Source: a virus
Taxonomy: Duplodnaviria > Heunggongvirae > Uroviricota > Caudoviricetes
Strand: one strand, 5' to 3'
DNA: 64,000 nucleotides
Virus record (IMG/VR): IMGVR_UViG_3300043429_000511
Location: 1 to 64,000 of that record
The position numbers and the translations under genes are program-made. Under the pieces are notes generated by a model. The model saw only the letters and a program-made list of their open reading frames with translations. It was not told the DNA's origin and did not search any database. The stretch's first letter is position 1; each line of letters begins with the position of its first letter. Positions 1 to 64,000 of the stretch are shown piece after piece.

Positions 1-12
1 AAAGAAAAGGTA

Positions 13-282
13 TTGAATATGAATGGTAGTGATTGGGGTGAACCAAATATCAACTACAAAATAGATTGTATCATTACTGATGAAGAACAGGAAATGATTA
101 ACAATTTAATTAAAAGAATTGATGATGAAAGTCAAGACTTTGAAATAGAAGATGCGAGTGGTGAACCAGAGGAAGGTTACAGATGGACAACCAACGAAGA
201 TGAAGATGAAATTGAATTTGAAGGAAACTCTCTCAAAGTACAAGTTGAGAGAAATTATATGACCACAACCCCAAGCGAATAA
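13..282 (+). CDS. hypothetical acidic protein
   Basis: ORF in plus-strand block, Glu/Asp-rich; no recognisable motif. Confidence 0.45.
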   Translation: MNMNGSDWGEPNINYKIDCIITDEEQEMINNLIKRIDDESQDFEIEDASGEPEEGYRWTTNEDEDEIEFEGNSLKVQVERNYMTTTPSE

Positions 283-283
283 T

Positions 284-982
284 ATGAAAATAATAATCAA
301 CAACGTAGAATTTCCTTTTAACGAAGGGTGTCGTTTACTTAAATTGAAGTATGACAAATGTCCAATGAAGGAAATAGAAGATTTTTGGGAAGACATAGTA
401 CCAATGAACTTCAAAGATATTGCGGTAAGTTTTACCAACACCGAACAACGTAGAGTAGGTATCTTATGTTTAGGTTTAGAAAAATTGGTGAGTGAAGTAA
501 ATCCAAGACTGATTAAATCTGAAACCATAAAAAAAGAAACCACTTGGGTTGATGAGAATGGTGTACTACAAAATCATAAGTTCAACGACACTTATGAACT
601 ATACGAAGTAGATGGTAGTATATGGGGTGAAAATCAAAGAGGTTGGAATGTACGAAATGTTCATTATGTAAAATGTAAGGACACTTCAACTGACAGAGAG
701 TATTTCCTTTGGATAAATGCGTCAGATGTATTTACTTCCAATAACTCAATGACAGGTTCAAGACACTTGGGAGTGAGTAGTTCTGAAAACTATGGTAATC
801 TTATCACACCAATCCAATCAATCGCTTGGACAATCCAAACTGATATTAAAGAAGGTGGTATTGAGAAAATAGTTAGACAGGGTGATTGTATTCTGATTAA
901 GAAAAAAGATACCGCAGAAACAGGTTTGGTTAGACACTTAACTGAAAAAGAGTACCGAACCCTGTTGGTGTTAGAAAGTTAA
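284..982 (+). CDS. hypothetical protein
   Basis: 232-aa ORF starting 1 nt after previous stop; followed by hairpin+T-run. Confidence 0.5.
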   Translation: MKIIINNVEFPFNEGCRLLKLKYDKCPMKEIEDFWEDIVPMNFKDIAVSFTNTEQRRVGILCLGLEKLVSEVNPRLIKSETIKKETTWVDENGVLQNHKFNDTYELYEVDGSIWGENQRGWNVRNVHYVKCKDTSTDREYFLWINASDVFTSNNSMTGSRHLGVSSSENYGNLITPIQSIAWTIQTDIKEGGIEKIVRQGDCILIKKKDTAETGLVRHLTEKEYRTLLVLES

Positions 983-1007
983 TGTTCATAGGTTTAATTG
1001 TTAGAAA

Positions 1008-1036
1008 GACCTCAACGAAAGTTGGGGTTTTTTTTA
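1008..1036 (+). terminator. rho-independent terminator
   Basis: cctcaac-gaaa-gttgggg stem-loop followed by T9 run just after stop of 284..982. Confidence 0.6.
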
Positions 1037-1062
1037 TGTCCAACATTTCCGACGCCGGGCTG

Positions 1063-1100
1063 CACTGTCGAATGTTCAACGGCTTAAAGCTGTAAGACAT
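1063..1100. repeat. GC-rich repeat element (type A: CACTGTCRAATGTTCAACGGCTTA)
   Basis: near-identical 24-mer also at 4831..4854; core AATGTTCAACGGC shared with 2644.., 5212.., 3396.. Confidence 0.7.
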
Positions 1101-1153
1101 CTGACCAATGCAGCGCTGCGCTGTTAAAATGCTCAGATTTGCTTATTAATGCA

Positions 1154-1187
1154 TAAAAAAAGAACCCCACCATTTCTGATGAGGTTC
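1154..1187 (-). terminator. putative rho-independent terminator (minus strand)
   Basis: A-run then gaacc..ggttc hairpin downstream of 1228..1599 3' end. Confidence 0.4.
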
Positions 1188-1227
1188 AACTTACTAACTA
1201 ACCATCCACAGGGGGAAACACACTATA

Positions 1228-1599
1228 TTAAATCGTACCTTCTATTCCGTGTATTTTTTTCGTAATACGTTTACCTTTCTTTTCGTAGTTCTCGTATCCG
1301 ATAAGGAAGTTGTTTTTTTGAGTCCCGATTAAACAAGAGCCTTCAACTTTAACGTTACCATAGTTTACTTTTAACTGCTTCATAAAATTGTTAAAAGATT
1401 TTTCTAACTTACGGCCAATAACATCTGACGGAGGCACAGGTGCATTTTCAATTCGGTAATGAGTTCCTATTCTTGAAAATTTAATTCCGTACATTGCCTT
1501 CTTGTTAAAGTTAGGAACACTCTGATTTAAACAATCTCTCATAGAATCCAGCGACTTCTTTAAAGCGTCGGTGGTGTCTTTTCTTGGTTTTTGTATCAT
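1228..1599 (-). CDS. hypothetical protein
   Basis: 123-aa ORF, convergent with upstream plus-strand genes. Confidence 0.45.
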   Translation of the reverse strand: MIQKPRKDTTDALKKSLDSMRDCLNQSVPNFNKKAMYGIKFSRIGTHYRIENAPVPPSDVIGRKLEKSFNNFMKQLKVNYGNVKVEGSCLIGTQKNNFLIGYENYEKKGKRITKKIHGIEGTI

Positions 1600-1748
1600 A
1601 ACTTTTCAGTTTGTTTCCACAAAGGTAAGGGTATAATGTGGAAAAACAAAAAATATAAAAAAAATATTAACAATAATTTGGATTATCAAAGTAATAGATG
1701 TATATTTGTACTCAGGATATTTATCTATAAACATATAAACATCTGATT

Positions 1749-2549
1749 ATGAAATTAACTGATATACTTAACGAGAGTCCTCAAAGGGAAGTTGGTGAGG
1801 GTGGTTTCTCCCGAGTAATGACTACTATGAGAGGAGCAATCCCTAAAATCAAGACCATAGGAATTTTAACCGCAGAAAATCCTTGTGCACAAAAATTAAC
1901 TCCACAAGAGAATAATGTAAGAAATGCCAAACTCGAAAAGATTTTAGGTAGTTACTTATTTGGATACAGGAAGGTAAAGGGGAAGTATGGTAATATGGAA
2001 AATAGTTTCCTGGTGAATAACATTACAAAGAGTCAGTTAATGCAACTCGGTGATGAGTTTGTTCAAGAGAGTATTATCTTTGGTGATTACTTTGAAGAAG
2101 GTGATAAGTACGGAATGGTGTTTAGTATGATTAGAACTCATACCTGTGATAGTGATGAACCTGTTGGTACCATTATGGGACAGAGAAAGGTGTTCATTGA
2201 TAGAAACAATGAGGATGACTTCTACTCCGAGATAAAAGGAAGAAGATTCCAAATCCCATTCTTTGAAGTTCCAACCTTCGACGACGAGAAAGGTACGATA
2301 ACAGGTAAAGAGTTTGGGAAAATCTATGACACTCATTATGACGATGCCGAGTTTGATGGTAAGGGTGGTGAGATTAAAGGCTCGTATAGAACCTATCCAT
2401 CTAAATCAAATGCTCCTGATAAGTTATCTGATGAGGACAAAGAAAAGATAGAGAAGTTAAATGAACAATCGTTGGACGAGTCAAAGACATTAAAGTCTCA
2501 ATGGGAAAAGAGAGGTAGGATTGTGAATATCCTTAACAAATATATGTAA
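1749..2549 (+). CDS. hypothetical protein
   Basis: 266-aa ORF, acidic C-terminus; followed by terminator. Confidence 0.5.
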   Translation: MKLTDILNESPQREVGEGGFSRVMTTMRGAIPKIKTIGILTAENPCAQKLTPQENNVRNAKLEKILGSYLFGYRKVKGKYGNMENSFLVNNITKSQLMQLGDEFVQESIIFGDYFEEGDKYGMVFSMIRTHTCDSDEPVGTIMGQRKVFIDRNNEDDFYSEIKGRRFQIPFFEVPTFDDEKGTITGKEFGKIYDTHYDDAEFDGKGGEIKGSYRTYPSKSNAPDKLSDEDKEKIEKLNEQSLDESKTLKSQWEKRGRIVNILNKYM

Positions 2550-2582
2550 GATTGTTTTTTAGTGGTGATTTAATCGAAGAAG

Positions 2583-2609
2583 GGTGGACAGAGATGTTCA
2601 CCTTTTTTT
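2583..2609 (+). terminator. rho-independent terminator
   Basis: ggtggaca-gaga-tgttcacc 8-bp stem then T7. Confidence 0.65.
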
Positions 2610-2641
2610 GTGATATAACGCAGGGGCCCTTTGCGCTAAGT

Positions 2642-2684
2642 CCAATGTTCAACGGCTAAGAATCAAAAGCCGTTAGACTTGTGG
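2642..2684. repeat. GC-rich repeat element (type B: CCAATGTTCAACGGCTAMGAAYCAAAARCCGTTAGACWT)
   Basis: ~40 nt near-identical to 5212..5255; contains inverted repeat aacggct/agccgtt. Confidence 0.7.
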
Positions 2685-3018
2685 GATTACCAGGCAAACG
2701 CTGGAGCAATCTGGTTTATTGCGCATATTCACCAGTTTTTCTTTAGCGCAACGCAGCGCAAATCCAAAGGATGTCATACGGCTATTGTGCCGTTAAACTT
2801 TTTAAAAAAATATAAAGAAATATTTGGTTTAGGTCCCATAATGTATTACCTTTACACTGTTATAAAAAAAACGACCCTATGTGGAAGATTTTCAAAACAG
2901 CAATTAAGATTACCCTGACAGTCTGGTTAATAAAATCCATATGGAAAGATATTGGACCGGATGAGATGGATAAGCTTAAATCAGTATTCAAACAAATCAA
3001 TTAAAAACAAACACAATT

Positions 3019-3528
3019 ATGGCAAGAAACAACAGACTTATTGACGTCGTGTTCGCAAACGTCGTAGGTAATGACGAACGTGTGAGTCAGTACGAGAAAT
3101 TCCTGGCAACAGACAAAGCACTTGGAATTCAGGAGACGGATGACATCAAAGATGCAAAGAGACTTTACAGTTCCATCCTAAGGAATAACAAGACTGTATT
3201 GGACGAACTTGCAAAACTTGAAGAATCAATTGTACAGTTAAGATGTCGTGAGCAAGTGCTCAGTGATTTTAAATTGTCCAAGGTACGTGAATACATCTAT
3301 GCTAGAGCTTTATTCTTCAGACCCGGTCGTGAGGTGAAAGATATCCGTGTAGTAGTTGGCCGAACAGATGTATACGGGGAGGACCTTCAGGACCTAATGT
3401 TCAACGGCGACTTTATGACAATTGCTCGAAACAAGTTATCGGAAGCAATGGATGTGGAGATTGCAGAAAACAAATACTACATCAGAAACCTGAAGTCTAA
3501 GTATGGGGAAAAAATGTTAGTAAAATAA
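3019..3528 (+). CDS. hypothetical protein
   Basis: 169-aa ORF; contains 13-nt copy of repeat core at 3396..3408. Confidence 0.5.
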   Translation: MARNNRLIDVVFANVVGNDERVSQYEKFLATDKALGIQETDDIKDAKRLYSSILRNNKTVLDELAKLEESIVQLRCREQVLSDFKLSKVREYIYARALFFRPGREVKDIRVVVGRTDVYGEDLQDLMFNGDFMTIARNKLSEAMDVEIAENKYYIRNLKSKYGEKMLVK

Positions 3529-3540
3529 ATCTAGTATTTT

Positions 3541-3590
3541 TTGGAATATTCTAGAATATATTTTAATTTACACCCATAAACAAATGACAT
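3541..3590 (+). promoter_or_regulatory. putative Bacteroidota-type promoter with TTTGGAATATTC motif
   Basis: TTTGGAATATTCTAGAATAT upstream of 3591 start; shares atctagtatttttt with 23521 region. Confidence 0.35.
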
Positions 3591-3959
3591 ATGGTCGGAT
3601 ACAATACGGGAGCAGCAGATTACCTCCAAGAAATCAAGGTCCTAAGGGACAAGATGCATTGTGAAATAGTTCAGGAAGCCACAGTTAAGACATTCACCAA
3701 GGAAGACTCGACGGATGGTATCCTACTATTGGATGAACCTTTCAGGTTTTACTTTAAACTTGAGGAGGGATATCCTGAGGAAAGGTATGTTGTGGCAATC
3801 GACTGTAACACCGGTGTAGTTATATGTGAAGATATAAATTGCCGTAGCAAATTTTTTAGGTACACTGACTTGACTCTTGATGAGTTAGGTCAGTTGCATA
3901 AATCCATCGTGATTAATAAAGAATATAAATTTACGTTGTATGACGAACAAACGTTATAA
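3591..3959 (+). CDS. hypothetical protein
   Basis: 122-aa ORF. Confidence 0.45.
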   Translation: MVGYNTGAADYLQEIKVLRDKMHCEIVQEATVKTFTKEDSTDGILLLDEPFRFYFKLEEGYPEERYVVAIDCNTGVVICEDINCRSKFFRYTDLTLDELGQLHKSIVINKEYKFTLYDEQTL

Positions 3960-4335
3960 GGTCAGGTTCAACCTCGGGAGAGGGCAGAACTATATGAAGT
4001 GGAAGGTAGTGGACCCTAAGGGGACGACCTCGTATTACTTCCCGACCGGTGTACAGCTCCGTATGACGGGATGCACTTTAAAGAACAATAAGGCTGCAGC
4101 AAAAAGAATCTACCGTGGAGAATCCAACAAAGTAGTTTGTGCTTGGGTCCTATGTGAGAAGCTGGACTTAGTAACTGAAGAGTTTGTACAGCCGGTTACC
4201 AACAGGTTGAAGTTCAACCCACGTACAGCTCCGAACTGGCAGCTCAAACAGGGACCTGATATCTTAAATGCGGATGACGAGTACTTCAACGAAATCACAA
4301 CAGTGGATTATCGATTATACATAACTAAAGAATAA
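3940..4335 (+). CDS. hypothetical protein
   Basis: 131-aa ORF overlapping previous by 20 nt. Confidence 0.45.
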   Translation: MTNKRYKVRFNLGRGQNYMKWKVVDPKGTTSYYFPTGVQLRMTGCTLKNNKAAAKRIYRGESNKVVCAWVLCEKLDLVTEEFVQPVTNRLKFNPRTAPNWQLKQGPDILNADDEYFNEITTVDYRLYITKE

Positions 4336-4340
4336 CTGCT

Positions 4341-4658
4341 ATGACTAACAGGGAAAAATTAAAAGAACTACAAATTAATATGGTTCGAGGAGTAATCGAC
4401 CATATGAGGATTAACAACCTTGCTGAGGTTGAATTCCACACTGCCTTCAGAATTGACGTCGAGGAATTTTGGGCTGATGACTATCAGATGGTACCCAAGA
4501 TGGTGATTGGATTAAATGCATTAGGTGAACTATACTTGGATGACGGTGGGGTAGTTCCCATTGGACAAGCATATGCTCACGAGATTGCATATACTCTTGA
4601 CCAGCTCGAGCAGAAAAAATATCAGGTAAATGAATATGAAACTGTACCGGACAAGTAA
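4341..4658 (+). CDS. hypothetical protein
   Basis: 105-aa ORF. Confidence 0.45.
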   Translation: MTNREKLKELQINMVRGVIDHMRINNLAEVEFHTAFRIDVEEFWADDYQMVPKMVIGLNALGELYLDDGGVVPIGQAYAHEIAYTLDQLEQKKYQVNEYETVPDK

Positions 4659-4830
4659 AATGTTTAACAGCTATGGAAGAAAATAAAAACAATGAAGAAA
4701 TGTTCACATCAGATGAAGTGGACTTTATAGTAAAGGAAGTAAGAGACTACCAAGCAAATATTGGTATACTCATTGCTGTGGCAGTAATGGGCTTGTTATT
4801 CTTGAGGGACTATTTCCTCAGATGACAGCT

Positions 4831-4854
4831 CACTGTCAAATGTTCAACGGCTTA
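4831..4854. repeat. GC-rich repeat element (type A)
   Basis: cactgtcaaatgttcaacggctta, 23/24 identical to 1063..1086; 20 nt upstream of 4874 start. Confidence 0.7.
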
Positions 4855-4873
4855 TTAACTAAACAAACATAAG

Positions 4874-5080
4874 ATGAAAACTTTTTTAACTAAACTCGGG
4901 TGGTGGTTCGATTATTATTTTGCGTACTTTTTATACCACCCAACTAAGAGGAAACGCTACCACCGTTATATGTTCCACAAGTATGGGAAAGTATATAACG
5001 AACGTTGTCCTGATTGTCACAAGGAGGAATCCTCTTACGAGAATCTGGAACAACATCGTCGTGGACGTTCAAAGTATTAG
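4874..5080 (+). CDS. small Cys/His-containing protein
   Basis: 68 aa, CPDCH motif; overlaps alternative-frame ORF 4920..5447. Confidence 0.35.
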   Translation: MKTFLTKLGWWFDYYFAYFLYHPTKRKRYHRYMFHKYGKVYNERCPDCHKEESSYENLEQHRRGRSKY

Positions 5081-5082
5081 TA

Positions 5083-5447
5083 TGAAAATCTTTTTAACTA
5101 TTGCCACCGTCTCGGTCTCATTAGGAATTCTGTATCCCCCGTGGGGGACACAGTTCCTTTTAGTTGCAGTATTAAATCTGTGTCTCTATCTGATGGACCT
5201 GAAGACGAAACCCAATGTTCAACGGCTACGAACCAAAAAGCCGTTAGACATCAAGCCTCCACCGTCGGGACCAGTACCTCCTCCTGATTTTCCCTACGTC
5301 CAAGACGTTTTAAAGGGTTTGTCAAATATCGGGATAAAGAAGTCCGAAGCCGTTAGACTTGTATTACAGGTCCGTCGGGACAATCCGTCCCTACGGGACA
5401 CAGGGGAAATCCTGAAAAGGTGTATTACTTTATCTTACCGTAAATAA
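5083..5447 (+). CDS. possible membrane/proline-rich protein (doubtful)
   Basis: internal Met of ORF 4920..5447 gives hydrophobic N-term; but ORF contains two copies of the intergenic repeat, so may be non-coding. Confidence 0.2.
5212..5255. repeat. GC-rich repeat element (type B)
   Basis: ccaatgttcaacggctacgaaccaaaaagccgttagacatcaag; half-copy at 5346..5362. Confidence 0.7.
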
Positions 5448-5509
5448 TTTTGGCGGATTTGACTTTGTCATTTTTTAGGGTTATATTTTATATATAAACA
5501 TTTAAAGAA

Positions 5510-5701
5510 ATGGCAAACAAAACCACAACCCAGAAAAAGTCTCGTCGCACACCCGTAACAACTTACGTTCCTGTGGCGAGCAATGTGTACTTCGACGGTA
5601 CGTCATACCGTGTACGCGTTATTAAGAATGGCGTTCGCAACAGCAAGAATTTTTCTTCTAAGCGTGCAGCTTTACAATACCGCAAACAGTTGTTAGGTTA
5701 A
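5510..5701 (+). CDS. small basic DNA-binding protein, AP2-like
   Basis: YRVRV..NG....K.F.S...A...R (YRG/RAYD-like pattern of AP2/HNH-associated domains); Lys/Arg-rich. Confidence 0.4.
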   Translation: MANKTTTQKKSRRTPVTTYVPVASNVYFDGTSYRVRVIKNGVRNSKNFSSKRAALQYRKQLLG

Positions 5702-6238
5702 TCCCCACAACTCGACGTATGACTAAAATCCTTCGGAATCCCCGAGGGATTTTTTTATGCCCCGAAGGGGATGTGCTACGTCACGACAAAGGAGTGTATG
5801 ACTGAATTAGCCGTATGACATTGTTTAATTCTGTTTAACTAAACCCCCGAAACATTAAACAAAGTATGGGACCTCCCTACGGTCGGTCCCGACAGGAAAC
5901 TGACGTACTACGTCACGACAAAGGAGTGTATGACGACATATATGTGTATATGTATGTGTACAAATTGTGGATATAAATGTATGACCTTTATAAAAAAATA
6001 AAAAACGGGTCGTGATTCGCGGACAGGACAATCCCCCACATATTACCACTTTTCCCCACTTTATCCCCAAAACTGGTTTCTCTGTATTACGAGGGGGAAT
6101 TTTAGGGTGTAATACCTATATATCAATATAAAAATATATTACGATAAAATGTATGACAGAATGTCTGGTATTTTAGGGGTATTTTCTAGTAAAATTCTAG
6201 AACCTGACATAATTGGTCGGTCCCTTTCGGGACCTCCC
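5700..6238. repeat. non-coding iteron region (6x GTATGAC, 27-bp direct repeat at 5776..5802 and 5908..5934)
   Basis: direct reading; convergent end of plus and minus transcription blocks; TGTGTATAT and TGTGGATAT (DnaA-box-like) at 5941-5966; hairpin ggtccc-tttc-gggacc at 6219..6234. Confidence 0.6.
5736..5758 (+). terminator. rho-independent terminator
   Basis: aatcccc-gag-ggatt hairpin + T7 35 nt after stop of 5510..5701. Confidence 0.6.
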
Positions 6239-6685
6239 TTAACGGGGAAAATTTAAATGTATCCTTTGTACACTACCGGGTTTATATAGACAACCTCTTC
6301 TAGTTCTATATCCTTGTTCATTCAGTAAATTACTAATTTTACTATAGTGAACTTTACCATTACTCTTAATAAAGTCATCGATAAATTCCTTACATATCTT
6401 CCAATTCTCATTCTCTAATCTATTCCTCTTTATAGACTCAAGACTTTTTTTCTTAGCTTCTTTTGTGAGATTTTCAGGGGAACCCAATATAACTCCTCTA
6501 TCCTTTGCACGTTTTAATCCTTCCTTAGTAAGTCTCTTATGATTTGTAAAATCCCTTCCGTGAACCTTTCCGTGACAAACCTCACATAATGGAATAGTCT
6601 TAGTTCCCCCTTTTACTTTAGGAACTACGTGGTGATTATGTATATTCTCCACCGAATCACATTCAAAACATTTAATAATATTCAT
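6239..6685 (-). CDS. HNH homing endonuclease
   Basis: N-terminal HNH motif CFEC...HHVVP...PLCEVCHGKVH; C-terminal HTH-like region. Confidence 0.8.
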   Translation of the reverse strand: MNIIKCFECDSVENIHNHHVVPKVKGGTKTIPLCEVCHGKVHGRDFTNHKRLTKEGLKRAKDRGVILGSPENLTKEAKKKSLESIKRNRLENENWKICKEFIDDFIKSNGKVHYSKISNLLNEQGYRTRRGCLYKPGSVQRIHLNFPR

Positions 6686-7977
6686 ATGTAATTTAACCTT
6701 TTCATTGTGTTATTTCTTATGTCTCTAATTACCCTTAATAATTGTACATAAGTTCTTCCTTTATATCTTTCTAATAGTTCTTTTGGGGGAGCAGTTCGTT
6801 TTGGAATATTCTTTACAATTTCCTTTAGTTCTATCAATTCTTCATTAGAGAATATTGTCTTTTTCTTTGTTGAGTTAAACAAAGATGATTTTATTTTTTG
6901 TTCACACCCGCAAGATGTTGCATTACCCATTCTTAAAGAATTTAACGATATGTCCTTTACAGTCCCACAATCACATTTACATTTCATTGTCCTTTTCTCA
7001 ATACCTGATTTTAAAACTTTAGGTTCCGACTCCGAAATTACCGTTAGTTTGTTATATCGAGTACCCGGTTCGATTTGTAATTTATACCTACCAATTATAC
7101 CGTTATATCTCGGGACAATTACTATATCCTTTTCCATATAGGGTACAATCGGATTTGCCCACAGTGTACAAATATCGGGTATCTTATATCCTTTACTTCC
7201 ATTCTGTTCTACCCAGGTCGGAGATAGGTTTTGGTAGTAACATAATCTATTAATCATTTCAACATCTTCTCCTGCAGCATCCAATGGAATAACGTGGTCA
7301 AGGTTCCAAACCGTTCCATAGTTATCCCAATTCATCCCACTTAAAAATTGTCTCTCAATAAACTCCTTTACCGTAAAGAAATCTACACCTAATAACTTCT
7401 CAGTTTTAGTATCCTTTTTAATCCATTCCCTGTGTTTTCTCTTAAACGCTGAATTGGTTAACTTTCTTAGGGAATCTTTTACTCTTCGATACTCACAAGA
7501 TTTAACAGCTTCCAATTCTTTTTTATAGTCTCTTATCCTATTTTTGTAATGTTCCTTAAATTTATCCGTATTCTTAATTCTATGATAATACTCAGATTTT
7601 TTATTTAATAGTTGTTCCCTGAATTTAGGGTCATCCCTATACCTCTTATCTATTTTACTTTTACATTCTTTACAATAAGATTGAATTCCTCCGAAATTAG
7701 ATTTTAATTTACTGTAGTCATTATAGGGTTTAATTATATCACACCCCGGACATTTTTTCAGTTGTTGTTTATGTAATTCCAATTTTAGTAAGTATTCCTC
7801 GGTGGGAGGTTTAAATTTTAACCTATAACCCACCATACATTCATTACACTTACTTTGATATCTTTTATCAAATGGTCTATTGTAGAAATTAGATAAATCT
7901 TTAATTAGATTACATACTGTACACCTTTTCTTTCCTTCAGAAAATAATTTATAATACTCAGCTCTTTTACCTTTCAT
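6682..7977 (-). CDS. HNH endonuclease with multiple zinc-ribbon repeats
   Basis: WNLDHVIPLDAAG...NLSP HNH core; several CxxC pairs; overlaps downstream HNH by 4 nt. Confidence 0.65.
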   Translation of the reverse strand: MKGKRAEYYKLFSEGKKRCTVCNLIKDLSNFYNRPFDKRYQSKCNECMVGYRLKFKPPTEEYLLKLELHKQQLKKCPGCDIIKPYNDYSKLKSNFGGIQSYCKECKSKIDKRYRDDPKFREQLLNKKSEYYHRIKNTDKFKEHYKNRIRDYKKELEAVKSCEYRRVKDSLRKLTNSAFKRKHREWIKKDTKTEKLLGVDFFTVKEFIERQFLSGMNWDNYGTVWNLDHVIPLDAAGEDVEMINRLCYYQNLSPTWVEQNGSKGYKIPDICTLWANPIVPYMEKDIVIVPRYNGIIGRYKLQIEPGTRYNKLTVISESEPKVLKSGIEKRTMKCKCDCGTVKDISLNSLRMGNATSCGCEQKIKSSLFNSTKKKTIFSNEELIELKEIVKNIPKRTAPPKELLERYKGRTYVQLLRVIRDIRNNTMKRLNYI

Positions 7978-7992
7978 TCTTATTAAATTATA

Positions 7993-8253
7993 CTACCAAT
8001 ACTTCTTATGTACAGGTCTAAAATAACATAAACCCCTTTCATCATATCTAAACCCATTCTTCTTTAGATACTGTTTGATAGTTTGATGTCTAGTGTCAGT
8101 CCCCCCGATTCCCTTCCAAGACGACTTTATATCAATATAAACCCACATATACTCCATTATATTGGGATGAACAACTACCAATGTGTTAAGGTAAACTCCC
8201 TTCATCTCCGTATAGGGTTTCAGATACTCCAATACTTCTTTGTTTGTTTTCAT
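7993..8253 (-). CDS. small GIY-YIG-like protein (tentative)
   Basis: KGVYL...VYID....R..H pattern reminiscent of GIY-YIG; 86 aa. Confidence 0.3.
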   Translation of the reverse strand: MKTNKEVLEYLKPYTEMKGVYLNTLVVVHPNIMEYMWVYIDIKSSWKGIGGTDTRHQTIKQYLKKNGFRYDERGLCYFRPVHKKYW

Positions 8254-8257
8254 ACGG

Positions 8258-8289
8258 TAAAGATATGATATATTCTTGTATATTCCAAA
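8258..8289 (-). promoter_or_regulatory. Bacteroidota-type promoter (TTTG-N20-TAtcTTTA-N4-ATG)
   Basis: read on minus strand upstream of 8253 start; TTTGGAATAT extended -33. Confidence 0.5.
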
Positions 8290-8322
8290 TAATATTCAAT
8301 CCTCCCCCCGCCGGAACCGGGT

Positions 8323-9072
8323 TTAGTCCCAATAACCGTGTGATTTTCTGAAAAATTCTGGATTGTTTCTGTTAAGATAGGACTTAATCATTATATAAAA
8401 CATCCATAAAATACCCTTGTTCTTAAAACGTCTGGGTGATGTGTAGGTTCCCTTTATCTTATGTATCTTAAATTCCTTTGGGTTTACCTTCTGTGATATG
8501 GAATAATCCTCAGCAAAAAGTTCATTGGGGTTATATCCCCCGAGGTTCCAATACGTATGGGTCTTCCATAATTGAAATCCTCCCACCGCGAAAGGTGTCC
8601 CCATATAAGTGGATAGAGATTGGAACGTATCGAATACTCTGAACGTCCATCTATATGGATAGTCCGTATAGAACGGAACGGTAATCAAATCCTTCTTATA
8701 CCCCATACATTCTTCCAATATACTTGGATTGGTTAAGAATACATCTGAGTCCAAGAATAACATATATGGGGTTATTACCAATTTACTACCGTTTAATCTT
8801 CCTGTACTTGGATATCCACCTTCTATTACCGTAATCTTTAATATATGTTTGAAGTCTGATTGCAATCTTTCTATATACTGTAAAGATTCTTCTTCATCTG
8901 ATATATCTGCTATGATTACTCTTACCCCCGAAATGTGGTTTTGTTTGGAAATATTATATATACAGTCATATAAGGTTCTTCCCTCATTCTTGGATGGGAT
9001 TACAATTGTTAGTTTCCTACTTAATGACCGTATATTCATTGTTGTTATATATGATGTAACTATTATTTTCAA
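8323..9072 (-). CDS. glycosyltransferase family 2
   Basis: LTIVIPSKNEG ... FLDSD (DxD) GT-A motifs. Confidence 0.7.
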   Translation of the reverse strand: MKIIVTSYITTMNIRSLSRKLTIVIPSKNEGRTLYDCIYNISKQNHISGVRVIIADISDEEESLQYIERLQSDFKHILKITVIEGGYPSTGRLNGSKLVITPYMLFLDSDVFLTNPSILEECMGYKKDLITVPFYTDYPYRWTFRVFDTFQSLSTYMGTPFAVGGFQLWKTHTYWNLGGYNPNELFAEDYSISQKVNPKEFKIHKIKGTYTSPRRFKNKGILWMFYIMIKSYLNRNNPEFFRKSHGYWD

Positions 9073-9700
9073 TCCAATCCCCGCAGTTCAGATACCTTAT
9101 CCCATCAACCATTCTATCCTCAGGATGATGAATGTGACCCGAGATAACCGTTGAACAGTGATGTTTCTTTGCCTGTCTTGTTAGTTCCACCTCATATTGT
9201 GTGATAAACTTAACCGCCTCCTTTACCTTATTCTTAAGGAATTTGGATAACGAACGCTTAAATCCCATCTTCTTTAATGACCTATCAATCGATATCGCCA
9301 TATCATATCCAACGGAACCAAGAACGCCCAACCACTTTAACTTAACAACACCATCATATAAATCCCCGTGGGTTATAAACGTATTGTTCCATACATATTC
9401 ATTGTGAATCTCCACATTTCCAAAAGAGAATTCCCCGTACTCCCTTAGAAACTGGTCGTGATTCCCCGGTATGTATATAACCTTTGTCCCATTCTTTGAA
9501 TGAGATAATATCTTCCTCAATACATTGGTATGTGATTGGGGCCAACGGAATTTCCTCTTTAATAACCATCCGTCAATTATATCCCCAACAAGAAATAGAT
9601 ACTCAGGTTGGTATTGTTTTAAAATTGTTAGGACTTGTTCCGCATTGGAACCTTTTGAACCCAGATGAACATCTGAGATGAATAATGCTTGTATCTTCAT
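9017..9700 (-). CDS. calcineurin-like metallophosphoesterase (LpxH-like)
   Basis: FISDVHLG, LVGDIIDGW, GNHD, GHIHH motifs; start taken at internal MKIQ. Confidence 0.75.
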   Translation of the reverse strand: MKIQALFISDVHLGSKGSNAEQVLTILKQYQPEYLFLVGDIIDGWLLKRKFRWPQSHTNVLRKILSHSKNGTKVIYIPGNHDQFLREYGEFSFGNVEIHNEYVWNNTFITHGDLYDGVVKLKWLGVLGSVGYDMAISIDRSLKKMGFKRSLSKFLKNKVKEAVKFITQYEVELTRQAKKHHCSTVISGHIHHPEDRMVDGIRYLNCGDWIENNSYIIYNNNEYTVIK

Positions 9701-9799
9701 TCCCAATAAATATCCTGAATGGATACGGGAATCTGTTAACAAAATATTATAACTTCCGAGTTTGGACCATTTTTACTTCCGAGTTTGTCATATAAAAAC

Positions 9800-10231
9800 T
9801 TAAATGTCTTCATCTCTTGTATGTAAGTTAACTTCAACAATCAATTGTCTAATATAGTCTATGGTATCTTCATAACCACTCAATAATATATCCTCAATTC
9901 TATCCGTTGTTATATAATCATCAAAGGTGAGTCCATAACAATCATCAATCCGTGTTATTGCTCTGTATCTTGTGGGAATACCACTAACTCCATTGGTATG
10001 TAGGAAATCTCTATTGGTTACAATAAAAGCGTGACTCCTATCAAACGTTCCATTTCTCCAATAATTGAAATCCTGTATGGATGATGCTATTACCGCACAT
10101 TCCCTTGTTCTCGGTACTGCCGGAACTACATCAAATAATTCATTATAGACAGTTCTACCCGCCATTCTTCTTATTAACGGAAGACTTAGAACATAATGGT
10201 CATTCTTTCTTAAGAACTTAAATTCTTTCAT
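9800..10231 (-). CDS. FKFF-motif family protein
   Basis: N-terminus MKEFKFLRKN; paralogous N-term motif in >=7 ORFs. Confidence 0.5.
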   Translation of the reverse strand: MKEFKFLRKNDHYVLSLPLIRRMAGRTVYNELFDVVPAVPRTRECAVIASSIQDFNYWRNGTFDRSHAFIVTNRDFLHTNGVSGIPTRYRAITRIDDCYGLTFDDYITTDRIEDILLSGYEDTIDYIRQLIVEVNLHTRDEDI

Positions 10232-10461
10232 CTTAATGTATTTGCATAGTTTCCTGTATAATATCCTCTATTCCATATCTCCGACCTTAGTTCATCCGTG
10301 TATGGACAATTCCTATTATTACCAACCCCCGCATCGAATCCTTCCCTATATGTCCCAATTTCCCCACACTCAACAATATCCAATGGAATATTATCCCTCA
10401 TATAATAAAGAGTATATGATTCATTCTTTATCTCCTTTTGAAAGAACTTAAACTGTCTCAT
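10228..10461 (-). CDS. FKFF-motif family protein
   Basis: N-terminus MRQFKFFQKE. Confidence 0.5.
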   Translation of the reverse strand: MRQFKFFQKEIKNESYTLYYMRDNIPLDIVECGEIGTYREGFDAGVGNNRNCPYTDELRSEIWNRGYYTGNYANTLR

Positions 10462-10810
10462 CTGTTAGATTCTTTATTATAATAGGTTCATCACAATGGG
10501 GACAATCCTTAAGAACCAATAGATTATTCATATGGAAACTCCATTTGGATACCATTGGAACTTCCTCGGGTTTTAGTTTCCTGAAACCATCTTGATTATC
10601 CACCTCACCATATATGTCATAGTACTTACCTTTGTATCTGGTGATGATATGATTCCCATTTGTATAAGGAATACACCCTTTATACATCTTGGATAGGAGC
10701 AAATGAAACTTATAACATCCACCCTTGGAATATATGTGGTGAATGTATTCGTCCGTATGGTTTAGTTCCTCAATGAAGTCAGATATTCCCATTGTCTTGT
10801 TGTTTAGCAA
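10448..10810 (-). CDS. hypothetical protein
   Basis: 120-aa ORF, C-terminal CPHC. Confidence 0.45.
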   Translation of the reverse strand: MLNNKTMGISDFIEELNHTDEYIHHIYSKGGCYKFHLLLSKMYKGCIPYTNGNHIITRYKGKYYDIYGEVDNQDGFRKLKPEEVPMVSKWSFHMNNLLVLKDCPHCDEPIIIKNLTDETV

Positions 10811-11111
10811 GTTCTATAAGTTTATCTATACAAGCATTCTCTACTTCTTCGTATGTATCAAATCTTCTTAAATCATTTATAGAATAACCATTTTCATAAT
10901 GAGTTATGCTTATAAACAAATCATACTTCTCCCTAAACCATCTAAATGCTTGTTGGTAGAGTGGTGAAGCACAAGCATAACTAAGTGAATTTAGTTCAGT
11001 TGTATTTGGAAAGTAGCAACCTTCCAATGTATAAAATCCAAAGCATTCTTCATTAAAACCTAATTCTTTAAGTTCTAATGCTTGTTCGTATGGTATAAAT
11101 TCTTTGTTCAT
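10779..11111 (-). CDS. hypothetical protein
   Basis: 110-aa ORF. Confidence 0.45.
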   Translation of the reverse strand: MNKEFIPYEQALELKELGFNEECFGFYTLEGCYFPNTTELNSLSYACASPLYQQAFRWFREKYDLFISITHYENGYSINDLRRFDTYEEVENACIDKLIELAKQQDNGNI

Positions 11112-11117
11112 ATATTA

Positions 11118-11215
11118 TTTGTTTTTGTAGTCAGGACAGGATTCGAACCTGTAGGATAGGGCTTACCAAGAGCGACTCTGCCTAACGTCCATTAACGTAA
11201 TCGTTACCAATTCCG
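11118..11215 (-). tRNA. tRNA-like gene, type II (tRNA-Leu-like D-arm; possible UAA anticodon) with irregular anticodon stem
   Basis: 7-bp acceptor agtcagg/cctgact, T-arm acagg-TTCGAAT-cctgt, D-arm GGTGGCGGAATTGGTAA nearly identical to E. coli tRNA-Leu; anticodon region acgt-taatgg-acgt is non-canonical; 98 nt, no encoded CCA. Confidence 0.5.
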
Positions 11216-11345
11216 CCACCTGACTATATTTTTATTATTGTGTTAACATCGTAATCACAATACCTAATAAGATTGAAAAAATTACAGCGGTTATTGTAAA
11301 TCCTACCATAATGCCATCAAAATATGTTTTTTCTTTTTTCATAAC

Positions 11346-11531
11346 TTATTTATCTTTTGGTTTAATCCCGATAAAAAGAACCAATAAAGAAATTGGCAAC
11401 CCTAATATCATCCATACATAAAAACTTACGAGTAGTGATGGGTCTTGGTCTCTTGAAAATGATGCCGCACCTGTTAATGCTAACACAAGAACAAATCCGG
11501 ACCAATTTAATCTTTTAATATAATTTTTCAT
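11346..11531 (-). CDS. small membrane protein
   Basis: 61 aa, two hydrophobic segments. Confidence 0.4.
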   Translation of the reverse strand: MKNYIKRLNWSGFVLVLALTGAASFSRDQDPSLLVSFYVWMILGLPISLLVLFIGIKPKDK

Positions 11532-11779
11532 ATGTCCATTAAAAATTCAAGTATTGAACTTAAAGTTGTAAATCCAAAAACTAAGTAAAGTAATTTCACA
11601 CCCCAAAACCAACCAAACAAATCCGATTCTCCGGTTAGGAACCAAAAGATTAGGTACCAAAAACCAAATGATATTAATACACTCAATAAGAATATTAATA
11701 TAACTTTTAAAACTTCTAACATAAAATAAATTTTAATTTGCTTCGGCTTCGTAAACAATTTCATCCACGGTCTCTTCAA
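11528..11779 (-). CDS. small membrane protein
   Basis: 83 aa, 2-3 TM segments. Confidence 0.4.
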   Translation of the reverse strand: MKRPWMKLFTKPKQIKIYFMLEVLKVILIFLLSVLISFGFWYLIFWFLTGESDLFGWFWGVKLLYLVFGFTTLSSILEFLMDI

Positions 11780-12044
11780 TCATTGGTTGGTTCTCCAACT
11801 CCTCAATAACAATGTTAATTGCTTCACGATATCGGGTTTCTCCCGGTTGGAAATAGATTCCGGTTAAACCCAACACTTCATTATCTATGTAGTGGCGGTT
11901 TTTACCTTTACCTTTTAATATTTCGTGGTCCATCGACACATCATCCCAATAGTCCAATACAAGTTTATGTCCACCCTTATCTTTGTGTACCAATCTAACA
12001 ATATTGTTATGACTGAAGTTCTTAATAAATTCTCCTAGTTTCAT
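11733..12044 (-). CDS. hypothetical protein
   Basis: 103-aa ORF. Confidence 0.4.
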   Translation of the reverse strand: MKLGEFIKNFSHNNIVRLVHKDKGGHKLVLDYWDDVSMDHEILKGKGKNRHYIDNEVLGLTGIYFQPGETRYREAINIVIEELENQPMIEETVDEIVYEAEAN

Positions 12045-12048
12045 ATTA

Positions 12049-12333
12049 TTATTTTTTAATTAATTCAAATAGATGCCAAACAAAAGGATTATCGATATAT
12101 GTACCAATGTACTCATATTCATCAATATTTCTAATGTTATGACCTGTACCGTGAATTTCAAATACTCTCTCTTCTAACTCAGCATCAACATTAACAATCG
12201 CCCACATATGAGGGATGTCATTTTGCATTTGAACGGTTAATATCTTTGCTCCTTTCGGCATCATTATAGTACCTACATCAACTCTATATTTCCAAATCTG
12301 TGTCATATTATTTAATTTTAAAAAAATTAACAA
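12049..12333 (-). CDS. hypothetical protein
   Basis: 94-aa ORF. Confidence 0.4.
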   Translation of the reverse strand: MLIFLKLNNMTQIWKYRVDVGTIMMPKGAKILTVQMQNDIPHMWAIVNVDAELEERVFEIHGTGHNIRNIDEYEYIGTYIDNPFVWHLFELIKK

Positions 12334-12493
12334 ATCTATCTTTTAAAGTAATTTTGTTTTTCTTTAACATCTCTTGATATTCTACTACTTCAATCGCTTC
12401 ACTCATTGAGATTGGTGTTCCTCTTCTTACCTTATCAGATAATTCTTCAAGACGTTTGTCTATGATTGTTTTTCTAAATGTATTTTGTAACAT
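12308..12493 (-). CDS. hypothetical protein
   Basis: 61-aa ORF. Confidence 0.3.
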   Translation of the reverse strand: MLQNTFRKTIIDKRLEELSDKVRRGTPISMSEAIEVVEYQEMLKKNKITLKDRFVNFFKIK

Positions 12494-12504
12494 ATTGTTA
12501 TGTT

Positions 12505-12852
12505 TTAATCTTCAAATATTATTTTACCACATTCCCAACATTTATAAACACCCTCACGATAACCTTCTCTTCTTCTTAAAGGATGTTCACATTTATTTTT
12601 ATGCGAGCCAGGGATTTCATCATCACCAATCAACTCTTCATTACTCAATCCACCCCAATCGTCATTTTTAACAATTTTGAAGTTGAGTGTTAACCATCCT
12701 AATAGTGCTAAAGAAATACATAACCACCAATACCATTCTTTATCGGGCACAATGGTCCCCATCAACTTGTGTATAATATATGTACACATCGGTATATACC
12801 AAATGGCTATTGTTCTCCACGGATTTAAAAAACCACGTTTTTTAATTTTCAT
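12505..12852 (-). CDS. membrane protein with C-terminal zinc ribbon
   Basis: TM segments then CEH...CWECGK. Confidence 0.4.
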   Translation of the reverse strand: MKIKKRGFLNPWRTIAIWYIPMCTYIIHKLMGTIVPDKEWYWWLCISLALLGWLTLNFKIVKNDDWGGLSNEELIGDDEIPGSHKNKCEHPLRRREGYREGVYKCWECGKIIFED

Positions 12853-12910
12853 AAGTTATTTCTTTTTATATTACAAAAATATACAAAAAAATCAATAAAA
12901 TGCTCAGTAT

Positions 12911-13390
12911 TTATACTGAATTTGGAATAAACCATTCGGGAATCTCACCATTCTTCCACTTTGAAAATGAACTCTTGGTAAAGTTGTAATAGTTTCTGTA
13001 GGATTGGACGTGACACATTTCTTTGTACTCATTAGGCATCGCTAGTGGTGGTTCGATAAACTTACCTTCTGGTATGTTTGGTGGGTTATCACAACACCAT
13101 AGAATAATGTCATATGATTTGTGTGTTTTAAGATATCTACGTTTGTACTCCCAACACAATTGAATACCCAACATACATAACCATCTATAGTTTTCAGTAT
13201 TAGTTCTTGTCCATATAGCACAAGGATGATTCTTATGAGATAGTTTGTATGGTGCTTCAGAACCGGTTACCCAATGTGCACCACACAATAGTTGTGCGGT
13301 TTCAAGTATCATCTTAACAACGTGTTTGTCATTGTGGTATCTTGCACATCTTGTGGGGTTCTTATCCAAGTAAAATATATTCATTACCAA
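12911..13390 (-). CDS. conserved hypothetical Cys/His-rich protein
   Basis: 159 aa, FYLDKNPTRCARYHNDKH... ; no family assigned. Confidence 0.45.
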   Translation of the reverse strand: MVMNIFYLDKNPTRCARYHNDKHVVKMILETAQLLCGAHWVTGSEAPYKLSHKNHPCAIWTRTNTENYRWLCMLGIQLCWEYKRRYLKTHKSYDIILWCCDNPPNIPEGKFIEPPLAMPNEYKEMCHVQSYRNYYNFTKSSFSKWKNGEIPEWFIPNSV

Positions 13391-13815
13391 GCATTTAATA
13401 ATTTTGCAATTCCGATAATTGTAACAATGGTTGTCAATGCACTCACAACAACCACACCAATTGGGTCATATAACCAACTTTCTTGAAGAACAATTTTAAT
13501 CTTCATCCACCATTTTGGATTCACCTTTGTTACCGTTGTTGTTTGGAATAATTTTATTGGGTTATCATTTAAATCTCTTCCTTCATTAATCCGTCTTGTA
13601 ACTTCCGCTCGTCTCTCCTCCGTTAATCTATCGTGACGTAAGTTCCTATCATAAAAGTATCGTTCCATCTCATTATTGGGATGACGAAGTCTATCATATT
13701 GACCACGGTTTGTGTGATATAACATTCTTCTACTCATATGGCCCTCAGGGGTGTCCTGAAAGGTGTACTCATCACTATAAACATAACCCTTAAAAAATTT
13801 GAACGGTTTAATCAT
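13384..13815 (-). CDS. FKFF-motif family protein with C-terminal TM anchor
   Basis: N-terminus MIKPFKFFKG; hydrophobic C-terminus. Confidence 0.5.
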   Translation of the reverse strand: MIKPFKFFKGYVYSDEYTFQDTPEGHMSRRMLYHTNRGQYDRLRHPNNEMERYFYDRNLRHDRLTEERRAEVTRRINEGRDLNDNPIKLFQTTTVTKVNPKWWMKIKIVLQESWLYDPIGVVVVSALTTIVTIIGIAKLLNAW

Positions 13816-13823
13816 AAACTATT

Positions 13824-13985
13824 ATTCTGCGGTAACATTTTTTTGTTCAATAGCCCTACTCACCCTCCTCTCAAGTTCGGCAACTCTTGACCTAGTTGTA
13901 TCATCCCTTAACCTATCCTCCAATTCTCTCAACCTTCTCTCAAGTTTCTCAACCCTCAAAATTAACTCATCTTGTCTATTTCTCA
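13824..13985 (-). CDS. small coiled-coil protein
   Basis: 54-aa Arg/Glu/Leu heptad ORF (below ORF-track cutoff). Confidence 0.3.
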
Positions 13986-14270
13986 TCAATCTACCAAATA
14001 ATATTTTGACTTTCTGTAATCAATTTTTTCTTGATGTGAGTCTTTCCAATTTTGGATAATATCCAATGCTTGTTCTTTGTGTTGGAATGGATATGCTCCT
14101 GACCTCCACACCTTAAATGGTAGGTAGAAGTAGTTTGTTCTATACCATATCCTTTCTTGGGGTAAGTAATATGTCGTTCCATTATATACCCACGTTTCGA
14201 TACGATACTTAGGTTTAGCTTCTGATGTTATCACTCCCAATAACATTAGTAATAAAATAATTTTTTTCAT
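13986..14270 (-). CDS. secreted small protein
   Basis: N-terminal signal peptide MKKIILLLMLLGVITSEA. Confidence 0.45.
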   Translation of the reverse strand: MKKIILLLMLLGVITSEAKPKYRIETWVYNGTTYYLPQERIWYRTNYFYLPFKVWRSGAYPFQHKEQALDIIQNWKDSHQEKIDYRKSKYYLVD

Positions 14271-14311
14271 CGTATATAAAATATACTAAAAAAATATTAT
14301 AATAAAAACTT

Positions 14312-14542
14312 TTAACGATACCTCCTGTTTAATTGTCTACCAGCAGCAGACGGTGTTTGTAAATAATTGTTATAGTACATTACAAATTCTCTACCATCTT
14401 CTTGGATGACACATCTAAAAAAATCGGGTAACATTTGTGTAACCGTACAATAATATCCACGCAAGATAAATGAAGAACCAACTTCCAATCGACACCTATC
14501 TTTATACTTGTTCTTCTGAAAGAATTTAAATTCACTTACCAT
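14312..14542 (-). CDS. FKFF-motif family protein
   Basis: N-terminus MVSEFKFFQKN. Confidence 0.5.
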   Translation of the reverse strand: MVSEFKFFQKNKYKDRCRLEVGSSFILRGYYCTVTQMLPDFFRCVIQEDGREFVMYYNNYLQTPSAAGRQLNRRYR

Positions 14543-14891
14543 AAATTTTTTTAATTTTATAATAGAGTTTGAATAGTAATTTACTCAACCATACCGGTCG
14601 TCTATAATAAAATCGAGCCCATTCTTTTTTCTGTGGATAAGACCAATGATAACCTACCATTTGTTCAAAGAAAAACTTTCTTAATCTCCATTTTATTTCT
14701 TCACTAAACGATAACATATAAACATCACACATTAACTCGGTTTCATCGTAGTAGTATTCATTACTGTTAATTGTTTTAAAATAAAAAATGGTGTCACCTA
14801 TTTTACACAATCCTGAGAGATGAATGTCATAATGACTATTCACCCAAAAAAATTTTAACTCATCATAAGGTAATGTGGCAATTCGATTCAT
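14532..14891 (-). CDS. hypothetical protein
   Basis: 119-aa ORF. Confidence 0.4.
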   Translation of the reverse strand: MNRIATLPYDELKFFWVNSHYDIHLSGLCKIGDTIFYFKTINSNEYYYDETELMCDVYMLSFSEEIKWRLRKFFFEQMVGYHWSYPQKKEWARFYYRRPVWLSKLLFKLYYKIKKIYGK

Positions 14892-14904
14892 AAAAAAAAT
14901 TTAA

Positions 14905-15087
14905 TTATTTATCCTCAACCCAAATTTCTATCGGTTCGTCAAATGGTGATGTCTTGTTTGGTATATAATTTGGATTCTTTACACTTTTCCAACTCATACC
15001 ACATCTATTACACTTACAACGATTAGGTGCCCACCCAAAATTGTATGTGTACTTGTGTCCGAATATTTTACAAATTAATTTCTTCAT
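14905..15087 (-). CDS. small zinc-ribbon protein
   Basis: CKIFGH...CKCNRCG. Confidence 0.4.
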   Translation of the reverse strand: MKKLICKIFGHKYTYNFGWAPNRCKCNRCGMSWKSVKNPNYIPNKTSPFDEPIEIWVEDK

Positions 15088-15107
15088 CTTAGTAATTTTT
15101 AATTAAT

Positions 15108-15396
15108 CCAAATAAAAAACTAATTTGTAATTTTCCAGTTCTACCCCATTCTATATAGAGTAGTGATTCGTTGTGGTTGATTTCTAATAACGAAAACCAA
15201 CTTCTTCCTCTACCTTCGATTTCAATATCGAATAGTTCTATGTTTAATCTCATAATGGTATGTAAAAAAATAATGAATCAAATTTTGAATGTGCGAGAAA
15301 ATAACTACCGTCTTTACATCGATATAAATTAACTCGTCTACCATTCACTACGTCAGTGAAACGATATTCAATAAAGGTTGCAAATAATCTTTTCAT
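15108..15396 (-). CDS. two translationally coupled micro-ORFs (~48 aa each, ATGA overlap at 15250-15253)
   Basis: direct translation of minus strand; below ORF-track cutoff. Confidence 0.25.
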
Positions 15397-15486
15397 ATTT
15401 CTTACCATTTACCCCATTGGGATTTGTGTCTATTCTCTTCGGCAATCTTAAAACCCAACCATATTTCTTGAAGGGTTTTTTTAAAT

Positions 15487-15855
15487 TTAATTATTAATTT
15501 GTTCATATGCTTTTGGTGATGGTAAACCACTATATTCACAATGAAAATCTTCTCGGTACTCTCTTAGTTTTTCTTTAATCTCCTCGGGAAAGTACATACC
15601 ATTAGATTCCATATCAGCAATAGTTCTGTTAACCGATTTATAAATTATTTTCTTTTCTCTTTTAGGAATAGATTGTTCATCAAACAATCTTTGCATCATA
15701 ACAAACAATGCGTCTCTTCCATATTTTTTTGCGTTCGGGTCATATTGATACCCGTTCTTTTCCATACTCATAAATTCCTTATACACAAGAATACCGAATA
15801 CTAAAAATAAGGTAGACACAATAGTTGTAAGAATTATAATATCTAAATTCTCCAT
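15487..15855 (-). CDS. membrane-anchored hypothetical protein
   Basis: N-terminal TM segment. Confidence 0.45.
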   Translation of the reverse strand: MENLDIIILTTIVSTLFLVFGILVYKEFMSMEKNGYQYDPNAKKYGRDALFVMMQRLFDEQSIPKREKKIIYKSVNRTIADMESNGMYFPEEIKEKLREYREDFHCEYSGLPSPKAYEQINN

Positions 15856-16038
15856 TTTTTATTTTCTTTTAATGTTTACAAAATTCAACAACCCTAAAAT
15901 TGTTGGTGGCCATAACCCAATAAAAATTGCTTTCAAAGGATTGTTTTGTACTAAGTAAATGTATTCACTCACAAAAATACAAATTACACACACCATTAAA
16001 ATAAGCATTTCACTTATACTGAACTTCTTCATAATTTT

Positions 16039-16713
16039 TTAATTTAAACTGTTTGGATAATATAATAAAGTTGGATTCTTTTTTTGAATGTCAACATCGG
16101 GATACTCTTGTTTGAATTTCATAACATCAAATTTTTTGGTAATTAAATGATGTCCGTTTTTTGTTGGGATAATCGATTCAACTTTCGGTCCAACCTTATA
16201 CCCAATCGGTATTCCTACCTCGTCATATTCAACAACAGTAATTGGTTCACAACCATATTCAATATGGGCAACCATTAGTGGTGAGACTTGTGGATTATCA
16301 ATGTCAACAATCCATCTCTTCTCCTGTGTTTTTAATTGACCAACAACGGAATCAAATAATCCTTTTTGATTTTGTACTCCGTTCTTAATTCTTTCCGCCA
16401 AGGTTGCCAACATATCCAATGAAACATCTTTGTGATTTTGTTTTTGAATATGGATGTATGCTCTCGCCTTAAACACCTCACATAATTGTTTTATCTCGTC
16501 ATATCTCATATCGAGATATGAAATACTATCAACACAATATGTCTTTATTGTCCTGACTGACTGATGATTATCTTTCTCACCTTCGGGTTGGTCCTTCTTG
16601 CGTTTGAAAACATAAAGCATATAAAAATCTCCGACTTCGGAGAAATTTAACAACTGCTTAATTTTTTCGATATTATCTATCACTTTTGTCAGTTGATGTG
16701 AAATATTTTTCAA
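16039..16713 (-). CDS. hypothetical protein
   Basis: 224-aa ORF. Confidence 0.45.
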   Translation of the reverse strand: MKNISHQLTKVIDNIEKIKQLLNFSEVGDFYMLYVFKRKKDQPEGEKDNHQSVRTIKTYCVDSISYLDMRYDEIKQLCEVFKARAYIHIQKQNHKDVSLDMLATLAERIKNGVQNQKGLFDSVVGQLKTQEKRWIVDIDNPQVSPLMVAHIEYGCEPITVVEYDEVGIPIGYKVGPKVESIIPTKNGHHLITKKFDVMKFKQEYPDVDIQKKNPTLLYYPNSLN

Positions 16714-16900
16714 TTGCCTCTAACCTATCATCAGCATCAATTAACATCTTAAGAGCATCTTCCGCATTGTTGTAGAAGTCTTTCGTTGAATGGTCACCAA
16801 TACCTACACCTTTATTACCTAAAAGGTCTAATGATAGTAATGCTTTCGCTTTATCAGCTTCCGCCGATGTTTGTAACATTTTAATTAAATTCTGATTCAT
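16673..16900 (-). CDS. hypothetical protein
   Basis: 75-aa ORF. Confidence 0.35.
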   Translation of the reverse strand: MNQNLIKMLQTSAEADKAKALLSLDLLGNKGVGIGDHSTKDFYNNAEDALKMLIDADDRLEAIEKYFTSTDKSDR

Positions 16901-16912
16901 ATTTTTGTTTGT

Positions 16913-17287
16913 TTAAAATAATGATTCAATTAAGTATGAAAGTTTATATCCTGTAAATGCACCAAGTGCTGATGGGATTGGGAATACGATTAACTTACCT
17001 AAACTTGTTACATATCTCGGTCTGTTTTGTATCCTACCCAACATATAATAATAACTCAAGTAACCAACCATAACCATCAAATCAGTTCTTGTGGATATAA
17101 ACACTACGATTGTTGCACCAAGAAATCCAAAGAAAAAATTATCCCTAACTCCTTCCCATACCTCTAGTGAAGTGGCTTCATTCCACTCTTTTATTATTCT
17201 TTGTAATTTTTTTCTTGACATTATTTTCTTGTATCGAATTTTTGAACTATCGACATTATATCTGTGACGTCTGTTGGTCTTAACCAA
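16913..17287 (-). CDS. membrane protein
   Basis: multiple hydrophobic segments. Confidence 0.4.
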   Translation of the reverse strand: MVKTNRRHRYNVDSSKIRYKKIMSRKKLQRIIKEWNEATSLEVWEGVRDNFFFGFLGATIVVFISTRTDLMVMVGYLSYYYMLGRIQNRPRYVTSLGKLIVFPIPSALGAFTGYKLSYLIESLF

Positions 17288-17496
17288 CCCACAACATCTT
17301 CGGTTATTGGTGTGTCATATAGAATTTCTCCGGTTTCCTCACTAACAACCGCCAACTCATACAAATCTTTTTCATTTCCATATGAGTAGTCGTGTTTAAC
17401 TACTGATACACCGTATCCATTCCCAAAATAAAGACGACTAACTACACCATTATTTATTGGGTGAGGATTAAAAACCAAATCATTAAATGTTTTCAT
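17221..17496 (-). CDS. hypothetical protein (paralog of 22128..22406)
   Basis: GYGVSVVKH..LYELAVVSEETGEILYDTPITEDVVGWL vs EWGVSVTRS..LFELVTLDENANVVYNTPLVGPIGFL. Confidence 0.5.
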   Translation of the reverse strand: MKTFNDLVFNPHPINNGVVSRLYFGNGYGVSVVKHDYSYGNEKDLYELAVVSEETGEILYDTPITEDVVGWLRPTDVTDIMSIVQKFDTRK

Positions 17497-18065
17497 ACTA
17501 TTATTTTTTGGTACTTAATTACTTTGAAATGTTCTCTATATTTTTCTCTCGGTATCAGATACCCCATCGTGTGACTGTTTATATCACCCGATTCTTCTGA
17601 TACAGGAAACTCATTGTTTGATATAATCTCTCTAAGTTTTGTTACAGGTATTGACCACAATTCGTCCAAGTGAAAAAAGAAATTCATCCACACATCTGCG
17701 GTCGTTGTTGTTATTCCTGAATCAACTCCTCTACTATGAAACTCTATGAATATATTTCCAGTATCCTTTCCTTCAATCCATATCTCTCTTTCCCATCCTT
17801 GTGGTTTAAACCACTTACCTGGTATAATATAAACATCGGTTTTGATTTCGTACTTAAATGGTTTTGATTTATGTTTTAATTCTAAATCCCATTTTTTTAA
17901 ATCACCTCTCTCTTCCGATTCTCTTACAAATTCTAAACCTTTATAGTCCATCAAATATTGTGCAGCCATCTTCTCACCAATCTTACCAATACGATTATCC
18001 TTTGTGAAATTCTTTTGACTCACAATGTTATCAATATCAGATTTGGTGACGTATAGTTTTACCAT
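17493..18065 (-). CDS. hypothetical protein (weak PD-(D/E)xK-like D-x-E-x-K)
   Basis: 190 aa; WDLELKH motif only. Confidence 0.4.
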   Translation of the reverse strand: MVKLYVTKSDIDNIVSQKNFTKDNRIGKIGEKMAAQYLMDYKGLEFVRESEERGDLKKWDLELKHKSKPFKYEIKTDVYIIPGKWFKPQGWEREIWIEGKDTGNIFIEFHSRGVDSGITTTTADVWMNFFFHLDELWSIPVTKLREIISNNEFPVSEESGDINSHTMGYLIPREKYREHFKVIKYQKIIV

Positions 18066-18307
18066 TAATATTTGTTCTTTTCTGATTTACTTAACTCTTT
18101 TAAAACCTCAACACTTCCTTTCAAATTTTCAAAATCAATATCTCTTTCTAAATGTTGAACGTTTATCTTTGTTGCAAGTACTTCTTGTAATGTTTTTTTA
18201 GCTATTGAATCTGCCAATTTTCTTTTTTGTTTGGTGGTATCAACACCTAACAAAGGTGCTTCAAACTCAACTTCTAATTCTAATTTAATTCTGTATTTGA
18301 ATAACAT
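18065..18307 (-). CDS. hypothetical protein
   Basis: 80-aa ORF with canonical promoter upstream. Confidence 0.45.
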   Translation of the reverse strand: MLFKYRIKLELEVEFEAPLLGVDTTKQKRKLADSIAKKTLQEVLATKINVQHLERDIDFENLKGSVEVLKELSKSEKNKY

Positions 18308-18311
18308 AGTG

Positions 18312-18342
18312 TAAAGTTATTATATTTTTGGAATATTCCAAA
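18312..18342 (-). promoter_or_regulatory. Bacteroidota-type promoter with perfect palindrome TTTGGAATATTCCAAA
   Basis: minus-strand reading TTTG-N19-TAacTTTA-N4-ATG upstream of 18307. Confidence 0.55.
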
Positions 18343-18618
18343 TTATTTTCGAACAATATTAATCATAATTCCTGCTAACCCTGAAGAAACGGTATAGGAA
18401 TTAAATCGGTTATCGTTTATCCAACCGAAGTCCTTGAATCTGAATATGATATGCTGTTTCCCTTCAAAATTGGCGTAGATTGCGTTATCCGCATAATCGA
18501 TAGAAGGTTGCAGTATAAACCCCATTTTCCAACTCTCTCTAAACTCTTCTTCTAATTCGTCAGGAGTGATTAGTATCGTCATAAGTGTCGTCGTTTTCCG
18601 TGAATCTATAATGTTCAA
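18343..18618 (-). CDS. hypothetical protein
   Basis: 91-aa ORF. Confidence 0.4.
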   Translation of the reverse strand: MNIIDSRKTTTLMTILITPDELEEEFRESWKMGFILQPSIDYADNAIYANFEGKQHIIFRFKDFGWINDNRFNSYTVSSGLAGIMINIVRK

Positions 18619-18889
18619 TGGTCAATAAATCTGAAGTAATATCAAAACCCCAACCATCAGGATATTCACTAGTACCTGTATGTGTTCTACCATTACAGGT
18701 TATTGATTTCACAACGACAACAAAGTTATCGGGAAAATGATTTAGGAAGTCATAGATACCTCTGTATTGTTCGGTAACTATGAAATGGTCTAACCCATCT
18801 AAATTTACATTAGTGTCATATATCCAACTTGGAGAAGAGTCTAAATCTAATCCGGTACTTCTCCCTGAAAAAAATTTAAAACTTCTCAT
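18560..18889 (-). CDS. FKFF-motif family protein (start placed at internal MRSFKFFSGR)
   Basis: family motif lies at residue 33 of the longer ORF 18560..18985. Confidence 0.4.
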   Translation of the reverse strand: MRSFKFFSGRSTGLDLDSSPSWIYDTNVNLDGLDHFIVTEQYRGIYDFLNHFPDNFVVVVKSITCNGRTHTGTSEYPDGWGFDITSDLLTIEHYRFTENDDTYDDTNHS

Positions 18890-19034
18890 AGAAAAAATAT
18901 AAGAAATAAAATTTAAAATTCCAAAAGATACTATGAAAAGAATGAATATTTTATAATGTAGTAAAGTATAGTACCACCGGTCCAAAATACTAAACCACCG
19001 ATACCTACTGCGATAATAAGTGCAATGATTCTTG

Positions 19035-19730
19035 CTACTTTATCTGTTTTGCTTGAGTCCATATTTCTATAATTTTATATAAGTCGTTAGCCAAATCCTT
19101 ATGTCCGTCCTCTGAATAGTGACCATCCTCCATCACACCCAATGTCTCAATTGTGAGTGTTTCATATTCGTGTAATGGAATCACATTTTCAAAAAAACTA
19201 ATGATATTTTCGTCATATTTTCTTTGAATATTCATATTCGAAAAATACCAAAATATTGAGAAGATATCTTCACCACAAACCTTTTTTATTATTTTGGTGT
19301 AGTTAGAAACCTCCTTATAATATATACTTGAGGAATTACGATTTACACCAATCTCCTCCAAACTTTTTTCGGACACGAACCTGTTGGGTGATTTACAACC
19401 CGCCTGAATCATAACCTTTTCAAACTTGTTATTATCATCCGCAATTCTAAACCTATTAGGATATGTCCAATTGACTATCACAATGTCACCAGGTCGGATT
19501 TGGTCCATCACCTCAATAAAACTATGAAATATTTCATCATTCGAGTTTCCTGCCGATGCCAATATCTCTAAATCACATTCCAATTTATCCGATATAATCT
19601 CACCATAACACTTCGGTGAATAACCTTTCCAAATGTGGTATCGAACCCTATAATCAATAGGGTCGTAAAGTTTTTGGTCAAAGTCACTGAACTTCTGACT
19701 AAAGGAATCTCCGAATATCCACAGTTTCAT
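19035..19730 (-). CDS. SGNH/GDSL hydrolase
   Basis: LWIFGDSFS (block I), AGNSND (block III), DGHYSEDGH (block V). Confidence 0.7.
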   Translation of the reverse strand: MKLWIFGDSFSQKFSDFDQKLYDPIDYRVRYHIWKGYSPKCYGEIISDKLECDLEILASAGNSNDEIFHSFIEVMDQIRPGDIVIVNWTYPNRFRIADDNNKFEKVMIQAGCKSPNRFVSEKSLEEIGVNRNSSSIYYKEVSNYTKIIKKVCGEDIFSIFWYFSNMNIQRKYDENIISFFENVIPLHEYETLTIETLGVMEDGHYSEDGHKDLANDLYKIIEIWTQAKQIK

Positions 19731-20335
19731 TATAAAGAATGTATTCTCGTTTTTATTTCATTATAAAATTTATCTGCAACTATTTCATTTCCAACCTCAT
19801 CGAACTTATTATCAATTACAGTTGCACCTTTCTCTTCAAAATACTTAACCAAACAAGTTGTTGATTCATTACATAAGTAACTTCTTTTTGCTTTAAATGA
19901 TGGTCTTGCGGGATATATCAACCTATCCTCATCACTTGACCAAAAAAACAAATTATATCTCTTCGATTTCGCAAGTTCATCTAAAATATTTTCATAGTAA
20001 TAAATCTGTTCACACCATTTTTCAGATAACCTATCTCTAACCACATTCTCAATATATGTTGAGTCAATGTGTTCGTCACCTAAATCATTTGGGCTGTAAC
20101 AAATAAACTCATCATTGATTGGTGTTCTAAAATTACAAACATTACCCCAACCAATAATAACAATATCATCACTATGAATCAAATCACATACACCACAGAA
20201 ATCATCAAAGATTTGATAGTTGCAAGTTTTATCTTTTGATAAGTTTTTAACTTGGTATCCTAATTTCTCACCTAATAAAGTTGTCCAACTACTATTACTG
20301 AAACCATCACCAAATACCCACATTACTCTAATCAT
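19730..20335 (-). CDS. SGNH/GDSL hydrolase paralog (possibly lacking block V His)
   Basis: WVFGDGFS; IVIIGW; FFWSSD; C-terminal DEVGNE instead of D..H. Confidence 0.6.
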   Translation of the reverse strand: MIRVMWVFGDGFSNSSWTTLLGEKLGYQVKNLSKDKTCNYQIFDDFCGVCDLIHSDDIVIIGWGNVCNFRTPINDEFICYSPNDLGDEHIDSTYIENVVRDRLSEKWCEQIYYYENILDELAKSKRYNLFFWSSDEDRLIYPARPSFKAKRSYLCNESTTCLVKYFEEKGATVIDNKFDEVGNEIVADKFYNEIKTRIHSL

Positions 20336-21078
20336 AATAAACTCTTTTTTATTTTGGTGGAGATTTCTTTGTAAAAAACTTCCGCCTGAACCCGATGTCC
20401 AATTTCACCAAAATGTAAATCGGGTATTTTACCCTTTGTTTCCATTTCAACGGTTTTTGCACCCTTTTTTCTAATTAGGTGTGCTAATACACCATCAACA
20501 GAATCTGAACAAAGGTACTTTTTTTTATTTTTAAATTCTTTTGGTTCATCGTAGATAATTTTACTATCACTTGACCAAAAAAATATCTCAAAACCTTTGT
20601 GTTTTGAGAGTTCTTCTATTAAATTTTGTCTATCGTAAATTTCTCTTGTATATATTGGATTAGTTCTCTCAACTAAAAGGAAATCTAACGTCTCCGTTGA
20701 CATATGGGTTGAGTTGACGTCACTATTTTTTGTGTGGTTTGGGAGTACTGAGATTAATTTTGGTAGTTGTTTTTCATCATAACTGCTAATCCAAAATCTT
20801 GCGAGTTGCGTCCAACCAATTACCACAATGTCACCCTCATTAATCATTTCACAATTGTCACAGAACGCACCGAAAATATGGTCATTAGAACTACCTCCCA
20901 CTCCTTTATTTTCAACCTCCATACCCAACATCTTACCCAATCTATGTGGCCAAGTTTCAGGTAACGTTCCACCTAACCAATCTCGATATAACATATAGTT
21001 GTTTTTCTCACCATTCATAGAACTCAGTGGATGATATTCTGCGGTGTAACTACAACCAAATGTCCATAACTTATTCAT
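20332..21078 (-). CDS. SGNH/GDSL hydrolase paralog
   Basis: LWTFGCSYT; GGSSND; IFFWSSD; HFGEIGH. Confidence 0.7.
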   Translation of the reverse strand: MNKLWTFGCSYTAEYHPLSSMNGEKNNYMLYRDWLGGTLPETWPHRLGKMLGMEVENKGVGGSSNDHIFGAFCDNCEMINEGDIVVIGWTQLARFWISSYDEKQLPKLISVLPNHTKNSDVNSTHMSTETLDFLLVERTNPIYTREIYDRQNLIEELSKHKGFEIFFWSSDSKIIYDEPKEFKNKKKYLCSDSVDGVLAHLIRKKGAKTVEMETKGKIPDLHFGEIGHRVQAEVFYKEISTKIKKSLL

Positions 21079-21823
21079 TGTAATATCCGTTTCTATATCT
21101 GTTTATGTCTCTTAGAAACATTTCTGACATTACTCTATGACCAACTTCACCATAATGTTCATCATCCGGTAGAATTCTATTAGTCTCTTCGTGAAAACTT
21201 TGTGCACCATATTCACGGAGAAACTTAGTCATATCCGTATTTGCTTCAGGCACTAAACAATTGTATTTGTACTTAAATGAGTTATCTTCTTTGTTGATTA
21301 TTTGTTTATCTGCCGACCAAAAATATAATTCGAATTGCTTAGCAAGACTTAATTCCTTCATTAACTTCATAAAGGAATATATCTCATCACACCAAACAGG
21401 GTTAATTCTGTTAACCAATATTTGTTGCATCACTTTTAAATCATATTGTACGTGGCTATGTGCTTCTGATGGAATAACAGAAACCATTTGATGGTGTCTA
21501 CCCATATTTTTATTGACAATATCGAATCGTTCTTTTCTCGACCATTCGACAATTACCACATCACCTTTTTGAATTCTTTGACAGTTTGCGGAAAATCTGT
21601 TGAATATTCTGTAGTTAGAAAAACCAGGGTACCCCATATTTTCTTTTTCTAACCCTAATTCTCTTGCAACAATTGTGGGCCACACATCATTTATATCACC
21701 ACCTCGGTAATTTCTATATCTGATGTTATTATTTTCAGATTCATCACTTTGACCGGGTTTCAAATATGATGTAAAATCATATTCTGCGGTGAAACTACAT
21801 CCAAATGTCCACAATTTACTCAT
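21071..21823 (-). CDS. SGNH/GDSL hydrolase paralog
   Basis: LWTFGCSFT; YFWSAD; EHYGEVGH. Confidence 0.7.
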   Translation of the reverse strand: MSKLWTFGCSFTAEYDFTSYLKPGQSDESENNNIRYRNYRGGDINDVWPTIVARELGLEKENMGYPGFSNYRIFNRFSANCQRIQKGDVVIVEWSRKERFDIVNKNMGRHHQMVSVIPSEAHSHVQYDLKVMQQILVNRINPVWCDEIYSFMKLMKELSLAKQFELYFWSADKQIINKEDNSFKYKYNCLVPEANTDMTKFLREYGAQSFHEETNRILPDDEHYGEVGHRVMSEMFLRDINRYRNGYYNE

Positions 21824-21837
21824 TACAATATATATCT

Positions 21838-22131
21838 TTAATCTACTTTATGGAATGTCATCTCCTCAACAGGGTAACAATTGCGTAAAGCTAAAACAAA
21901 TGTTTTCAAATGTTTAACACAATCGTTATCAGCTCTCAGTGCTGCATTTGTTAGGTCGTTATTTACTACTGATTGTACAAAGTCACCTCCTTGAAATCCT
22001 ACCTTATCTCTTGTTCTCATCACAGAAACTATGATATCAACGATGTGGTCACTAGCATCAATTGCATATCTCTTTAAAAAGTTTTGTGCTGCTGGATAAT
22101 ACAAATCCTCAGTTGTTTCTACGTTTGTCAT
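21838..22131 (-). CDS. hypothetical protein
   Basis: 97-aa ORF. Confidence 0.4.
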   Translation of the reverse strand: MTNVETTEDLYYPAAQNFLKRYAIDASDHIVDIIVSVMRTRDKVGFQGGDFVQSVVNNDLTNAALRADNDCVKHLKTFVLALRNCYPVEEMTFHKVD

Positions 22132-22406
22132 ATTATTTGTTTTTTTGGAAAATTTTGAACTTCAATCATTAATTCAGTTACCTCATCTTCAGTTAAAAAA
22201 CCAATAGGTCCTACTAATGGTGTGTTATAAACCACATTAGCGTTTTCATCTAATGTAACCAATTCAAATAAACCTTGTTCGGCACCTAAAGAACAAGCGA
22301 AAGACCTTGTTACACTAACTCCCCATTCATTTTCGAACATCAACATTGAATACTGTCCATCTCTATCGTGAGTAAATTCAATGTCTTTAAAAGTTTTATA
22401 ACTCAT
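22128..22406 (-). CDS. hypothetical protein (paralog of 17221..17496)
   Basis: see 17221..17496. Confidence 0.5.
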   Translation of the reverse strand: MSYKTFKDIEFTHDRDGQYSMLMFENEWGVSVTRSFACSLGAEQGLFELVTLDENANVVYNTPLVGPIGFLTEDEVTELMIEVQNFPKKQII

Positions 22407-22618
22407 AATGAATTAACGTGTTTTATATGTTCATCACACGCGTTTATTTTTTCATATAATAACATTCTAACCATTTTACCTAACTCGAAATCATTAGAAC
22501 AATTTAAAATCATTTCTGATTTTAATGTGATTGTTTTTTTGGCATCTTCAGACATTTGAATCATTTGTCTTTTATAGATGTTTTTCTCGTCTTGGGTATT
22601 ATTCTGTGACATTTTCAA
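22403..22618 (-). CDS. hypothetical protein
   Basis: 71-aa ORF. Confidence 0.35.
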   Translation of the reverse strand: MKMSQNNTQDEKNIYKRQMIQMSEDAKKTITLKSEMILNCSNDFELGKMVRMLLYEKINACDEHIKHVNSL

Positions 22619-22940
22619 TCAAGTTAATAGATAATGGTTTAACATATTCAGGTATCAGTTGACCAACTGTACTAACTTTGACGTTAAATTTGTTTGAGAA
22701 CCACTGAGTTAATATTTCAGAAGCCTCGTAATTGTACACATCAAAATTATCAGCAATAAACTCAACATCAGTTTCTAAAACCCAAAGAGTGTTATCTAAA
22801 CCTAATTCGTTTTTAGATTCAAAACACATTCTAAAGTGTTTATTATCCTCGGTTAAGAACTTAGAACTTCCTTTGACTTTTATTTTGTACTTATTAAATC
22901 TCTTATCTAAAGCCTCAAATTCAAGTTTATTCTGATGCAT
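22599..22940 (-). CDS. hypothetical protein
   Basis: 113-aa ORF. Confidence 0.4.
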   Translation of the reverse strand: MHQNKLEFEALDKRFNKYKIKVKGSSKFLTEDNKHFRMCFESKNELGLDNTLWVLETDVEFIADNFDVYNYEASEILTQWFSNKFNVKVSTVGQLIPEYVKPLSINLIENVTE

Positions 22941-23487
22941 ATAGTCTCATATTATTGTATTCAGCAACATCATTATTCTCGGCGATTAAACCATATTCTT
23001 TTCGAACATTTTCATAAATGATGTTGGTTGGTTCATTAATATATTTTGATATGATATTAACAAAACCGTAATTAGATTCATCAACAATTTTTTGTGGTGT
23101 GTTAGGTAATCCACAATATAGTGCCTCACCAACTTCACTAATGAACATTCCTGAATAGAAACCTTTCAAACCAAATAAGTTAACAAACTTATCGGCGTTA
23201 CACCAAATAAACACATTATCTTTCTTTTCTTTTAAAAGTGGTACACAATGTTGGTCAATGATATACCCCGTGTTTCTCCAACCAGAATATTTGAATTGTC
23301 CCACGGAAAAAAGTCCACCAGGACTTCCGTGACCCATCATCATAACTCGGTCGTGTTCGTTGATAAGGTTCATTACGTCCATTTTAGACATACCACCTTT
23401 CACAACAGTCTTATCCACAACGTCTTTGTAGACAATGTCGAGGAAGGATGTGCTCTCATCCTCTGGATGTATAATTAATGTTTTCAT
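22927..23487 (-). CDS. hypothetical protein
   Basis: 186 aa; MMMGHGSPGG and FIWCNADK segments; canonical promoter upstream. Confidence 0.45.
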   Translation of the reverse strand: MKTLIIHPEDESTSFLDIVYKDVVDKTVVKGGMSKMDVMNLINEHDRVMMMGHGSPGGLFSVGQFKYSGWRNTGYIIDQHCVPLLKEKKDNVFIWCNADKFVNLFGLKGFYSGMFISEVGEALYCGLPNTPQKIVDESNYGFVNIISKYINEPTNIIYENVRKEYGLIAENNDVAEYNNMRLYASE

Positions 23488-23491
23488 ATTA

Positions 23492-23522
23492 CAAAGATAA
23501 TAATGTTTTTGAATATTCCAAA
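23492..23522 (-). promoter_or_regulatory. Bacteroidota-type promoter (TTTG-N19-TAtcTTTG-N4-ATG)
   Basis: minus-strand reading upstream of 23487; TTTGGAATATTC extended -33. Confidence 0.55.
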
Positions 23523-23557
23523 AAATATCTAGTATTTTTTATAAAAAAGATATTCCG

Positions 23558-23923
23558 TTATATTCTTTGGAAAACGTCATCAACGATTGAGTCTGCCAAC
23601 TCTTTGTAACCCTCTTCTGTTTTATATCTATCATTGAAGGTTTGGATAGAATGAATTGCGGTTGTGTGGTCTCTACCACTAACCATTTCACCAATACTTT
23701 TCAAAGGGTAAGAAAATTCTTTTCTCATTACCGCACAAAATATGTGTCTTGCGTCACATACTTCTCTTTTTCTTCCTCTTGAAAGAATCTCAGTTACAGT
23801 CACACCGCAATGTTCTGCGACGATACTCATAATTTTTTCAGGGGAAATAAGACTTCTTTTGATTCTCTTCTTTTTAGGTAATAATGTTTGTTTAATACCC
23901 GGATAAACGTAAGGACTAATCAT
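23558..23923 (-). CDS. DnaA C-terminal domain (domain IV)-like HTH DNA-binding protein
   Basis: IMSIVAEHCGVTVTEILSRGRKREVCDARHIFCAVMRKEFSYPLKSIGEMVSGRDHTTAIHS matches DnaA domain IV signature. Confidence 0.65.
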   Translation of the reverse strand: MISPYVYPGIKQTLLPKKKRIKRSLISPEKIMSIVAEHCGVTVTEILSRGRKREVCDARHIFCAVMRKEFSYPLKSIGEMVSGRDHTTAIHSIQTFNDRYKTEEGYKELADSIVDDVFQRI

Positions 23924-23944
23924 TCATTCGTTTTTTATGATTAA

Positions 23945-24445
23945 TTAATATTTGATGTAACTTATACCACCTTGAGTTCCGTTGAGTGAGTTGTTGTATT
24001 TTTTCTGTGCAACATCTCTCGGAATTATTTTAGAATTCTTGTGGTAGATTGCCCATTTCCATTCTTTATCAGGTCTATAACCAGGACCTTTCCAATGGTG
24101 ATGTAATGATTTAGAATAACTTTCTAATCTTATAACCGTACCCTCTAAAACACTATTTTCAGATACTTCAAGATACGGCATTCCTTCATATAATTTTGTT
24201 TTATTTGGACAATTATACATAACCGCATAACCACAAGAAACTGATACTTCTAAATCTGCATCACTTCTTGCTGAAATCAAAAGTGCAATATCTGTTGGTG
24301 CTTTTAATTCCTTCTTAACTTTTGATTCGTACTCAATAAGTCTAGCAAGATTGGAACCAAACTTCTTCATTGCCGCTTGTGGTGAATCAAAGATATCAGT
24401 ACAGATACCTTCTTTTAATTGTACTTTATATTGTTTAACTTGCAT
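23945..24445 (-). CDS. hypothetical protein
   Basis: 166-aa ORF. Confidence 0.45.
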   Translation of the reverse strand: MQVKQYKVQLKEGICTDIFDSPQAAMKKFGSNLARLIEYESKVKKELKAPTDIALLISARSDADLEVSVSCGYAVMYNCPNKTKLYEGMPYLEVSENSVLEGTVIRLESYSKSLHHHWKGPGYRPDKEWKWAIYHKNSKIIPRDVAQKKYNNSLNGTQGGISYIKY

Positions 24446-24456
24446 AATATATTTGT

Positions 24457-25539
24457 TTAAAGTGAGCCTGAACGGAATGTTTGAGGTTGGTTTTCTCTAT
24501 CTTCATATTGACGTTCTTCATTTCTTTCTTCGAGTTCACCCATCAATCTTCTTTCTCTTATTCTTCTTTCTTCATTTCTTCTTTCAATTGCTTGACTAAA
24601 AGGGTTTAATCTATCTTGTCTCTCTTCTTGGACCGGTTCTTCCATAACTGGAGATGGTTCTTCCATTGAAACAGTTTCTCTTAACTCTTCTCCTATGGGA
24701 GATGGTGCGTCGAACAAATCTGATTTACTTTTCATTAATTTATCTTCGATTACCCTTTGTTCATCGGACAATAAAAATCTATTTGTTTTTGCTTTCTTCT
24801 CTTTAGAAACAGATTGAATCAAGAGTCTAATCTCATCAGTCAATTCAGTATCTAATGAATCAATTCTACTATCTTTTTGATTCCAAAAAGAAAACTCAGG
24901 GTCATTTTTATCTAAAGAATAAAAACTTGCAACTTTATATCCCGTTACTTTGTTAATACAATATATTAATACTCCTTTAGACGAATACTTAATAAAATAT
25001 TCAGGATTACCTTCAGATGTTGTGCACCATTTAGTATTTGAACCATACTTTTTAGATGCTAAGTATGTTAATGGTCTAACAATTAACCACTCGTCAGTGT
25101 CCATTAGTTTAACTATTTGGGTTTCCATCTGTTTTGTGGTGACTTTCATTTCAGCCATACTCAATTGATTTAAAACATCTTCAAATGATTTATACTTACT
25201 TAAATCATTTTGTGAAATTAAACCTCTTTCATTGTATTCACAAAACTTTCTAAAACTTCTTAAATCTTCAAAATTAAAGAACGCGTCAAGAAATCTAAAC
25301 ATTAATAAAACTTGAATGTCAGAAAAATTATTCAAATCCTCCATTCGAATGAAATCAAATTTATTAATCAATGATGTTTTGATTTCAAGTATGTGTTCAT
25401 CTAATGAACTGGTGTTTCTCATTAATCTTAGTAACGTGTCTGTGTACTTTGATTTCTTTTCAGGACTGAACAGCTCTAAAACATCTATTAAATTTAAGAC
25501 ATTTTGTGTATCAGTTTTTAGTTCTTTTATCTTTGACAT
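24457..25539 (-). CDS. hypothetical protein with Glu/Arg-rich C-terminus
   Basis: 360 aa; EERRIRERR repeats. Confidence 0.5.
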   Translation of the reverse strand: MSKIKELKTDTQNVLNLIDVLELFSPEKKSKYTDTLLRLMRNTSSLDEHILEIKTSLINKFDFIRMEDLNNFSDIQVLLMFRFLDAFFNFEDLRSFRKFCEYNERGLISQNDLSKYKSFEDVLNQLSMAEMKVTTKQMETQIVKLMDTDEWLIVRPLTYLASKKYGSNTKWCTTSEGNPEYFIKYSSKGVLIYCINKVTGYKVASFYSLDKNDPEFSFWNQKDSRIDSLDTELTDEIRLLIQSVSKEKKAKTNRFLLSDEQRVIEDKLMKSKSDLFDAPSPIGEELRETVSMEEPSPVMEEPVQEERQDRLNPFSQAIERRNEERRIRERRLMGELEERNEERQYEDRENQPQTFRSGSL

Positions 25540-25590
25540 TATTAAAAAGTTTTTAATAAAAATATAGAGTTTTTATTTTAAAATAACAAA

Positions 25591-26079
25591 TTATTTGATG
25601 TTATTTGTTCTATCCCATTTAGCTTTTCTTGCTTCTGGTGATAACATATGACTCTCATCAATTGTATGAGGGATTTGAACTCTTACACACGTTTGCGGTA
25701 ATCTACTATTCATAAAATAATTGTTGATGTAGCCCATCATATTTGCAGAGCCTATTGGGTTCGCGGAGTGGATATAAATCTGTGGTAGTGGTATGTTTTT
25801 ATTCATACTCTCAGCAACTAACCACTTACAACAATCATAACCTGTTTTCTCATTAACTATATTGTCATAGTTTAATGTGTAGTTATTTTTTACGTTTGTA
25901 TAATATTCAACCATTGACAGTTCACCTAAGTCGTGGTCCAATGATATAACTTCATAGTTCTCTAAACCATTCAGTCTTATATGACTAACAAACTCATCAT
26001 AGTTTCTTACTACTTTCCAATCACCTTCTGTTGGTGTTCTTACATCATCAAGATATAAGTAAATTTTATTTTTATTCAT
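25591..26079 (-). CDS. hypothetical protein
   Basis: 162-aa ORF. Confidence 0.45.
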   Translation of the reverse strand: MNKNKIYLYLDDVRTPTEGDWKVVRNYDEFVSHIRLNGLENYEVISLDHDLGELSMVEYYTNVKNNYTLNYDNIVNEKTGYDCCKWLVAESMNKNIPLPQIYIHSANPIGSANMMGYINNYFMNSRLPQTCVRVQIPHTIDESHMLSPEARKAKWDRTNNIK

Positions 26080-27268
26080 CTTTTTTAAATGGTTTTGAAT
26101 ATTTTGGATATAGATTTTTCCAAATCAAATCCGAGTAATCTTTATTATCTAACATTCTAAATAGAAGTGCCTGCAAATCTAATTTTTGTTCTTTAATTTT
26201 TAATGCAGATTCTTTTCTTGTCATTTCAGGTTTAATAATGTTCATAAATGTTAACTGACACATTGTGTCGGTTATTCGATACATTTCCAAGAACTTACTT
26301 TCCTCACCCTTTACCCAATCATAGAATTCATCTGGTACTTTATCCAATATTTCATCGAGTGGTTTACCTGCTCTTAGATATTCCCATATGTCACGATTGG
26401 ATACATTAGTTAAAATTCTATGAAGTCGTTTATACTCTTCTCCTTTGATTTTCATACGAAAACCATTCTTGAAACGAACAACATATCCCTCTCTATCCTT
26501 TGATATCTCCTCCTTCAACAAATCATAACCTTCTCCCCAAGTTTTATATAACATAACAACACGAAATCCAATATTGGAAATCATATTTTGAAATCGAATG
26601 TCTTCATCGCTGTTATGAATATCAACTTCATTACCTGATTTTGTTTCAATCATTCCTAACAAAACAATATCTTCATAATCATATTCACACACTATTCTAT
26701 TCTCTTTGTAAATTATCTCAAACAAATATGTGTAACCCTTGTGTAGTCTTTCGAAATCATATCTATCTAAAAGTTCTTTTCCTTTAATTGCTTGTGACGA
26801 TGTAAATGACCCACGAGTTGCCATAATCCATTCACCTTTTATTTTAGGTGTTGGTTCATAATATGGATTATCAAAATCAGGTAAGTTCTTTGGGTCAAAA
26901 AACTTTTCCATACCTGTTTCATAATTGTTATTAAACCATATGTTGTATCTTCTTTCGTCACTCAATTCATATTCATAATAAAAAAGAATACCTAATGACC
27001 CATCCATTTTTTCATAAACCTCAAAAAATTCGTTTGGTAAATCTTCAGGTTTATGTTCTTCGTAGTTAAAGAATTTCTTAAATGGTCTTGCAACAATATC
27101 ACCTTTAGAATTGGTAACCAATCCGCGACATTGAATTGTAACATCATCCCACAACTTTTCATATTGAACTCTTGGACTATAATTCCAAATAGTTAAATCG
27201 AGAGTTGGGTGAGTCTGTTTATGTAACAACCCATCTTTATGATATTTTTCTAATGTCTCTAATTTCAT
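26072..27268 (-). CDS. RNA ligase 1 (T4 RnlA-like)
   Basis: IQCRGLV...ARPFKKFFNYEE and EKMDGSL (KxDG motif I) align to T4 Rnl1 ALECRGIMF...SRPMEKFFNLNE / TKEDGSL. Confidence 0.75.
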   Translation of the reverse strand: MKLETLEKYHKDGLLHKQTHPTLDLTIWNYSPRVQYEKLWDDVTIQCRGLVTNSKGDIVARPFKKFFNYEEHKPEDLPNEFFEVYEKMDGSLGILFYYEYELSDERRYNIWFNNNYETGMEKFFDPKNLPDFDNPYYEPTPKIKGEWIMATRGSFTSSQAIKGKELLDRYDFERLHKGYTYLFEIIYKENRIVCEYDYEDIVLLGMIETKSGNEVDIHNSDEDIRFQNMISNIGFRVVMLYKTWGEGYDLLKEEISKDREGYVVRFKNGFRMKIKGEEYKRLHRILTNVSNRDIWEYLRAGKPLDEILDKVPDEFYDWVKGEESKFLEMYRITDTMCQLTFMNIIKPEMTRKESALKIKEQKLDLQALLFRMLDNKDYSDLIWKNLYPKYSKPFKKDE

Positions 27269-27918
27269 CTATCAACGTTTAACATATCATCTGTGTGATG
27301 GTCATCAGCACCAAGTTCTGAACCTATTTCTCTTTTCTTCATATCGTTCAATATCTTCTTCAAATCATATGGTGCGAACTCAGGGTTACCATCCATACCA
27401 ACATCCATTCTACGTCCATTACTATACTTTTTATGGTTAGGTAAGTGACAGTGTCCGTGAAGATGAACACGTCCTTTACGTAATCCATTCCACGACGATA
27501 TTGGATAGTGACACATCTCTATTGTTTCGCCTTGATATGAGAATTGTTCAAACCAATTCACGCTTAGAAATTTGTTACGAATATCATCTCGATTTCTGTC
27601 AATGTGATGGTCGTGATTACCTAAAACTAAATGAATATTCTTACAAATTAATCTGTTGTAAAATTCTTCTATTTGTTCAAATCCACCAAACGACCAGTCA
27701 CCCAAATGTATTAACACATCATCTTGACCAACCAATTCATTAATGTTATTTACAATTGCAGAATTCATTTTATCGATAGTTTCGAAATCTCTAGTTTGTG
27801 CTATCGGTATTGAACCATCAGGCATTCTCCATTTGGTAGTTCCTCGACATATATTACTATGATTGTAATGTGTGTCGGATGTTATCCAAACCTTTATGTG
27901 ATTATCTATCTTTATCAT
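27265..27918 (-). CDS. calcineurin-like metallophosphoesterase (putative 2',3'-phosphatase of RNA repair)
   Basis: ITSDTHYNH, HLGDW, LGNHDH, GHCH motifs; 4-nt overlap with ligase gene. Confidence 0.7.
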   Translation of the reverse strand: MIKIDNHIKVWITSDTHYNHSNICRGTTKWRMPDGSIPIAQTRDFETIDKMNSAIVNNINELVGQDDVLIHLGDWSFGGFEQIEEFYNRLICKNIHLVLGNHDHHIDRNRDDIRNKFLSVNWFEQFSYQGETIEMCHYPISSWNGLRKGRVHLHGHCHLPNHKKYSNGRRMDVGMDGNPEFAPYDLKKILNDMKKREIGSELGADDHHTDDMLNVDR

Positions 27919-27922
27919 CTTA

Positions 27923-28423
27923 CTAACAAAAATCTGTTGATGTACTTACTCGAAGTCCATCGATTATTAAATCGTCATATTTTTCATTATCAGTCCAAAA
28001 TGACCCGTGACCTTTTAGTCTTTGTTCTTTACGATATTCTTTATTAACAACCAAACCATCAGGTTCACCCCAATTAAGTGCCATCACAATAAACTCATTT
28101 ACATCTAACTCTTCTCCATATTCATCAACAACACGACCATCTCTAATGAATTTAAGTAGTTCTTCTTTATTGGAGTAGTATTTGTTATCGTGAAAATTCC
28201 AACAGAATTTCCAACCACTACTTCGTTTACCTAAGTGAATATTGGTACCATTAATGAAAGTGTCCCAAGGTGATTCTGAACCCCATTGGTCATCAACAGC
28301 GACTCTAAATCCACATTCAATGTTAGATGGTGATATGTCTAAATTGGTGATACTATGAATTAGTTTAATCTTTTTGTTTTCCATCTCTTCCACAGTTGGA
28401 ATTCGATAATAATTTGTTCCCAT
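27923..28423 (-). CDS. hypothetical protein between kinase and phosphoesterase
   Basis: 166-aa ORF. Confidence 0.45.
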   Translation of the reverse strand: MGTNYYRIPTVEEMENKKIKLIHSITNLDISPSNIECGFRVAVDDQWGSESPWDTFINGTNIHLGKRSSGWKFCWNFHDNKYYSNKEELLKFIRDGRVVDEYGEELDVNEFIVMALNWGEPDGLVVNKEYRKEQRLKGHGSFWTDNEKYDDLIIDGLRVSTSTDFC

Positions 28424-28478
28424 TGTTAGTAAGTTCTTTTACGTAAAAATACATATTATTATTGATATTACAAAATAT

Positions 28479-28508
28479 CAAAAAAAAATCCCCGAAAAAT
28501 CGGGGATT
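28479..28508 (-). terminator. rho-independent terminator (minus strand)
   Basis: atccccga-aaaa-tcggggat hairpin preceded by A9 on plus strand (U-run on minus). Confidence 0.55.
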
Positions 28509-28511
28509 AAA

Positions 28512-28946
28512 TTATAACTTAACGTTGAATCGGTCTTTCATTTGTTTGACTTTTTCATCCGGTACCCCGTGTACATTACTACTTCCGTGACGATTCTCAA
28601 CAACAAGAGTATGGACACGATATTTGTATCTTTCCGCAATTTCAAAATACTTCTCCATTTCCCACTCCTCGGTAAATGTATTTGCAACAACGATTCTACT
28701 GAATTCATTCTTCATTCTCTCAGCACATTTCAAAAGACAATCATTATGAGCCTCTTTCAATTTTGAACCGTCGAAATTGTAAATTCCTTTATCAGACATA
28801 AAGAAGTTATCCGCAGATAAAACATCGGGATTATCACCTCTCACACATCTCAAAATAACCTCACCTACAGTAGTTTTCCCTGAACCAGGTACTCCTCGTA
28901 GTAAGATTAAATCACCAATATATTCTTTATCTTCCATATTGTACAT
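28512..28946 (-). CDS. P-loop polynucleotide 5'-kinase-like protein
   Basis: GVPGSGKTT Walker A, SADNFF, ENRHGSSNVHGVP resembling T4 Pnk GCPGSGKST / RDDY / KRNSKRGTKAVP. Confidence 0.65.
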   Translation of the reverse strand: MYNMEDKEYIGDLILLRGVPGSGKTTVGEVILRCVRGDNPDVLSADNFFMSDKGIYNFDGSKLKEAHNDCLLKCAERMKNEFSRIVVANTFTEEWEMEKYFEIAERYKYRVHTLVVENRHGSSNVHGVPDEKVKQMKDRFNVKL

Positions 28947-28959
28947 TTTTATAAATACC

Positions 28960-29499
28960 CTACAAAGATATAAAACTTGGTAATTCTAAATCCTTATCTG
29001 ATATTCTTTTTTGAGTTTCTGGTATTTTCCAATCAATTTTTAAGGTTTCGTCATTGTAAACGATTCCACCTTCAGACTCCTTATTGTATTGATTATCAAC
29101 CTTATATTGAAAGATTGCATTGGTACTTAATACTGAGAATCCGTGTGCACATCCCCTTGGGACAAAGAGTTGTCTATTCAAAGACCAACCCAACTCCACC
29201 TTAACAACTTCACCGTAGGTTAAGGAGTCCTTTCTAATATCCACCACAACGTCCAAAACACGTCCTTGTGTACACGTTACTAACTTAGCCTGTTCATACT
29301 CTCCCTTTTGGAAATGAAGTCCTCTAATGGTCCCATAATGAGAATATGACATATTATCCTGAACGAACTCAACATCATATCCCACATTTTGATTAAAGTC
29401 TTCTTTATTGTATGGTACCGAGAAGAATCCTCTATCGTCGTGAAACGATTCGTATGTGATAAGAAAACATCCCTCGATGTCTGTCTTGATAAACTTCAT
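28960..29499 (-). CDS. rmlC: dTDP-4-dehydrorhamnose 3,5-epimerase
   Basis: cupin RmlC signatures RGLHFQ, VPRGCAHGF. Confidence 0.85.
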   Translation of the reverse strand: MKFIKTDIEGCFLITYESFHDDRGFFSVPYNKEDFNQNVGYDVEFVQDNMSYSHYGTIRGLHFQKGEYEQAKLVTCTQGRVLDVVVDIRKDSLTYGEVVKVELGWSLNRQLFVPRGCAHGFSVLSTNAIFQYKVDNQYNKESEGGIVYNDETLKIDWKIPETQKRISDKDLELPSFISL

Positions 29500-30443
29500 T
29501 ATTGAATGTTTTTAAACATTTGAGGTACTGTTCCATACACCGGTAACTTACCATCCCATTTATTAATGTACTCTAATTGTAACAACAATGGAGTTAATGT
29601 TGCTTGTTTTAATCTGTTTGATTCCGCTTCCGCCTTTGCAGATGTCAACATTGCTTGAGCGTTACCTTCGGCGGTTGCCACTTTAATCTTAGCTTGTGCC
29701 TCGGCCGTTTTAACTTCATTCTCCGCTCTCAATGCCGCTTGAACTGCGTTGTTCTTAGCTTCAATAGACTTCTTAAATGTCTCAGGATAAATCAAGTTAG
29801 ATGTGAATTGGTTGATAACAAATCCTTCTTTTAATAACTGCCCATCCAATAATCTACGAACTTCAATTTCAAATACCGCTCTGTTACTAATTAATTCATC
29901 GGCAGTATATTTGTTAGTAGCCAATCTGAACGCATCGTACACCGCAGTCTTTAAGAAACCTTCTTCAATGTCCTCTAATGGTCTACGATACTTACTAAAT
30001 ATGGATGGTACTTTTTCTCTTTGTACTGAATAGTTCATAATTGGTGAGACACTAAATTCACTACCGTCCTTACTATTCACAACAAATGAATTCTCACCTT
30101 TATATTCTTTATGTTGGATGAATGTAGGAAATTCATATACTGTTGTGGTAATTGGGTTGTAAAATACCATACCGGTCACCGCAACCACGGCATCAACTCC
30201 CTTATCATCACCATATTGATTTACTTTGACACCAACGTGTCCTGCGTCGATTCTCTCACAAGAGAAAAATAAAAAAGTTAATGTAAAAAATAATCCTACT
30301 CCGATTAAAATGTTTCTCATAATTTGTTTTCTTTTTTGTTGTTGTTGTTGATTAAATTCGCTCTCCATTCGGTCGAGCTCTTCTTTTGTTCTACGATTTC
30401 CGTATCTATCGTACTGATTATCGTATCTACTAAATGATGCCAT
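29499..30443 (-). CDS. SPFH/band-7 (HflK/C-like) membrane protein
   Basis: N-terminal TM, SPFH core and Ala/Glu-rich coiled coil AQAALRAENEVKTAEAQAKIKVATAEGNAQA. Confidence 0.75.
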   Translation of the reverse strand: MASFSRYDNQYDRYGNRRTKEELDRMESEFNQQQQQKRKQIMRNILIGVGLFFTLTFLFFSCERIDAGHVGVKVNQYGDDKGVDAVVAVTGMVFYNPITTTVYEFPTFIQHKEYKGENSFVVNSKDGSEFSVSPIMNYSVQREKVPSIFSKYRRPLEDIEEGFLKTAVYDAFRLATNKYTADELISNRAVFEIEVRRLLDGQLLKEGFVINQFTSNLIYPETFKKSIEAKNNAVQAALRAENEVKTAEAQAKIKVATAEGNAQAMLTSAKAEAESNRLKQATLTPLLLQLEYINKWDGKLPVYGTVPQMFKNIQ

Positions 30444-30444
30444 A

Positions 30445-30843
30445 TTATTTTGTTTTATTTATTGTTGTACGATGAGGTTCTATTGGAAATTCAGGTTTGT
30501 TTTTCTTTCTGGTTTTCACAAAAGGTTCGTCGGTCTTAACCCCATCAAATTGTTTTGGATTTCTTTTTTTCTTCGGTTTTAATTCATCAGGATTAATGTA
30601 ATCGAGTTCGGTTTCACCCGGTTCAATATTCATCAAACCATCAACGAACTTATCCATTTTAATGTAGTAATAAACAAATATTAAACTGAATAAACCAATG
30701 ACCGCAGATAAAATATTAAACATCGTATTTGATGCGGTTAATCCTGGAAATACAATGAATGTAAAAATTGCAAATACCCCGAAACCAATAAAAATTGGTG
30801 AAGATGTTTTCTCCGAGAAAACTTTTTTAAAAATGTCTTTCAT
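30445..30843 (-). CDS. membrane protein (possible NfeD-like partner of SPFH)
   Basis: two TM helices; gene abuts SPFH start. Confidence 0.35.
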   Translation of the reverse strand: MKDIFKKVFSEKTSSPIFIGFGVFAIFTFIVFPGLTASNTMFNILSAVIGLFSLIFVYYYIKMDKFVDGLMNIEPGETELDYINPDELKPKKKRNPKQFDGVKTDEPFVKTRKKNKPEFPIEPHRTTINKTK

Positions 30844-30892
30844 AGTTAGTGTGTTTTATTAAAATATATTGAATAATTTTCGTATTTCCAAA

Positions 30893-31213
30893 TTATTGCT
30901 CGAATTTTTTATAAGTCATCCCATAAAACCCGTAATTTGTTATTACCGATTCTTTGTCTCCCATTGAAACAGCAACTTCTTCTGTTGGGAAGATTGCATC
31001 GACAGGACATTCGGGTTCACAAGCACCGCAATCAATACAAGTGTCAGGATTAATATATAATTGTTTACCAAATAATTCTTCCTTCGACATTGTGGAAATC
31101 TCCGAAGCAATTCTATCTGTATGAATTGGTCCATTGATGGCATCAACAGGACAAACAGATACACAACTGGTATCTAAACAATTAATACATTTTTTTCCAA
31201 TAATATATGACAT
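30893..31213 (-). CDS. 2x[4Fe-4S] ferredoxin
   Basis: [14 protein letters not shown] and [12 protein letters not shown] cluster motifs. Confidence 0.8.
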
Positions 31214-31222
31214 ATAATAATT

Positions 31223-31639
31223 TTAACTATCAAACCAAAAGACAAATCGAGGAACCATTCCGCGACTGTCAAGTGCTTTCATTATATCTAATACAAGATG
31301 GTAATCGGTTCCAACAAATACATCTTCATCTTCATTCTTTAACATCTCATCAATTAACATCTCATATTCATTTAATGATAACCAAGAATGTGAATGATTG
31401 TATTCGTCATCACCATTAGCTTCCCTAACTTCAAAACTTAGATTATCTTTTGGTAATCCTTTTGGTCTCACACCAAATTCCAATTCGGGGTTATATCTAA
31501 CCGCACCATCAGTTAAATAACCAAAGACATTATAGTTTCTACCTAAACTAAGTTCTTCCGAAACCGCATTCCATTGCGGTTCATCTCTTTTATCGTCCTT
31601 ACTACGATACTCAATAAATCCGTGAATGTCACAACCCAT
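31223..31639 (-). CDS. hypothetical protein
   Basis: 138-aa ORF. Confidence 0.45.
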   Translation of the reverse strand: MGCDIHGFIEYRSKDDKRDEPQWNAVSEELSLGRNYNVFGYLTDGAVRYNPELEFGVRPKGLPKDNLSFEVREANGDDEYNHSHSWLSLNEYEMLIDEMLKNEDEDVFVGTDYHLVLDIMKALDSRGMVPRFVFWFDS

Positions 31640-32225
31640 AATTCATTTTTTTTGATTGGTATATTACTTTATTCATAATAACTGTTTCTTTTTTTATTAT
31701 CTCATTAAAATATATCCACTCATTTGGATATTCTTTTTTAAGTTTAATTAATAATTCTGGTTTTGTTAAGTGTAATTTATTATTTAAAAAATCATACTCT
31801 TCTTTTTTATGTGGAAACTTATTGTTGAATAATTTTGACAAGTTTTTCAAATTAACAAAATCAAAATTTCTCTCCATATTTGGTATGTCTTCGTACAATT
31901 TTTCCCATAAATTTAATGACCAATGTTCTCCATAATTTATTTTAAATCTATCAACTATCGGTTTTAAATTTAATGATTCTAAATTCTTTTCTCTAGCATA
32001 TGTTAGGACTTCAGTATGTAAAGCGGTTATGAAATGTTCACTTGGTTCTCTATAAAGAAAATAGTTTATTTTATCTTTACCAATATACAATTTACTAAGT
32101 TCATAATGTGATTCGTACTTTGAAAATCCTAAAGGTTCTGTATAGTCAGCTAACCATCGAGTACCACATTTTAATGGTGCCGTAATATTAAATCCTCCAC
32201 TATACCAATACCTCTTTAATATCAT
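31629..32225 (-). CDS. sulfotransferase-like protein
   Basis: APLKCGTRWL (5'-PSB-like) and YREPSEHFITAL (3'-PB R.P....S-like). Confidence 0.45.
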   Translation of the reverse strand: MILKRYWYSGGFNITAPLKCGTRWLADYTEPLGFSKYESHYELSKLYIGKDKINYFLYREPSEHFITALHTEVLTYAREKNLESLNLKPIVDRFKINYGEHWSLNLWEKLYEDIPNMERNFDFVNLKNLSKLFNNKFPHKKEEYDFLNNKLHLTKPELLIKLKKEYPNEWIYFNEIIKKETVIMNKVIYQSKKMNYGL

Positions 32226-32227
32226 TA

Positions 32228-32893
32228 TTAATAAAACTTTCTCAATACTTCAATCACATCCCAAGCATCTTCCAATGCGTTATGTGTAACAATACCCTTA
32301 ACCCCAGCACGTTCTTTACAAGTTGTTAAATTTGGTAATGACTTATCGTTCACCCAATCAACCATTAAGATTGCAGGGTCCAATACTCTTTGACGTGTAC
32401 GAATTAACTTTTGCCACCAAGGAAGTTCTTGTAGGAATAGTTTATCGAATGTTCCGAAGTTTTTACCTGCAACATTCAATGTGATTGGTTTAGTTGCTCC
32501 ATTAATTACAGGTTTAAGATATCCACCACCCATTTGAACATATCCTCCACTATTACTTCCTTGGAAATATCCATTCCTTTCTAACCACCAATAGAATTCT
32601 TTAACGACATCATCTTCTTTATAGAAACTATAACCACTATGGGTGTCGAGGTTTTGTTTGGTCTCATCATCACCTTCAAGGTAGTCACCAATCATAGAGA
32701 TAAGTTCCTTATTCATTGTAAGTGCTCTCGGTGAACCAACGATTTCATTCTGAAGAACAACTGCATTGAACTTAGGACAATCTTCGTACGGTAATTTGTT
32801 TTCAGTATCTTCGATGATGGCACCGATGGATAATACTTTGTGTTTCTCGTGGTCAAGACCGGATGTCTCAATATCAATTGATACGTAAATCAT
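32228..32893 (-). CDS. DEDDh 3'-5' exonuclease (DnaQ/RNase T-like)
   Basis: IDIETSGLD (Exo I), HNALEDAWD (Exo III). Confidence 0.75.
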   Translation of the reverse strand: MIYVSIDIETSGLDHEKHKVLSIGAIIEDTENKLPYEDCPKFNAVVLQNEIVGSPRALTMNKELISMIGDYLEGDDETKQNLDTHSGYSFYKEDDVVKEFYWWLERNGYFQGSNSGGYVQMGGGYLKPVINGATKPITLNVAGKNFGTFDKLFLQELPWWQKLIRTRQRVLDPAILMVDWVNDKSLPNLTTCKERAGVKGIVTHNALEDAWDVIEVLRKFY

Positions 32894-33059
32894 TTTTTAT
32901 GAAATTAAAGGTGTGAATAACAGATGTAAAAAATATAACAAAAAAAATCAACAATCCAAAATCCGTATTGATTTTTGGGTAAAAAATGATGAACAATCCG
33001 GGTGATGCCATCACTAAGAGTACTTTAAGGAATTTACTTGTATTTTTCATAATATTCAA
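32874..33059 (-). CDS. small membrane protein
   Basis: 61 aa hydrophobic. Confidence 0.3.
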   Translation of the reverse strand: MNIMKNTSKFLKVLLVMASPGLFIIFYPKINTDFGLLIFFVIFFTSVIHTFNFIKNDLRIN

Positions 33060-33127
33060 TTAAAATACAAATATAAAATATATTCTTGAATAACAAAAAA
33101 AAACCTCACATTTGTGAGGTTAATTTT

Positions 33128-33370
33128 TTACATAAATAATTGATGTTTGGAGTGTAGTTTCATAACGTGTTTACAATCAGGTAGATTGTCCTTTCCTTCA
33201 CACCATCTAATTGCTAAATTTGTAAGTAAAGATGCATCATCACGAGACATTGAAACTTCACTTTCTTTATTAGATTGGTAATTTTTCAACATTTCATCCC
33301 AAGTATAGTCTTCGACTAATTTTACTACATTTTTAAGTTGTGATTCGGTAATTGCTATTTTCTTTCCCAT
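33128..33370 (-). CDS. hypothetical protein
   Basis: 80-aa ORF. Confidence 0.4.
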   Translation of the reverse strand: MGKKIAITESQLKNVVKLVEDYTWDEMLKNYQSNKESEVSMSRDDASLLTNLAIRWCEGKDNLPDCKHVMKLHSKHQLFM

Positions 33371-33399
33371 TTGATATATGTTTTTTTTATAATATTTTA

Positions 33400-34701
33400 T
33401 TAATCAAGATTAGTAACGTCGCTTGGTTCAATTAATAATTTTTCAAGGACACTATCAGGACTAACCTCTAAAATTCTAGATGTTAATTCTTGGAATAACT
33501 CTAAGTATAGTTGTTTGAATATGTCCTCATTCTCAACACAATTCATTGAATTTGGGTCCATATCACCAAGTGGATATGTTACACTTGCCCTAATTGGGTC
33601 AAATAAATTTCCTCTTTTAGATGCGAATGTTTGTTGGACTGTTCTAACCGAATTTGTTGCGGTGAATATTGCGTTTAATTTATAAACATCACCTGTAACG
33701 TTTCCAATAACGGTTAAGTCAGAAATAACGTTAAATGCTTTCTCACCTCTTTGAACTGCTTGTTTAAATAATTTATAAACCGGTGTTAATTCAAATTGTG
33801 ATTTGTCATATGCTCTTTGTGATGGGTCCCACTTTCCACCTGAGTAAACTTGACCAGCATAATTTCTAACCATTTTACTTGGGTCCGGTCTCTTGCCTTT
33901 TGGTTTTTCTCCCATCTCTAAAGACCCTCTAAAATTAAGAATTTTTTCAATTGCGTCTTGAATATCATCATCATCTCTAACAGTGTGATAATTGAAGTAT
34001 ATCTCAGGTCCACAAAACTTAGATTCTTTATTTCTATATGGAGATAAAATATTAATGTTTGATGTTGGTTCAGTAAAAGTTGATTCTCCCTTTAATTCAG
34101 GAATTCCACATTTATCCAAATGTGTTATTATACTTTTTTGATTAAAGAACGCATTAATTAATGGGTTTACAAGTGTTCTCTTAGCTCTAGCATCTTTCGC
34201 ACTTAACTCAAGTCTTTCTCTTACTTTGGCTCTTTGTTCCTCATCTTCTTTATTCCAACCGAATTTCTTTTGTCTTGCCGCTAATTTATCAATTCTTCTA
34301 TCCACTTTTACTTCGGTGTCAACGGCACCGCCATATTTCGTACCGTACTTCGGTGTTCTCGGTGGTGCGGTGAATGTACTAATCACATTATTATTTTGGT
34401 CAATCTCAATATATCTCGTTTCTTTTTTTCCATTTTCTAAATTGAGAAATTGTAGTAATCGATGTTCCAATGGACCGGTTCTCAATTTATGAGCCTTAAT
34501 GATACCTGGTTCTAATTGCTCACCTGTCTTTGAATCAATAGCATTTACAGGAATTCCTCTTATAGAATCCACGTTAAATGTCATTTGTTGGGGTAATTGA
34601 GAGGGAACCCACATAGCGTTAAGGGCCATTTCCGATAACTCATAGCTTTGAACTTCTTCAAGTATGAGTTTAGATATAAATTCTTTAGTTAAAAATTCCA
34701 T
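33400..34701 (-). CDS. hypothetical protein (large)
   Basis: 433-aa ORF, no recognisable motif. Confidence 0.5.
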   Translation of the reverse strand: MEFLTKEFISKLILEEVQSYELSEMALNAMWVPSQLPQQMTFNVDSIRGIPVNAIDSKTGEQLEPGIIKAHKLRTGPLEHRLLQFLNLENGKKETRYIEIDQNNNVISTFTAPPRTPKYGTKYGGAVDTEVKVDRRIDKLAARQKKFGWNKEDEEQRAKVRERLELSAKDARAKRTLVNPLINAFFNQKSIITHLDKCGIPELKGESTFTEPTSNINILSPYRNKESKFCGPEIYFNYHTVRDDDDIQDAIEKILNFRGSLEMGEKPKGKRPDPSKMVRNYAGQVYSGGKWDPSQRAYDKSQFELTPVYKLFKQAVQRGEKAFNVISDLTVIGNVTGDVYKLNAIFTATNSVRTVQQTFASKRGNLFDPIRASVTYPLGDMDPNSMNCVENEDIFKQLYLELFQELTSRILEVSPDSVLEKLLIEPSDVTNLD

Positions 34702-34923
34702 TATGTTTTGGTTTTATTCTATAAATATACCAAAACGTACTTTAATTCTTTATATTAGTAAAGCAATAGGAACTTTATTTCTTTTTCTTGAATAGGTCTG
34801 ATAGTTTTTTACCCGGTTTTAGAATTTTACCTGTGTTTTCGTCCATCATAGGTGCTCTGTAGATTTCAAAAGCAGTCCATAGACCTACCACTATCATACC
34901 AATTCCAATGTAGAAAAACATAT

Positions 34924-35250
34924 TTATTCAGTTTCGTGATTAAGGTAATTCTCGTATTCGAGTTGAAGATTTTTGTGTTTTTCGAAGAAAAAGTCTCGAG
35001 TGAGCTCGTGTCTACCTACTTCAATAGATATAATGAATAGTTCATCGTGTAGACTATCATTTTTCATACCGAGTTCATTTATTGTGGATTTTTGTTCTTC
35101 GATGGTTGATATGTCATTGTTCCACATAACTGTCATCCACAATAAGATTAATGTCAATAATACAATGACACCTTTTAATTTAGTTTCTGATTTCATAGTT
35201 ATTTGATTTTCCAAAATTGCCACCATTTCTTTTCTTTTGGTGGTAAACAT
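34924..35250 (-). CDS. membrane-anchored hypothetical protein
   Basis: TM segment VIVLLTLILLWMTV. Confidence 0.4.
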   Translation of the reverse strand: MFTTKRKEMVAILENQITMKSETKLKGVIVLLTLILLWMTVMWNNDISTIEEQKSTINELGMKNDSLHDELFIISIEVGRHELTRDFFFEKHKNLQLEYENYLNHETE

Positions 35251-35489
35251 TGTGAGAATGGATTATCACCAAACGACACCTTACCATAGTATTTTGATGT
35301 CATTATATTTAAAAAAACCTCGTGATATTTTTCGGGTATTGTACTGAAGTCGGCGGTTATCTTAACGTCTAGTGTTATGTCATCAGTATTGTCTGTCAGA
35401 AGTAATGTGTTTCTTAATTCGACAGGTTTTGACGTGGTCACACCAATGTGGTCACCTTGTCCTATATGTCTTAAATCGAAATTGTTCAT
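35199..35489 (-). CDS. hypothetical protein
   Basis: 96-aa ORF. Confidence 0.4.
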   Translation of the reverse strand: MNNFDLRHIGQGDHIGVTTSKPVELRNTLLLTDNTDDITLDVKITADFSTIPEKYHEVFLNIMTSKYYGKVSFGDNPFSQCLPPKEKKWWQFWKIK

Positions 35490-35551
35490 AAGTCAAATAT
35501 AAGAATATATTTGATAAATCCAAAACAATATTGAAAAATTTTAAGAAATAA

Positions 35552-37147
35552 TTAAGCCATACTACTAACAATCTTCTCTATCTTTCTACCCCCTTGGGCA
35601 ATTAGACTGTTAGATGCCTTATTGGAAGAACTCCAATTCTTTCTTGTTTCAACCGCAATATTTAAAAGTTCTTTAGGGTCGGTAATTCCTGAAGCCACTT
35701 TTTCATTCATAACTCTTGCGAATCTTTGGAACCATCCCGGACCATTCCATACCGCATACACGAAATTAAACGTAAGTCCTGGGTCACTCATTACAATTGC
35801 TCTTGCCGGTTCGGACATATAACTTCCCATATATTTTTGGAATAATGGTTTCATCATTTTAGGAACCAACTCTCTAAGTTTTGATTCTAAAGGACCACCC
35901 ATATATCCATATTTCCAATTAGTTCTTGCACCCGCTTCATCAATTAGTCTCCAAAACTCTCTAGCATCGGGGCCTTGTGTTTCCCAACCACCGGTTTTTC
36001 TATCCATACCCATCATAGTCTCACCCGATGCACCATATCTTGAATCTTTGATTCTACCGTCAGCTAACATATCAGGATGGTAATAACCACCCTCCAAATT
36101 ATCAATTACGATGTTAGCCATTTTTTCAAAATCAGTTGCTGCAACACCTTTTAAGTCAACCGCACCTTTCAGTCCTTTCATAGATGCATTACTTAATTTT
36201 GCAATATCTTCTTTTGTGATATTTTTAAGTTTAAGAAGTTCAATCATTTTAAGTAACATCTCCTTTGATGCTTTAACCATACTCAATGAACTTCCCCCAC
36301 CTGAGGCTGTTGAACCTCCAGTTGCCTTTGTTAATCCATTTACATAGTCCGCTAAGTTACCACTTGATAAACCTACGTGAACGTGAGAAGCCATACCTGG
36401 TAATGTCATAATCTTACCGATAACATCACCCTCTTTTACTTGGTCTCCTTTTTTTACATTACTTTCAATATGTGTGTAGAAAACATCTGGTTTACCATCA
36501 GAACTTTGTACTTTTACTTGGTCGCCATATATTTTTTTAACACCTACCTTTTTAAGTCCACCACTACCTTTAACAAATCCTGTAACCGTTCCATTTGTTA
36601 TGGAATAAACATCAGTACCTGCAGGTGCTGCGACATCCCAAGCATTATGACTTGGCCATCCTTCAGCACTATGGGTACCTTGACCTGGATATCCAATCAA
36701 AGAACCACCACCCGCACTTGTTAAGTTTACAGCTTCGTTTACTGTTTTACCTGATTGAGTATTGGTACTACCTGATGTTACATAATCATTTGTGAACTTT
36801 TGAACCGCAGCAGCAGTTTCAGGACCAAATAAACCATCAATACCATAATTCGGTAATTCGTATCCTAATAATTTTAAACCGATTTGCATCGATTCAACTT
36901 CATTTTTAAATGTTATTGAACCTTTTTCTTGTTGAGTAATTCCTTCACCAGCAGCAGCCTTCTCTAAGGTTTCATAAAAGTTAGCTAAGTCATCTTTTAC
37001 CGTATCTGCCTTCTTTGGGTCTGTACCGTTTTGAGTTGTCCCTGTAGTTGAAGCAACTTCCATTACTTTACCCAATAAATCTTCCGATAATATTCCGTAG
37101 GTTAATGTATGTATTCTTGTAATTTCCTCAAGTAATGTTCTTTTCAT
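35552..37147 (-). CDS. peptidoglycan hydrolase: PG-binding domain + M23 peptidase + C-terminal domain
   Basis: LKLLGYELPNYGIDGLFGPETAAAVQKF (PG_binding_1); HNAWDVAAPAGTDVYS and HVHVG (M23 HxxxD/HxH). Confidence 0.7.
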   Translation of the reverse strand: MKRTLLEEITRIHTLTYGILSEDLLGKVMEVASTTGTTQNGTDPKKADTVKDDLANFYETLEKAAAGEGITQQEKGSITFKNEVESMQIGLKLLGYELPNYGIDGLFGPETAAAVQKFTNDYVTSGSTNTQSGKTVNEAVNLTSAGGGSLIGYPGQGTHSAEGWPSHNAWDVAAPAGTDVYSITNGTVTGFVKGSGGLKKVGVKKIYGDQVKVQSSDGKPDVFYTHIESNVKKGDQVKEGDVIGKIMTLPGMASHVHVGLSSGNLADYVNGLTKATGGSTASGGGSSLSMVKASKEMLLKMIELLKLKNITKEDIAKLSNASMKGLKGAVDLKGVAATDFEKMANIVIDNLEGGYYHPDMLADGRIKDSRYGASGETMMGMDRKTGGWETQGPDAREFWRLIDEAGARTNWKYGYMGGPLESKLRELVPKMMKPLFQKYMGSYMSEPARAIVMSDPGLTFNFVYAVWNGPGWFQRFARVMNEKVASGITDPKELLNIAVETRKNWSSSNKASNSLIAQGGRKIEKIVSSMA

Positions 37148-37174
37148 AATATTATAAATATATGAACATCACAA

Positions 37175-37378
37175 TTAATACCCATAATGAGAATCCATAT
37201 TTCTCTTATGTTGGTGTTTGGGTTTTTCTGGTTTTTCGATATTCCAATCTAAGAAATCTTCTCCTTTATAATCAGGGTGATTTTTTTGCATATAATCAAT
37301 ACCCCTCACCCAAAAAAATGAGATGATTGCTGCCAATCCAAAACTGCAACCAATTCCAATTAGATAACTTTCCATCAT
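37175..37378 (-). CDS. small membrane protein (holin/spanin candidate)
   Basis: 67 aa, one TM, immediately downstream of lysin. Confidence 0.35.
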   Translation of the reverse strand: MMESYLIGIGCSFGLAAIISFFWVRGIDYMQKNHPDYKGEDFLDWNIEKPEKPKHQHKRNMDSHYGY

Positions 37379-37971
37379 TTGTTTTCTGTTAAGTAGTTTA
37401 AAATTTTCTCTTTAATACCTGATTGTTTTATCCCCTCAGTTCTTCTAGTTGTTAGGACAAAATTGGTTAATCCCCAATCCATTTCCATATCACCCCACGA
37501 TTCGTGAACTTGAGGGATTCCCATATTCAAATCATCGACAGCAACCCAATGAGTAATCTCAGGATGGTCGTGTAGATACTGAGTAATTTCAATTGAACGT
37601 TCCTGTTCTAACATCCATCTTGGTGACCAAGCAAATGTGTGTTCATTATAACAAGTACAATCGGACACACTTTTAGTAAATCCTATCGGTTTCTTTATAA
37701 TTCCTTGAGATTCATAATACTCACCCATCTCCTCAACATTCGCCCACTTTTTCCAATCAGACGAAACAACAATCTCAGCATCTGTCTCTTCAAGTATTTC
37801 ATTTAATACCTCAATAGCTTTTTTATTAAAATTATCGAATCTTACATCAACAGGTAAAGATGAAACTGATTGACTCAACTTGCGTTTTGCTTTTTGTTGT
37901 TTTTTAACTCTACCACCCCACTCGGTTGCTAAACATATCACACCATCGTGGTCAAGAAATATTACCTTCAT
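37375..37971 (-). CDS. HAD-superfamily phosphatase-like protein
   Basis: N-terminal FLDHDGVI (DxDGV motif I); C-terminal VAVDD. Confidence 0.5.
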   Translation of the reverse strand: MKVIFLDHDGVICLATEWGGRVKKQQKAKRKLSQSVSSLPVDVRFDNFNKKAIEVLNEILEETDAEIVVSSDWKKWANVEEMGEYYESQGIIKKPIGFTKSVSDCTCYNEHTFAWSPRWMLEQERSIEITQYLHDHPEITHWVAVDDLNMGIPQVHESWGDMEMDWGLTNFVLTTRRTEGIKQSGIKEKILNYLTENK

Positions 37972-38350
37972 TTTTTCTTCCTTTAATTATTATTCTAAAT
38001 GTACTAAAAATTCCTAACAACATAAAAATTTGTACGGGCCAAAATGGTAAATTGTGTAACTCGTGTAACATCCAAAAGATGTTCATAAAAACCCAAGACA
38101 ACAATGTTAGGTTACTTTCCCTACCATTTTTTTCCTTTATAAAAATATAAATTGTAATGATTGACGTTGGGATGACCATAAATGTTGCCATCCACGTAAA
38201 TTTTAAGCACCAAAATATATCTTTAAACAACCACGAAATTACGTGAATTTCTTGTATATTCCAATTTATTTTAGGATATCTAGTCAATATGTTCCGGTTG
38301 AGGTGTCCATTTACCTTCAGACGTAATGGCTGGGGTACTATTTCTATCAA
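37952..38350 (-). CDS. polytopic membrane protein
   Basis: several hydrophobic helices. Confidence 0.4.
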   Translation of the reverse strand: MIEIVPQPLRLKVNGHLNRNILTRYPKINWNIQEIHVISWLFKDIFWCLKFTWMATFMVIPTSIITIYIFIKEKNGRESNLTLLSWVFMNIFWMLHELHNLPFWPVQIFMLLGIFSTFRIIIKGRKNEGNIS

Positions 38351-38696
38351 TCATAACCCACTCCGCTTCAACGATTCCCCAAGGCTCAAATTGTTCTATA
38401 ACGTCTTGTAATGTGAAACATTTACAACTGTAAATGTCAAATTGAACCATTGCGGGTTGATGGTGGTCCCAAATGTGTATTGATGAGTGTGATGTTGCTA
38501 ATGTTACTGTACCCGTTAAACCTTCATTACCAGGATAATCTACGTAAACACTTGTTGGTCCCCCAACAACCTCCATCTTAACTTTGTGAACTAAGTCAAC
38601 AAACCATTTATTTAAAACTTCTACCTCTTTAGGGGGATTCTTAACCCAAATCTTCATTAAAAGATGTTGGTGGTAGGGTTCAAACTTTTCAATCAT
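38280..38696 (-). CDS. S-adenosylmethionine decarboxylase-like (SpeH/SpeD pyruvoyl type)
   Basis: LTGTVTLATSHSSIHIWDHHQPAMVQFDIYSCKCF aligns with Bacillus SpeH [32 protein letters not shown]. Confidence 0.55.
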   Translation of the reverse strand: MIEKFEPYHQHLLMKIWVKNPPKEVEVLNKWFVDLVHKVKMEVVGGPTSVYVDYPGNEGLTGTVTLATSHSSIHIWDHHQPAMVQFDIYSCKCFTLQDVIEQFEPWGIVEAEWVMIDRNSTPAITSEGKWTPQPEHID

Positions 38697-38748
38697 ATAT
38701 GTCTTTTTACATTACATATATATCATAAAAATTGTATTTTTTATAGAA

Positions 38749-39096
38749 TTACCTAAAATAAATTCTATCGGGAAAATCACCGAAAACAAACTTCGTAACG
38801 TCACATAACCACATACTTAAATCATAACTTAATCCCTTATATGACATCAATCTGTACCAACCCCCCTCACCTAATTCCCAAGCCTCAAGTCTTCCATAAT
38901 ATTCAAATTCCAATACTTCACAATTTTCAAATGGTTTATCCGATAAAATCACGTAAACTTCATTTTCACCTTGTGATAAAAGCTCCAAAAAAGTGTCAGC
39001 CCCTGAAACCATTTGAAGGTCCCAACGTTCCCCTTCCCATTCAGGTATATCTATAAACCATCCGTAGTTGTCTTTATAGAATCTGTAATGTTTCAT
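38749..39096 (-). CDS. hypothetical protein
   Basis: 115 aa; N-terminus MKHYRFYKDN weakly FKFF-like. Confidence 0.4.
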   Translation of the reverse strand: MKHYRFYKDNYGWFIDIPEWEGERWDLQMVSGADTFLELLSQGENEVYVILSDKPFENCEVLEFEYYGRLEAWELGEGGWYRLMSYKGLSYDLSMWLCDVTKFVFGDFPDRIYFR

Positions 39097-39773
39097 TTTG
39101 TAAATTTTTTGAAGTTACTAATGAATCCTTTTTCATATTTTTTAAGTTCTTTAGTGTCCAATCCGTTGTATAAACCGGTTGACATAAAGGCATTAATTTC
39201 ATCATCAATAATTTTTTTATCATCCACATATCCCATCTTTATTAATTTCTTTTTTAACTTTTCGTAATGTGATGGTTTTATTTTACTGACAAGTTTTTCA
39301 ACTTCCTTCTTATATTCTTTATTGGTGTAGTATAGTCCGTGAGCAATTTCGTGGTCTAAAGTTTTTAGGTCTTTACTACTAGCACCGATTAAATACCAAG
39401 GTGTACTTGTACCATTATTTTTATGTTGAGAGTCAAGAGCACAATAGAAGTAAATGTTATTCATTACTTCGTCATATTCTGTTTCCTTATAAAAAGTGTC
39501 GTTAGCTTTCTCCAACACATTAGATGGGATATTATAACCTGACCAATCTTCTGGATATGTGAACACCCTTTTCTTCCAAGCACTTTTATAGAATCTCATA
39601 TACTCCATCCAACTAAATTTTTTACCTCTAAACTCTTTGTATGGAGATTCATAAAATTCTTGATAACGACAAAACAACATTGCCCTGTCATAGTCGTCAT
39701 CAACTAATACACAATAAATTTTTGGTTTGATTTCTTTAACTTTCCCTTTAACTAAAGGATGTTTAATTTTCAT
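39093..39773 (-). CDS. hypothetical protein with HExxH motif (possible zinc metallopeptidase)
   Basis: LDHEIAHGLY. Confidence 0.4.
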   Translation of the reverse strand: MKIKHPLVKGKVKEIKPKIYCVLVDDDYDRAMLFCRYQEFYESPYKEFRGKKFSWMEYMRFYKSAWKKRVFTYPEDWSGYNIPSNVLEKANDTFYKETEYDEVMNNIYFYCALDSQHKNNGTSTPWYLIGASSKDLKTLDHEIAHGLYYTNKEYKKEVEKLVSKIKPSHYEKLKKKLIKMGYVDDKKIIDDEINAFMSTGLYNGLDTKELKKYEKGFISNFKKFTK

Positions 39774-40192
39774 TATATAAGTAAATTTGTAATGTCGTTA
39801 CCATCCTTATATATGTCAAGATACCCCACGACTTTGGGTATCTTATTAGTATTCTCAAACTCAGTTGTTTTCGGCATCATACCAACAACCCATTTAGGTT
39901 CTTCAATCTTTTTTAGATTGAATGAAAAAATACCTCGAGGTGTTGAGTTGATATAATAAACGGACCCTTTTTGAATTAGAGAATCCCATTTTATTTTTTC
40001 TATCAATAAATCAGAATAATCCGCTCGTCTACATTTTAACTCATAGATTTTTTTTCTTTGAATACTAAATGCATCCGTCGGATTATACTGGTCAGTCTTT
40101 TCCAAATCAGGAATCAACTTAGTTTTAAGAAGATTAAAAAGTTTTTCTTCGTTTAAATTGATAAGAAGTCTTTTCTTTTCAATTGACAACAT
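39773..40192 (-). CDS. hypothetical protein
   Basis: 139-aa ORF. Confidence 0.4.
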   Translation of the reverse strand: MLSIEKKRLLINLNEEKLFNLLKTKLIPDLEKTDQYNPTDAFSIQRKKIYELKCRRADYSDLLIEKIKWDSLIQKGSVYYINSTPRGIFSFNLKKIEEPKWVVGMMPKTTEFENTNKIPKVVGYLDIYKDGNDITNLLI

Positions 40193-40473
40193 TAACGCAA
40201 ATGTTTGAATTTATCTCCCAAGTTATTGATGAAGTTTTCTTCCTCAATTGAAAGTAAATCTCTACACTTAGCTAACTTATTAAGACTATCCCAAAATCTT
40301 TGGTCATTGATGTTTGGTCTGCGAACACCATTGTTCTTACCAGTAGTTTCTGTAGAGGATTGGATATATCCATCTTCTTCTAATATCTCAATCAATCTAT
40401 CTCTTTCTCTTTTACTACAAGCATCAATAAATTCACTTGGGTCGATGTCAATTTCGGACGTAAATTCTGGCAT
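40192..40473 (-). CDS. hypothetical protein
   Basis: 93-aa ORF. Confidence 0.4.
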   Translation of the reverse strand: MPEFTSEIDIDPSEFIDACSKRERDRLIEILEEDGYIQSSTETTGKNNGVRRPNINDQRFWDSLNKLAKCRDLLSIEEENFINNLGDKFKHLR

Positions 40474-40477
40474 ACTA

Positions 40478-40696
40478 TTATTTTTTAGTTTCTATCAAAA
40501 TGGATTTTAATGAATCCGCTTTCTTTAAATCCACTTCTTTAACAATGTTAACATTTTTCTCAGCTCTTAATTTAGCTAATTCTTTTTGTTGGAAGAAACA
40601 GATAATCAACAAAGCAATTGCACCACCCATTGTGATATTCTTTTGATTATTTTTAATAAATTCTATCATACTATTTGTTTTATAACTCTTCAACAA
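40478..40696 (-). CDS. small membrane protein
   Basis: 72 aa, one TM. Confidence 0.35.
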   Translation of the reverse strand: MLKSYKTNSMIEFIKNNQKNITMGGAIALLIICFFQQKELAKLRAEKNVNIVKEVDLKKADSLKSILIETKK

Positions 40697-40815
40697 TTCC
40701 TAATAACTCCGCTAATCCTAATAATATTGCAGTGTTACCAAATTGCTCGTTAAATAAAAACCAACAAGCGGTTAATCTTAACACACTCTTGAATAAACTT
40801 ATCCAAAAATGTGAA

Positions 40816-41082
40816 TTACTTTTTGATTCTTTTGGTTGCATTTGTTTTCTTTTTAAAACTTTTCTTCAATGTGTAAATTATCTCATCAACCTCATTGACT
40901 GCCATCCCAAGACCAAGTGAAACTTCACTTGATAGTTGGAAATTTTCGCTATCTCCAAGTTTAAGATATCTTAAAGATTCTTTGCGAAAACCTAAAGCTT
41001 GTCTTTTGAGGTCTTCCTTTTTGTTTCTTAACTCCGCATATACTTTGTTAAGGGTTCTTTGGTCGTAAGTAAGTGCTTTCAT
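40816..41082 (-). CDS. hypothetical coiled-coil protein
   Basis: 88-aa ORF. Confidence 0.4.
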   Translation of the reverse strand: MKALTYDQRTLNKVYAELRNKKEDLKRQALGFRKESLRYLKLGDSENFQLSSEVSLGLGMAVNEVDEIIYTLKKSFKKKTNATKRIKK

Positions 41083-41099
41083 AATAAAAATATATTAAA

Positions 41100-42053
41100 T
41101 TATTTTGAAGATTCCAAATAATTGTGAATAAAATTTATTCTTTGACCAATCCAATACATAACATTAACTGTCATTGAATTACCCACAGCACCTTTCACGT
41201 TTGAATATGAAGGTTTTTTTCCGTTGATTTCAAAATCTAAATAACCATCGGGAAACCCTTGTAATCTTTCTAGTTCTCTTTCAGTAAATGTTCTGATACC
41301 ATTATCATCTACCCAATAGTTTGAGGTAGATACTTTACCAAACCCATCAACCAATGTTCTTGCGTAGGATTTGGTTACCGTACCAGCGAGTTTAATTTGT
41401 CCGAGAATATTTTTGGTGTACTCATCCCTCTTGAGTTTATTCTTTTCTTCAACGCTTTCAAAACATCCTTCTTCAAATAATACTGAGAATGGGACTCTCC
41501 AGTCTTTTCCACGATATCCGACAATATAGATTCTTTTGCGTCGTTGGGGAACTCCGAAGTATTGCGAGTCGAAAACCCTATAAGCGATTGAGTAATTTTC
41601 CCCTTGGACAACCCCTTGTTTTTCGATGTGTTCAGGTCTGAAGTCAACTCCTGTGAAAGAGGTGATGATTTGACATAAGGCTTTTTTGTGTTGACTTTTA
41701 AAAACGCCTTCGACATTTTCCCAAATGAACCACTTAGGTCGTTTTTCTTTAAGAATTTGTCCATAGCTAAGGGCGATTTGACCACGGATATCATCCATTC
41801 CTTTGTTGAGTCCTGCATCGGAAAAAGATTGACAAGGCGTTCCTCCGACCAATAAGTCGAATTTTGTTTTTTTGTACGTTTCATTTGTGTTGAGTTTAGT
41901 AATGTCAGTAAATAAAGGTGTGTTTGGGTAGTGATGTGATAGAACTTGTTGTGGGAACTTTGCAAAGTCACATACACCTTTACATTCCCAACCAAGTGGT
42001 GACCAAGCTACGGTAGCCGCTTCGATTCCACTGCAAACAGATAGGTATTTCAT
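41100..42053 (-). CDS. DNA (cytosine-5)-methyltransferase
   Basis: motif I LSVCSGIEA, motif IV GGTPCQSFS, motif VI WENVEGV. Confidence 0.85.
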   Translation of the reverse strand: MKYLSVCSGIEAATVAWSPLGWECKGVCDFAKFPQQVLSHHYPNTPLFTDITKLNTNETYKKTKFDLLVGGTPCQSFSDAGLNKGMDDIRGQIALSYGQILKEKRPKWFIWENVEGVFKSQHKKALCQIITSFTGVDFRPEHIEKQGVVQGENYSIAYRVFDSQYFGVPQRRKRIYIVGYRGKDWRVPFSVLFEEGCFESVEEKNKLKRDEYTKNILGQIKLAGTVTKSYARTLVDGFGKVSTSNYWVDDNGIRTFTERELERLQGFPDGYLDFEINGKKPSYSNVKGAVGNSMTVNVMYWIGQRINFIHNYLESSK

Positions 42054-42149
42054 TGTGTTATAGTTTAGTTAAACAAATCTAACAATAAAAAAATAAAATT
42101 GAAAATTTTTTTGAAATCTTTTTAAAAATATAATATAACTAACTATAAA

Positions 42150-43547
42150 TCAATTAGTTATGATTTCGTATTTCTCTTTTTTCCACACCAAATATGGATA
42201 TTCTTTCAAACGTTCACATAAAATTGCCATAGCATTTTCGAATATTTCTTTATTTACCGGTGTATTTGCCTTTCCATACGCTTGAACAAATGAACCTCTT
42301 CGATATTGTAAATTAATTCTTTTTCTACCATACGATAACGCAACATAAATGTATAATGCTCCGTGAAAAAATTGTTTGGACATACAGTTCTTCATCAATG
42401 TTCCCTCAAGAATAAAATCATCTTCAGATAAAATTACTTTTGGTATGTAAACATTATCACCAAGAACAATTGGTTCTTCAATTGCATTAACAATATCATC
42501 AGGAATGTTATATTTTAATTTGTATCCAAGAGACAAATGTTTTTTAAGTAAGGACCATTCACTTATTAAGTAATCAATATCATCGGGTTTCCTCAACTTG
42601 ATTTTTAAATCATATCCTCTTTCTTCTAAGTAATGTCTAAGTGTAAACAAATCTTGGATGACACTAAACGGGCTCTCTAATCTATCATCGTCCGCCATCC
42701 ACTTCTCGAGTACTTTTGTTAATGCCTCTTTCTCTGCATCATTCTTACATACAAATGTTTTCTTAGGTGTATTTTGAACACTACACACTGACCACCAATC
42801 AAATCGTTTGATGTATTCAATATAGTTGTCACCAAACAATTTACAAAGAAAACTTAAACATTTGATATTAACTTTACCATATTTGTTTGAGGATAATGCG
42901 CCTACCAAATACTTTGATTTGATTCCGTAAGAATCTAATACTGCAGGTAAAAACTTGTTGTCGTTTAATTTAAGATATTTCTTTTTTGGGTACTCGTCCA
43001 TAATGTTTAGATAAACATTATCGTGGAATTTAATTCCTTTTTTGTGTAAGTGAAAATCAACAATCAAATCAAATAAAGGATTGATTTTGGTTTTCTCATC
43101 GTAAGTTTTGTTCTTGATGAATTCATCATCTACATTTGATAGTAATTCATTTTTGATATGGGTAAAGATGGTCTCAGTAATTCTTTTATACTTGACCCCC
43201 CAATAGTTTAATCTTTTCTCACCGTAGTAAAATCCCCTATCAACTAAATCACACAACTTATCGAAGTTGTTCTTTTTTACTGTTAAAACTGATTTAACAG
43301 ATTCACCATTCTTTATGCGGTCGTTTTGTAATCTATAAGTTACCTGTATATCACCTGTTACCTTATTGATTATTAATTCGTGACAAAACCTTAATTTATT
43401 GCCATCACCGAGTCTGGTGTAGTTAATGTAGAAGTCCGCGTAGTAAATTAATGTGGTATCATCAGAACCGAGTCTTAATTCACAAGTTGAACTTGACTGT
43501 TTATTTCTCTCTACCTTTTCTTGAAAATAATGTTCGTGCGTTATCAT
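42150..43547 (-). CDS. large hypothetical protein (paralog of 43586..45472)
   Basis: shared blocks LKLNDNKFLPAVLDSYGIKSK / LKKNDNKLVAAILDRLGIKSK and C-terminal EGTLMKNCMSK / EGSHMHHCVASY. Confidence 0.55.
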   Translation of the reverse strand: MITHEHYFQEKVERNKQSSSTCELRLGSDDTTLIYYADFYINYTRLGDGNKLRFCHELIINKVTGDIQVTYRLQNDRIKNGESVKSVLTVKKNNFDKLCDLVDRGFYYGEKRLNYWGVKYKRITETIFTHIKNELLSNVDDEFIKNKTYDEKTKINPLFDLIVDFHLHKKGIKFHDNVYLNIMDEYPKKKYLKLNDNKFLPAVLDSYGIKSKYLVGALSSNKYGKVNIKCLSFLCKLFGDNYIEYIKRFDWWSVCSVQNTPKKTFVCKNDAEKEALTKVLEKWMADDDRLESPFSVIQDLFTLRHYLEERGYDLKIKLRKPDDIDYLISEWSLLKKHLSLGYKLKYNIPDDIVNAIEEPIVLGDNVYIPKVILSEDDFILEGTLMKNCMSKQFFHGALYIYVALSYGRKRINLQYRRGSFVQAYGKANTPVNKEIFENAMAILCERLKEYPYLVWKKEKYEIITN

Positions 43548-43585
43548 CTACATAAAATGTAGACAATAACATTTACATTGTGTAG

Positions 43586-45472
43586 TTAAAATAATCCTAA
43601 CACATCATCGGTAGGAATTTTTGTCTTTGTAACATCTATACCATTGATAGTTAATGGGATAACTCTTTTTTCTATTGACTTAATTGAATACTTATATTTT
43701 GAAATTCTTCTTTTTAGTGCATCCAAAGCATCCTCAAAGTGTTCTGGCGGTGCTTGATTACAGAAATATCTTGATTGTGTACAGGTCTTATCTCTAACAT
43801 CGAACTCATTAGTAACTCTTTCACTACCAAAAACACTGTCGGCTCTTAATGATACAATTATAGATAATTCTTTATTGGAGTATGATGCAACACAATGATG
43901 CATATGTGAACCTTCCTCAGAATATTCCATTTCCTGTTTCAATAGTACAGGATAGTACATTCTATATTTTTCCATACTTGGATAGATACCATCTAATTCC
44001 CAAACTTTAATTGGTTCTTCTATCATTGAAATTAGTTTCTCATCAAAGACATATTCAATTACACTACCCTTTTTTATCAATCTGTCAAGACGTGATAATT
44101 CTAAGTGTTCATTATGAAACTCTTTCCAATTCTTAGCTCTCAACATCATATCAGGATAATAATCCCTCAACTTTTTAATCATTAAAAAATGGTCATCAAT
44201 TTGATTTAACTGACTGTTTAAAACGGTATCCATTCTATGATTGTTTTCATTTACCGTTGCGTACTCATTAAACAATTTAATTAGATTATATTTCTCAGTA
44301 TCGTTTAAATAGAACGTGTTATCGTATGTGACCTTTTCTTTGTAGAAATTGTTAGTGTAAGGTGAAATAGTCTTATCTGACATATTTTTACAAAAAATAT
44401 CAATATTAATATTTGATAGGTACTTGAACATCTCCTCACCAAAATATCTTTTCAATCTGAATAGACTTGTAATATCAATATCAGGATTTTTATGTAGAAG
44501 TTTAATTGTTTGTTTAGATTTAATTCCTAATCTATCTAATATTGCTGCAACTAATTTATTATCGTTCTTTTTAAGAAAGGGTTTTGTTGGGTAACAAAAC
44601 GTAATTAAATTTCTGTAATTATCAGGTGTTTTAATACCTTTAATCATCACGAACAAGTCGATTAAATTGTTATATATCCATTGGTTAGAATCCCTTTTCA
44701 CACCATAATTTGGTTCTGTTGTTTTATGGTTTTGAAAGGTATTGAAGAAATGATATAACGTCTCAAAGAAGACCTTATCACTAAATTCTTCAGATAGTTC
44801 TTTTTGTATCTTTATTGAGCTTTTAAAATCGTTATTAGTGATAAACTTGTCCACCCTACCACCAAAATGAGTTAATAAAGAATCTAATGACATCCATAGA
44901 TTGGCAAAAGTATTCTTTCTGGCTTTCATTATGTTTGAATTGTACGCCTTCTCAAATGTTGTGATGTCACCTGTCTTTAAGTTTAAACAAATTCCGTTGA
45001 TGGTTGCAGCTTTTTTAAAATACTTACAATTTACAAATCGTTTCTTTGTTTGAGAATATAATTTGATTGTTAATTTATCTCCGTTCTGTACTATTGACCT
45101 TTCGTAATAATATGTTTCAATAGAACTGAACGCCCTACCAAAGTGTTGTTTTATTTGTCTATCATTTTTTGTGTAATATGCACCATTTTTTTTGAAGTAT
45201 CCGTTTAATTGTACGTTGACACCGGTAGATTCGGGAGAATAAAAAAACTTAGTGTTCTTTTTTCTCATTTCCGACTTATTCTCAAGTTCAAGTGTATGAG
45301 TACTATATGAACGTACGAATATATTATTCATAGATTCACTGTCAAAATCCCAATTATCAACTTTGAAGGTATTAAATGCGTTGTTTTTAGGTTTTTCGGA
45401 TAATTTACAATAATCCCTGTATGGATGAATTTCGGAGAAGGAGTACCTCTGAACAAGAATTTCTTTTCTCAT
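43586..45472 (-). CDS. large hypothetical protein (paralog of 42150..43547)
   Basis: see above; 628 aa. Confidence 0.55.
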   Translation of the reverse strand: MRKEILVQRYSFSEIHPYRDYCKLSEKPKNNAFNTFKVDNWDFDSESMNNIFVRSYSTHTLELENKSEMRKKNTKFFYSPESTGVNVQLNGYFKKNGAYYTKNDRQIKQHFGRAFSSIETYYYERSIVQNGDKLTIKLYSQTKKRFVNCKYFKKAATINGICLNLKTGDITTFEKAYNSNIMKARKNTFANLWMSLDSLLTHFGGRVDKFITNNDFKSSIKIQKELSEEFSDKVFFETLYHFFNTFQNHKTTEPNYGVKRDSNQWIYNNLIDLFVMIKGIKTPDNYRNLITFCYPTKPFLKKNDNKLVAAILDRLGIKSKQTIKLLHKNPDIDITSLFRLKRYFGEEMFKYLSNINIDIFCKNMSDKTISPYTNNFYKEKVTYDNTFYLNDTEKYNLIKLFNEYATVNENNHRMDTVLNSQLNQIDDHFLMIKKLRDYYPDMMLRAKNWKEFHNEHLELSRLDRLIKKGSVIEYVFDEKLISMIEEPIKVWELDGIYPSMEKYRMYYPVLLKQEMEYSEEGSHMHHCVASYSNKELSIIVSLRADSVFGSERVTNEFDVRDKTCTQSRYFCNQAPPEHFEDALDALKRRISKYKYSIKSIEKRVIPLTINGIDVTKTKIPTDDVLGLF

Positions 45473-45540
45473 ATGAATGTTTTATTAGTAGAATTCAAAT
45501 ATAGGAAAAAAACTGGAATATCACTATTTATTTAAAAAGT

Positions 45541-45678
45541 TTTATATATATGGCAAAGTCTAAGGGAAGTTCTACATCAATGAAGGTATCATTTGGTAAG
45601 AAAAGTACGGGTAAAGCACGTAAATCTTATGGTCCAAAAGACCAAAAACCAAAGAGATACAGAGGTCAAGGACGTTAA
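45541..45678 (+). CDS. small highly basic protein (45 aa)
   Basis: MAKSKGSSTSMKVSFGKKSTGKARKSYGPKDQKPKRYRGQGR translated directly; lone plus-strand ORF in minus block. Confidence 0.25.
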   Translation, partial: FIYMAKSKGSSTSMKVSFGKKSTGKARKSYGPKDQKPKRYRGQGR

Positions 45679-45926
45679 TCTTCTTCGTATATTGGATATA
45701 TGTGAATCGGTGTGTACTCTCCAACATACGCATTTAGTATGTTGAATTCAACCCATTCGTAAGCATCTTCGTAGGTAAACTCATTTATCCTTTGAGTTTC
45801 GGATATCAGTTTATTAATATCATAGACTGCCTTACCTTCCTGTGTAAAACCAATAATGGCTAAGTCTAACTCGTCCCATAGAATTGCGTCAGGGTTAATT
45901 TCCGATATTTTTTCTCTTGTTATCAT
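45675..45926 (-). CDS. hypothetical protein
   Basis: 83-aa ORF. Confidence 0.4.
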   Translation of the reverse strand: MITREKISEINPDAILWDELDLAIIGFTQEGKAVYDINKLISETQRINEFTYEDAYEWVEFNILNAYVGEYTPIHIYPIYEED

Positions 45927-46423
45927 AGTCTACCTCCTCCTTTATATGATTTTTTATATTTTGGTTCACTTAAACTACTAATTTTAACCCCCTCAGATTT
46001 ATTTGCCGCGTGGACAAATTTATCATTACCAATGTAAATTCCACAATGCCAACCACTTGGACTGATTCGACTATTGAAGAATACTATATCACCAATGATT
46101 AGATTAGTCTTAGATATTCTTTTAGTTTGTGACCATTGTTTATATGCAACATCTTTCAGTTCTAAACCATAGACATCACGATATAATCTTTTGGTGAACT
46201 GAGAGCAGTCAATACCCTTCTTGGTTTTACCGCCTAATTTGTACGGAATACCAATCCACTCGGTAATGAATTTATCTAACTTAGGTGCTTCTTGTGTTTC
46301 AATATGTTTAACATAATCAGAAAATTGATTCTGACTAAATGATGGTATTGTTGATACGGTTAAAAGAATTATTAACCATATCAACTCTTTATAAATTTTT
46401 TTTACTCTTTTCATTATATTCAA
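45923..46423 (-). CDS. NlpC/P60 family peptidase with signal/TM anchor
   Basis: GIDCSQF (Cys), GWHCGIYIG (His). Confidence 0.75.
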   Translation of the reverse strand: MNIMKRVKKIYKELIWLIILLTVSTIPSFSQNQFSDYVKHIETQEAPKLDKFITEWIGIPYKLGGKTKKGIDCSQFTKRLYRDVYGLELKDVAYKQWSQTKRISKTNLIIGDIVFFNSRISPSGWHCGIYIGNDKFVHAANKSEGVKISSLSEPKYKKSYKGGGRL

Positions 46424-46551
46424 TATTATCTAATTCTTGTTGCAACTGTTGTATTTTAAGTTTATCATCAGTTGAGTGTGTTTTTTGAAGCTTTAGTCTT
46501 AGTATTTCAAGCCTCATTGAATCCGTTTTTTTATTTAGTTGGTTCATAATT

Positions 46552-47688
46552 TTAGTTACTTAGTGGTGCCTTTATTGGTGGATGTGATTGATAGTTTTCC
46601 AATATCACATCTTGCCCTCCAAATGAAAATATACCATCTCTAACGTGCACAGTTGGTAAATCAAATGGTTCTCTTTTTATTTGTTCTTTTGCTTGTTCTA
46701 TATGATTCTTATATAAATGTACATCACCTAAATTCCCTATCAATTCATCAGGTACCATATTCATTTCATCCGCAATCATTGTTAACAATAAACCATATGA
46801 TGCGATATTGAATGGTAATCCTAAGAATGTATCTACCGAACGTTGGTTCCACATTAATGAGATGGCTCTTTTAGGTATGTTATATACTTCCAGTTCTTCA
46901 CTCAATCCTCCACCGAATGGAACTATGTCATCTACCATCAATTGAAACTTATCGTCACCGACTTTCTTCTTTAATAAATCCCACCTCTCTTCACCGGTTA
47001 GCTCTCTTGTATAAACTTGAAATCCATAATGACAAGGTGGTAAAACCATTTGACCTAATTCACTTACATTCCAAGCACTAACCATCAATCTTCTACTATC
47101 TGGATTTGTTTTAAGTTGTAATATTAGATTTGAGATTTGGTCAATTGATGTAGATATTTCAGGATAATGTGTGTTACCATCATACCATTCATTCTCTTGG
47201 TATTTCCAACTTCTCCATTGCTTACCATAGATTGGCCCTAACTCACCCCACTTCTTAGCAAACTCATCGTCGGTTTTAATTTTGTTAATGAACTCTGACT
47301 GTGTTAATGGTGTTAATTTATCTGAATCACTAAACCAAACTTCCATATGTGGTTGCATCCCCATTATATCACCACACTTATATCCATCAATAACATCATT
47401 AATTTTTTTAGTGTAGTTCTTATATGCGTCACCATCCCAAATATGACAATTATTATCTACAAGATATTTGATGTTAGTACTTCCACTTAAGAACCAAATC
47501 AATTCGGTTACCATAGTTTTCCAAGCCATCTTTTTAGTGGTGAGTAATGGAAACCCTTGTGACATCCTATGTCTTATTTGACGACCGAATACTGATATAG
47601 TACCAGTGCCTGTTCTATCGGTTTTAACAACACCATTATCTAAAATGTCTTGTAATAATTCTTGATACTTACTATCTAGTGTGTTCAT
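46552..47688 (-). CDS. thymidylate synthase family enzyme (ThyA-like; possibly dUMP/dCMP hydroxymethylase) with ~80-aa internal insertion
   Basis: KTDRTGTGTISVFG, FPLLTTKK, LPPCHYGFQ, C-terminal GDVHLYKNH...HPPIKAPL; 378 aa vs ~265-315 typical. Confidence 0.7.
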   Translation of the reverse strand: MNTLDSKYQELLQDILDNGVVKTDRTGTGTISVFGRQIRHRMSQGFPLLTTKKMAWKTMVTELIWFLSGSTNIKYLVDNNCHIWDGDAYKNYTKKINDVIDGYKCGDIMGMQPHMEVWFSDSDKLTPLTQSEFINKIKTDDEFAKKWGELGPIYGKQWRSWKYQENEWYDGNTHYPEISTSIDQISNLILQLKTNPDSRRLMVSAWNVSELGQMVLPPCHYGFQVYTRELTGEERWDLLKKKVGDDKFQLMVDDIVPFGGGLSEELEVYNIPKRAISLMWNQRSVDTFLGLPFNIASYGLLLTMIADEMNMVPDELIGNLGDVHLYKNHIEQAKEQIKREPFDLPTVHVRDGIFSFGGQDVILENYQSHPPIKAPLSN

Positions 47689-48043
47689 AAATGTTTAATC
47701 TTTTTTCATTTTCAATTTTATCCTGATTGGTGTATCTTTCTTTGTACGATATAATTCTATGAAATTCTTTATATGCGGACGGGTGAGTTTCTTTTATTCT
47801 ATCTAAACCATATTCATATTCAAAAAGTACATCTTCATATCTCCGTTCTTTTTTATCAAAACCATCCTCTAGTTGTTCTATTTGCCCCTGTAAATTAACT
47901 ATTTCACTTCGTAATGAATCTTCATTACAAGTAACATTAGGTTGAGGAGTTGTTTCGTTTGGTTTATTTAATGCAACCATTAATAATACCAATATTATTA
48001 CAGTACCAATAAAAAGTCTTATAGTTATGTTGTCACTTTTCAT
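47672..48043 (-). CDS. membrane-anchored coiled-coil protein
   Basis: N-terminal TM; EQLEDGFDKKERRYE. Confidence 0.4.
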   Translation of the reverse strand: MKSDNITIRLFIGTVIILVLLMVALNKPNETTPQPNVTCNEDSLRSEIVNLQGQIEQLEDGFDKKERRYEDVLFEYEYGLDRIKETHPSAYKEFHRIISYKERYTNQDKIENEKRLNIYEHTR

Positions 48044-48684
48044 ATCAATTTATCTTTTAATAATTCAAAAAATATATTAGTTAAAGTTTTATGTGCATTC
48101 TCACCATAATGATTATCGGTGAGAATATTACCACTCTCCATTTTTATTGTTTCAAGTTTTAACAACTTGTGTACATTTAAATCAGTATTGTCATCAAACG
48201 GTGTCCAATGAATTATTTTATTTTTCTTCATTGTGTGATTAATAAAATGAATCCAATTGTTAACTTCTTTATAATAAATTAGATTATCCCTATTAACAAA
48301 TATCTCATCAATCGTATTTCTTGACATATCGGTGTGGTGAGTGATGTGATAATCTGTAACGGTTCCTGGTACAAATTTCACCCAATCGCCGTCTTTAGCG
48401 GCAAGTCTAAATCTAATCACACTCGACCAACCAATAATAACAATATCATTTTCTTTAATCCTATGTACGTTATTACACAAGGTCTCAAAAATGGAATAAT
48501 TATCATATCCACCAACCCCTAAGTTCTCACATTCAATCCCCAATTGTTCACCTAAAAAATCACAATAGACTTTTGGTAAATAACCTTTGTAATCGATATA
48601 ACTTTTACCCCAATCAACTTTTGGGTCATATCTTTGAGTGTAGCTATCACCAAAACACCAAAGTTTATTTTTTGTAGTATGCAT
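48040..48684 (-). CDS. SGNH/GDSL hydrolase paralog
   Basis: LWCFGDSYT; GVGGYDN; IVIIGWS; DNHYGENAH. Confidence 0.65.
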   Translation of the reverse strand: MHTTKNKLWCFGDSYTQRYDPKVDWGKSYIDYKGYLPKVYCDFLGEQLGIECENLGVGGYDNYSIFETLCNNVHRIKENDIVIIGWSSVIRFRLAAKDGDWVKFVPGTVTDYHITHHTDMSRNTIDEIFVNRDNLIYYKEVNNWIHFINHTMKKNKIIHWTPFDDNTDLNVHKLLKLETIKMESGNILTDNHYGENAHKTLTNIFFELLKDKLI

Positions 48685-48868
48685 TTTTTTGTATTTGTAC
48701 TCCCATAAAAAATGTTAACCATCTAAATGATAGACCATACGCTGGTGTAGATATGCCGGTCTCAAAAAAGGTTTCTTTATTATAAAAGAAAACAATTGTT
48801 GGTATTATAAACCAATGATGTTTCTTTTTGTAAATGAAAAAATCAGTTAAATATCTTGGCTCTTTCAT
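48665..48868 (-). CDS. small hydrophobic protein
   Basis: 67-aa ORF. Confidence 0.3.
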   Translation of the reverse strand: MKEPRYLTDFFIYKKKHHWFIIPTIVFFYNKETFFETGISTPAYGLSFRWLTFFMGVQIQKNAYYKK

Positions 48869-49356
48869 TATATGACTGTTTTTTCTCGTTTTTGTTTAAT
48901 GTATTTATTTTTTACGTGGATATAGGAATCAAACAATTTTATATCCATCTCAATATTCAAATATTCACACAACTCATAAAAAGATTGTGATGGTTCATCT
49001 TTAAAAATGTCCTCATAATAATAAATTTTATTGTCCCTAACCACTAAATCAAATATTATGTTCCACTCACCAAATTGAGTTTCAATTGTTGGCTTTCTTC
49101 TTATATAAATTACTTTATCAAATTGTTTAACAATCCTAATTGAATGTTCTAATAATGTTTCCCCATCTTTAAATAAAAGTGGGTCGGGTTCTTTCGAGAA
49201 GACAGTTTTAACAATACAATCATTTCCCCACTCAACTTCAGTTGTTCTTTTGAACGGCTCGTATTTTGTTATGTAATGTTTGGGATATGAATCCACAATA
49301 AAATTGTACAAAGAACTAGTTCCCGAATTTGGTATTCCGAATATTAAAATTTTCAT
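48868..49356 (-). CDS. hypothetical protein (Gly-rich loop GIPNSGTSS; possible sulfotransferase/P-loop-like)
   Basis: N-terminal loop only. Confidence 0.4.
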   Translation of the reverse strand: MKILIFGIPNSGTSSLYNFIVDSYPKHYITKYEPFKRTTEVEWGNDCIVKTVFSKEPDPLLFKDGETLLEHSIRIVKQFDKVIYIRRKPTIETQFGEWNIIFDLVVRDNKIYYYEDIFKDEPSQSFYELCEYLNIEMDIKLFDSYIHVKNKYIKQKREKTVI

Positions 49357-49357
49357 T

Positions 49358-49669
49358 TTAAATTTTAGTTCTTTTCTCGTTTTTAAAAATCGGTGTCAAT
49401 TTTTCTTTTGTTTTTTCATAATGTACCATTGCAAACCATTTACCTATGATACTCCCAATGATGTAAAATACTACCCCAAGATAATCCCCTTTAAATAAAC
49501 TATCTAATGAATAATATGTTGCACCTAACGATACTAAACTTGTCCAAACACTATTAAGTAATAAGCTTCTAATCTTGTTTTCATATGTGTACTTAATCTC
49601 CATAACTTTGAAGATGTTGAACATAATTTGAAAGAATAAGATTAGAAGATAGTTTTTAATCATCATCAC
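49358..49669 (-). CDS. membrane protein
   Basis: hydrophobic segments. Confidence 0.4.
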   Translation of the reverse strand: MMMIKNYLLILFFQIMFNIFKVMEIKYTYENKIRSLLLNSVWTSLVSLGATYYSLDSLFKGDYLGVVFYIIGSIIGKWFAMVHYEKTKEKLTPIFKNEKRTKI

Positions 49670-49949
49670 CGTAATTTCCTGTTGTTCTTCTTAAAAGTCT
49701 ATCCACTTCGTCTTCTTTCTCTCTCATTTCAATCATACGAATATAGTAAGTGTCAGGACTATTGGTTTCGGTTTTCATATTCTTATCAAACCATTTACTA
49801 AACCATTTACCTTTATATGCAAGGACTTGACATCTGTCAGAAAATTCGTTTGCATCATCTTGGTCTAATAAACCCTCATCAACAAGTTTTCCAAGTACAA
49901 TGTCTTTTACCTTGTTGTAATTTTCCATTTCTGCGGTTAAATCAATCAT
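49656..49949 (-). CDS. hypothetical protein
   Basis: 97-aa ORF. Confidence 0.4.
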   Translation of the reverse strand: MIDLTAEMENYNKVKDIVLGKLVDEGLLDQDDANEFSDRCQVLAYKGKWFSKWFDKNMKTETNSPDTYYIRMIEMREKEDEVDRLLRRTTGNYGDDD

Positions 49950-50160
49950 TGTTTATGTTTTTAGTTTCTTCTTTTAATTTATTTAAACATTTATAAAGGG
50001 TATGGGACTCTGCCAAGGTATATGCACCTTGACTCTGTAAAGTCTCAATTGAGAGTTCTATAATCTTCAGAGCCGTCTCCTTATCTAACTTATCAACCAA
50101 ATAGGTATCCAATTCTTGGGGGGTCCTATATTCTAAAAAATTATTAAAAATACTTGCCAT
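49942..50160 (-). CDS. hypothetical protein
   Basis: 72-aa ORF. Confidence 0.35.
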   Translation of the reverse strand: MASIFNNFLEYRTPQELDTYLVDKLDKETALKIIELSIETLQSQGAYTLAESHTLYKCLNKLKEETKNINND

Positions 50161-50207
50161 AATTTAATATTACGAATTTATTTTGAGAAAACCAAATAAT
50201 TATAGGT

Positions 50208-50567
50208 ATGTCAGTCTTAATTAACAACCAAACCTTCCCCGCGGAGTACCTATCCCAACCAGATGAACTACAAAGAGGTATGATGGGTAGAGAGTCTCTA
50301 AACGGGTGTATGGTCTTTAAAATGGGTATGGGGACACATTCATTTTGGATGAAGAAGTGTCTAATACCACTTGATATTGTTTTCGTTAATAAAGACAGAA
50401 TAAGTAACATACATCGTGATTGTCAACCTTGTGAGGACGATTGTGATAAAAGATACAGAGGTATCGGTGACCACGTAATCGAATTTCCTTCAGGAGCCGC
50501 AGCTAACTTTAAAATTGGTGATAAAGTTAAAATGTATCTTGGGACTCCACAGAATCCTGTTCGATAA
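50208..50567 (+). CDS. DUF192-family protein
   Basis: GMMGRESLNGCMVF...HSFWMKKCLIPLDIVFV matches DUF192 (COG1430) signature FWMKNT.IPLDI.F. Confidence 0.55.
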   Translation: MSVLINNQTFPAEYLSQPDELQRGMMGRESLNGCMVFKMGMGTHSFWMKKCLIPLDIVFVNKDRISNIHRDCQPCEDDCDKRYRGIGDHVIEFPSGAAANFKIGDKVKMYLGTPQNPVR

Positions 50568-51228
50568 AACTATCAACCGCATTTATAAAATCGTACTTAA
50601 CTTTTGGTTTTACTTTTTCAAATACCCAAAAGTAACTATGGTATTTTCTAGCGTGTTCTTGTTTAGTCCATTTAGTACCAAAACTATTGATTCTCACATT
50701 AGAAGTTAGTACAAACATATCTCTTGGATAAAATCCAATCTGTAAAGCCATATTCATAATCAAACAGTGTGTGAAGTGATTCTTACCTCCCGATACTGTG
50801 TCCTGACATTTCATTACCACATATCCACCTTTATCACAGATTCTATATAGTTCCTTAAGTGTGTTGAAGTAATTGACTTTCAAGTCGTTATATGTAGTGT
50901 ACCCCTCAAATCTTTTAGCAATAATCGAACTACCTTCTTTATTTGATTTGTAAGATGAACCAGCAACCACAAACGGTGGGTCGTACATAATACTCTTCAT
51001 TGAATTGTCTTCGAAGGGAAGATTTTCAGAATTTGCCTCTACAACTGATTCATTTACAGGAAATAAATCACTTTTGTAAACTGGTCCTGGTAGGTCTTTC
51101 CAAAAATTACCTTTAGAATAGGTACAATCCAAATCGAATCTTTCGATTTTATACAAATCCATTATGTTTCTAATTGCTTCAAAGTTAGATGTGTAAACAC
51201 TTTTGACCGGTTGAAAGTCTTTTTCCAT
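50527..51228 (-). CDS. DNA amino-methyltransferase (N6-adenine or N4-cytosine), beta-class
   Basis: IMYDPPF (motif IV DPPF) in N-terminal half. Confidence 0.55.
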   Translation of the reverse strand: MEKDFQPVKSVYTSNFEAIRNIMDLYKIERFDLDCTYSKGNFWKDLPGPVYKSDLFPVNESVVEANSENLPFEDNSMKSIMYDPPFVVAGSSYKSNKEGSSIIAKRFEGYTTYNDLKVNYFNTLKELYRICDKGGYVVMKCQDTVSGGKNHFTHCLIMNMALQIGFYPRDMFVLTSNVRINSFGTKWTKQEHARKYHSYFWVFEKVKPKVKYDFINAVDSFIEQDSVESQDTF

Positions 51229-51229
51229 T

Positions 51230-51921
51230 TTAAATTAAGTTTTTAAGTTGTGGGTATATGAAATTATCGAATATTATTTTTTGTGATTCATTTCCAAAAT
51301 GTGAGTCGTTAGGTATTGATGGTACATTGTTGTTTTTTGTGAAGTCATCGACTGTACCATAAAGTATAGGTATTTTTTTTATCAATTCCAAATATCCTGA
51401 TTTTTTAGCCAATTCGTGAATGTCAGTGTACCAACTAAAAAATACCACTTTCTTACCATATGACTCACAAATATGGTACACTAGAAGTATTGTATGTAGA
51501 ATTTTATATTCAAGATTATACGTTGAAATCGTTGATTGTTGATAAATGAAATCTAAAACTTTTTCAGAATCGTACCAATTACTAAATTCAGTTTCAAACG
51601 CCTTTTCATTTCTCATTGTAGTGAAATTAAAATACTTAACTCCATTAACATTTGTTGGGGAGTGAAGTCCTCTCTCATCTGATTTAATATGTGACACACC
51701 CATCATAATTCTCGCCGGGTGAGTTAATTGAAAAACAAATAAATCTAAATCAGGATTGTTGTCAATAATAAATTTAACCTTCTCAATATTAAATTCATTG
51801 GACCCTCCTCTTGATGAAGAATCAATAATTTCCGCATTTAAGGTCTCACCCATATGATACCACCAAGGTTGACCTCCGTAATTTTTCGAACTATGTGAAC
51901 ACCCTGTCACACCTATTTTCA
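51230..51921 (-). CDS. SGNH-like hydrolase (divergent)
   Basis: internal start MKIGVTGCSHS; SRGGSNE; DSHFGNE. Confidence 0.5.
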
Positions 51922-52018
51922 TATTCACTTGATTTTTAAATAAATCTTTGTTAGATTTTATTAAAATATAGTGAATAAAAAACAATAAACCAAAATATTT
52001 ATATAAAAAGAAAACAAT

Positions 52019-52207
52019 ATGGGATGCGGATGTAAAAAAAGAAACGTTCAACCACAAAACACACCTCTACCGGTTGAAGTACAAATAAATTTTTCGGAAG
52101 AAACTACATCTACCGAATTAGGTCCTGTAACTGAAGAACAGAGTACTCTTATCAATGAAATTGCTAACAAGTTAAGAGAGATTAATTCGTCAGAGGAACC
52201 TCAATAA
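52019..52207 (+). CDS. small hypothetical protein
   Basis: 62 aa, first ORF of plus-strand island. Confidence 0.35.
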   Translation: MGCGCKKRNVQPQNTPLPVEVQINFSEETTSTELGPVTEEQSTLINEIANKLREINSSEEPQ

Positions 52208-52275
52208 AGTTAACAATATCGGACTTCTGTCCGATATTTTTTATCTATATAATATATAAAAATTTATATACAAAT

Positions 52276-52473
52276 ATGAAAGCTGAAGTTAAATTAACCA
52301 GTGTGAACATTTTAGATGATGTTTATAAAAAATTCAAAATTAAATCAATTGACGGCTCAATTAACCTACAAAAACTAGTGAATAGGTCTTTAGATTTATA
52401 TACAAAAAGCGAAGATTTCAAAGACAAGATTGACAATCATAATGGATTAGCATCCAGTGGTTCAAAGTTTTAA
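52276..52473 (+). CDS. small hypothetical protein
   Basis: 65-aa ORF. Confidence 0.35.
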   Translation: MKAEVKLTSVNILDDVYKKFKIKSIDGSINLQKLVNRSLDLYTKSEDFKDKIDNHNGLASSGSKF

Positions 52474-52476
52474 TTA

Positions 52477-53832
52477 ATGAAGAAAAAGATATTATTGTTA
52501 TCTGATGATTTGAGAATGACATCAGGTATATCTACTATGTCGAAAGAACTTGTATTGGGTACCATTCACAAGTACGATTGGGTACAATTGGGTGCTGCAA
52601 TTCAACACCCTGAATTTGGTAAAGTAGTAGATATAAATCAAGATGTGAGAGACAGAACCGGTATTGAAGATGCTAACCTTAAAATATATCCTAACCACGG
52701 TTATGGTGATATTAATATTCTAAGAACATTATTAGCGGTTGAGAAACCAGATGCTATCTTACACTTTACAGACCCACATTATTGGCAATGGTTGTACGAT
52801 AATGAACACGAAATAAGACAACAAGTTCCAATATTATATTACCATATTTGGGACGATTTACCTGACCCAAAATATAATAGAGATTACTACGAGAGTTGTG
52901 ATTGGATTGGTTGTATATCTAAACAGACTTATGGTATTGTTCATCGAGTTGGTAAAATGATTGATGAAGTTACACATAAACCATTGGAAGATTGGCAAAT
53001 TAGTTACGTACCTCACGGAATCAATCCAAAGGTATTCAAACCTTTAGATAATGTTAGTGACGACATCAAGAAACTAATTTTTGGTGATAAGGAATATGAT
53101 TTTGTGTTATTCTATAACAACAGAAATATTAGAAGAAAACAACCATCTGATGTGATTTATTCATATAAATTATTCTGTGATAAATTACCAAAAGAACATT
53201 CAGATAAATGTTTATTATTAATGCACACTGCAGCTGTGGATGAGAACGGAACTGACTTACCTGCGGTAATTGAAGCGTTATGTCCTTATGATGTTAAGTT
53301 TACAGGGTTGAAATTAGAACAAGATAAATTAAACGAGATTTATAATCTTGTTGATTGTACAATCAACATCGCAAATAACGAAGGGTTTGGTTTAACAACT
53401 GCAGAATCATTAATGGCGGGTACACCAATCATTGTAAATGTAACTGGTGGTTTACAAGACCAATGTGGATTTAATTATAGTGCCGATAACTACATAACAT
53501 TTGGTACTCTACACGATAGAAAGACACACGGTTCAACATTACACGGTGAATGGGCTTTCCCAATTTGGCCATCGGCAATTAATTTAAACGGTTCAGTACC
53601 TACACCATATATTTTTGATGATAGGGTTAATGATGATGAAGTTGCAAATACTATTTCAACAGTTTATGCTCAGGGTCGACCAGAAAGAAAGAGAAGAGGT
53701 TTGTTGGGTAGAGAATTTATGATTAAGAATTTATCTTCTGACATTATGAATAACTCATTGATTGAAGGTATTGAAAGAGTTTTTGAAAACTATAAACCAA
53801 GAAAAAGATTTGACTTATATAAGATAATATAA
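52477..53832 (+). CDS. glycosyltransferase family 4 (GT-B)
   Basis: EGFGLTTAESLMAGTPIIV (E-x7-E motif). Confidence 0.8.
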   Translation: MKKKILLLSDDLRMTSGISTMSKELVLGTIHKYDWVQLGAAIQHPEFGKVVDINQDVRDRTGIEDANLKIYPNHGYGDINILRTLLAVEKPDAILHFTDPHYWQWLYDNEHEIRQQVPILYYHIWDDLPDPKYNRDYYESCDWIGCISKQTYGIVHRVGKMIDEVTHKPLEDWQISYVPHGINPKVFKPLDNVSDDIKKLIFGDKEYDFVLFYNNRNIRRKQPSDVIYSYKLFCDKLPKEHSDKCLLLMHTAAVDENGTDLPAVIEALCPYDVKFTGLKLEQDKLNEIYNLVDCTINIANNEGFGLTTAESLMAGTPIIVNVTGGLQDQCGFNYSADNYITFGTLHDRKTHGSTLHGEWAFPIWPSAINLNGSVPTPYIFDDRVNDDEVANTISTVYAQGRPERKRRGLLGREFMIKNLSSDIMNNSLIEGIERVFENYKPRKRFDLYKII

Positions 53833-53833
53833 T

Positions 53834-55081
53834 ATGAAACCATTTTTATTATTTAGGGGACCGGTAAAAACAAGAAGTGGGTATGGTGCACATTCAAGAG
53901 ATTTGTTACAAGCACTATACGAAATGGATTTGTTTGAGATAAAGATAGATAGTTGTATGTGGGGGTCAACTCCGATGACCGCATTGGAAAAAGATAATCA
54001 GTTTCATAGATGGATTGAATCTAATATAATTAATCCGATGAATATCACATCAGATATATACGTTCAGGTAACAGTACCTAATGAATTTACCAGAAGAGGT
54101 AAATTTAACATTGGAATCACTGCGGGAATTGAAACAACCGTTGCACCTAAAGAATGGGTTGATGGTTGTAATAGGATGGATTTAATTATTACAACATCAA
54201 AGTTTTCAAAAGAAGTGTTGTTATCAACTGTCTATAATGAAAATGAAAACAACACAGGGAAACTAATTAAACAACATAAAATACAAAAACCAATCGAAGT
54301 TCTATTTGAGGGTGTCGATATTTCTACATTCAATAATGAGTACAAAGGTATTGATTTGGACATTAAAGAAGATTTTGCTTACTTGTTTGTTGGTCATTGG
54401 TTAAAAGGTTCTCTCGGACAAGATAGAAAAGATGTGGGAATGATGATTAAATGTTTTATGGAATCATTCAAAGATGTTGAGGATAAACCCGCACTAATAC
54501 TTAAAACATCATCAGCAACTTTTTCAATAAAAGAACGTGAGAACGTAAGAAGAAAGATTGAAGAATTAACAAAGGGGTACGATAATCCGCCGTCGGTGTA
54601 CCTTTTATTTGGTGAATTGACTAATCAAGAAATGAATGAATTGTATAATCATCCTAAGATTAAATCAATGGTATCAATCACCAAGGGTGAAGGTTTCGGT
54701 AGACCTCTATTAGAATTTTCAATGACGGGAAAACCAATCGTTGCATCTAATTGGTCGGGACATAAAGATTTCTTACCTATGGATAAAGCAATTATGATTG
54801 GTGGTTCATTGACTGATGTGCACGAAAGTGCCGCTGATAGTTTTATTTTGAAGGGTTCTAAATGGTTTACCGCAAATTATAATGAATTTGCGGAAGTGTT
54901 AAGATTAGTTAAAAATGATTATGAGAAATTCAAAGAAAAATCTGAAATACTGAGAGAAGAAAATAAAGAAAAGTTTTCAATGGAAAAAATGAAAGAAGTG
55001 TTTATGGACTTAATTAAACCATACACCGTTCAACCTAAAGAACATAATTTGGTTTTACCAAAGTTGACAAAAATTAAGTAA
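53834..55081 (+). CDS. glycosyltransferase family 4 (GT-B)
   Basis: GEGFGRPLLEFSMTGKPIV. Confidence 0.75.
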   Translation: MKPFLLFRGPVKTRSGYGAHSRDLLQALYEMDLFEIKIDSCMWGSTPMTALEKDNQFHRWIESNIINPMNITSDIYVQVTVPNEFTRRGKFNIGITAGIETTVAPKEWVDGCNRMDLIITTSKFSKEVLLSTVYNENENNTGKLIKQHKIQKPIEVLFEGVDISTFNNEYKGIDLDIKEDFAYLFVGHWLKGSLGQDRKDVGMMIKCFMESFKDVEDKPALILKTSSATFSIKERENVRRKIEELTKGYDNPPSVYLLFGELTNQEMNELYNHPKIKSMVSITKGEGFGRPLLEFSMTGKPIVASNWSGHKDFLPMDKAIMIGGSLTDVHESAADSFILKGSKWFTANYNEFAEVLRLVKNDYEKFKEKSEILREENKEKFSMEKMKEVFMDLIKPYTVQPKEHNLVLPKLTKIK

Positions 55082-55344
55082 TGTCGTTTAAATTTTTAAG
55101 GGATAATAATAGTTTATTTTCTGATTTAGAACCGACACAAATTTTAACATTAAGTCGAGCGGCTTATTATCCTCAAAATGTTGAATTTTGTTTTCAGTTC
55201 GGGGACAACGAACCTACGGTATTTGCAACAGGTCCTAATGAATGTACCATTCGTTTATCACCGAGCCCTGATGGTAATGTCACATTTACAAGTAATGAAG
55301 GTTCAACATTTAAATTATTTGCAAGGGAGATAGGAAATGATTAG
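55081..55344 (+). CDS. FKFF-motif family protein
   Basis: N-terminus MSFKFLRDNN. Confidence 0.5.
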   Translation: MSFKFLRDNNSLFSDLEPTQILTLSRAAYYPQNVEFCFQFGDNEPTVFATGPNECTIRLSPSPDGNVTFTSNEGSTFKLFAREIGND

Positions 55345-55555
55345 TGAATTTAAATTTTTTAGAGGTATTTCTAAAAAGGCAAGAGTGTTACGTGTAGATT
55401 GGAGACCAGAAATATTAGAGACAGGTGTCAATTATACTGATATTGTATCAGAATTATCAAGAGCACTTTCTGAACAGATTTCTCGTGAAATCGATAACGA
55501 CATTGTGAATCAACTAACAAGAAGAATAAACGGAGGATATAATCAAAGAGCATAA
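55337..55555 (+). CDS. FKFF-motif family protein
   Basis: N-terminus MISEFKFFRGI. Confidence 0.5.
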   Translation: MISEFKFFRGISKKARVLRVDWRPEILETGVNYTDIVSELSRALSEQISREIDNDIVNQLTRRINGGYNQRA

Positions 55556-55558
55556 AAT

Positions 55559-56179
55559 ATGATATTAAGTTACGCAATTACAGTTTGTAATGAATTAGAT
55601 GAAATCAAAAGATTGTTACCTTTCTTGATTGAGAAAAAAGGAACTAATGATGAGGTGGTAATTCTTTTTGATGAGAAAAATGGTTCTCCAGAAGTACTTG
55701 AATATTTGTTAGAGTTTAATAAATTACCAAATGTACAGACTTGGAGAGGATTGGATTTTGAAAATAATTTTGCGGATTGGAAGAACAAATTATCTGACTA
55801 TTGTAAAGGTGATTACATATTCCAATTAGACGCCGATGAATTGGTTGGTGAAATGTTTATGTTAAACATTAAACCTATTCTTGAGACTAACCCTGAAGTT
55901 GATTTATATTATCTATCAAGAATAAACATTGTTGATGGTATAACTGATGAACATATAAGGAAGTGGGGTTGGAGTGTGAACCAAAATGGTTGGATAAACT
56001 TTCCTGATAAACAGGGTAGAATATTCAGAAAGAATTTAAAGTGGTTTGGTAATGTTCACGAAAGAATAATGGGTGCAGAAACAATTACCTCATTACCTGA
56101 TAGTGAAGATTTTTGTATAATCCACCACAAAAAAATCGAAAGACAAGAAAAACAAAATAACTTTTACTTAACATTATAA
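55559..56179 (+). CDS. glycosyltransferase-like (GT-A, tentative)
   Basis: LSYAITVCNELDE N-term, QLDADE (DxD-like). Confidence 0.45.
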   Translation: MILSYAITVCNELDEIKRLLPFLIEKKGTNDEVVILFDEKNGSPEVLEYLLEFNKLPNVQTWRGLDFENNFADWKNKLSDYCKGDYIFQLDADELVGEMFMLNIKPILETNPEVDLYYLSRINIVDGITDEHIRKWGWSVNQNGWINFPDKQGRIFRKNLKWFGNVHERIMGAETITSLPDSEDFCIIHHKKIERQEKQNNFYLTL

Positions 56180-56180
56180 A

Positions 56181-57179
56181 ATGAAGATATTAATTACAGG
56201 AGTAGCAGGATTATTAGGGTCAAGGTTAGCGGACTACATTGCTGAAAATCATCCAGATGTACATATCGTTGGTATGGATGACTTGAGCGGTGGTTACAAA
56301 GAAAACGTAAACCCAAAGGTTGAGTTTTGGCAAATGAATTTGGTGGAACATCCAATTGAAAATTGTTTCGAGGTTCATAAGTTTGATTATGTTTATCACT
56401 TTGCAGCATATGCTGCAGAAGGGTTATCACCATTCATCAGAACTTACAACTACCAAAACAATTTGGTTGCAACATCAAGAATTATTACCCAATGTATTAA
56501 ACACGATGTTAAACGTTTAGTGTTTACATCAACATTGGCAGTGTACGGTCACCAAGACGGTAATATGTTTGATGAGGTTCAAGTACCTAAACCTATTGAC
56601 CCGTATGGTGTCGCTAAGTATGGTTGTGAAATGGATATTCAAATTGCCGGTGAACAACACGGATTAGATTGGTGTATCATTCGACCTCACAATGTATTTG
56701 GAGTTAAACAAAACATATGGGACAAGTACAGAAACGTTTTAGGTATTTGGATGTATCAACATATGATTGGTGAACCAATGACAATCTTTGGTGATGGTAC
56801 TCAAACAAGAGCGTTTAGTTACATTGATGATAGTCTTGAACCATTATGGAAAGCGTCTCAAGACAATAGAGCAAGTAAACAAATTATTAATCTTGGTGGT
56901 ATTAAAGAATATTCAATTAATGAAGCCAATGAGATATTGAGAGAAGTTGTCGGTGGTGGTTCTGTTCAATATTATGAACAAAGACACGAAGTTAAACATT
57001 CGATACCTACTTGGCAAAAATCAATAGACCTATTAGATTTTGAATTTAAAACGGATTTGAAGGAAGGACTAACAAAGATGTGGGATTGGGCAAAACAACA
57101 ACCGATAAGGGAAAGATTTGTTTGGCCGTTCTATGAGTTAGATAAAGGAATTTATTCATTTTGGAAAAATAAAAAATAA
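56181..57179 (+). CDS. NAD-dependent sugar epimerase/dehydratase (SDR)
   Basis: ILITGVAGLLGSRL (GxxGxxG), YGVAKYGCE (YxxxK). Confidence 0.85.
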   Translation: MKILITGVAGLLGSRLADYIAENHPDVHIVGMDDLSGGYKENVNPKVEFWQMNLVEHPIENCFEVHKFDYVYHFAAYAAEGLSPFIRTYNYQNNLVATSRIITQCIKHDVKRLVFTSTLAVYGHQDGNMFDEVQVPKPIDPYGVAKYGCEMDIQIAGEQHGLDWCIIRPHNVFGVKQNIWDKYRNVLGIWMYQHMIGEPMTIFGDGTQTRAFSYIDDSLEPLWKASQDNRASKQIINLGGIKEYSINEANEILREVVGGGSVQYYEQRHEVKHSIPTWQKSIDLLDFEFKTDLKEGLTKMWDWAKQQPIRERFVWPFYELDKGIYSFWKNKK

Positions 57180-57182
57180 TAT

Positions 57183-57806
57183 ATGATAAGTGTAATAATG
57201 CCGACAATGTTCGTGCCAGATGGTGTTGTTGAATTAATTAAAGAAGTTACTTCACATCCTTTAGTTAGTGAATTGATTTTGATTGATAACACAAATGATG
57301 ATGAGATTCACATAAAAGAAGATATACCAAAATTGGTATATGTTAAAGAAGGGAAGAATACTTATGTAAATCCTGCTTGGAATAAAGGATACTCAATGGC
57401 TAAGGAAGATAAGTTAATGTTTCTTAATGATGACATAACAACCGATTGGTCTTTACTTGATAAAATTCACGATAGTATAACTGAAGATAAAGGTATTATT
57501 GGATTAGGTGATGGATGTTGGACGGAACCTAAGGGTAGATTTTTATTAACCCCAATTTATCAATTGATTGGTGGATTTGCTTGTTTGTTTTTTATACATA
57601 AAAATTCGTATCGACCCATTCCCGAAGAATTAAAAGTATGGTATGGTGATAATTTTTTAATTCACAAAGGCCCTAAACAAGCGTATCAAATGTTGAATTG
57701 GAAAATGGGTGGACATATATCAAAAACGGTATTGAAATCCGAATTTAACCCTGTGATTAGAGAAGATGGTGTTCTTTGGTCAACTAAAATAAGTAGAATG
57801 AAATGA
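57183..57806 (+). CDS. glycosyltransferase family 2-like
   Basis: ISVIMPT N-terminus, LNDDIT. Confidence 0.5.
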   Translation: MISVIMPTMFVPDGVVELIKEVTSHPLVSELILIDNTNDDEIHIKEDIPKLVYVKEGKNTYVNPAWNKGYSMAKEDKLMFLNDDITTDWSLLDKIHDSITEDKGIIGLGDGCWTEPKGRFLLTPIYQLIGGFACLFFIHKNSYRPIPEELKVWYGDNFLIHKGPKQAYQMLNWKMGGHISKTVLKSEFNPVIREDGVLWSTKISRMK

Positions 57807-58915
57807 GTATATCTTTAGTAATGGCGGTCTACAATAAATTAGACCTAACAAAAAAATGTTATGAAAGAGTTCGTTTGTTATATCCTGAAGCACCATTTGT
57901 AATTAGTAGTGGTGGTTCAAGTGACGGAACAAAGGAGTGGTTAGAGTCGTTGAATGATGACTACTTATCATTCATACACGATGATGATAGGATAACATTC
58001 TCAGACACATATAACGCAGGAATCAAGTTGGTTGATACAGATAAATTAGTGTTGATTCATAACGATATGATTTTAGGTGAACACTTTCTTGAGAACTTAG
58101 AAACCTTGTTGGATGAAAATCCAAATACATTAATATGTTACACAACAATAGAACCACCAATATTCAAAGGTCATTTAAGACCAGGTAAAGTATTATTGAA
58201 TTTAGGTTCCGGTTTCGATGACTTCGATTACTTCCATTTCAACAGTTATGTAAATCAATGGAAGGACAGTAAGAACTTATATGATGGTGCGGTATTCTTT
58301 ATGAGTGGAACTAAAAAGATGTTTGATGATGTGGGTGGTTTTGATGGGTTTAGTTTCGTTCCGTGTTTCTGTGAGGATGATGATTTCTTAGTCCGTGCGA
58401 AACTAAAAGGTTACGAACTAAAAACTTGTGATTCGGCAATTGTTTATCATTTTGTTTCGCAGACTTCAAGATTCAGTGATGATATGAGGGTTGATAGAAG
58501 AATCATCGAAGTATCGTCTAATAGAAACTTTGTTAGAAAGTGGGGTATACCATTCTCAGCATTCAATGAACTTAGATATTGGGAGGATAAAAACTTTAAG
58601 TATAAGACTTTCACAATGGGATTAACAACCAATAATAGAAATCGTTTTATGGAGATTGAACCGTTCTTCGATAAAATCGAAATAGGGACGATTCCTGAGG
58701 ATTATATTGAAAATGAACAGAAGAATACCCGTTATGATTTAAGGTCAAAATTTACGTTCACAGATAACGTAGACGTGATGATTTATGAAACTGCACCATT
58801 CGATGATATGGACATAATGACTTTACATAAATTAAGGTTATCAATACCTTATTATGAGGTGGGTGAATATCAAATTGGTAATATGATGATAGAAATAAGA
58901 AAGGAGGTTAAATAA
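57803..58915 (+). CDS. glycosyltransferase family 2
   Basis: SLVMAVYNKLDLTKKCYE, HNDM, CEDDDF. Confidence 0.6.
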   Translation: MSISLVMAVYNKLDLTKKCYERVRLLYPEAPFVISSGGSSDGTKEWLESLNDDYLSFIHDDDRITFSDTYNAGIKLVDTDKLVLIHNDMILGEHFLENLETLLDENPNTLICYTTIEPPIFKGHLRPGKVLLNLGSGFDDFDYFHFNSYVNQWKDSKNLYDGAVFFMSGTKKMFDDVGGFDGFSFVPCFCEDDDFLVRAKLKGYELKTCDSAIVYHFVSQTSRFSDDMRVDRRIIEVSSNRNFVRKWGIPFSAFNELRYWEDKNFKYKTFTMGLTTNNRNRFMEIEPFFDKIEIGTIPEDYIENEQKNTRYDLRSKFTFTDNVDVMIYETAPFDDMDIMTLHKLRLSIPYYEVGEYQIGNMMIEIRKEVK

Positions 58916-58929
58916 CCTCCTTATTTTTT
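58903..58929 (+). terminator. rho-independent terminator
   Basis: ggaggtt-aaat-aacctcc hairpin spanning the stop codon, then ttattttttatt. Confidence 0.55.
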
Positions 58930-59375
58930 ATTAGTCTGAATAAAACTATATAATTGTCTTTTGTTTTTCCCGCATTTACTAAATCCTCTTTCGTGATTTC
59001 GGGATATTCTACATCAATCTCTTTATCCAATAATTGAGTGTATTCCTTTTCAAATTCGACATAGTCAGGATTCAATTTTTTAGAGATGATAACACCATTT
59101 TCATCTTTTTCGAAAATGTGCATATTGACAACAATTCTACCATTATTGTCCATCTTACCATATTTGGTTACTAATTCATCTCTTAAGTTATCTACTTTTT
59201 TTCTTTCACTTTCTAAAAATTTTGTAGTTTCAGTTAAATCATATTTTAAGATGATTGATAATTTTTGATTTATAAATCCTTCATAATATTTTTCACCCGT
59301 TTCTGGATTTGTGAGTCCATTAATCTCACTCTCTAATTGAAGAACGTCTTTTAATTTTAATGATATCTTTTCCAT
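58908..59375 (-). CDS. hypothetical protein
   Basis: 155-aa ORF. Confidence 0.45.
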   Translation of the reverse strand: MEKISLKLKDVLQLESEINGLTNPETGEKYYEGFINQKLSIILKYDLTETTKFLESERKKVDNLRDELVTKYGKMDNNGRIVVNMHIFEKDENGVIISKKLNPDYVEFEKEYTQLLDKEIDVEYPEITKEDLVNAGKTKDNYIVLFRLIKNKEVI

Positions 59376-59412
59376 AAATTAATTATACTAAAAATTTTCA
59401 CAAATGTCAATG

Positions 59413-59784
59413 TTATTCCTCATCCTTAGGGAATTGAGTTTTAACATCACTAATGGATTGAAACCATTGTCCCGAAGATGATATTGAACCATTTTCATTT
59501 ATTTCGTGCCATAACATATCTAATTGTTCTCCCAAATCAGGGTAGTTCATTTTTCTTAATGCTCCGTATGGTGGAACATATGAAGGGTCAGGGTACGGCA
59601 TATATTCAATGTTATCTTCTACCCAATCTTCTTCAGGTTCCGCATCAAATAATATTGTATGCACATCACCATTCGGTGCTTTATACCTTTTGTATTGGTC
59701 AATAACCTCCGTCCAAGTTTCTTGTGGAGTTTCTCCGTCGAGTAATAAATGAAATACTCCTAAATTGTCAATAAATCTTCTCAT
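59413..59784 (-). CDS. hypothetical protein
   Basis: 123-aa ORF. Confidence 0.45.
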   Translation of the reverse strand: MRRFIDNLGVFHLLLDGETPQETWTEVIDQYKRYKAPNGDVHTILFDAEPEEDWVEDNIEYMPYPDPSYVPPYGALRKMNYPDLGEQLDMLWHEINENGSISSSGQWFQSISDVKTQFPKDEE

Positions 59785-59796
59785 ATATTTTTAATT

Positions 59797-60282
59797 TTAT
59801 TGTACTGGTCCTCCGTAATAGTTACCTCCATCACTTGTTTGGACTGAGGCAATTATACTTACGTTTGATTGTGTCACATCACTTCTAGTTGCGTATGCGT
59901 TTAATGTAAATCCATTATAATAATTACTACTTGCATATGCTCTCAATACGATATATCCATCAGATGCTATATAAACTCCGTGTGCGGACATACCTGGATA
60001 TATGTTTCTTAAACCTATGTTATAAAGAAATCCGTTCGTATATGGCATACCTGCGGTGCTTATGTGAAAACCCCAAGAACATCTAATAGGTGCTGCGGTA
60101 CCATAGTTGTATCCAACCGCTTCAAACATCCACATATTATACGTAGTTGCACCAATTAAGCTAGTCTTCATATGAATATACAATGGACTACCTGCGGTGG
60201 TATTATAATTATAGATGTGCTTTTGTTGAAAGTACCAACTACTTACTGAACCTATTCTAAATGGTGGTGTTAATATTGCCAT
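59797..60282 (-). CDS. tail-fibre-associated small protein, paralog 3 (adhesin/assembly candidate)
   Basis: IEAVGYNYGTAAPIRCSWGFH block shared with two upstream paralogs. Confidence 0.5.
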   Translation of the reverse strand: MAILTPPFRIGSVSSWYFQQKHIYNYNTTAGSPLYIHMKTSLIGATTYNMWMFEAVGYNYGTAAPIRCSWGFHISTAGMPYTNGFLYNIGLRNIYPGMSAHGVYIASDGYIVLRAYASSNYYNGFTLNAYATRSDVTQSNVSIIASVQTSDGGNYYGGPVQ

Positions 60283-60285
60283 AGT

Positions 60286-60723
60286 TTAATAATACGTTGC
60301 TGCTGATGTTTGAACCGCAGATACTACGGATGTTATGGTTCCATAACCATTTCCTGCGGTATTGTACGCATTTAACGTAAACCCACAATAATATAAACTA
60401 CTAGCATACCCTACAATAACAATTTTATTGTCACCAGCAACGTAGTGACTATGTGCTGTCATCCCATCATATGCGGTAGTTTGAACGTTACCAAAAAAAT
60501 TTGTGTAGGTATAAAAATTCCAAGCACATCTAATTGGTGCGGATGTTCCATAATTATATCCAACAGCCTCAATCATTATCATTTGGTATGATTGATGGGT
60601 AATATTCAATTTCATATGATAATATTGACCACCACCAGATGATAAGTTGGCAACATTATATATACCAAGTTGTTGTAAATAACCTCCTTCAGGATATATC
60701 CCCGTTCCTTGTAAATTTGCCAT
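60286..60723 (-). CDS. tail-fibre-associated small protein, paralog 2
   Basis: IEAVGYNYGTSAPIRCAWNFY. Confidence 0.5.
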   Translation of the reverse strand: MANLQGTGIYPEGGYLQQLGIYNVANLSSGGGQYYHMKLNITHQSYQMIMIEAVGYNYGTSAPIRCAWNFYTYTNFFGNVQTTAYDGMTAHSHYVAGDNKIVIVGYASSLYYCGFTLNAYNTAGNGYGTITSVVSAVQTSAATYY

Positions 60724-61151
60724 TAATAGTAATTTCCCGCATTATCTGTTTGAACGCTAGCAAGTATACTAACTTCAAAATTATATCCTGTTGGATTTAA
60801 ACAATACGCATTAAGAATCCACCCACTATAATACGATGCACAGTTAGCTCTTATAACCACATATCCATCTGATGATGTGTAAACTCCGTGAGCACTTAGA
60901 CCACCATAAGCATTAGATGTTCCAATACTGATTGTTGAGTTACTGGCGGCGTAAGCGTAAAAACTCCAAGCGGCTCTGATGGCTTGATTCGCACCATACG
61001 CATAACCTACAGCCTCAATGGTACACATAATGTTAGCCATATTGATATTTGTTTTATAGTGAAAATAATTGTTTCCACCATAATACCTATCTCTAAAAAA
61101 TCCCAACTGAACGCCAGGTGCTGGTCTCGTATTTGCTAAAAAATTAGCCAT
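60723..61151 (-). CDS. tail-fibre-associated small protein, paralog 1
   Basis: IEAVGYAYGANQAIRAAWSFY. Confidence 0.5.
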   Translation of the reverse strand: MANFLANTRPAPGVQLGFFRDRYYGGNNYFHYKTNINMANIMCTIEAVGYAYGANQAIRAAWSFYAYAASNSTISIGTSNAYGGLSAHGVYTSSDGYVVIRANCASYYSGWILNAYCLNPTGYNFEVSILASVQTDNAGNYY

Positions 61152-64000
61152 TATTCTTTAATTCGTTTATTTCTTTTTTCAAATCTTTTATCGCCTCGAT
61201 TAATACCGCAGTAATTCTACCATAAGATACGGAATCTACTTTACCTTCTGAATCGTAAAGTACCACATCAGGTAAAATTTCGGCAATTTCTTCAGCAATA
61301 ACACCCATTTCTTTAACGTTATTCTCTTTTTTAACGTAGGTAACACCCCTTAATTGTAAAACTTTATCCAAACCATAACTAATCGTTTCAATATCTTTCT
61401 TATATCGGATTGATGAGTTTTCTGTTAACGTACCACCAACTGTCATATTACCACCAGTTGTTAATGTACCATTGAAATAATGTGCCCCTTGTGAATCTTT
61501 AAACTCTGTTCTTGATGTTGTTTTTACAATGTTGGAATAATACGATGAACTTGATAAACCTTTATAAGCATATGTACTCCCTGTAGATTTAGTTCCATCC
61601 ATTCTAACTAAAGTAATCATCGAATCTCCATCACTCCATCCCCCATAGCCTGCGTTGTTAAAACCACCCACGTGAAAAACAGGTCGTGCATTTGCACTAG
61701 CATCTCTACCTACAACTAAGAAACCATCATTGTTATTATAACAATATAATGCGGTACACCACCCTTCACCACTTAAAACTTCTGAGGTACTTCTAAGTGA
61801 TAACCCAGTAGCATCTGCGGTAGAAGTTGCCGCCATTGATGTCGCCGAAACACTTGAGAATGATGGTGAGTTACCTGTACCTAAGTTTTGGTTAATTGTG
61901 TATGATGTAATGTTACTCGCAGTTCCTGTGGTATTTTGATTCCACGTAGGTATATTACCCGCGTGATATATAGTATTCCCTCTCCAATAAGGAGCTGTTG
62001 CATTTACTTGGAAATAAATTTCATTTATAGTACCGTTTGTTCTATAAAATCTAAAGTCTCCACTATGTTGGACTAAGGATGTCACATCACCGGCGGTGAT
62101 ATCTCCTGTTGCATTATTTGGACTACCTCTAAGAATCATTCCGTGATAATTGTCAGTAAATGCTATTCTACCATATCCACTATTGTTAAATCTAAGGTCA
62201 CCTGTCATTGTGTCTCCTACTTTCTGTACAAAAGTTGATGTTAATTGTGCCGAACCTGATACCAAACCTGACGGAACTCCTGATATTGAACCAAATGATA
62301 TTTGAGAAGAACCGGACACAATACCTGAAGGTATTCCACTTAATGAACCATATGTTACTTGTGATGAACCTGAGATAAGTCCCGACGGTACTCCACTAAT
62401 ACTGCCAAATGATATTTGTGATGAGCCTGATACGATACCTGAAGGTATTCCACTTAATGAACCGTACGTTATTTGAGAAGAACCCGAAACTAAAGTCGGT
62501 TTATCAGTTATTCCGTTAAATGATATTTGACCTGAACCCGATACTACAGAAATTCCGTTAAAGAATGCTCCTGAGTGTATTGTTGTTCCCGCAAGTACTT
62601 GTGAACTACCCGATACCACACCTGATGGTAATTGAGCGGAACCCGACCAAATACCGGTACCTGCTAATACTTGGGAAGACCCTGATACTAAACCACTCGG
62701 TATACTACTAATACTTAAGAAAGTAATCTGTGAAGAACCTGATACAATACCGGATGGTATATTTGATAGTCCTGTGTAAGATACTTGTGAACTACCTGAC
62801 ACAACACCCGAAGGTAATTGAGCGGAACCTGACCAAACTCCACTTCCATTTAATACTTGGGAAGAACCTGAAACTAACGTAGGTTTATCGGTAATTCCGT
62901 TAAAAGAAATTTGTGCAGAACCTGAAACAACACTTATACCATTAAAGAATGCACCTGAATGTATTGTTGTTCCCGCAAGTACTTGAGAAGACCCTGACAC
63001 CGTACCTGCGGGTAAACTAGCAATTACCTGAGCGGAACCACTTACAACTCCTGCAGGTAACTGAGCCGAACCTGACCAAACACCTGTTGATGTTAATATT
63101 GTTGCTGCAGTTATTGAACCACCTAATGATGTACTCGTACCCGCAATTGTGATTGAACTATTTGTAAGTGAAGCGTTACCGATATTTGTTAATGTGTTAG
63201 AACCTCCACTAATTGTTTTGTTTGTTAATGCTTGTGATGCTGTCTTTAATACAACTTCGTCTTCAGAACCTAATGGACCCGCAACCCATTTATCGTTTGT
63301 TGAGTCCCAAAGGAATGAACCTGAAGTGAATGTTGGTGATGTAGCGTCTCTTACAACAATACCCGCATTAGTTGCTCCCGTACCATTTAATTGGATAATG
63401 TTATCTCCAATATTAACAGTTGTTGAATCGACTTGAGTTGTGGAACCTTGTACGGTTAAATTACCTTTAACGGTAACGTTTGCACCACTTAAACCAAATG
63501 CAGTGTTAAATGATGTTGTGAATGAGTTCAACGAACTTGTAGATGTGTTCAAGGCGGTAATTGCTGTTGTGTTACTACTCGTATAAGAATTTAAACTACT
63601 TGATGCAGTTTCTAATGCGGTTAATCTACCTGAAGCACTGCTTGTGAAACTATTCAAACTACTCGTTGCGGTGTGAATTGCATCTATGTTTGTTGTGTTA
63701 GAACTTGTATATGAATTTAAACTACTTGTTGCAGTATGAATTGCATTAATATTTGTAGTGTTACTACTTGTATAAGAATTTAATGAATTGATTGCGGTAT
63801 TGTTTGAGCCTGTGTAAGTATTCAACGCCGCAATTGAACCCGTTACCCCCTCAATAGATGTTAATCTACCGTCCGCACTTGAAGAAAATGAATTCAAACT
63901 TGCGGTTGCAGTGTGAATAGCATTAATATTAGTTGTGTTTGAACTTGTATAAGTGTTCAAACTCCCTGTTGATGTTTGTAATGTACCAATTATAGTATCG
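61144..64000 (-). CDS. tail fibre protein with C-terminal S74-type intramolecular chaperone domain (N-terminus probably beyond window)
   Basis: LNSYTSSNTTNIxAIHTATSSLNS repeats, GxVSGSSQV repeats, C-terminus SSIRYKKDIE...GVIAEEIAEILPDVVLYDSEGKVDSVSYGRITAVLIEAIKDLKKEINELK. Confidence 0.7.
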   Translation of the reverse strand, partial: DTIIGTLQTSTGSLNTYTSSNTTNINAIHTATASLNSFSSSADGRLTSIEGVTGSIAALNTYTGSNNTAINSLNSYTSSNTTNINAIHTATSSLNSYTSSNTTNIDAIHTATSSLNSFTSSASGRLTALETASSSLNSYTSSNTTAITALNTSTSSLNSFTTSFNTAFGLSGANVTVKGNLTVQGSTTQVDSTTVNIGDNIIQLNGTGATNAGIVVRDATSPTFTSGSFLWDSTNDKWVAGPLGSEDEVVLKTASQALTNKTISGGSNTLTNIGNASLTNSSITIAGTSTSLGGSITAATILTSTGVWSGSAQLPAGVVSGSAQVIASLPAGTVSGSSQVLAGTTIHSGAFFNGISVVSGSAQISFNGITDKPTLVSGSSQVLNGSGVWSGSAQLPSGVVSGSSQVSYTGLSNIPSGIVSGSSQITFLSISSIPSGLVSGSSQVLAGTGIWSGSAQLPSGVVSGSSQVLAGTTIHSGAFFNGISVVSGSGQISFNGITDKPTLVSGSSQITYGSLSGIPSGIVSGSSQISFGSISGVPSGLISGSSQVTYGSLSGIPSGIVSGSSQISFGSISGVPSGLVSGSAQLTSTFVQKVGDTMTGDLRFNNSGYGRIAFTDNYHGMILRGSPNNATGDITAGDVTSLVQHSGDFRFYRTNGTINEIYFQVNATAPYWRGNTIYHAGNIPTWNQNTTGTASNITSYTINQNLGTGNSPSFSSVSATSMAATSTADATGLSLRSTSEVLSGEGWCTALYCYNNNDGFLVVGRDASANARPVFHVGGFNNAGYGGWSDGDSMITLVRMDGTKSTGSTYAYKGLSSSSYYSNIVKTTSRTEFKDSQGAHYFNGTLTTGGNMTVGGTLTENSSIRYKKDIETISYGLDKVLQLRGVTYVKKENNVKEMGVIAEEIAEILPDVVLYDSEGKVDSVSYGRITAVLIEAIKDLKKEINELKNNG

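Follow-up and report, generated by a model that had tools for sequence, protein, structure and literature searches.

A predicted RNA healing-and-sealing module of separate small genes, with a candidate accessory component, in an uncultured large phage

We analyzed a 64,000-nt stretch of DNA (hereafter, the window) from an uncultured large phage and found a cluster of minus-strand genes that probably constitutes an RNA healing-and-sealing module, most likely directed at tRNA, in which the activities are carried by separate small genes. This represents a known kind of module, here accompanied by a candidate new accessory component. A preliminary description based on the sequence alone had reported four co-directional genes, and the ORF listing of the window agrees exactly with its coordinates: a P-loop kinase (28512..28946; 144 aa), an uncharacterized protein hereafter called UNK (27923..28423; 166 aa), a calcineurin-type metallophosphoesterase hereafter called MPE (27265..27918; 217 aa) and a predicted Rnl1-type ATP-dependent RNA ligase (26072..27268; 398 aa). 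The three enzyme assignments were each matched by the corresponding Pfam family (AAA_33, Metallophos and RNA_lig_T4_1), and the middle ORF had no Pfam match, in line with its presentation as a protein of unknown family. We identified a fifth member of the cluster that had been overlooked: a minus-strand gene encoding a cREC (cyclic-phosphate-processing receiver-like) domain protein (25591..26079; 162 aa). All these genes are co-directional and they are tightly packed from UNK through cREC: UNK and MPE are separated by 4 nt, the MPE and ligase ORFs overlap by 4 nt and 8 nt are shared between the end of the ligase ORF and the start of cREC, no gap or overlap exceeding 8 nt.

The kinase is separated from UNK by a larger gap of 88 nt. 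A terminator-like hairpin followed by a T-run is found on the minus strand between the kinase stop and UNK (28477..28508; 9-bp stem with 5 G-C pairs), and this is the sole terminator-like site in the region 23500-31500. The hairpin and its T-run are kept in four related loci (L006, L012, L013 and L017), where the loops differ and the stems are altered. Immediately following the hairpin, some 30 nt ahead of UNK, we observed a minus-strand sigma-70-like promoter match (TTGATA-17-TAATAT; 28453..28481), which is a consensus match only, promoter-like sites being not enriched over shuffles in the AT-rich cassette region. As judged from these sequence elements, the kinase is probably expressed from a separate transcript or from one reading through the terminator. 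The terminator-like hairpin sets the kinase apart from UNK, MPE, ligase and cREC, which counts against the reading of the five genes as one module.

The ligase matched RNA_lig_T4_1 (PF09511; 2e-16; 61.0 bits against a gathering cut-off of 28.3), phrog_562 (2.6e-67) and the structures of T4 Rnl1 (2c5u/5tt6; 2.4e-7). Motifs I, III, IV and V are present as K87-M-D-G, E184, E260-G261 and K273/K275, and they align to T4 Rnl1 residues K99, E159, E227-G228 and K240/K242. In addition, R48, K65 and F67 align with essential N-terminal residues that are specific to the Rnl1 type (R54, K75 and F77 in T4, reportedly found essential by mutagenesis in the Shuman lab). All Rnl1 catalytic residues are therefore kept, and an alignment of 8 phage ligases shows no variation at R48, K65, F67, K87, E184, E260-G261 and K273/K275. 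The protein also carries a 45-aa insert after motif I and a C-terminal extension, and it scores below the cut-off of the T4 RnlA equivalog (TIGR02308; 64.8 vs 242.25 bits). On these sequence criteria, the ligase is classified as a member of the Rnl1 family and not as a T4 RnlA equivalog.

The proteins predicted to heal the 3' end were then compared to known families. MPE matched Metallophos (PF00149; 1.7e-9; 38.9 bits, with the cut-off at 21.5) and phrog_547 (1.7e-44), and its closest solved relative is Aquifex aq_1665 (1xm7; 1.1e-4). The full metallophosphoesterase motif set is present (D15-x-H17, G73-D74, G100-N101-H102, H137 and H154/H156) within the strings SDTHY (14-18), LGDW (72-75), GNHDHH (100-105), CHYP (136-139) and HGHCH (154-158). 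We predict that MPE is a 2',3'-cyclic phosphodiesterase/3'-phosphatase for end healing because of its linkage to the ligase and kinase and because the metallophosphoesterase of CthPnkp is able to perform both 2',3'-cyclic phosphodiesterase and phosphatase healing (PMC2190708). Members of the MPE family also occur among DNA-replication genes in Cellulophaga phage phi17:2, a point against the repair reading. The cREC protein matched PF20274 (9.5e-24; 84.3 bits against a cut-off of 27) and phrog_1479 (3.3e-29), and acidic pairs are visible at D11-D12 and D48/D50. For this family, which has been tied to RNA ligases, the predicted activity is the opening of 2',3'-cyclic phosphates (PMC7824862, PMC9503650). 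Finally, the separate HAD phosphatase pointed out in the preliminary description (37375..37971, minus strand) matched HAD_SAK_2 at 3.9e-21 and is of the stand-alone 'Swiss-army-knife' RNA-repair type. In 56 of 80 related loci, a HAD_SAK gene is located some 4 kb upstream of UNK, and the distal protein of the window is probably an additional 3'/2'-phosphatase.

The kinase matched AAA_33 (6.3e-12) and phrog_2071 (2.2e-36) and presents the Walker A motif GxxGxGK[ST] as G18-V-P-G-S-G-K-T25. Its D46 occupies the position of the catalytic Asp (D35 in T4 and D38 in Cth, the general base of polynucleotide kinases) and does not vary when the sequence is aligned to annotated PNKs and to a fused Pnkp-like protein; Arg119 is likewise conserved with annotated PNKs. 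However, the arginine of the D-x-x-R motif (R38 in T4) is absent from the window kinase, which has F49 at that position. Indeed, the whole clade of the window kinase has an aromatic residue at this site (DNFF, DDYF, DMYF), whereas annotated PNKs have DxxR. No solved structure was matched below 0.1 when the single kinase sequence was used as a query. With a profile built from the clade only, the best match was the RNA 5'-OH kinase RazKIN (9d8a; 3.9e-6), followed by PSTK (7.6e-4), CthPnk (6.5e-3) and T4 Pnk (0.04-0.1), so that the similarity of the clade to solved PNKs is weak; stronger matches to solved PNKs came from a profile that already included annotated PNKs. The 144 residues correspond to a kinase domain only, with no fused HAD 3'-phosphatase as in T4 Pnkp. 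The T4-Pnk-like kinase of the preliminary description is PNK-like, but by sequence it belongs to a distinct clade (phrog_2071/AAA_33) and is not an orthologue of T4 Pnk. We predict that it acts as an RNA/polynucleotide 5'-OH kinase; its homologue in rV5 was simply called 'nucleotide kinase' by Iyer et al.

Based on these assignments, we infer biochemical activities, an RNA target, a host nuclease and a role for UNK as follows. cREC and/or MPE would open the cyclic phosphate, and MPE would then remove the resulting phosphate to leave a 3'-OH, with the distal HAD_SAK protein as a possible back-up. The stand-alone P-loop kinase would phosphorylate the 5'-OH, and the Rnl1-type ligase would seal the break, using K87 as the adenylylation site. 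UNK would be co-translated tightly with the phosphoesterase and would serve as an accessory of the end-healing step. The target countered by the module might be an anticodon nuclease, which we only infer.

We further analyzed the conservation of the cassette. The five genes are conserved in an independent 130-kb contig (L006) with 62-80% protein identity, as well as in the near-identical contigs L008-L015, and the ligase and cREC are linked in the same order in all of these. The kinase, phosphoesterase and ligase also recur together in unrelated phages: homologues of all three cluster in Escherichia phage rV5_ev156, Aeromonas phage PAc and Pseudomonas phage EM. Homologues of the kinase adjoin Rnl1 ligases in three unrelated genera (rV5-like, Pakpunavirus and Plateaulakevirus), those of MPE lie beside Rnl1 and kinase genes in isolated phages, and a weak cREC match adjoins the ligase of rV5. 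Together with the catalytic motifs, this adjacency of kinase and Rnl1 in three genera supports the initial proposal of a healing-and-sealing cassette made of separate genes. The suggestion that the genes follow the domain order of Pnkp stands in part: the three proteins correspond in order to successive parts of the fused phage family phrog_8238 and of a 732-aa AAA_33-Metallophos-RNA_lig_T4_1 fusion in L201, but other split phage modules arrange these genes differently, so that collinearity with Pnkp does not hold as a general rule. Neighborhoods combining a T4-like ligase, cREC, a kinase and a calcineurin-like phosphoesterase have been assigned to RNA repair (PMC9503650 section 3.7.3; PMC7824862 section 3.4.9). 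Repair kits for tRNA of the kind represented by this cassette have been described before and, since its split layout has been reported in phages (PMC9503650, PMC7824862), the arrangement is not new and is less novel than first implied.

The novel element of the cassette is UNK. This protein belongs to a large phage-restricted family (591 clusters at 50% identity) and had no match in Pfam, NCBIfam, PADLOC or PDB. The family presents an N-terminal MGTNYY, the motifs [IV]H[LI]GKRSxGWxF and DEYG, and a C-terminal DGLRFSxxTxF[SC]. UNK homologues adjoin five kinds of RNA-repair gene, in independent lineages and in different orders. Bona fide members, as judged by alignment, were found beside Rnl2-type ligases (L150, L152, L167 and L169), AAA_33 kinases (L123 and L177), an HD+AAA_33 protein (L187), HAD_SAK_2 proteins (L144, L170 and L193) and metallophosphoesterases (L142 and L188/L191), and one lies directly upstream of the fused trifunctional enzyme of L201. 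The repair gene is within 1.5 kb of UNK in 8 clusters and only farther, within the 6-8 kb flanks, in 3. These results bear out the earlier view that the middle ORF could encode an accessory factor and suggest that UNK is most likely an accessory of end healing, either a substrate-targeting/regulatory partner or a new end-processing activity. Because no UNK homologue was found in the modules of rV5, EM and PAc, it is dispensable for the basic pathway. We tentatively propose that UNK may found a new phage-specific fold family and be a real component of RNA repair, as an end-processing enzyme or as a specificity/adaptor subunit, which would account for its association with such a variety of repair enzymes. 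In the former case, H63, K66 and S68 (HLGKRS), together with T3/N4/Y6, E101/Y102 and R158, could be active-site residues. In the latter, UNK could bring healing enzymes (MPE, HAD_SAK, kinase) and ligases (Rnl1, Rnl2) to damaged tRNA.

Alternatively, UNK may be unrelated to RNA repair: an ancestral UNK-MPE pair with some unrelated function, or kept together merely by inherited synteny, would have been flanked by the later insertion of a kinase and of a ligase-cREC unit, so that the cassette would be an accident of mosaicism. In most relatives, the conserved unit is indeed UNK-MPE alone, with the ligase and kinase absent within 8 kb: this pair is the conserved core of the 80 related loci, whereas a ligase is found in 5 and a kinase in 7, these genes being confined to the lineage of the window plus L017 and L058. 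Moreover, 40 of 51 UNK family clusters lack a recognizable repair gene in their 6-8 kb flanks, the neighbors of distant UNK homologues mostly have no known family and the terminator separates the kinase from UNK. However, members with less than 60% identity stand directly beside the five kinds of repair enzymes in differing orders and lineages, one of them immediately before the fused kinase-phosphoesterase-Rnl1 protein, and the repair genes are mostly close to UNK, within 1.5 kb, instead of being scattered through the flanks. We consider such an accident possible but doubtful.

Another explanation is that cREC, MPE and possibly the kinase mainly destroy or process host immune nucleotide signals or NAD/ADP-ribose derivatives (cyclic oligonucleotides, ADPr>P), with the ligase acting separately. 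The Aravind group predicted cADPr or 2',3'-cyclic nucleotides as the substrates of cREC, and a role for calcineurin-like phosphodiesterases in countering nucleotide signaling (PMC7824862 section 3.4.8), and both MPE-UNK and cREC persist in relatives without a nearby ligase or kinase. This explanation appears improbable given that the ligase overlaps cREC at its stop and MPE at its start, that the same MPE and kinase families lie beside Rnl1 in three genera and are fused to it in L201 and phrog_8238, and that no SIR2, Macro, Nudix or cyclase gene was detected among the ORFs scanned around the cassette. It is very unlikely that the ligase is mainly a tail-fiber attachment factor similar to T4 gp63 amid unrelated nucleotide-metabolism genes: phrog_562 is annotated as 'RNA ligase and tail fiber protein attachment catalyst', but this annotation goes back to T4 gp63, which is also a genuine ligase, and the window ligase has all its nucleotidyl-transferase residues intact and is translationally coupled to the phosphoesterase and cREC among non-structural genes.

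We then compared the predicted repair module to known systems. The rV5/Mydo type of phage RNA-repair neighborhood, described by Iyer, Burroughs, Aravind et al., combines a sirtuin, a T4-like tRNA ligase, cREC, a nucleotide kinase, MazG and sometimes a calcineurin-like phosphoesterase (PMC9503650, PMC7824862). Like it, the window has a stand-alone Rnl1-type ligase clustered with cREC; the calcineurin-like phosphoesterases belong to one family and the small AAA_33 kinases to one clade, the window kinase being 37-39% identical to its rV5 counterpart. It differs in that its genes are all co-directional and tightly packed, that it contains the extra conserved gene UNK, and that its ligase is longer, with the extension and insert described above. 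Of the window ORFs scanned, none encoded a sirtuin or MazG, and no SIR2 match was present that would place the cassette in the sirtuin-centered type 2 neighborhood (Iyer et al. 2022). The related locus L003 carries a SIR2 gene roughly 7 kb upstream of UNK, at the place occupied by DUF6717 in the window.

The T4 system, in which Pnkp and Rnl1 counter the anticodon nuclease PrrC, presents the same heal-then-seal logic and an Rnl1-family ligase with a complete set of essential residues. In contrast to T4, where the kinase is fused to a HAD (DxDxT) 3'-phosphatase, the window kinase stands alone and belongs to another clade; healing is assigned to the metallophosphoesterase and cREC, and the HAD of the SAK family is 9 kb away. 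The single-chain Pnkp of Clostridium thermocellum, a partner of Hen1, and phrog_8238 present the three chemistries in the same N-to-C/5'-to-3' order, but the window carries them on three separate ORFs with an extra gene between kinase and phosphoesterase, and CthPnk matches the kinase clade weakly (6.5e-3, as above). The ORFs scanned between 19.7 and 40.5 kb included no Hen1-type methyltransferase, the sole methylase detected being a C-5 DNA methylase (41100-42053). Finally, MciKIN/RazKIN of Mucorales tRNA splicing (PMC11571804) are stand-alone RNA 5'-OH kinases and, as predicted for the window kinase, small monofunctional P-loop polynucleotide kinases (~170 aa) serving a separate ligase, but the similarity to RazKIN, which is eukaryotic and GTP-specific, is mostly limited to the P-loop and one central segment.

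An SPFH/Band-7 protein is encoded two genes upstream of the kinase (29499..30443, minus strand; Band_7 3.2e-21). A passage of bioRxiv 10.1101/312249 attributes to Burroughs and Aravind (2016) the proposal that Band-7 proteins are cofactors of RNA repair. Speculatively, this protein could belong to the module as a scaffold; in most related loci, a Band-7 gene lies near UNK-MPE, at a distance of no more than a few kb.

The preliminary description read a group of genes in the window as an RNA healing-and-sealing cassette, and this interpretation is supported in substance. The ORF listing agrees with the positions first reported and contains four co-directional ORFs on the minus strand, of 144, 166, 217 and 398 aa, which correspond respectively to a P-loop kinase (28512-28946), a protein of unknown fold (UNK; 27923-28423), a calcineurin-like metallophosphoesterase (27265-27918) and an Rnl1-type ligase (26072-27268). 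Each activity is indeed carried by a separate gene, and profile searches confirmed the identities of all three enzymes; the second ORF belongs to no Pfam family. The cassette is embedded in a long array of minus-strand genes (6.2-52 kb) within a phage-like sequence of 30-38% G+C. This split layout of repair enzymes is already known and is not new: the cassette is a known sort of phage RNA-repair module in altered form. When the cassette was compared by blastn with 50,697 phage records, no match was obtained.

A fifth minus-strand gene, which had been missed, encodes a cREC protein (25591-26079; PF20274, 9.5e-24) and has an 8-nt overlap with the ligase stop codon. Spacing across the cassette is uneven: a 4-nt gap separates UNK from the phosphoesterase and a 4-nt overlap joins the latter to the ligase, and the kinase sits 88 nt upstream of UNK. 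This 88-nt spacer contains the sole terminator-like site across 8 kb, a minus-strand hairpin (28508-28477) with a 9-bp stem, five G-C pairs and a T-run, after which comes a sigma-70-like hexamer pair. The hairpin and its T-run are retained in three diverged related loci (L006, L013 and L017), with different loops and altered stems. The kinase is tightly spaced with the dTDP-sugar epimerase and SPFH genes that precede it and may therefore be the last gene of an upstream transcription unit. The genes from UNK to cREC may then form their own unit or be reached through read-through.

The kinase matched AAA_33 (6.3e-12) and phrog_2071 (2.2e-36), and more weakly phrog_505, annotated as polynucleotide kinase (3.6e-6). 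Its P-loop is present, an invariant Asp46 lines up with the Asp that is catalytic in annotated polynucleotide kinases, Arg119 is conserved, and the Arg of the D-x-x-R motif is missing. When a profile was built from its own clade only, RNA and polynucleotide kinases ranked first, with weak matches throughout: RazKIN (3.9e-6), a fungal RNA 5'-OH kinase of tRNA splicing (PMC11571804), then PSTK, CthPnk, Pnkp1 and T4 Pnk. A dNMP kinase was rejected, because only AAA_33-type families were matched and the profile placed polynucleotide/RNA kinases at the top. Based on these motif and profile results, the label "T4-Pnk-like" holds as far as a PNK-like enzyme is concerned but not in its strict T4 sense: the protein belongs to a distinct and so far uncharacterized clade. 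This clade (phrog_2071) is widespread, with members in 635 isolated phages.

The ligase (RNA_lig_T4_1, 2e-16; phrog_562, 2.6e-67) is alignable to the T4 Rnl1 structures 2c5u and 5tt6 (2.4e-7). Its residues R48, K65, F67 and K87 correspond to T4 R54, K75, F77 and K99 (motif I), and E184, E260-G261 and K273/K275 to T4 E159, E227-G228 and K240/K242; all these catalytic positions are invariant in an alignment of eight phage ligases. Because it scores under the T4 RnlA equivalog cut-off, we consider it a member of the family and not an orthologue. An in-frame insert of 45 aa, YELSDERRYNIWFNNNYETGMEKFFDPKNLPDFDNPYYEPTPKIK (residues ~101-145; 26834-26968, minus strand), lies between motif I and the segment equivalent to T4 K119. 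This insert is nearly unchanged in the more distant ligase of locus L058 (59% identity) but is missing from the closer ligase of L006 (70% identity) and from all aligned ligases of isolated phages. The phosphoesterase (Metallophos, 1.7e-9; phrog_547, 1.7e-44) has the complete metallophosphoesterase motif set, and its nearest solved relative is Aquifex aq_1665 (1xm7). Finally, the separate HAD phosphatase reported at 37375-37971 (minus strand) is real and corresponds to HAD_SAK_2, a "Swiss-army-knife" RNA-repair phosphatase (3.9e-21).

The same enzymatic trio was found in isolated phages, and phmmer identified all three proteins of each as homologous to those of the window. In Escherichia phage rV5_ev156, a SIR2-x-Rnl1 set is divergent from the kinase-phosphoesterase pair; the order is phosphoesterase-ligase-kinase in Aeromonas phage PAc; and Pseudomonas phage EM carries ligase-kinase with the phosphoesterase 1.2 kb upstream. 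The gene order had been likened to the domain order of bacterial Pnkp. Collinearity of this kind does exist: the kinase, phosphoesterase and ligase map collinearly onto the fused family phrog_8238 (737 aa), and locus L201 encodes a single 732-aa AAA_33-Metallophos-RNA_lig_T4_1 protein. As a general rule, however, it fails, with the other split modules being shuffled. In phage RNA repair, HAD phosphatases are sometimes replaced by calcineurin-like domains (Iyer et al. 2021), and the cREC family, found in RNA ligase operons, is predicted to open 2',3'-cyclic phosphates (Aravind group; PMC7824862, PMC9503650). Where T4 uses a HAD domain, the window instead combines a metallophosphoesterase with cREC, in addition to a distinct kinase clade; this enzyme set is a textbook-compatible, non-T4 solution. 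We rejected a sirtuin-centred variant, with neither SIR2 nor MazG nearby among the ORFs scanned, as well as a Pnkp-Hen1 variant, with no Hen1 found among those scanned in the vicinity. The rV5-type modules also differ from the window cassette in being entirely without UNK.

We then considered 80 IMG/VR loci carrying UNK (57-95% identity). What they conserve is a core of UNK with the phosphoesterase after it: the latter was found in 68 loci, 61 of which place it no more than 1.5 kb away. In 56/80 loci, HAD_SAK is located some 4 kb upstream, and cREC occurs at variable positions in 14/80. By contrast with the widespread core, the kinase and the ligase are rare (seven and five loci out of 80, respectively), and the window cassette therefore represents a lineage-specific build-up on the UNK-phosphoesterase core. 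The complete order from kinase to cREC is also found in near-identical contigs and, at 62-80% identity, in L006, an independent contig of 130 kb.

Several variations surround this core. In L003-L005, L018, L023 and other loci, UNK and the phosphoesterase flank either an inserted WDGH-domain gene (PF25311) or a different small ORF without being further separated, and L012 carries a ~420-nt insertion at the same junction. Two minus-strand genes of unknown function after cREC (24457-25539, 360 aa, phrog_17056; 23945-24445, 166 aa) recur downstream of the pair in most related loci, which indicates that they are part of a conserved backbone and not of the variable repair insert. Upstream of HAD_SAK, one backbone position is occupied by SIR2 in L003 and by DUF6717 in L004 and the window (38749-39096), a hotspot swap adjoining RNA-repair genes. 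An SPFH/Band-7 gene (29499-30443, minus strand), two genes upstream of the kinase, is found 1-3 kb from the UNK-phosphoesterase pair in most related loci. Band-7 proteins have been proposed as scaffolds of RNA repair (Burroughs and Aravind 2016, as cited in bioRxiv 10.1101/312249).

The chief interest of the cassette lies in the UNK family, which is large, presents an unmatched fold and recurs with RNA-repair enzymes. UNK has more than 1928 close homologues, and its family forms 591 clusters at 50% identity, nearly all stand-alone proteins of 100-190 aa; four longer proteins (P0152, P0143, P0175 and P0178) were discarded as domain fusions and look like chimeric or read-through calls. The family is restricted to phages, given that it was found on only 40 MAG contigs among 185,579 species genomes; tblastn of UNK against 50,697 isolated-phage records found no homologue. 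Its motifs are MGTNYY at the extreme N-terminus, [IV]H[LI]GKRSxGWxFxWN, DEYG and the C-terminal DGLRFSxxTxF[SC]. UNK had no match in Pfam, NCBIfam, PADLOC or PDB sequences, and the family profile returned only noise against PDB sequences and Pfam. The AF2 model scored poorly when the input alignment was shallow (70-94% identity; pLDDT 59.7), whereas a deeper, diverse alignment yielded a confident alpha+beta model (pLDDT 92.8, pTM 0.85).

The linkage of UNK to RNA repair was analyzed in 120 loci with distant family members, whose ORFs were searched with Pfam and with profiles iterated from the window enzymes; membership in the linkage cases was verified by alignment. A UNK member lies 25 nt upstream of the fused protein of L201, and others lie directly upstream of Rnl2-type ligases (PHA02142-OB + RNA_ligase; L150, L152, L167 and L169). 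Members also adjoin AAA_33 kinases (L123 and L177), HAD_SAK_2 (L144, L170 and L193) and metallophosphoesterases in both orders (L142 and L188/L191), and an HD-Pnk-like HD+AAA_33 protein is located 1.5 kb away in L187. After collapsing homologues at 60% identity (51 clusters; flanks of 6-8 kb), a repair gene was detected within 1.5 kb of UNK in 8 clusters and solely farther out in 3, and 40 presented no recognizable repair gene. The association is therefore recurrent, involves multiple enzyme families and favors proximity, but is not obligatory. No UNK homologue was found in the ligase neighborhoods of phages rV5, EM, PAc, Arthrobacter Seahorse and Streptomyces Coruscant. On this genomic evidence, we lean modestly toward UNK being a genuine RNA-repair accessory. 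If so, it would extend the repair "syntax" by a new component and bring a new fold into RNA-end biochemistry.

Phage RNA repair is a counter-move to host ribotoxins (anticodon nucleases, toxin RNases and CRISPR-associated RNases). [quoted passage not shown] The kinase would phosphorylate the 5' end and Rnl1 would seal the break, with UNK aiding the healing step or substrate targeting. That the countered agent is an anticodon nuclease, as originally suggested, we infer solely by analogy with T4. To our knowledge, cREC has never been assayed; together with the phrog_2071 kinases and UNK, with its hundreds of clusters and a fold without detectable relative, it gives the cassette its practical value.

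ARAGORN called no tRNA gene over the window. The Rfam tRNA model matched a 98-nt minus-strand element (11128-11225) with 35.2 bits (gathering score 29); its acceptor, D and T arms agree well with the model, and 34 nt replace the 13-nt anticodon-arm segment. An unusual type-II tRNA is one possible identity, a tRNA-like RNA another. The element may be relevant to Band-7-linked RNA repair, since tRNA-like RNAs have been proposed as cofactors there (bioRxiv 10.1101/312249).

The closest isolated-phage phosphoesterases are those of Flavobacterium phage immuto (48%) and Cellulophaga phages (42%), and the closest SPFH proteins are from crAss-like/Bacteroides phages (45-50%). These relatives, together with a G+C content of 32%, suggest a large uncultured phage of a Bacteroidota host; its lineage is abundant and uncultured. 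Kyano_Gp96, encoded by a relative, had hinted at a cyanophage, but this origin found no support given the same Flavobacterium, Cellulophaga and crAss-like affinities. The phosphoesterase homologue immediately follows a four-tRNA cluster in immuto and lies among replication genes in Cellulophaga phi17:2, the latter location indicating that this family is not tied to RNA repair alone. The early-gene-like array of the window also encodes, on the minus strand, a C-5 cytosine DNA methylase (41100-42053), a 378-aa thymidylate synthase (46552-47688), which contains an insertion when compared with its Pfam model of 266 positions, and a 2x[4Fe-4S] ferredoxin (30893-31213). Finally, a dTDP-4-dehydrorhamnose 3,5-epimerase (28960-29499, minus strand; 1.7e-63) directly upstream of the kinase and a plus-strand block (52477-58915) of glycosyltransferases and an NAD-dependent sugar epimerase/dehydratase are predicted auxiliary sugar/surface-modification genes.
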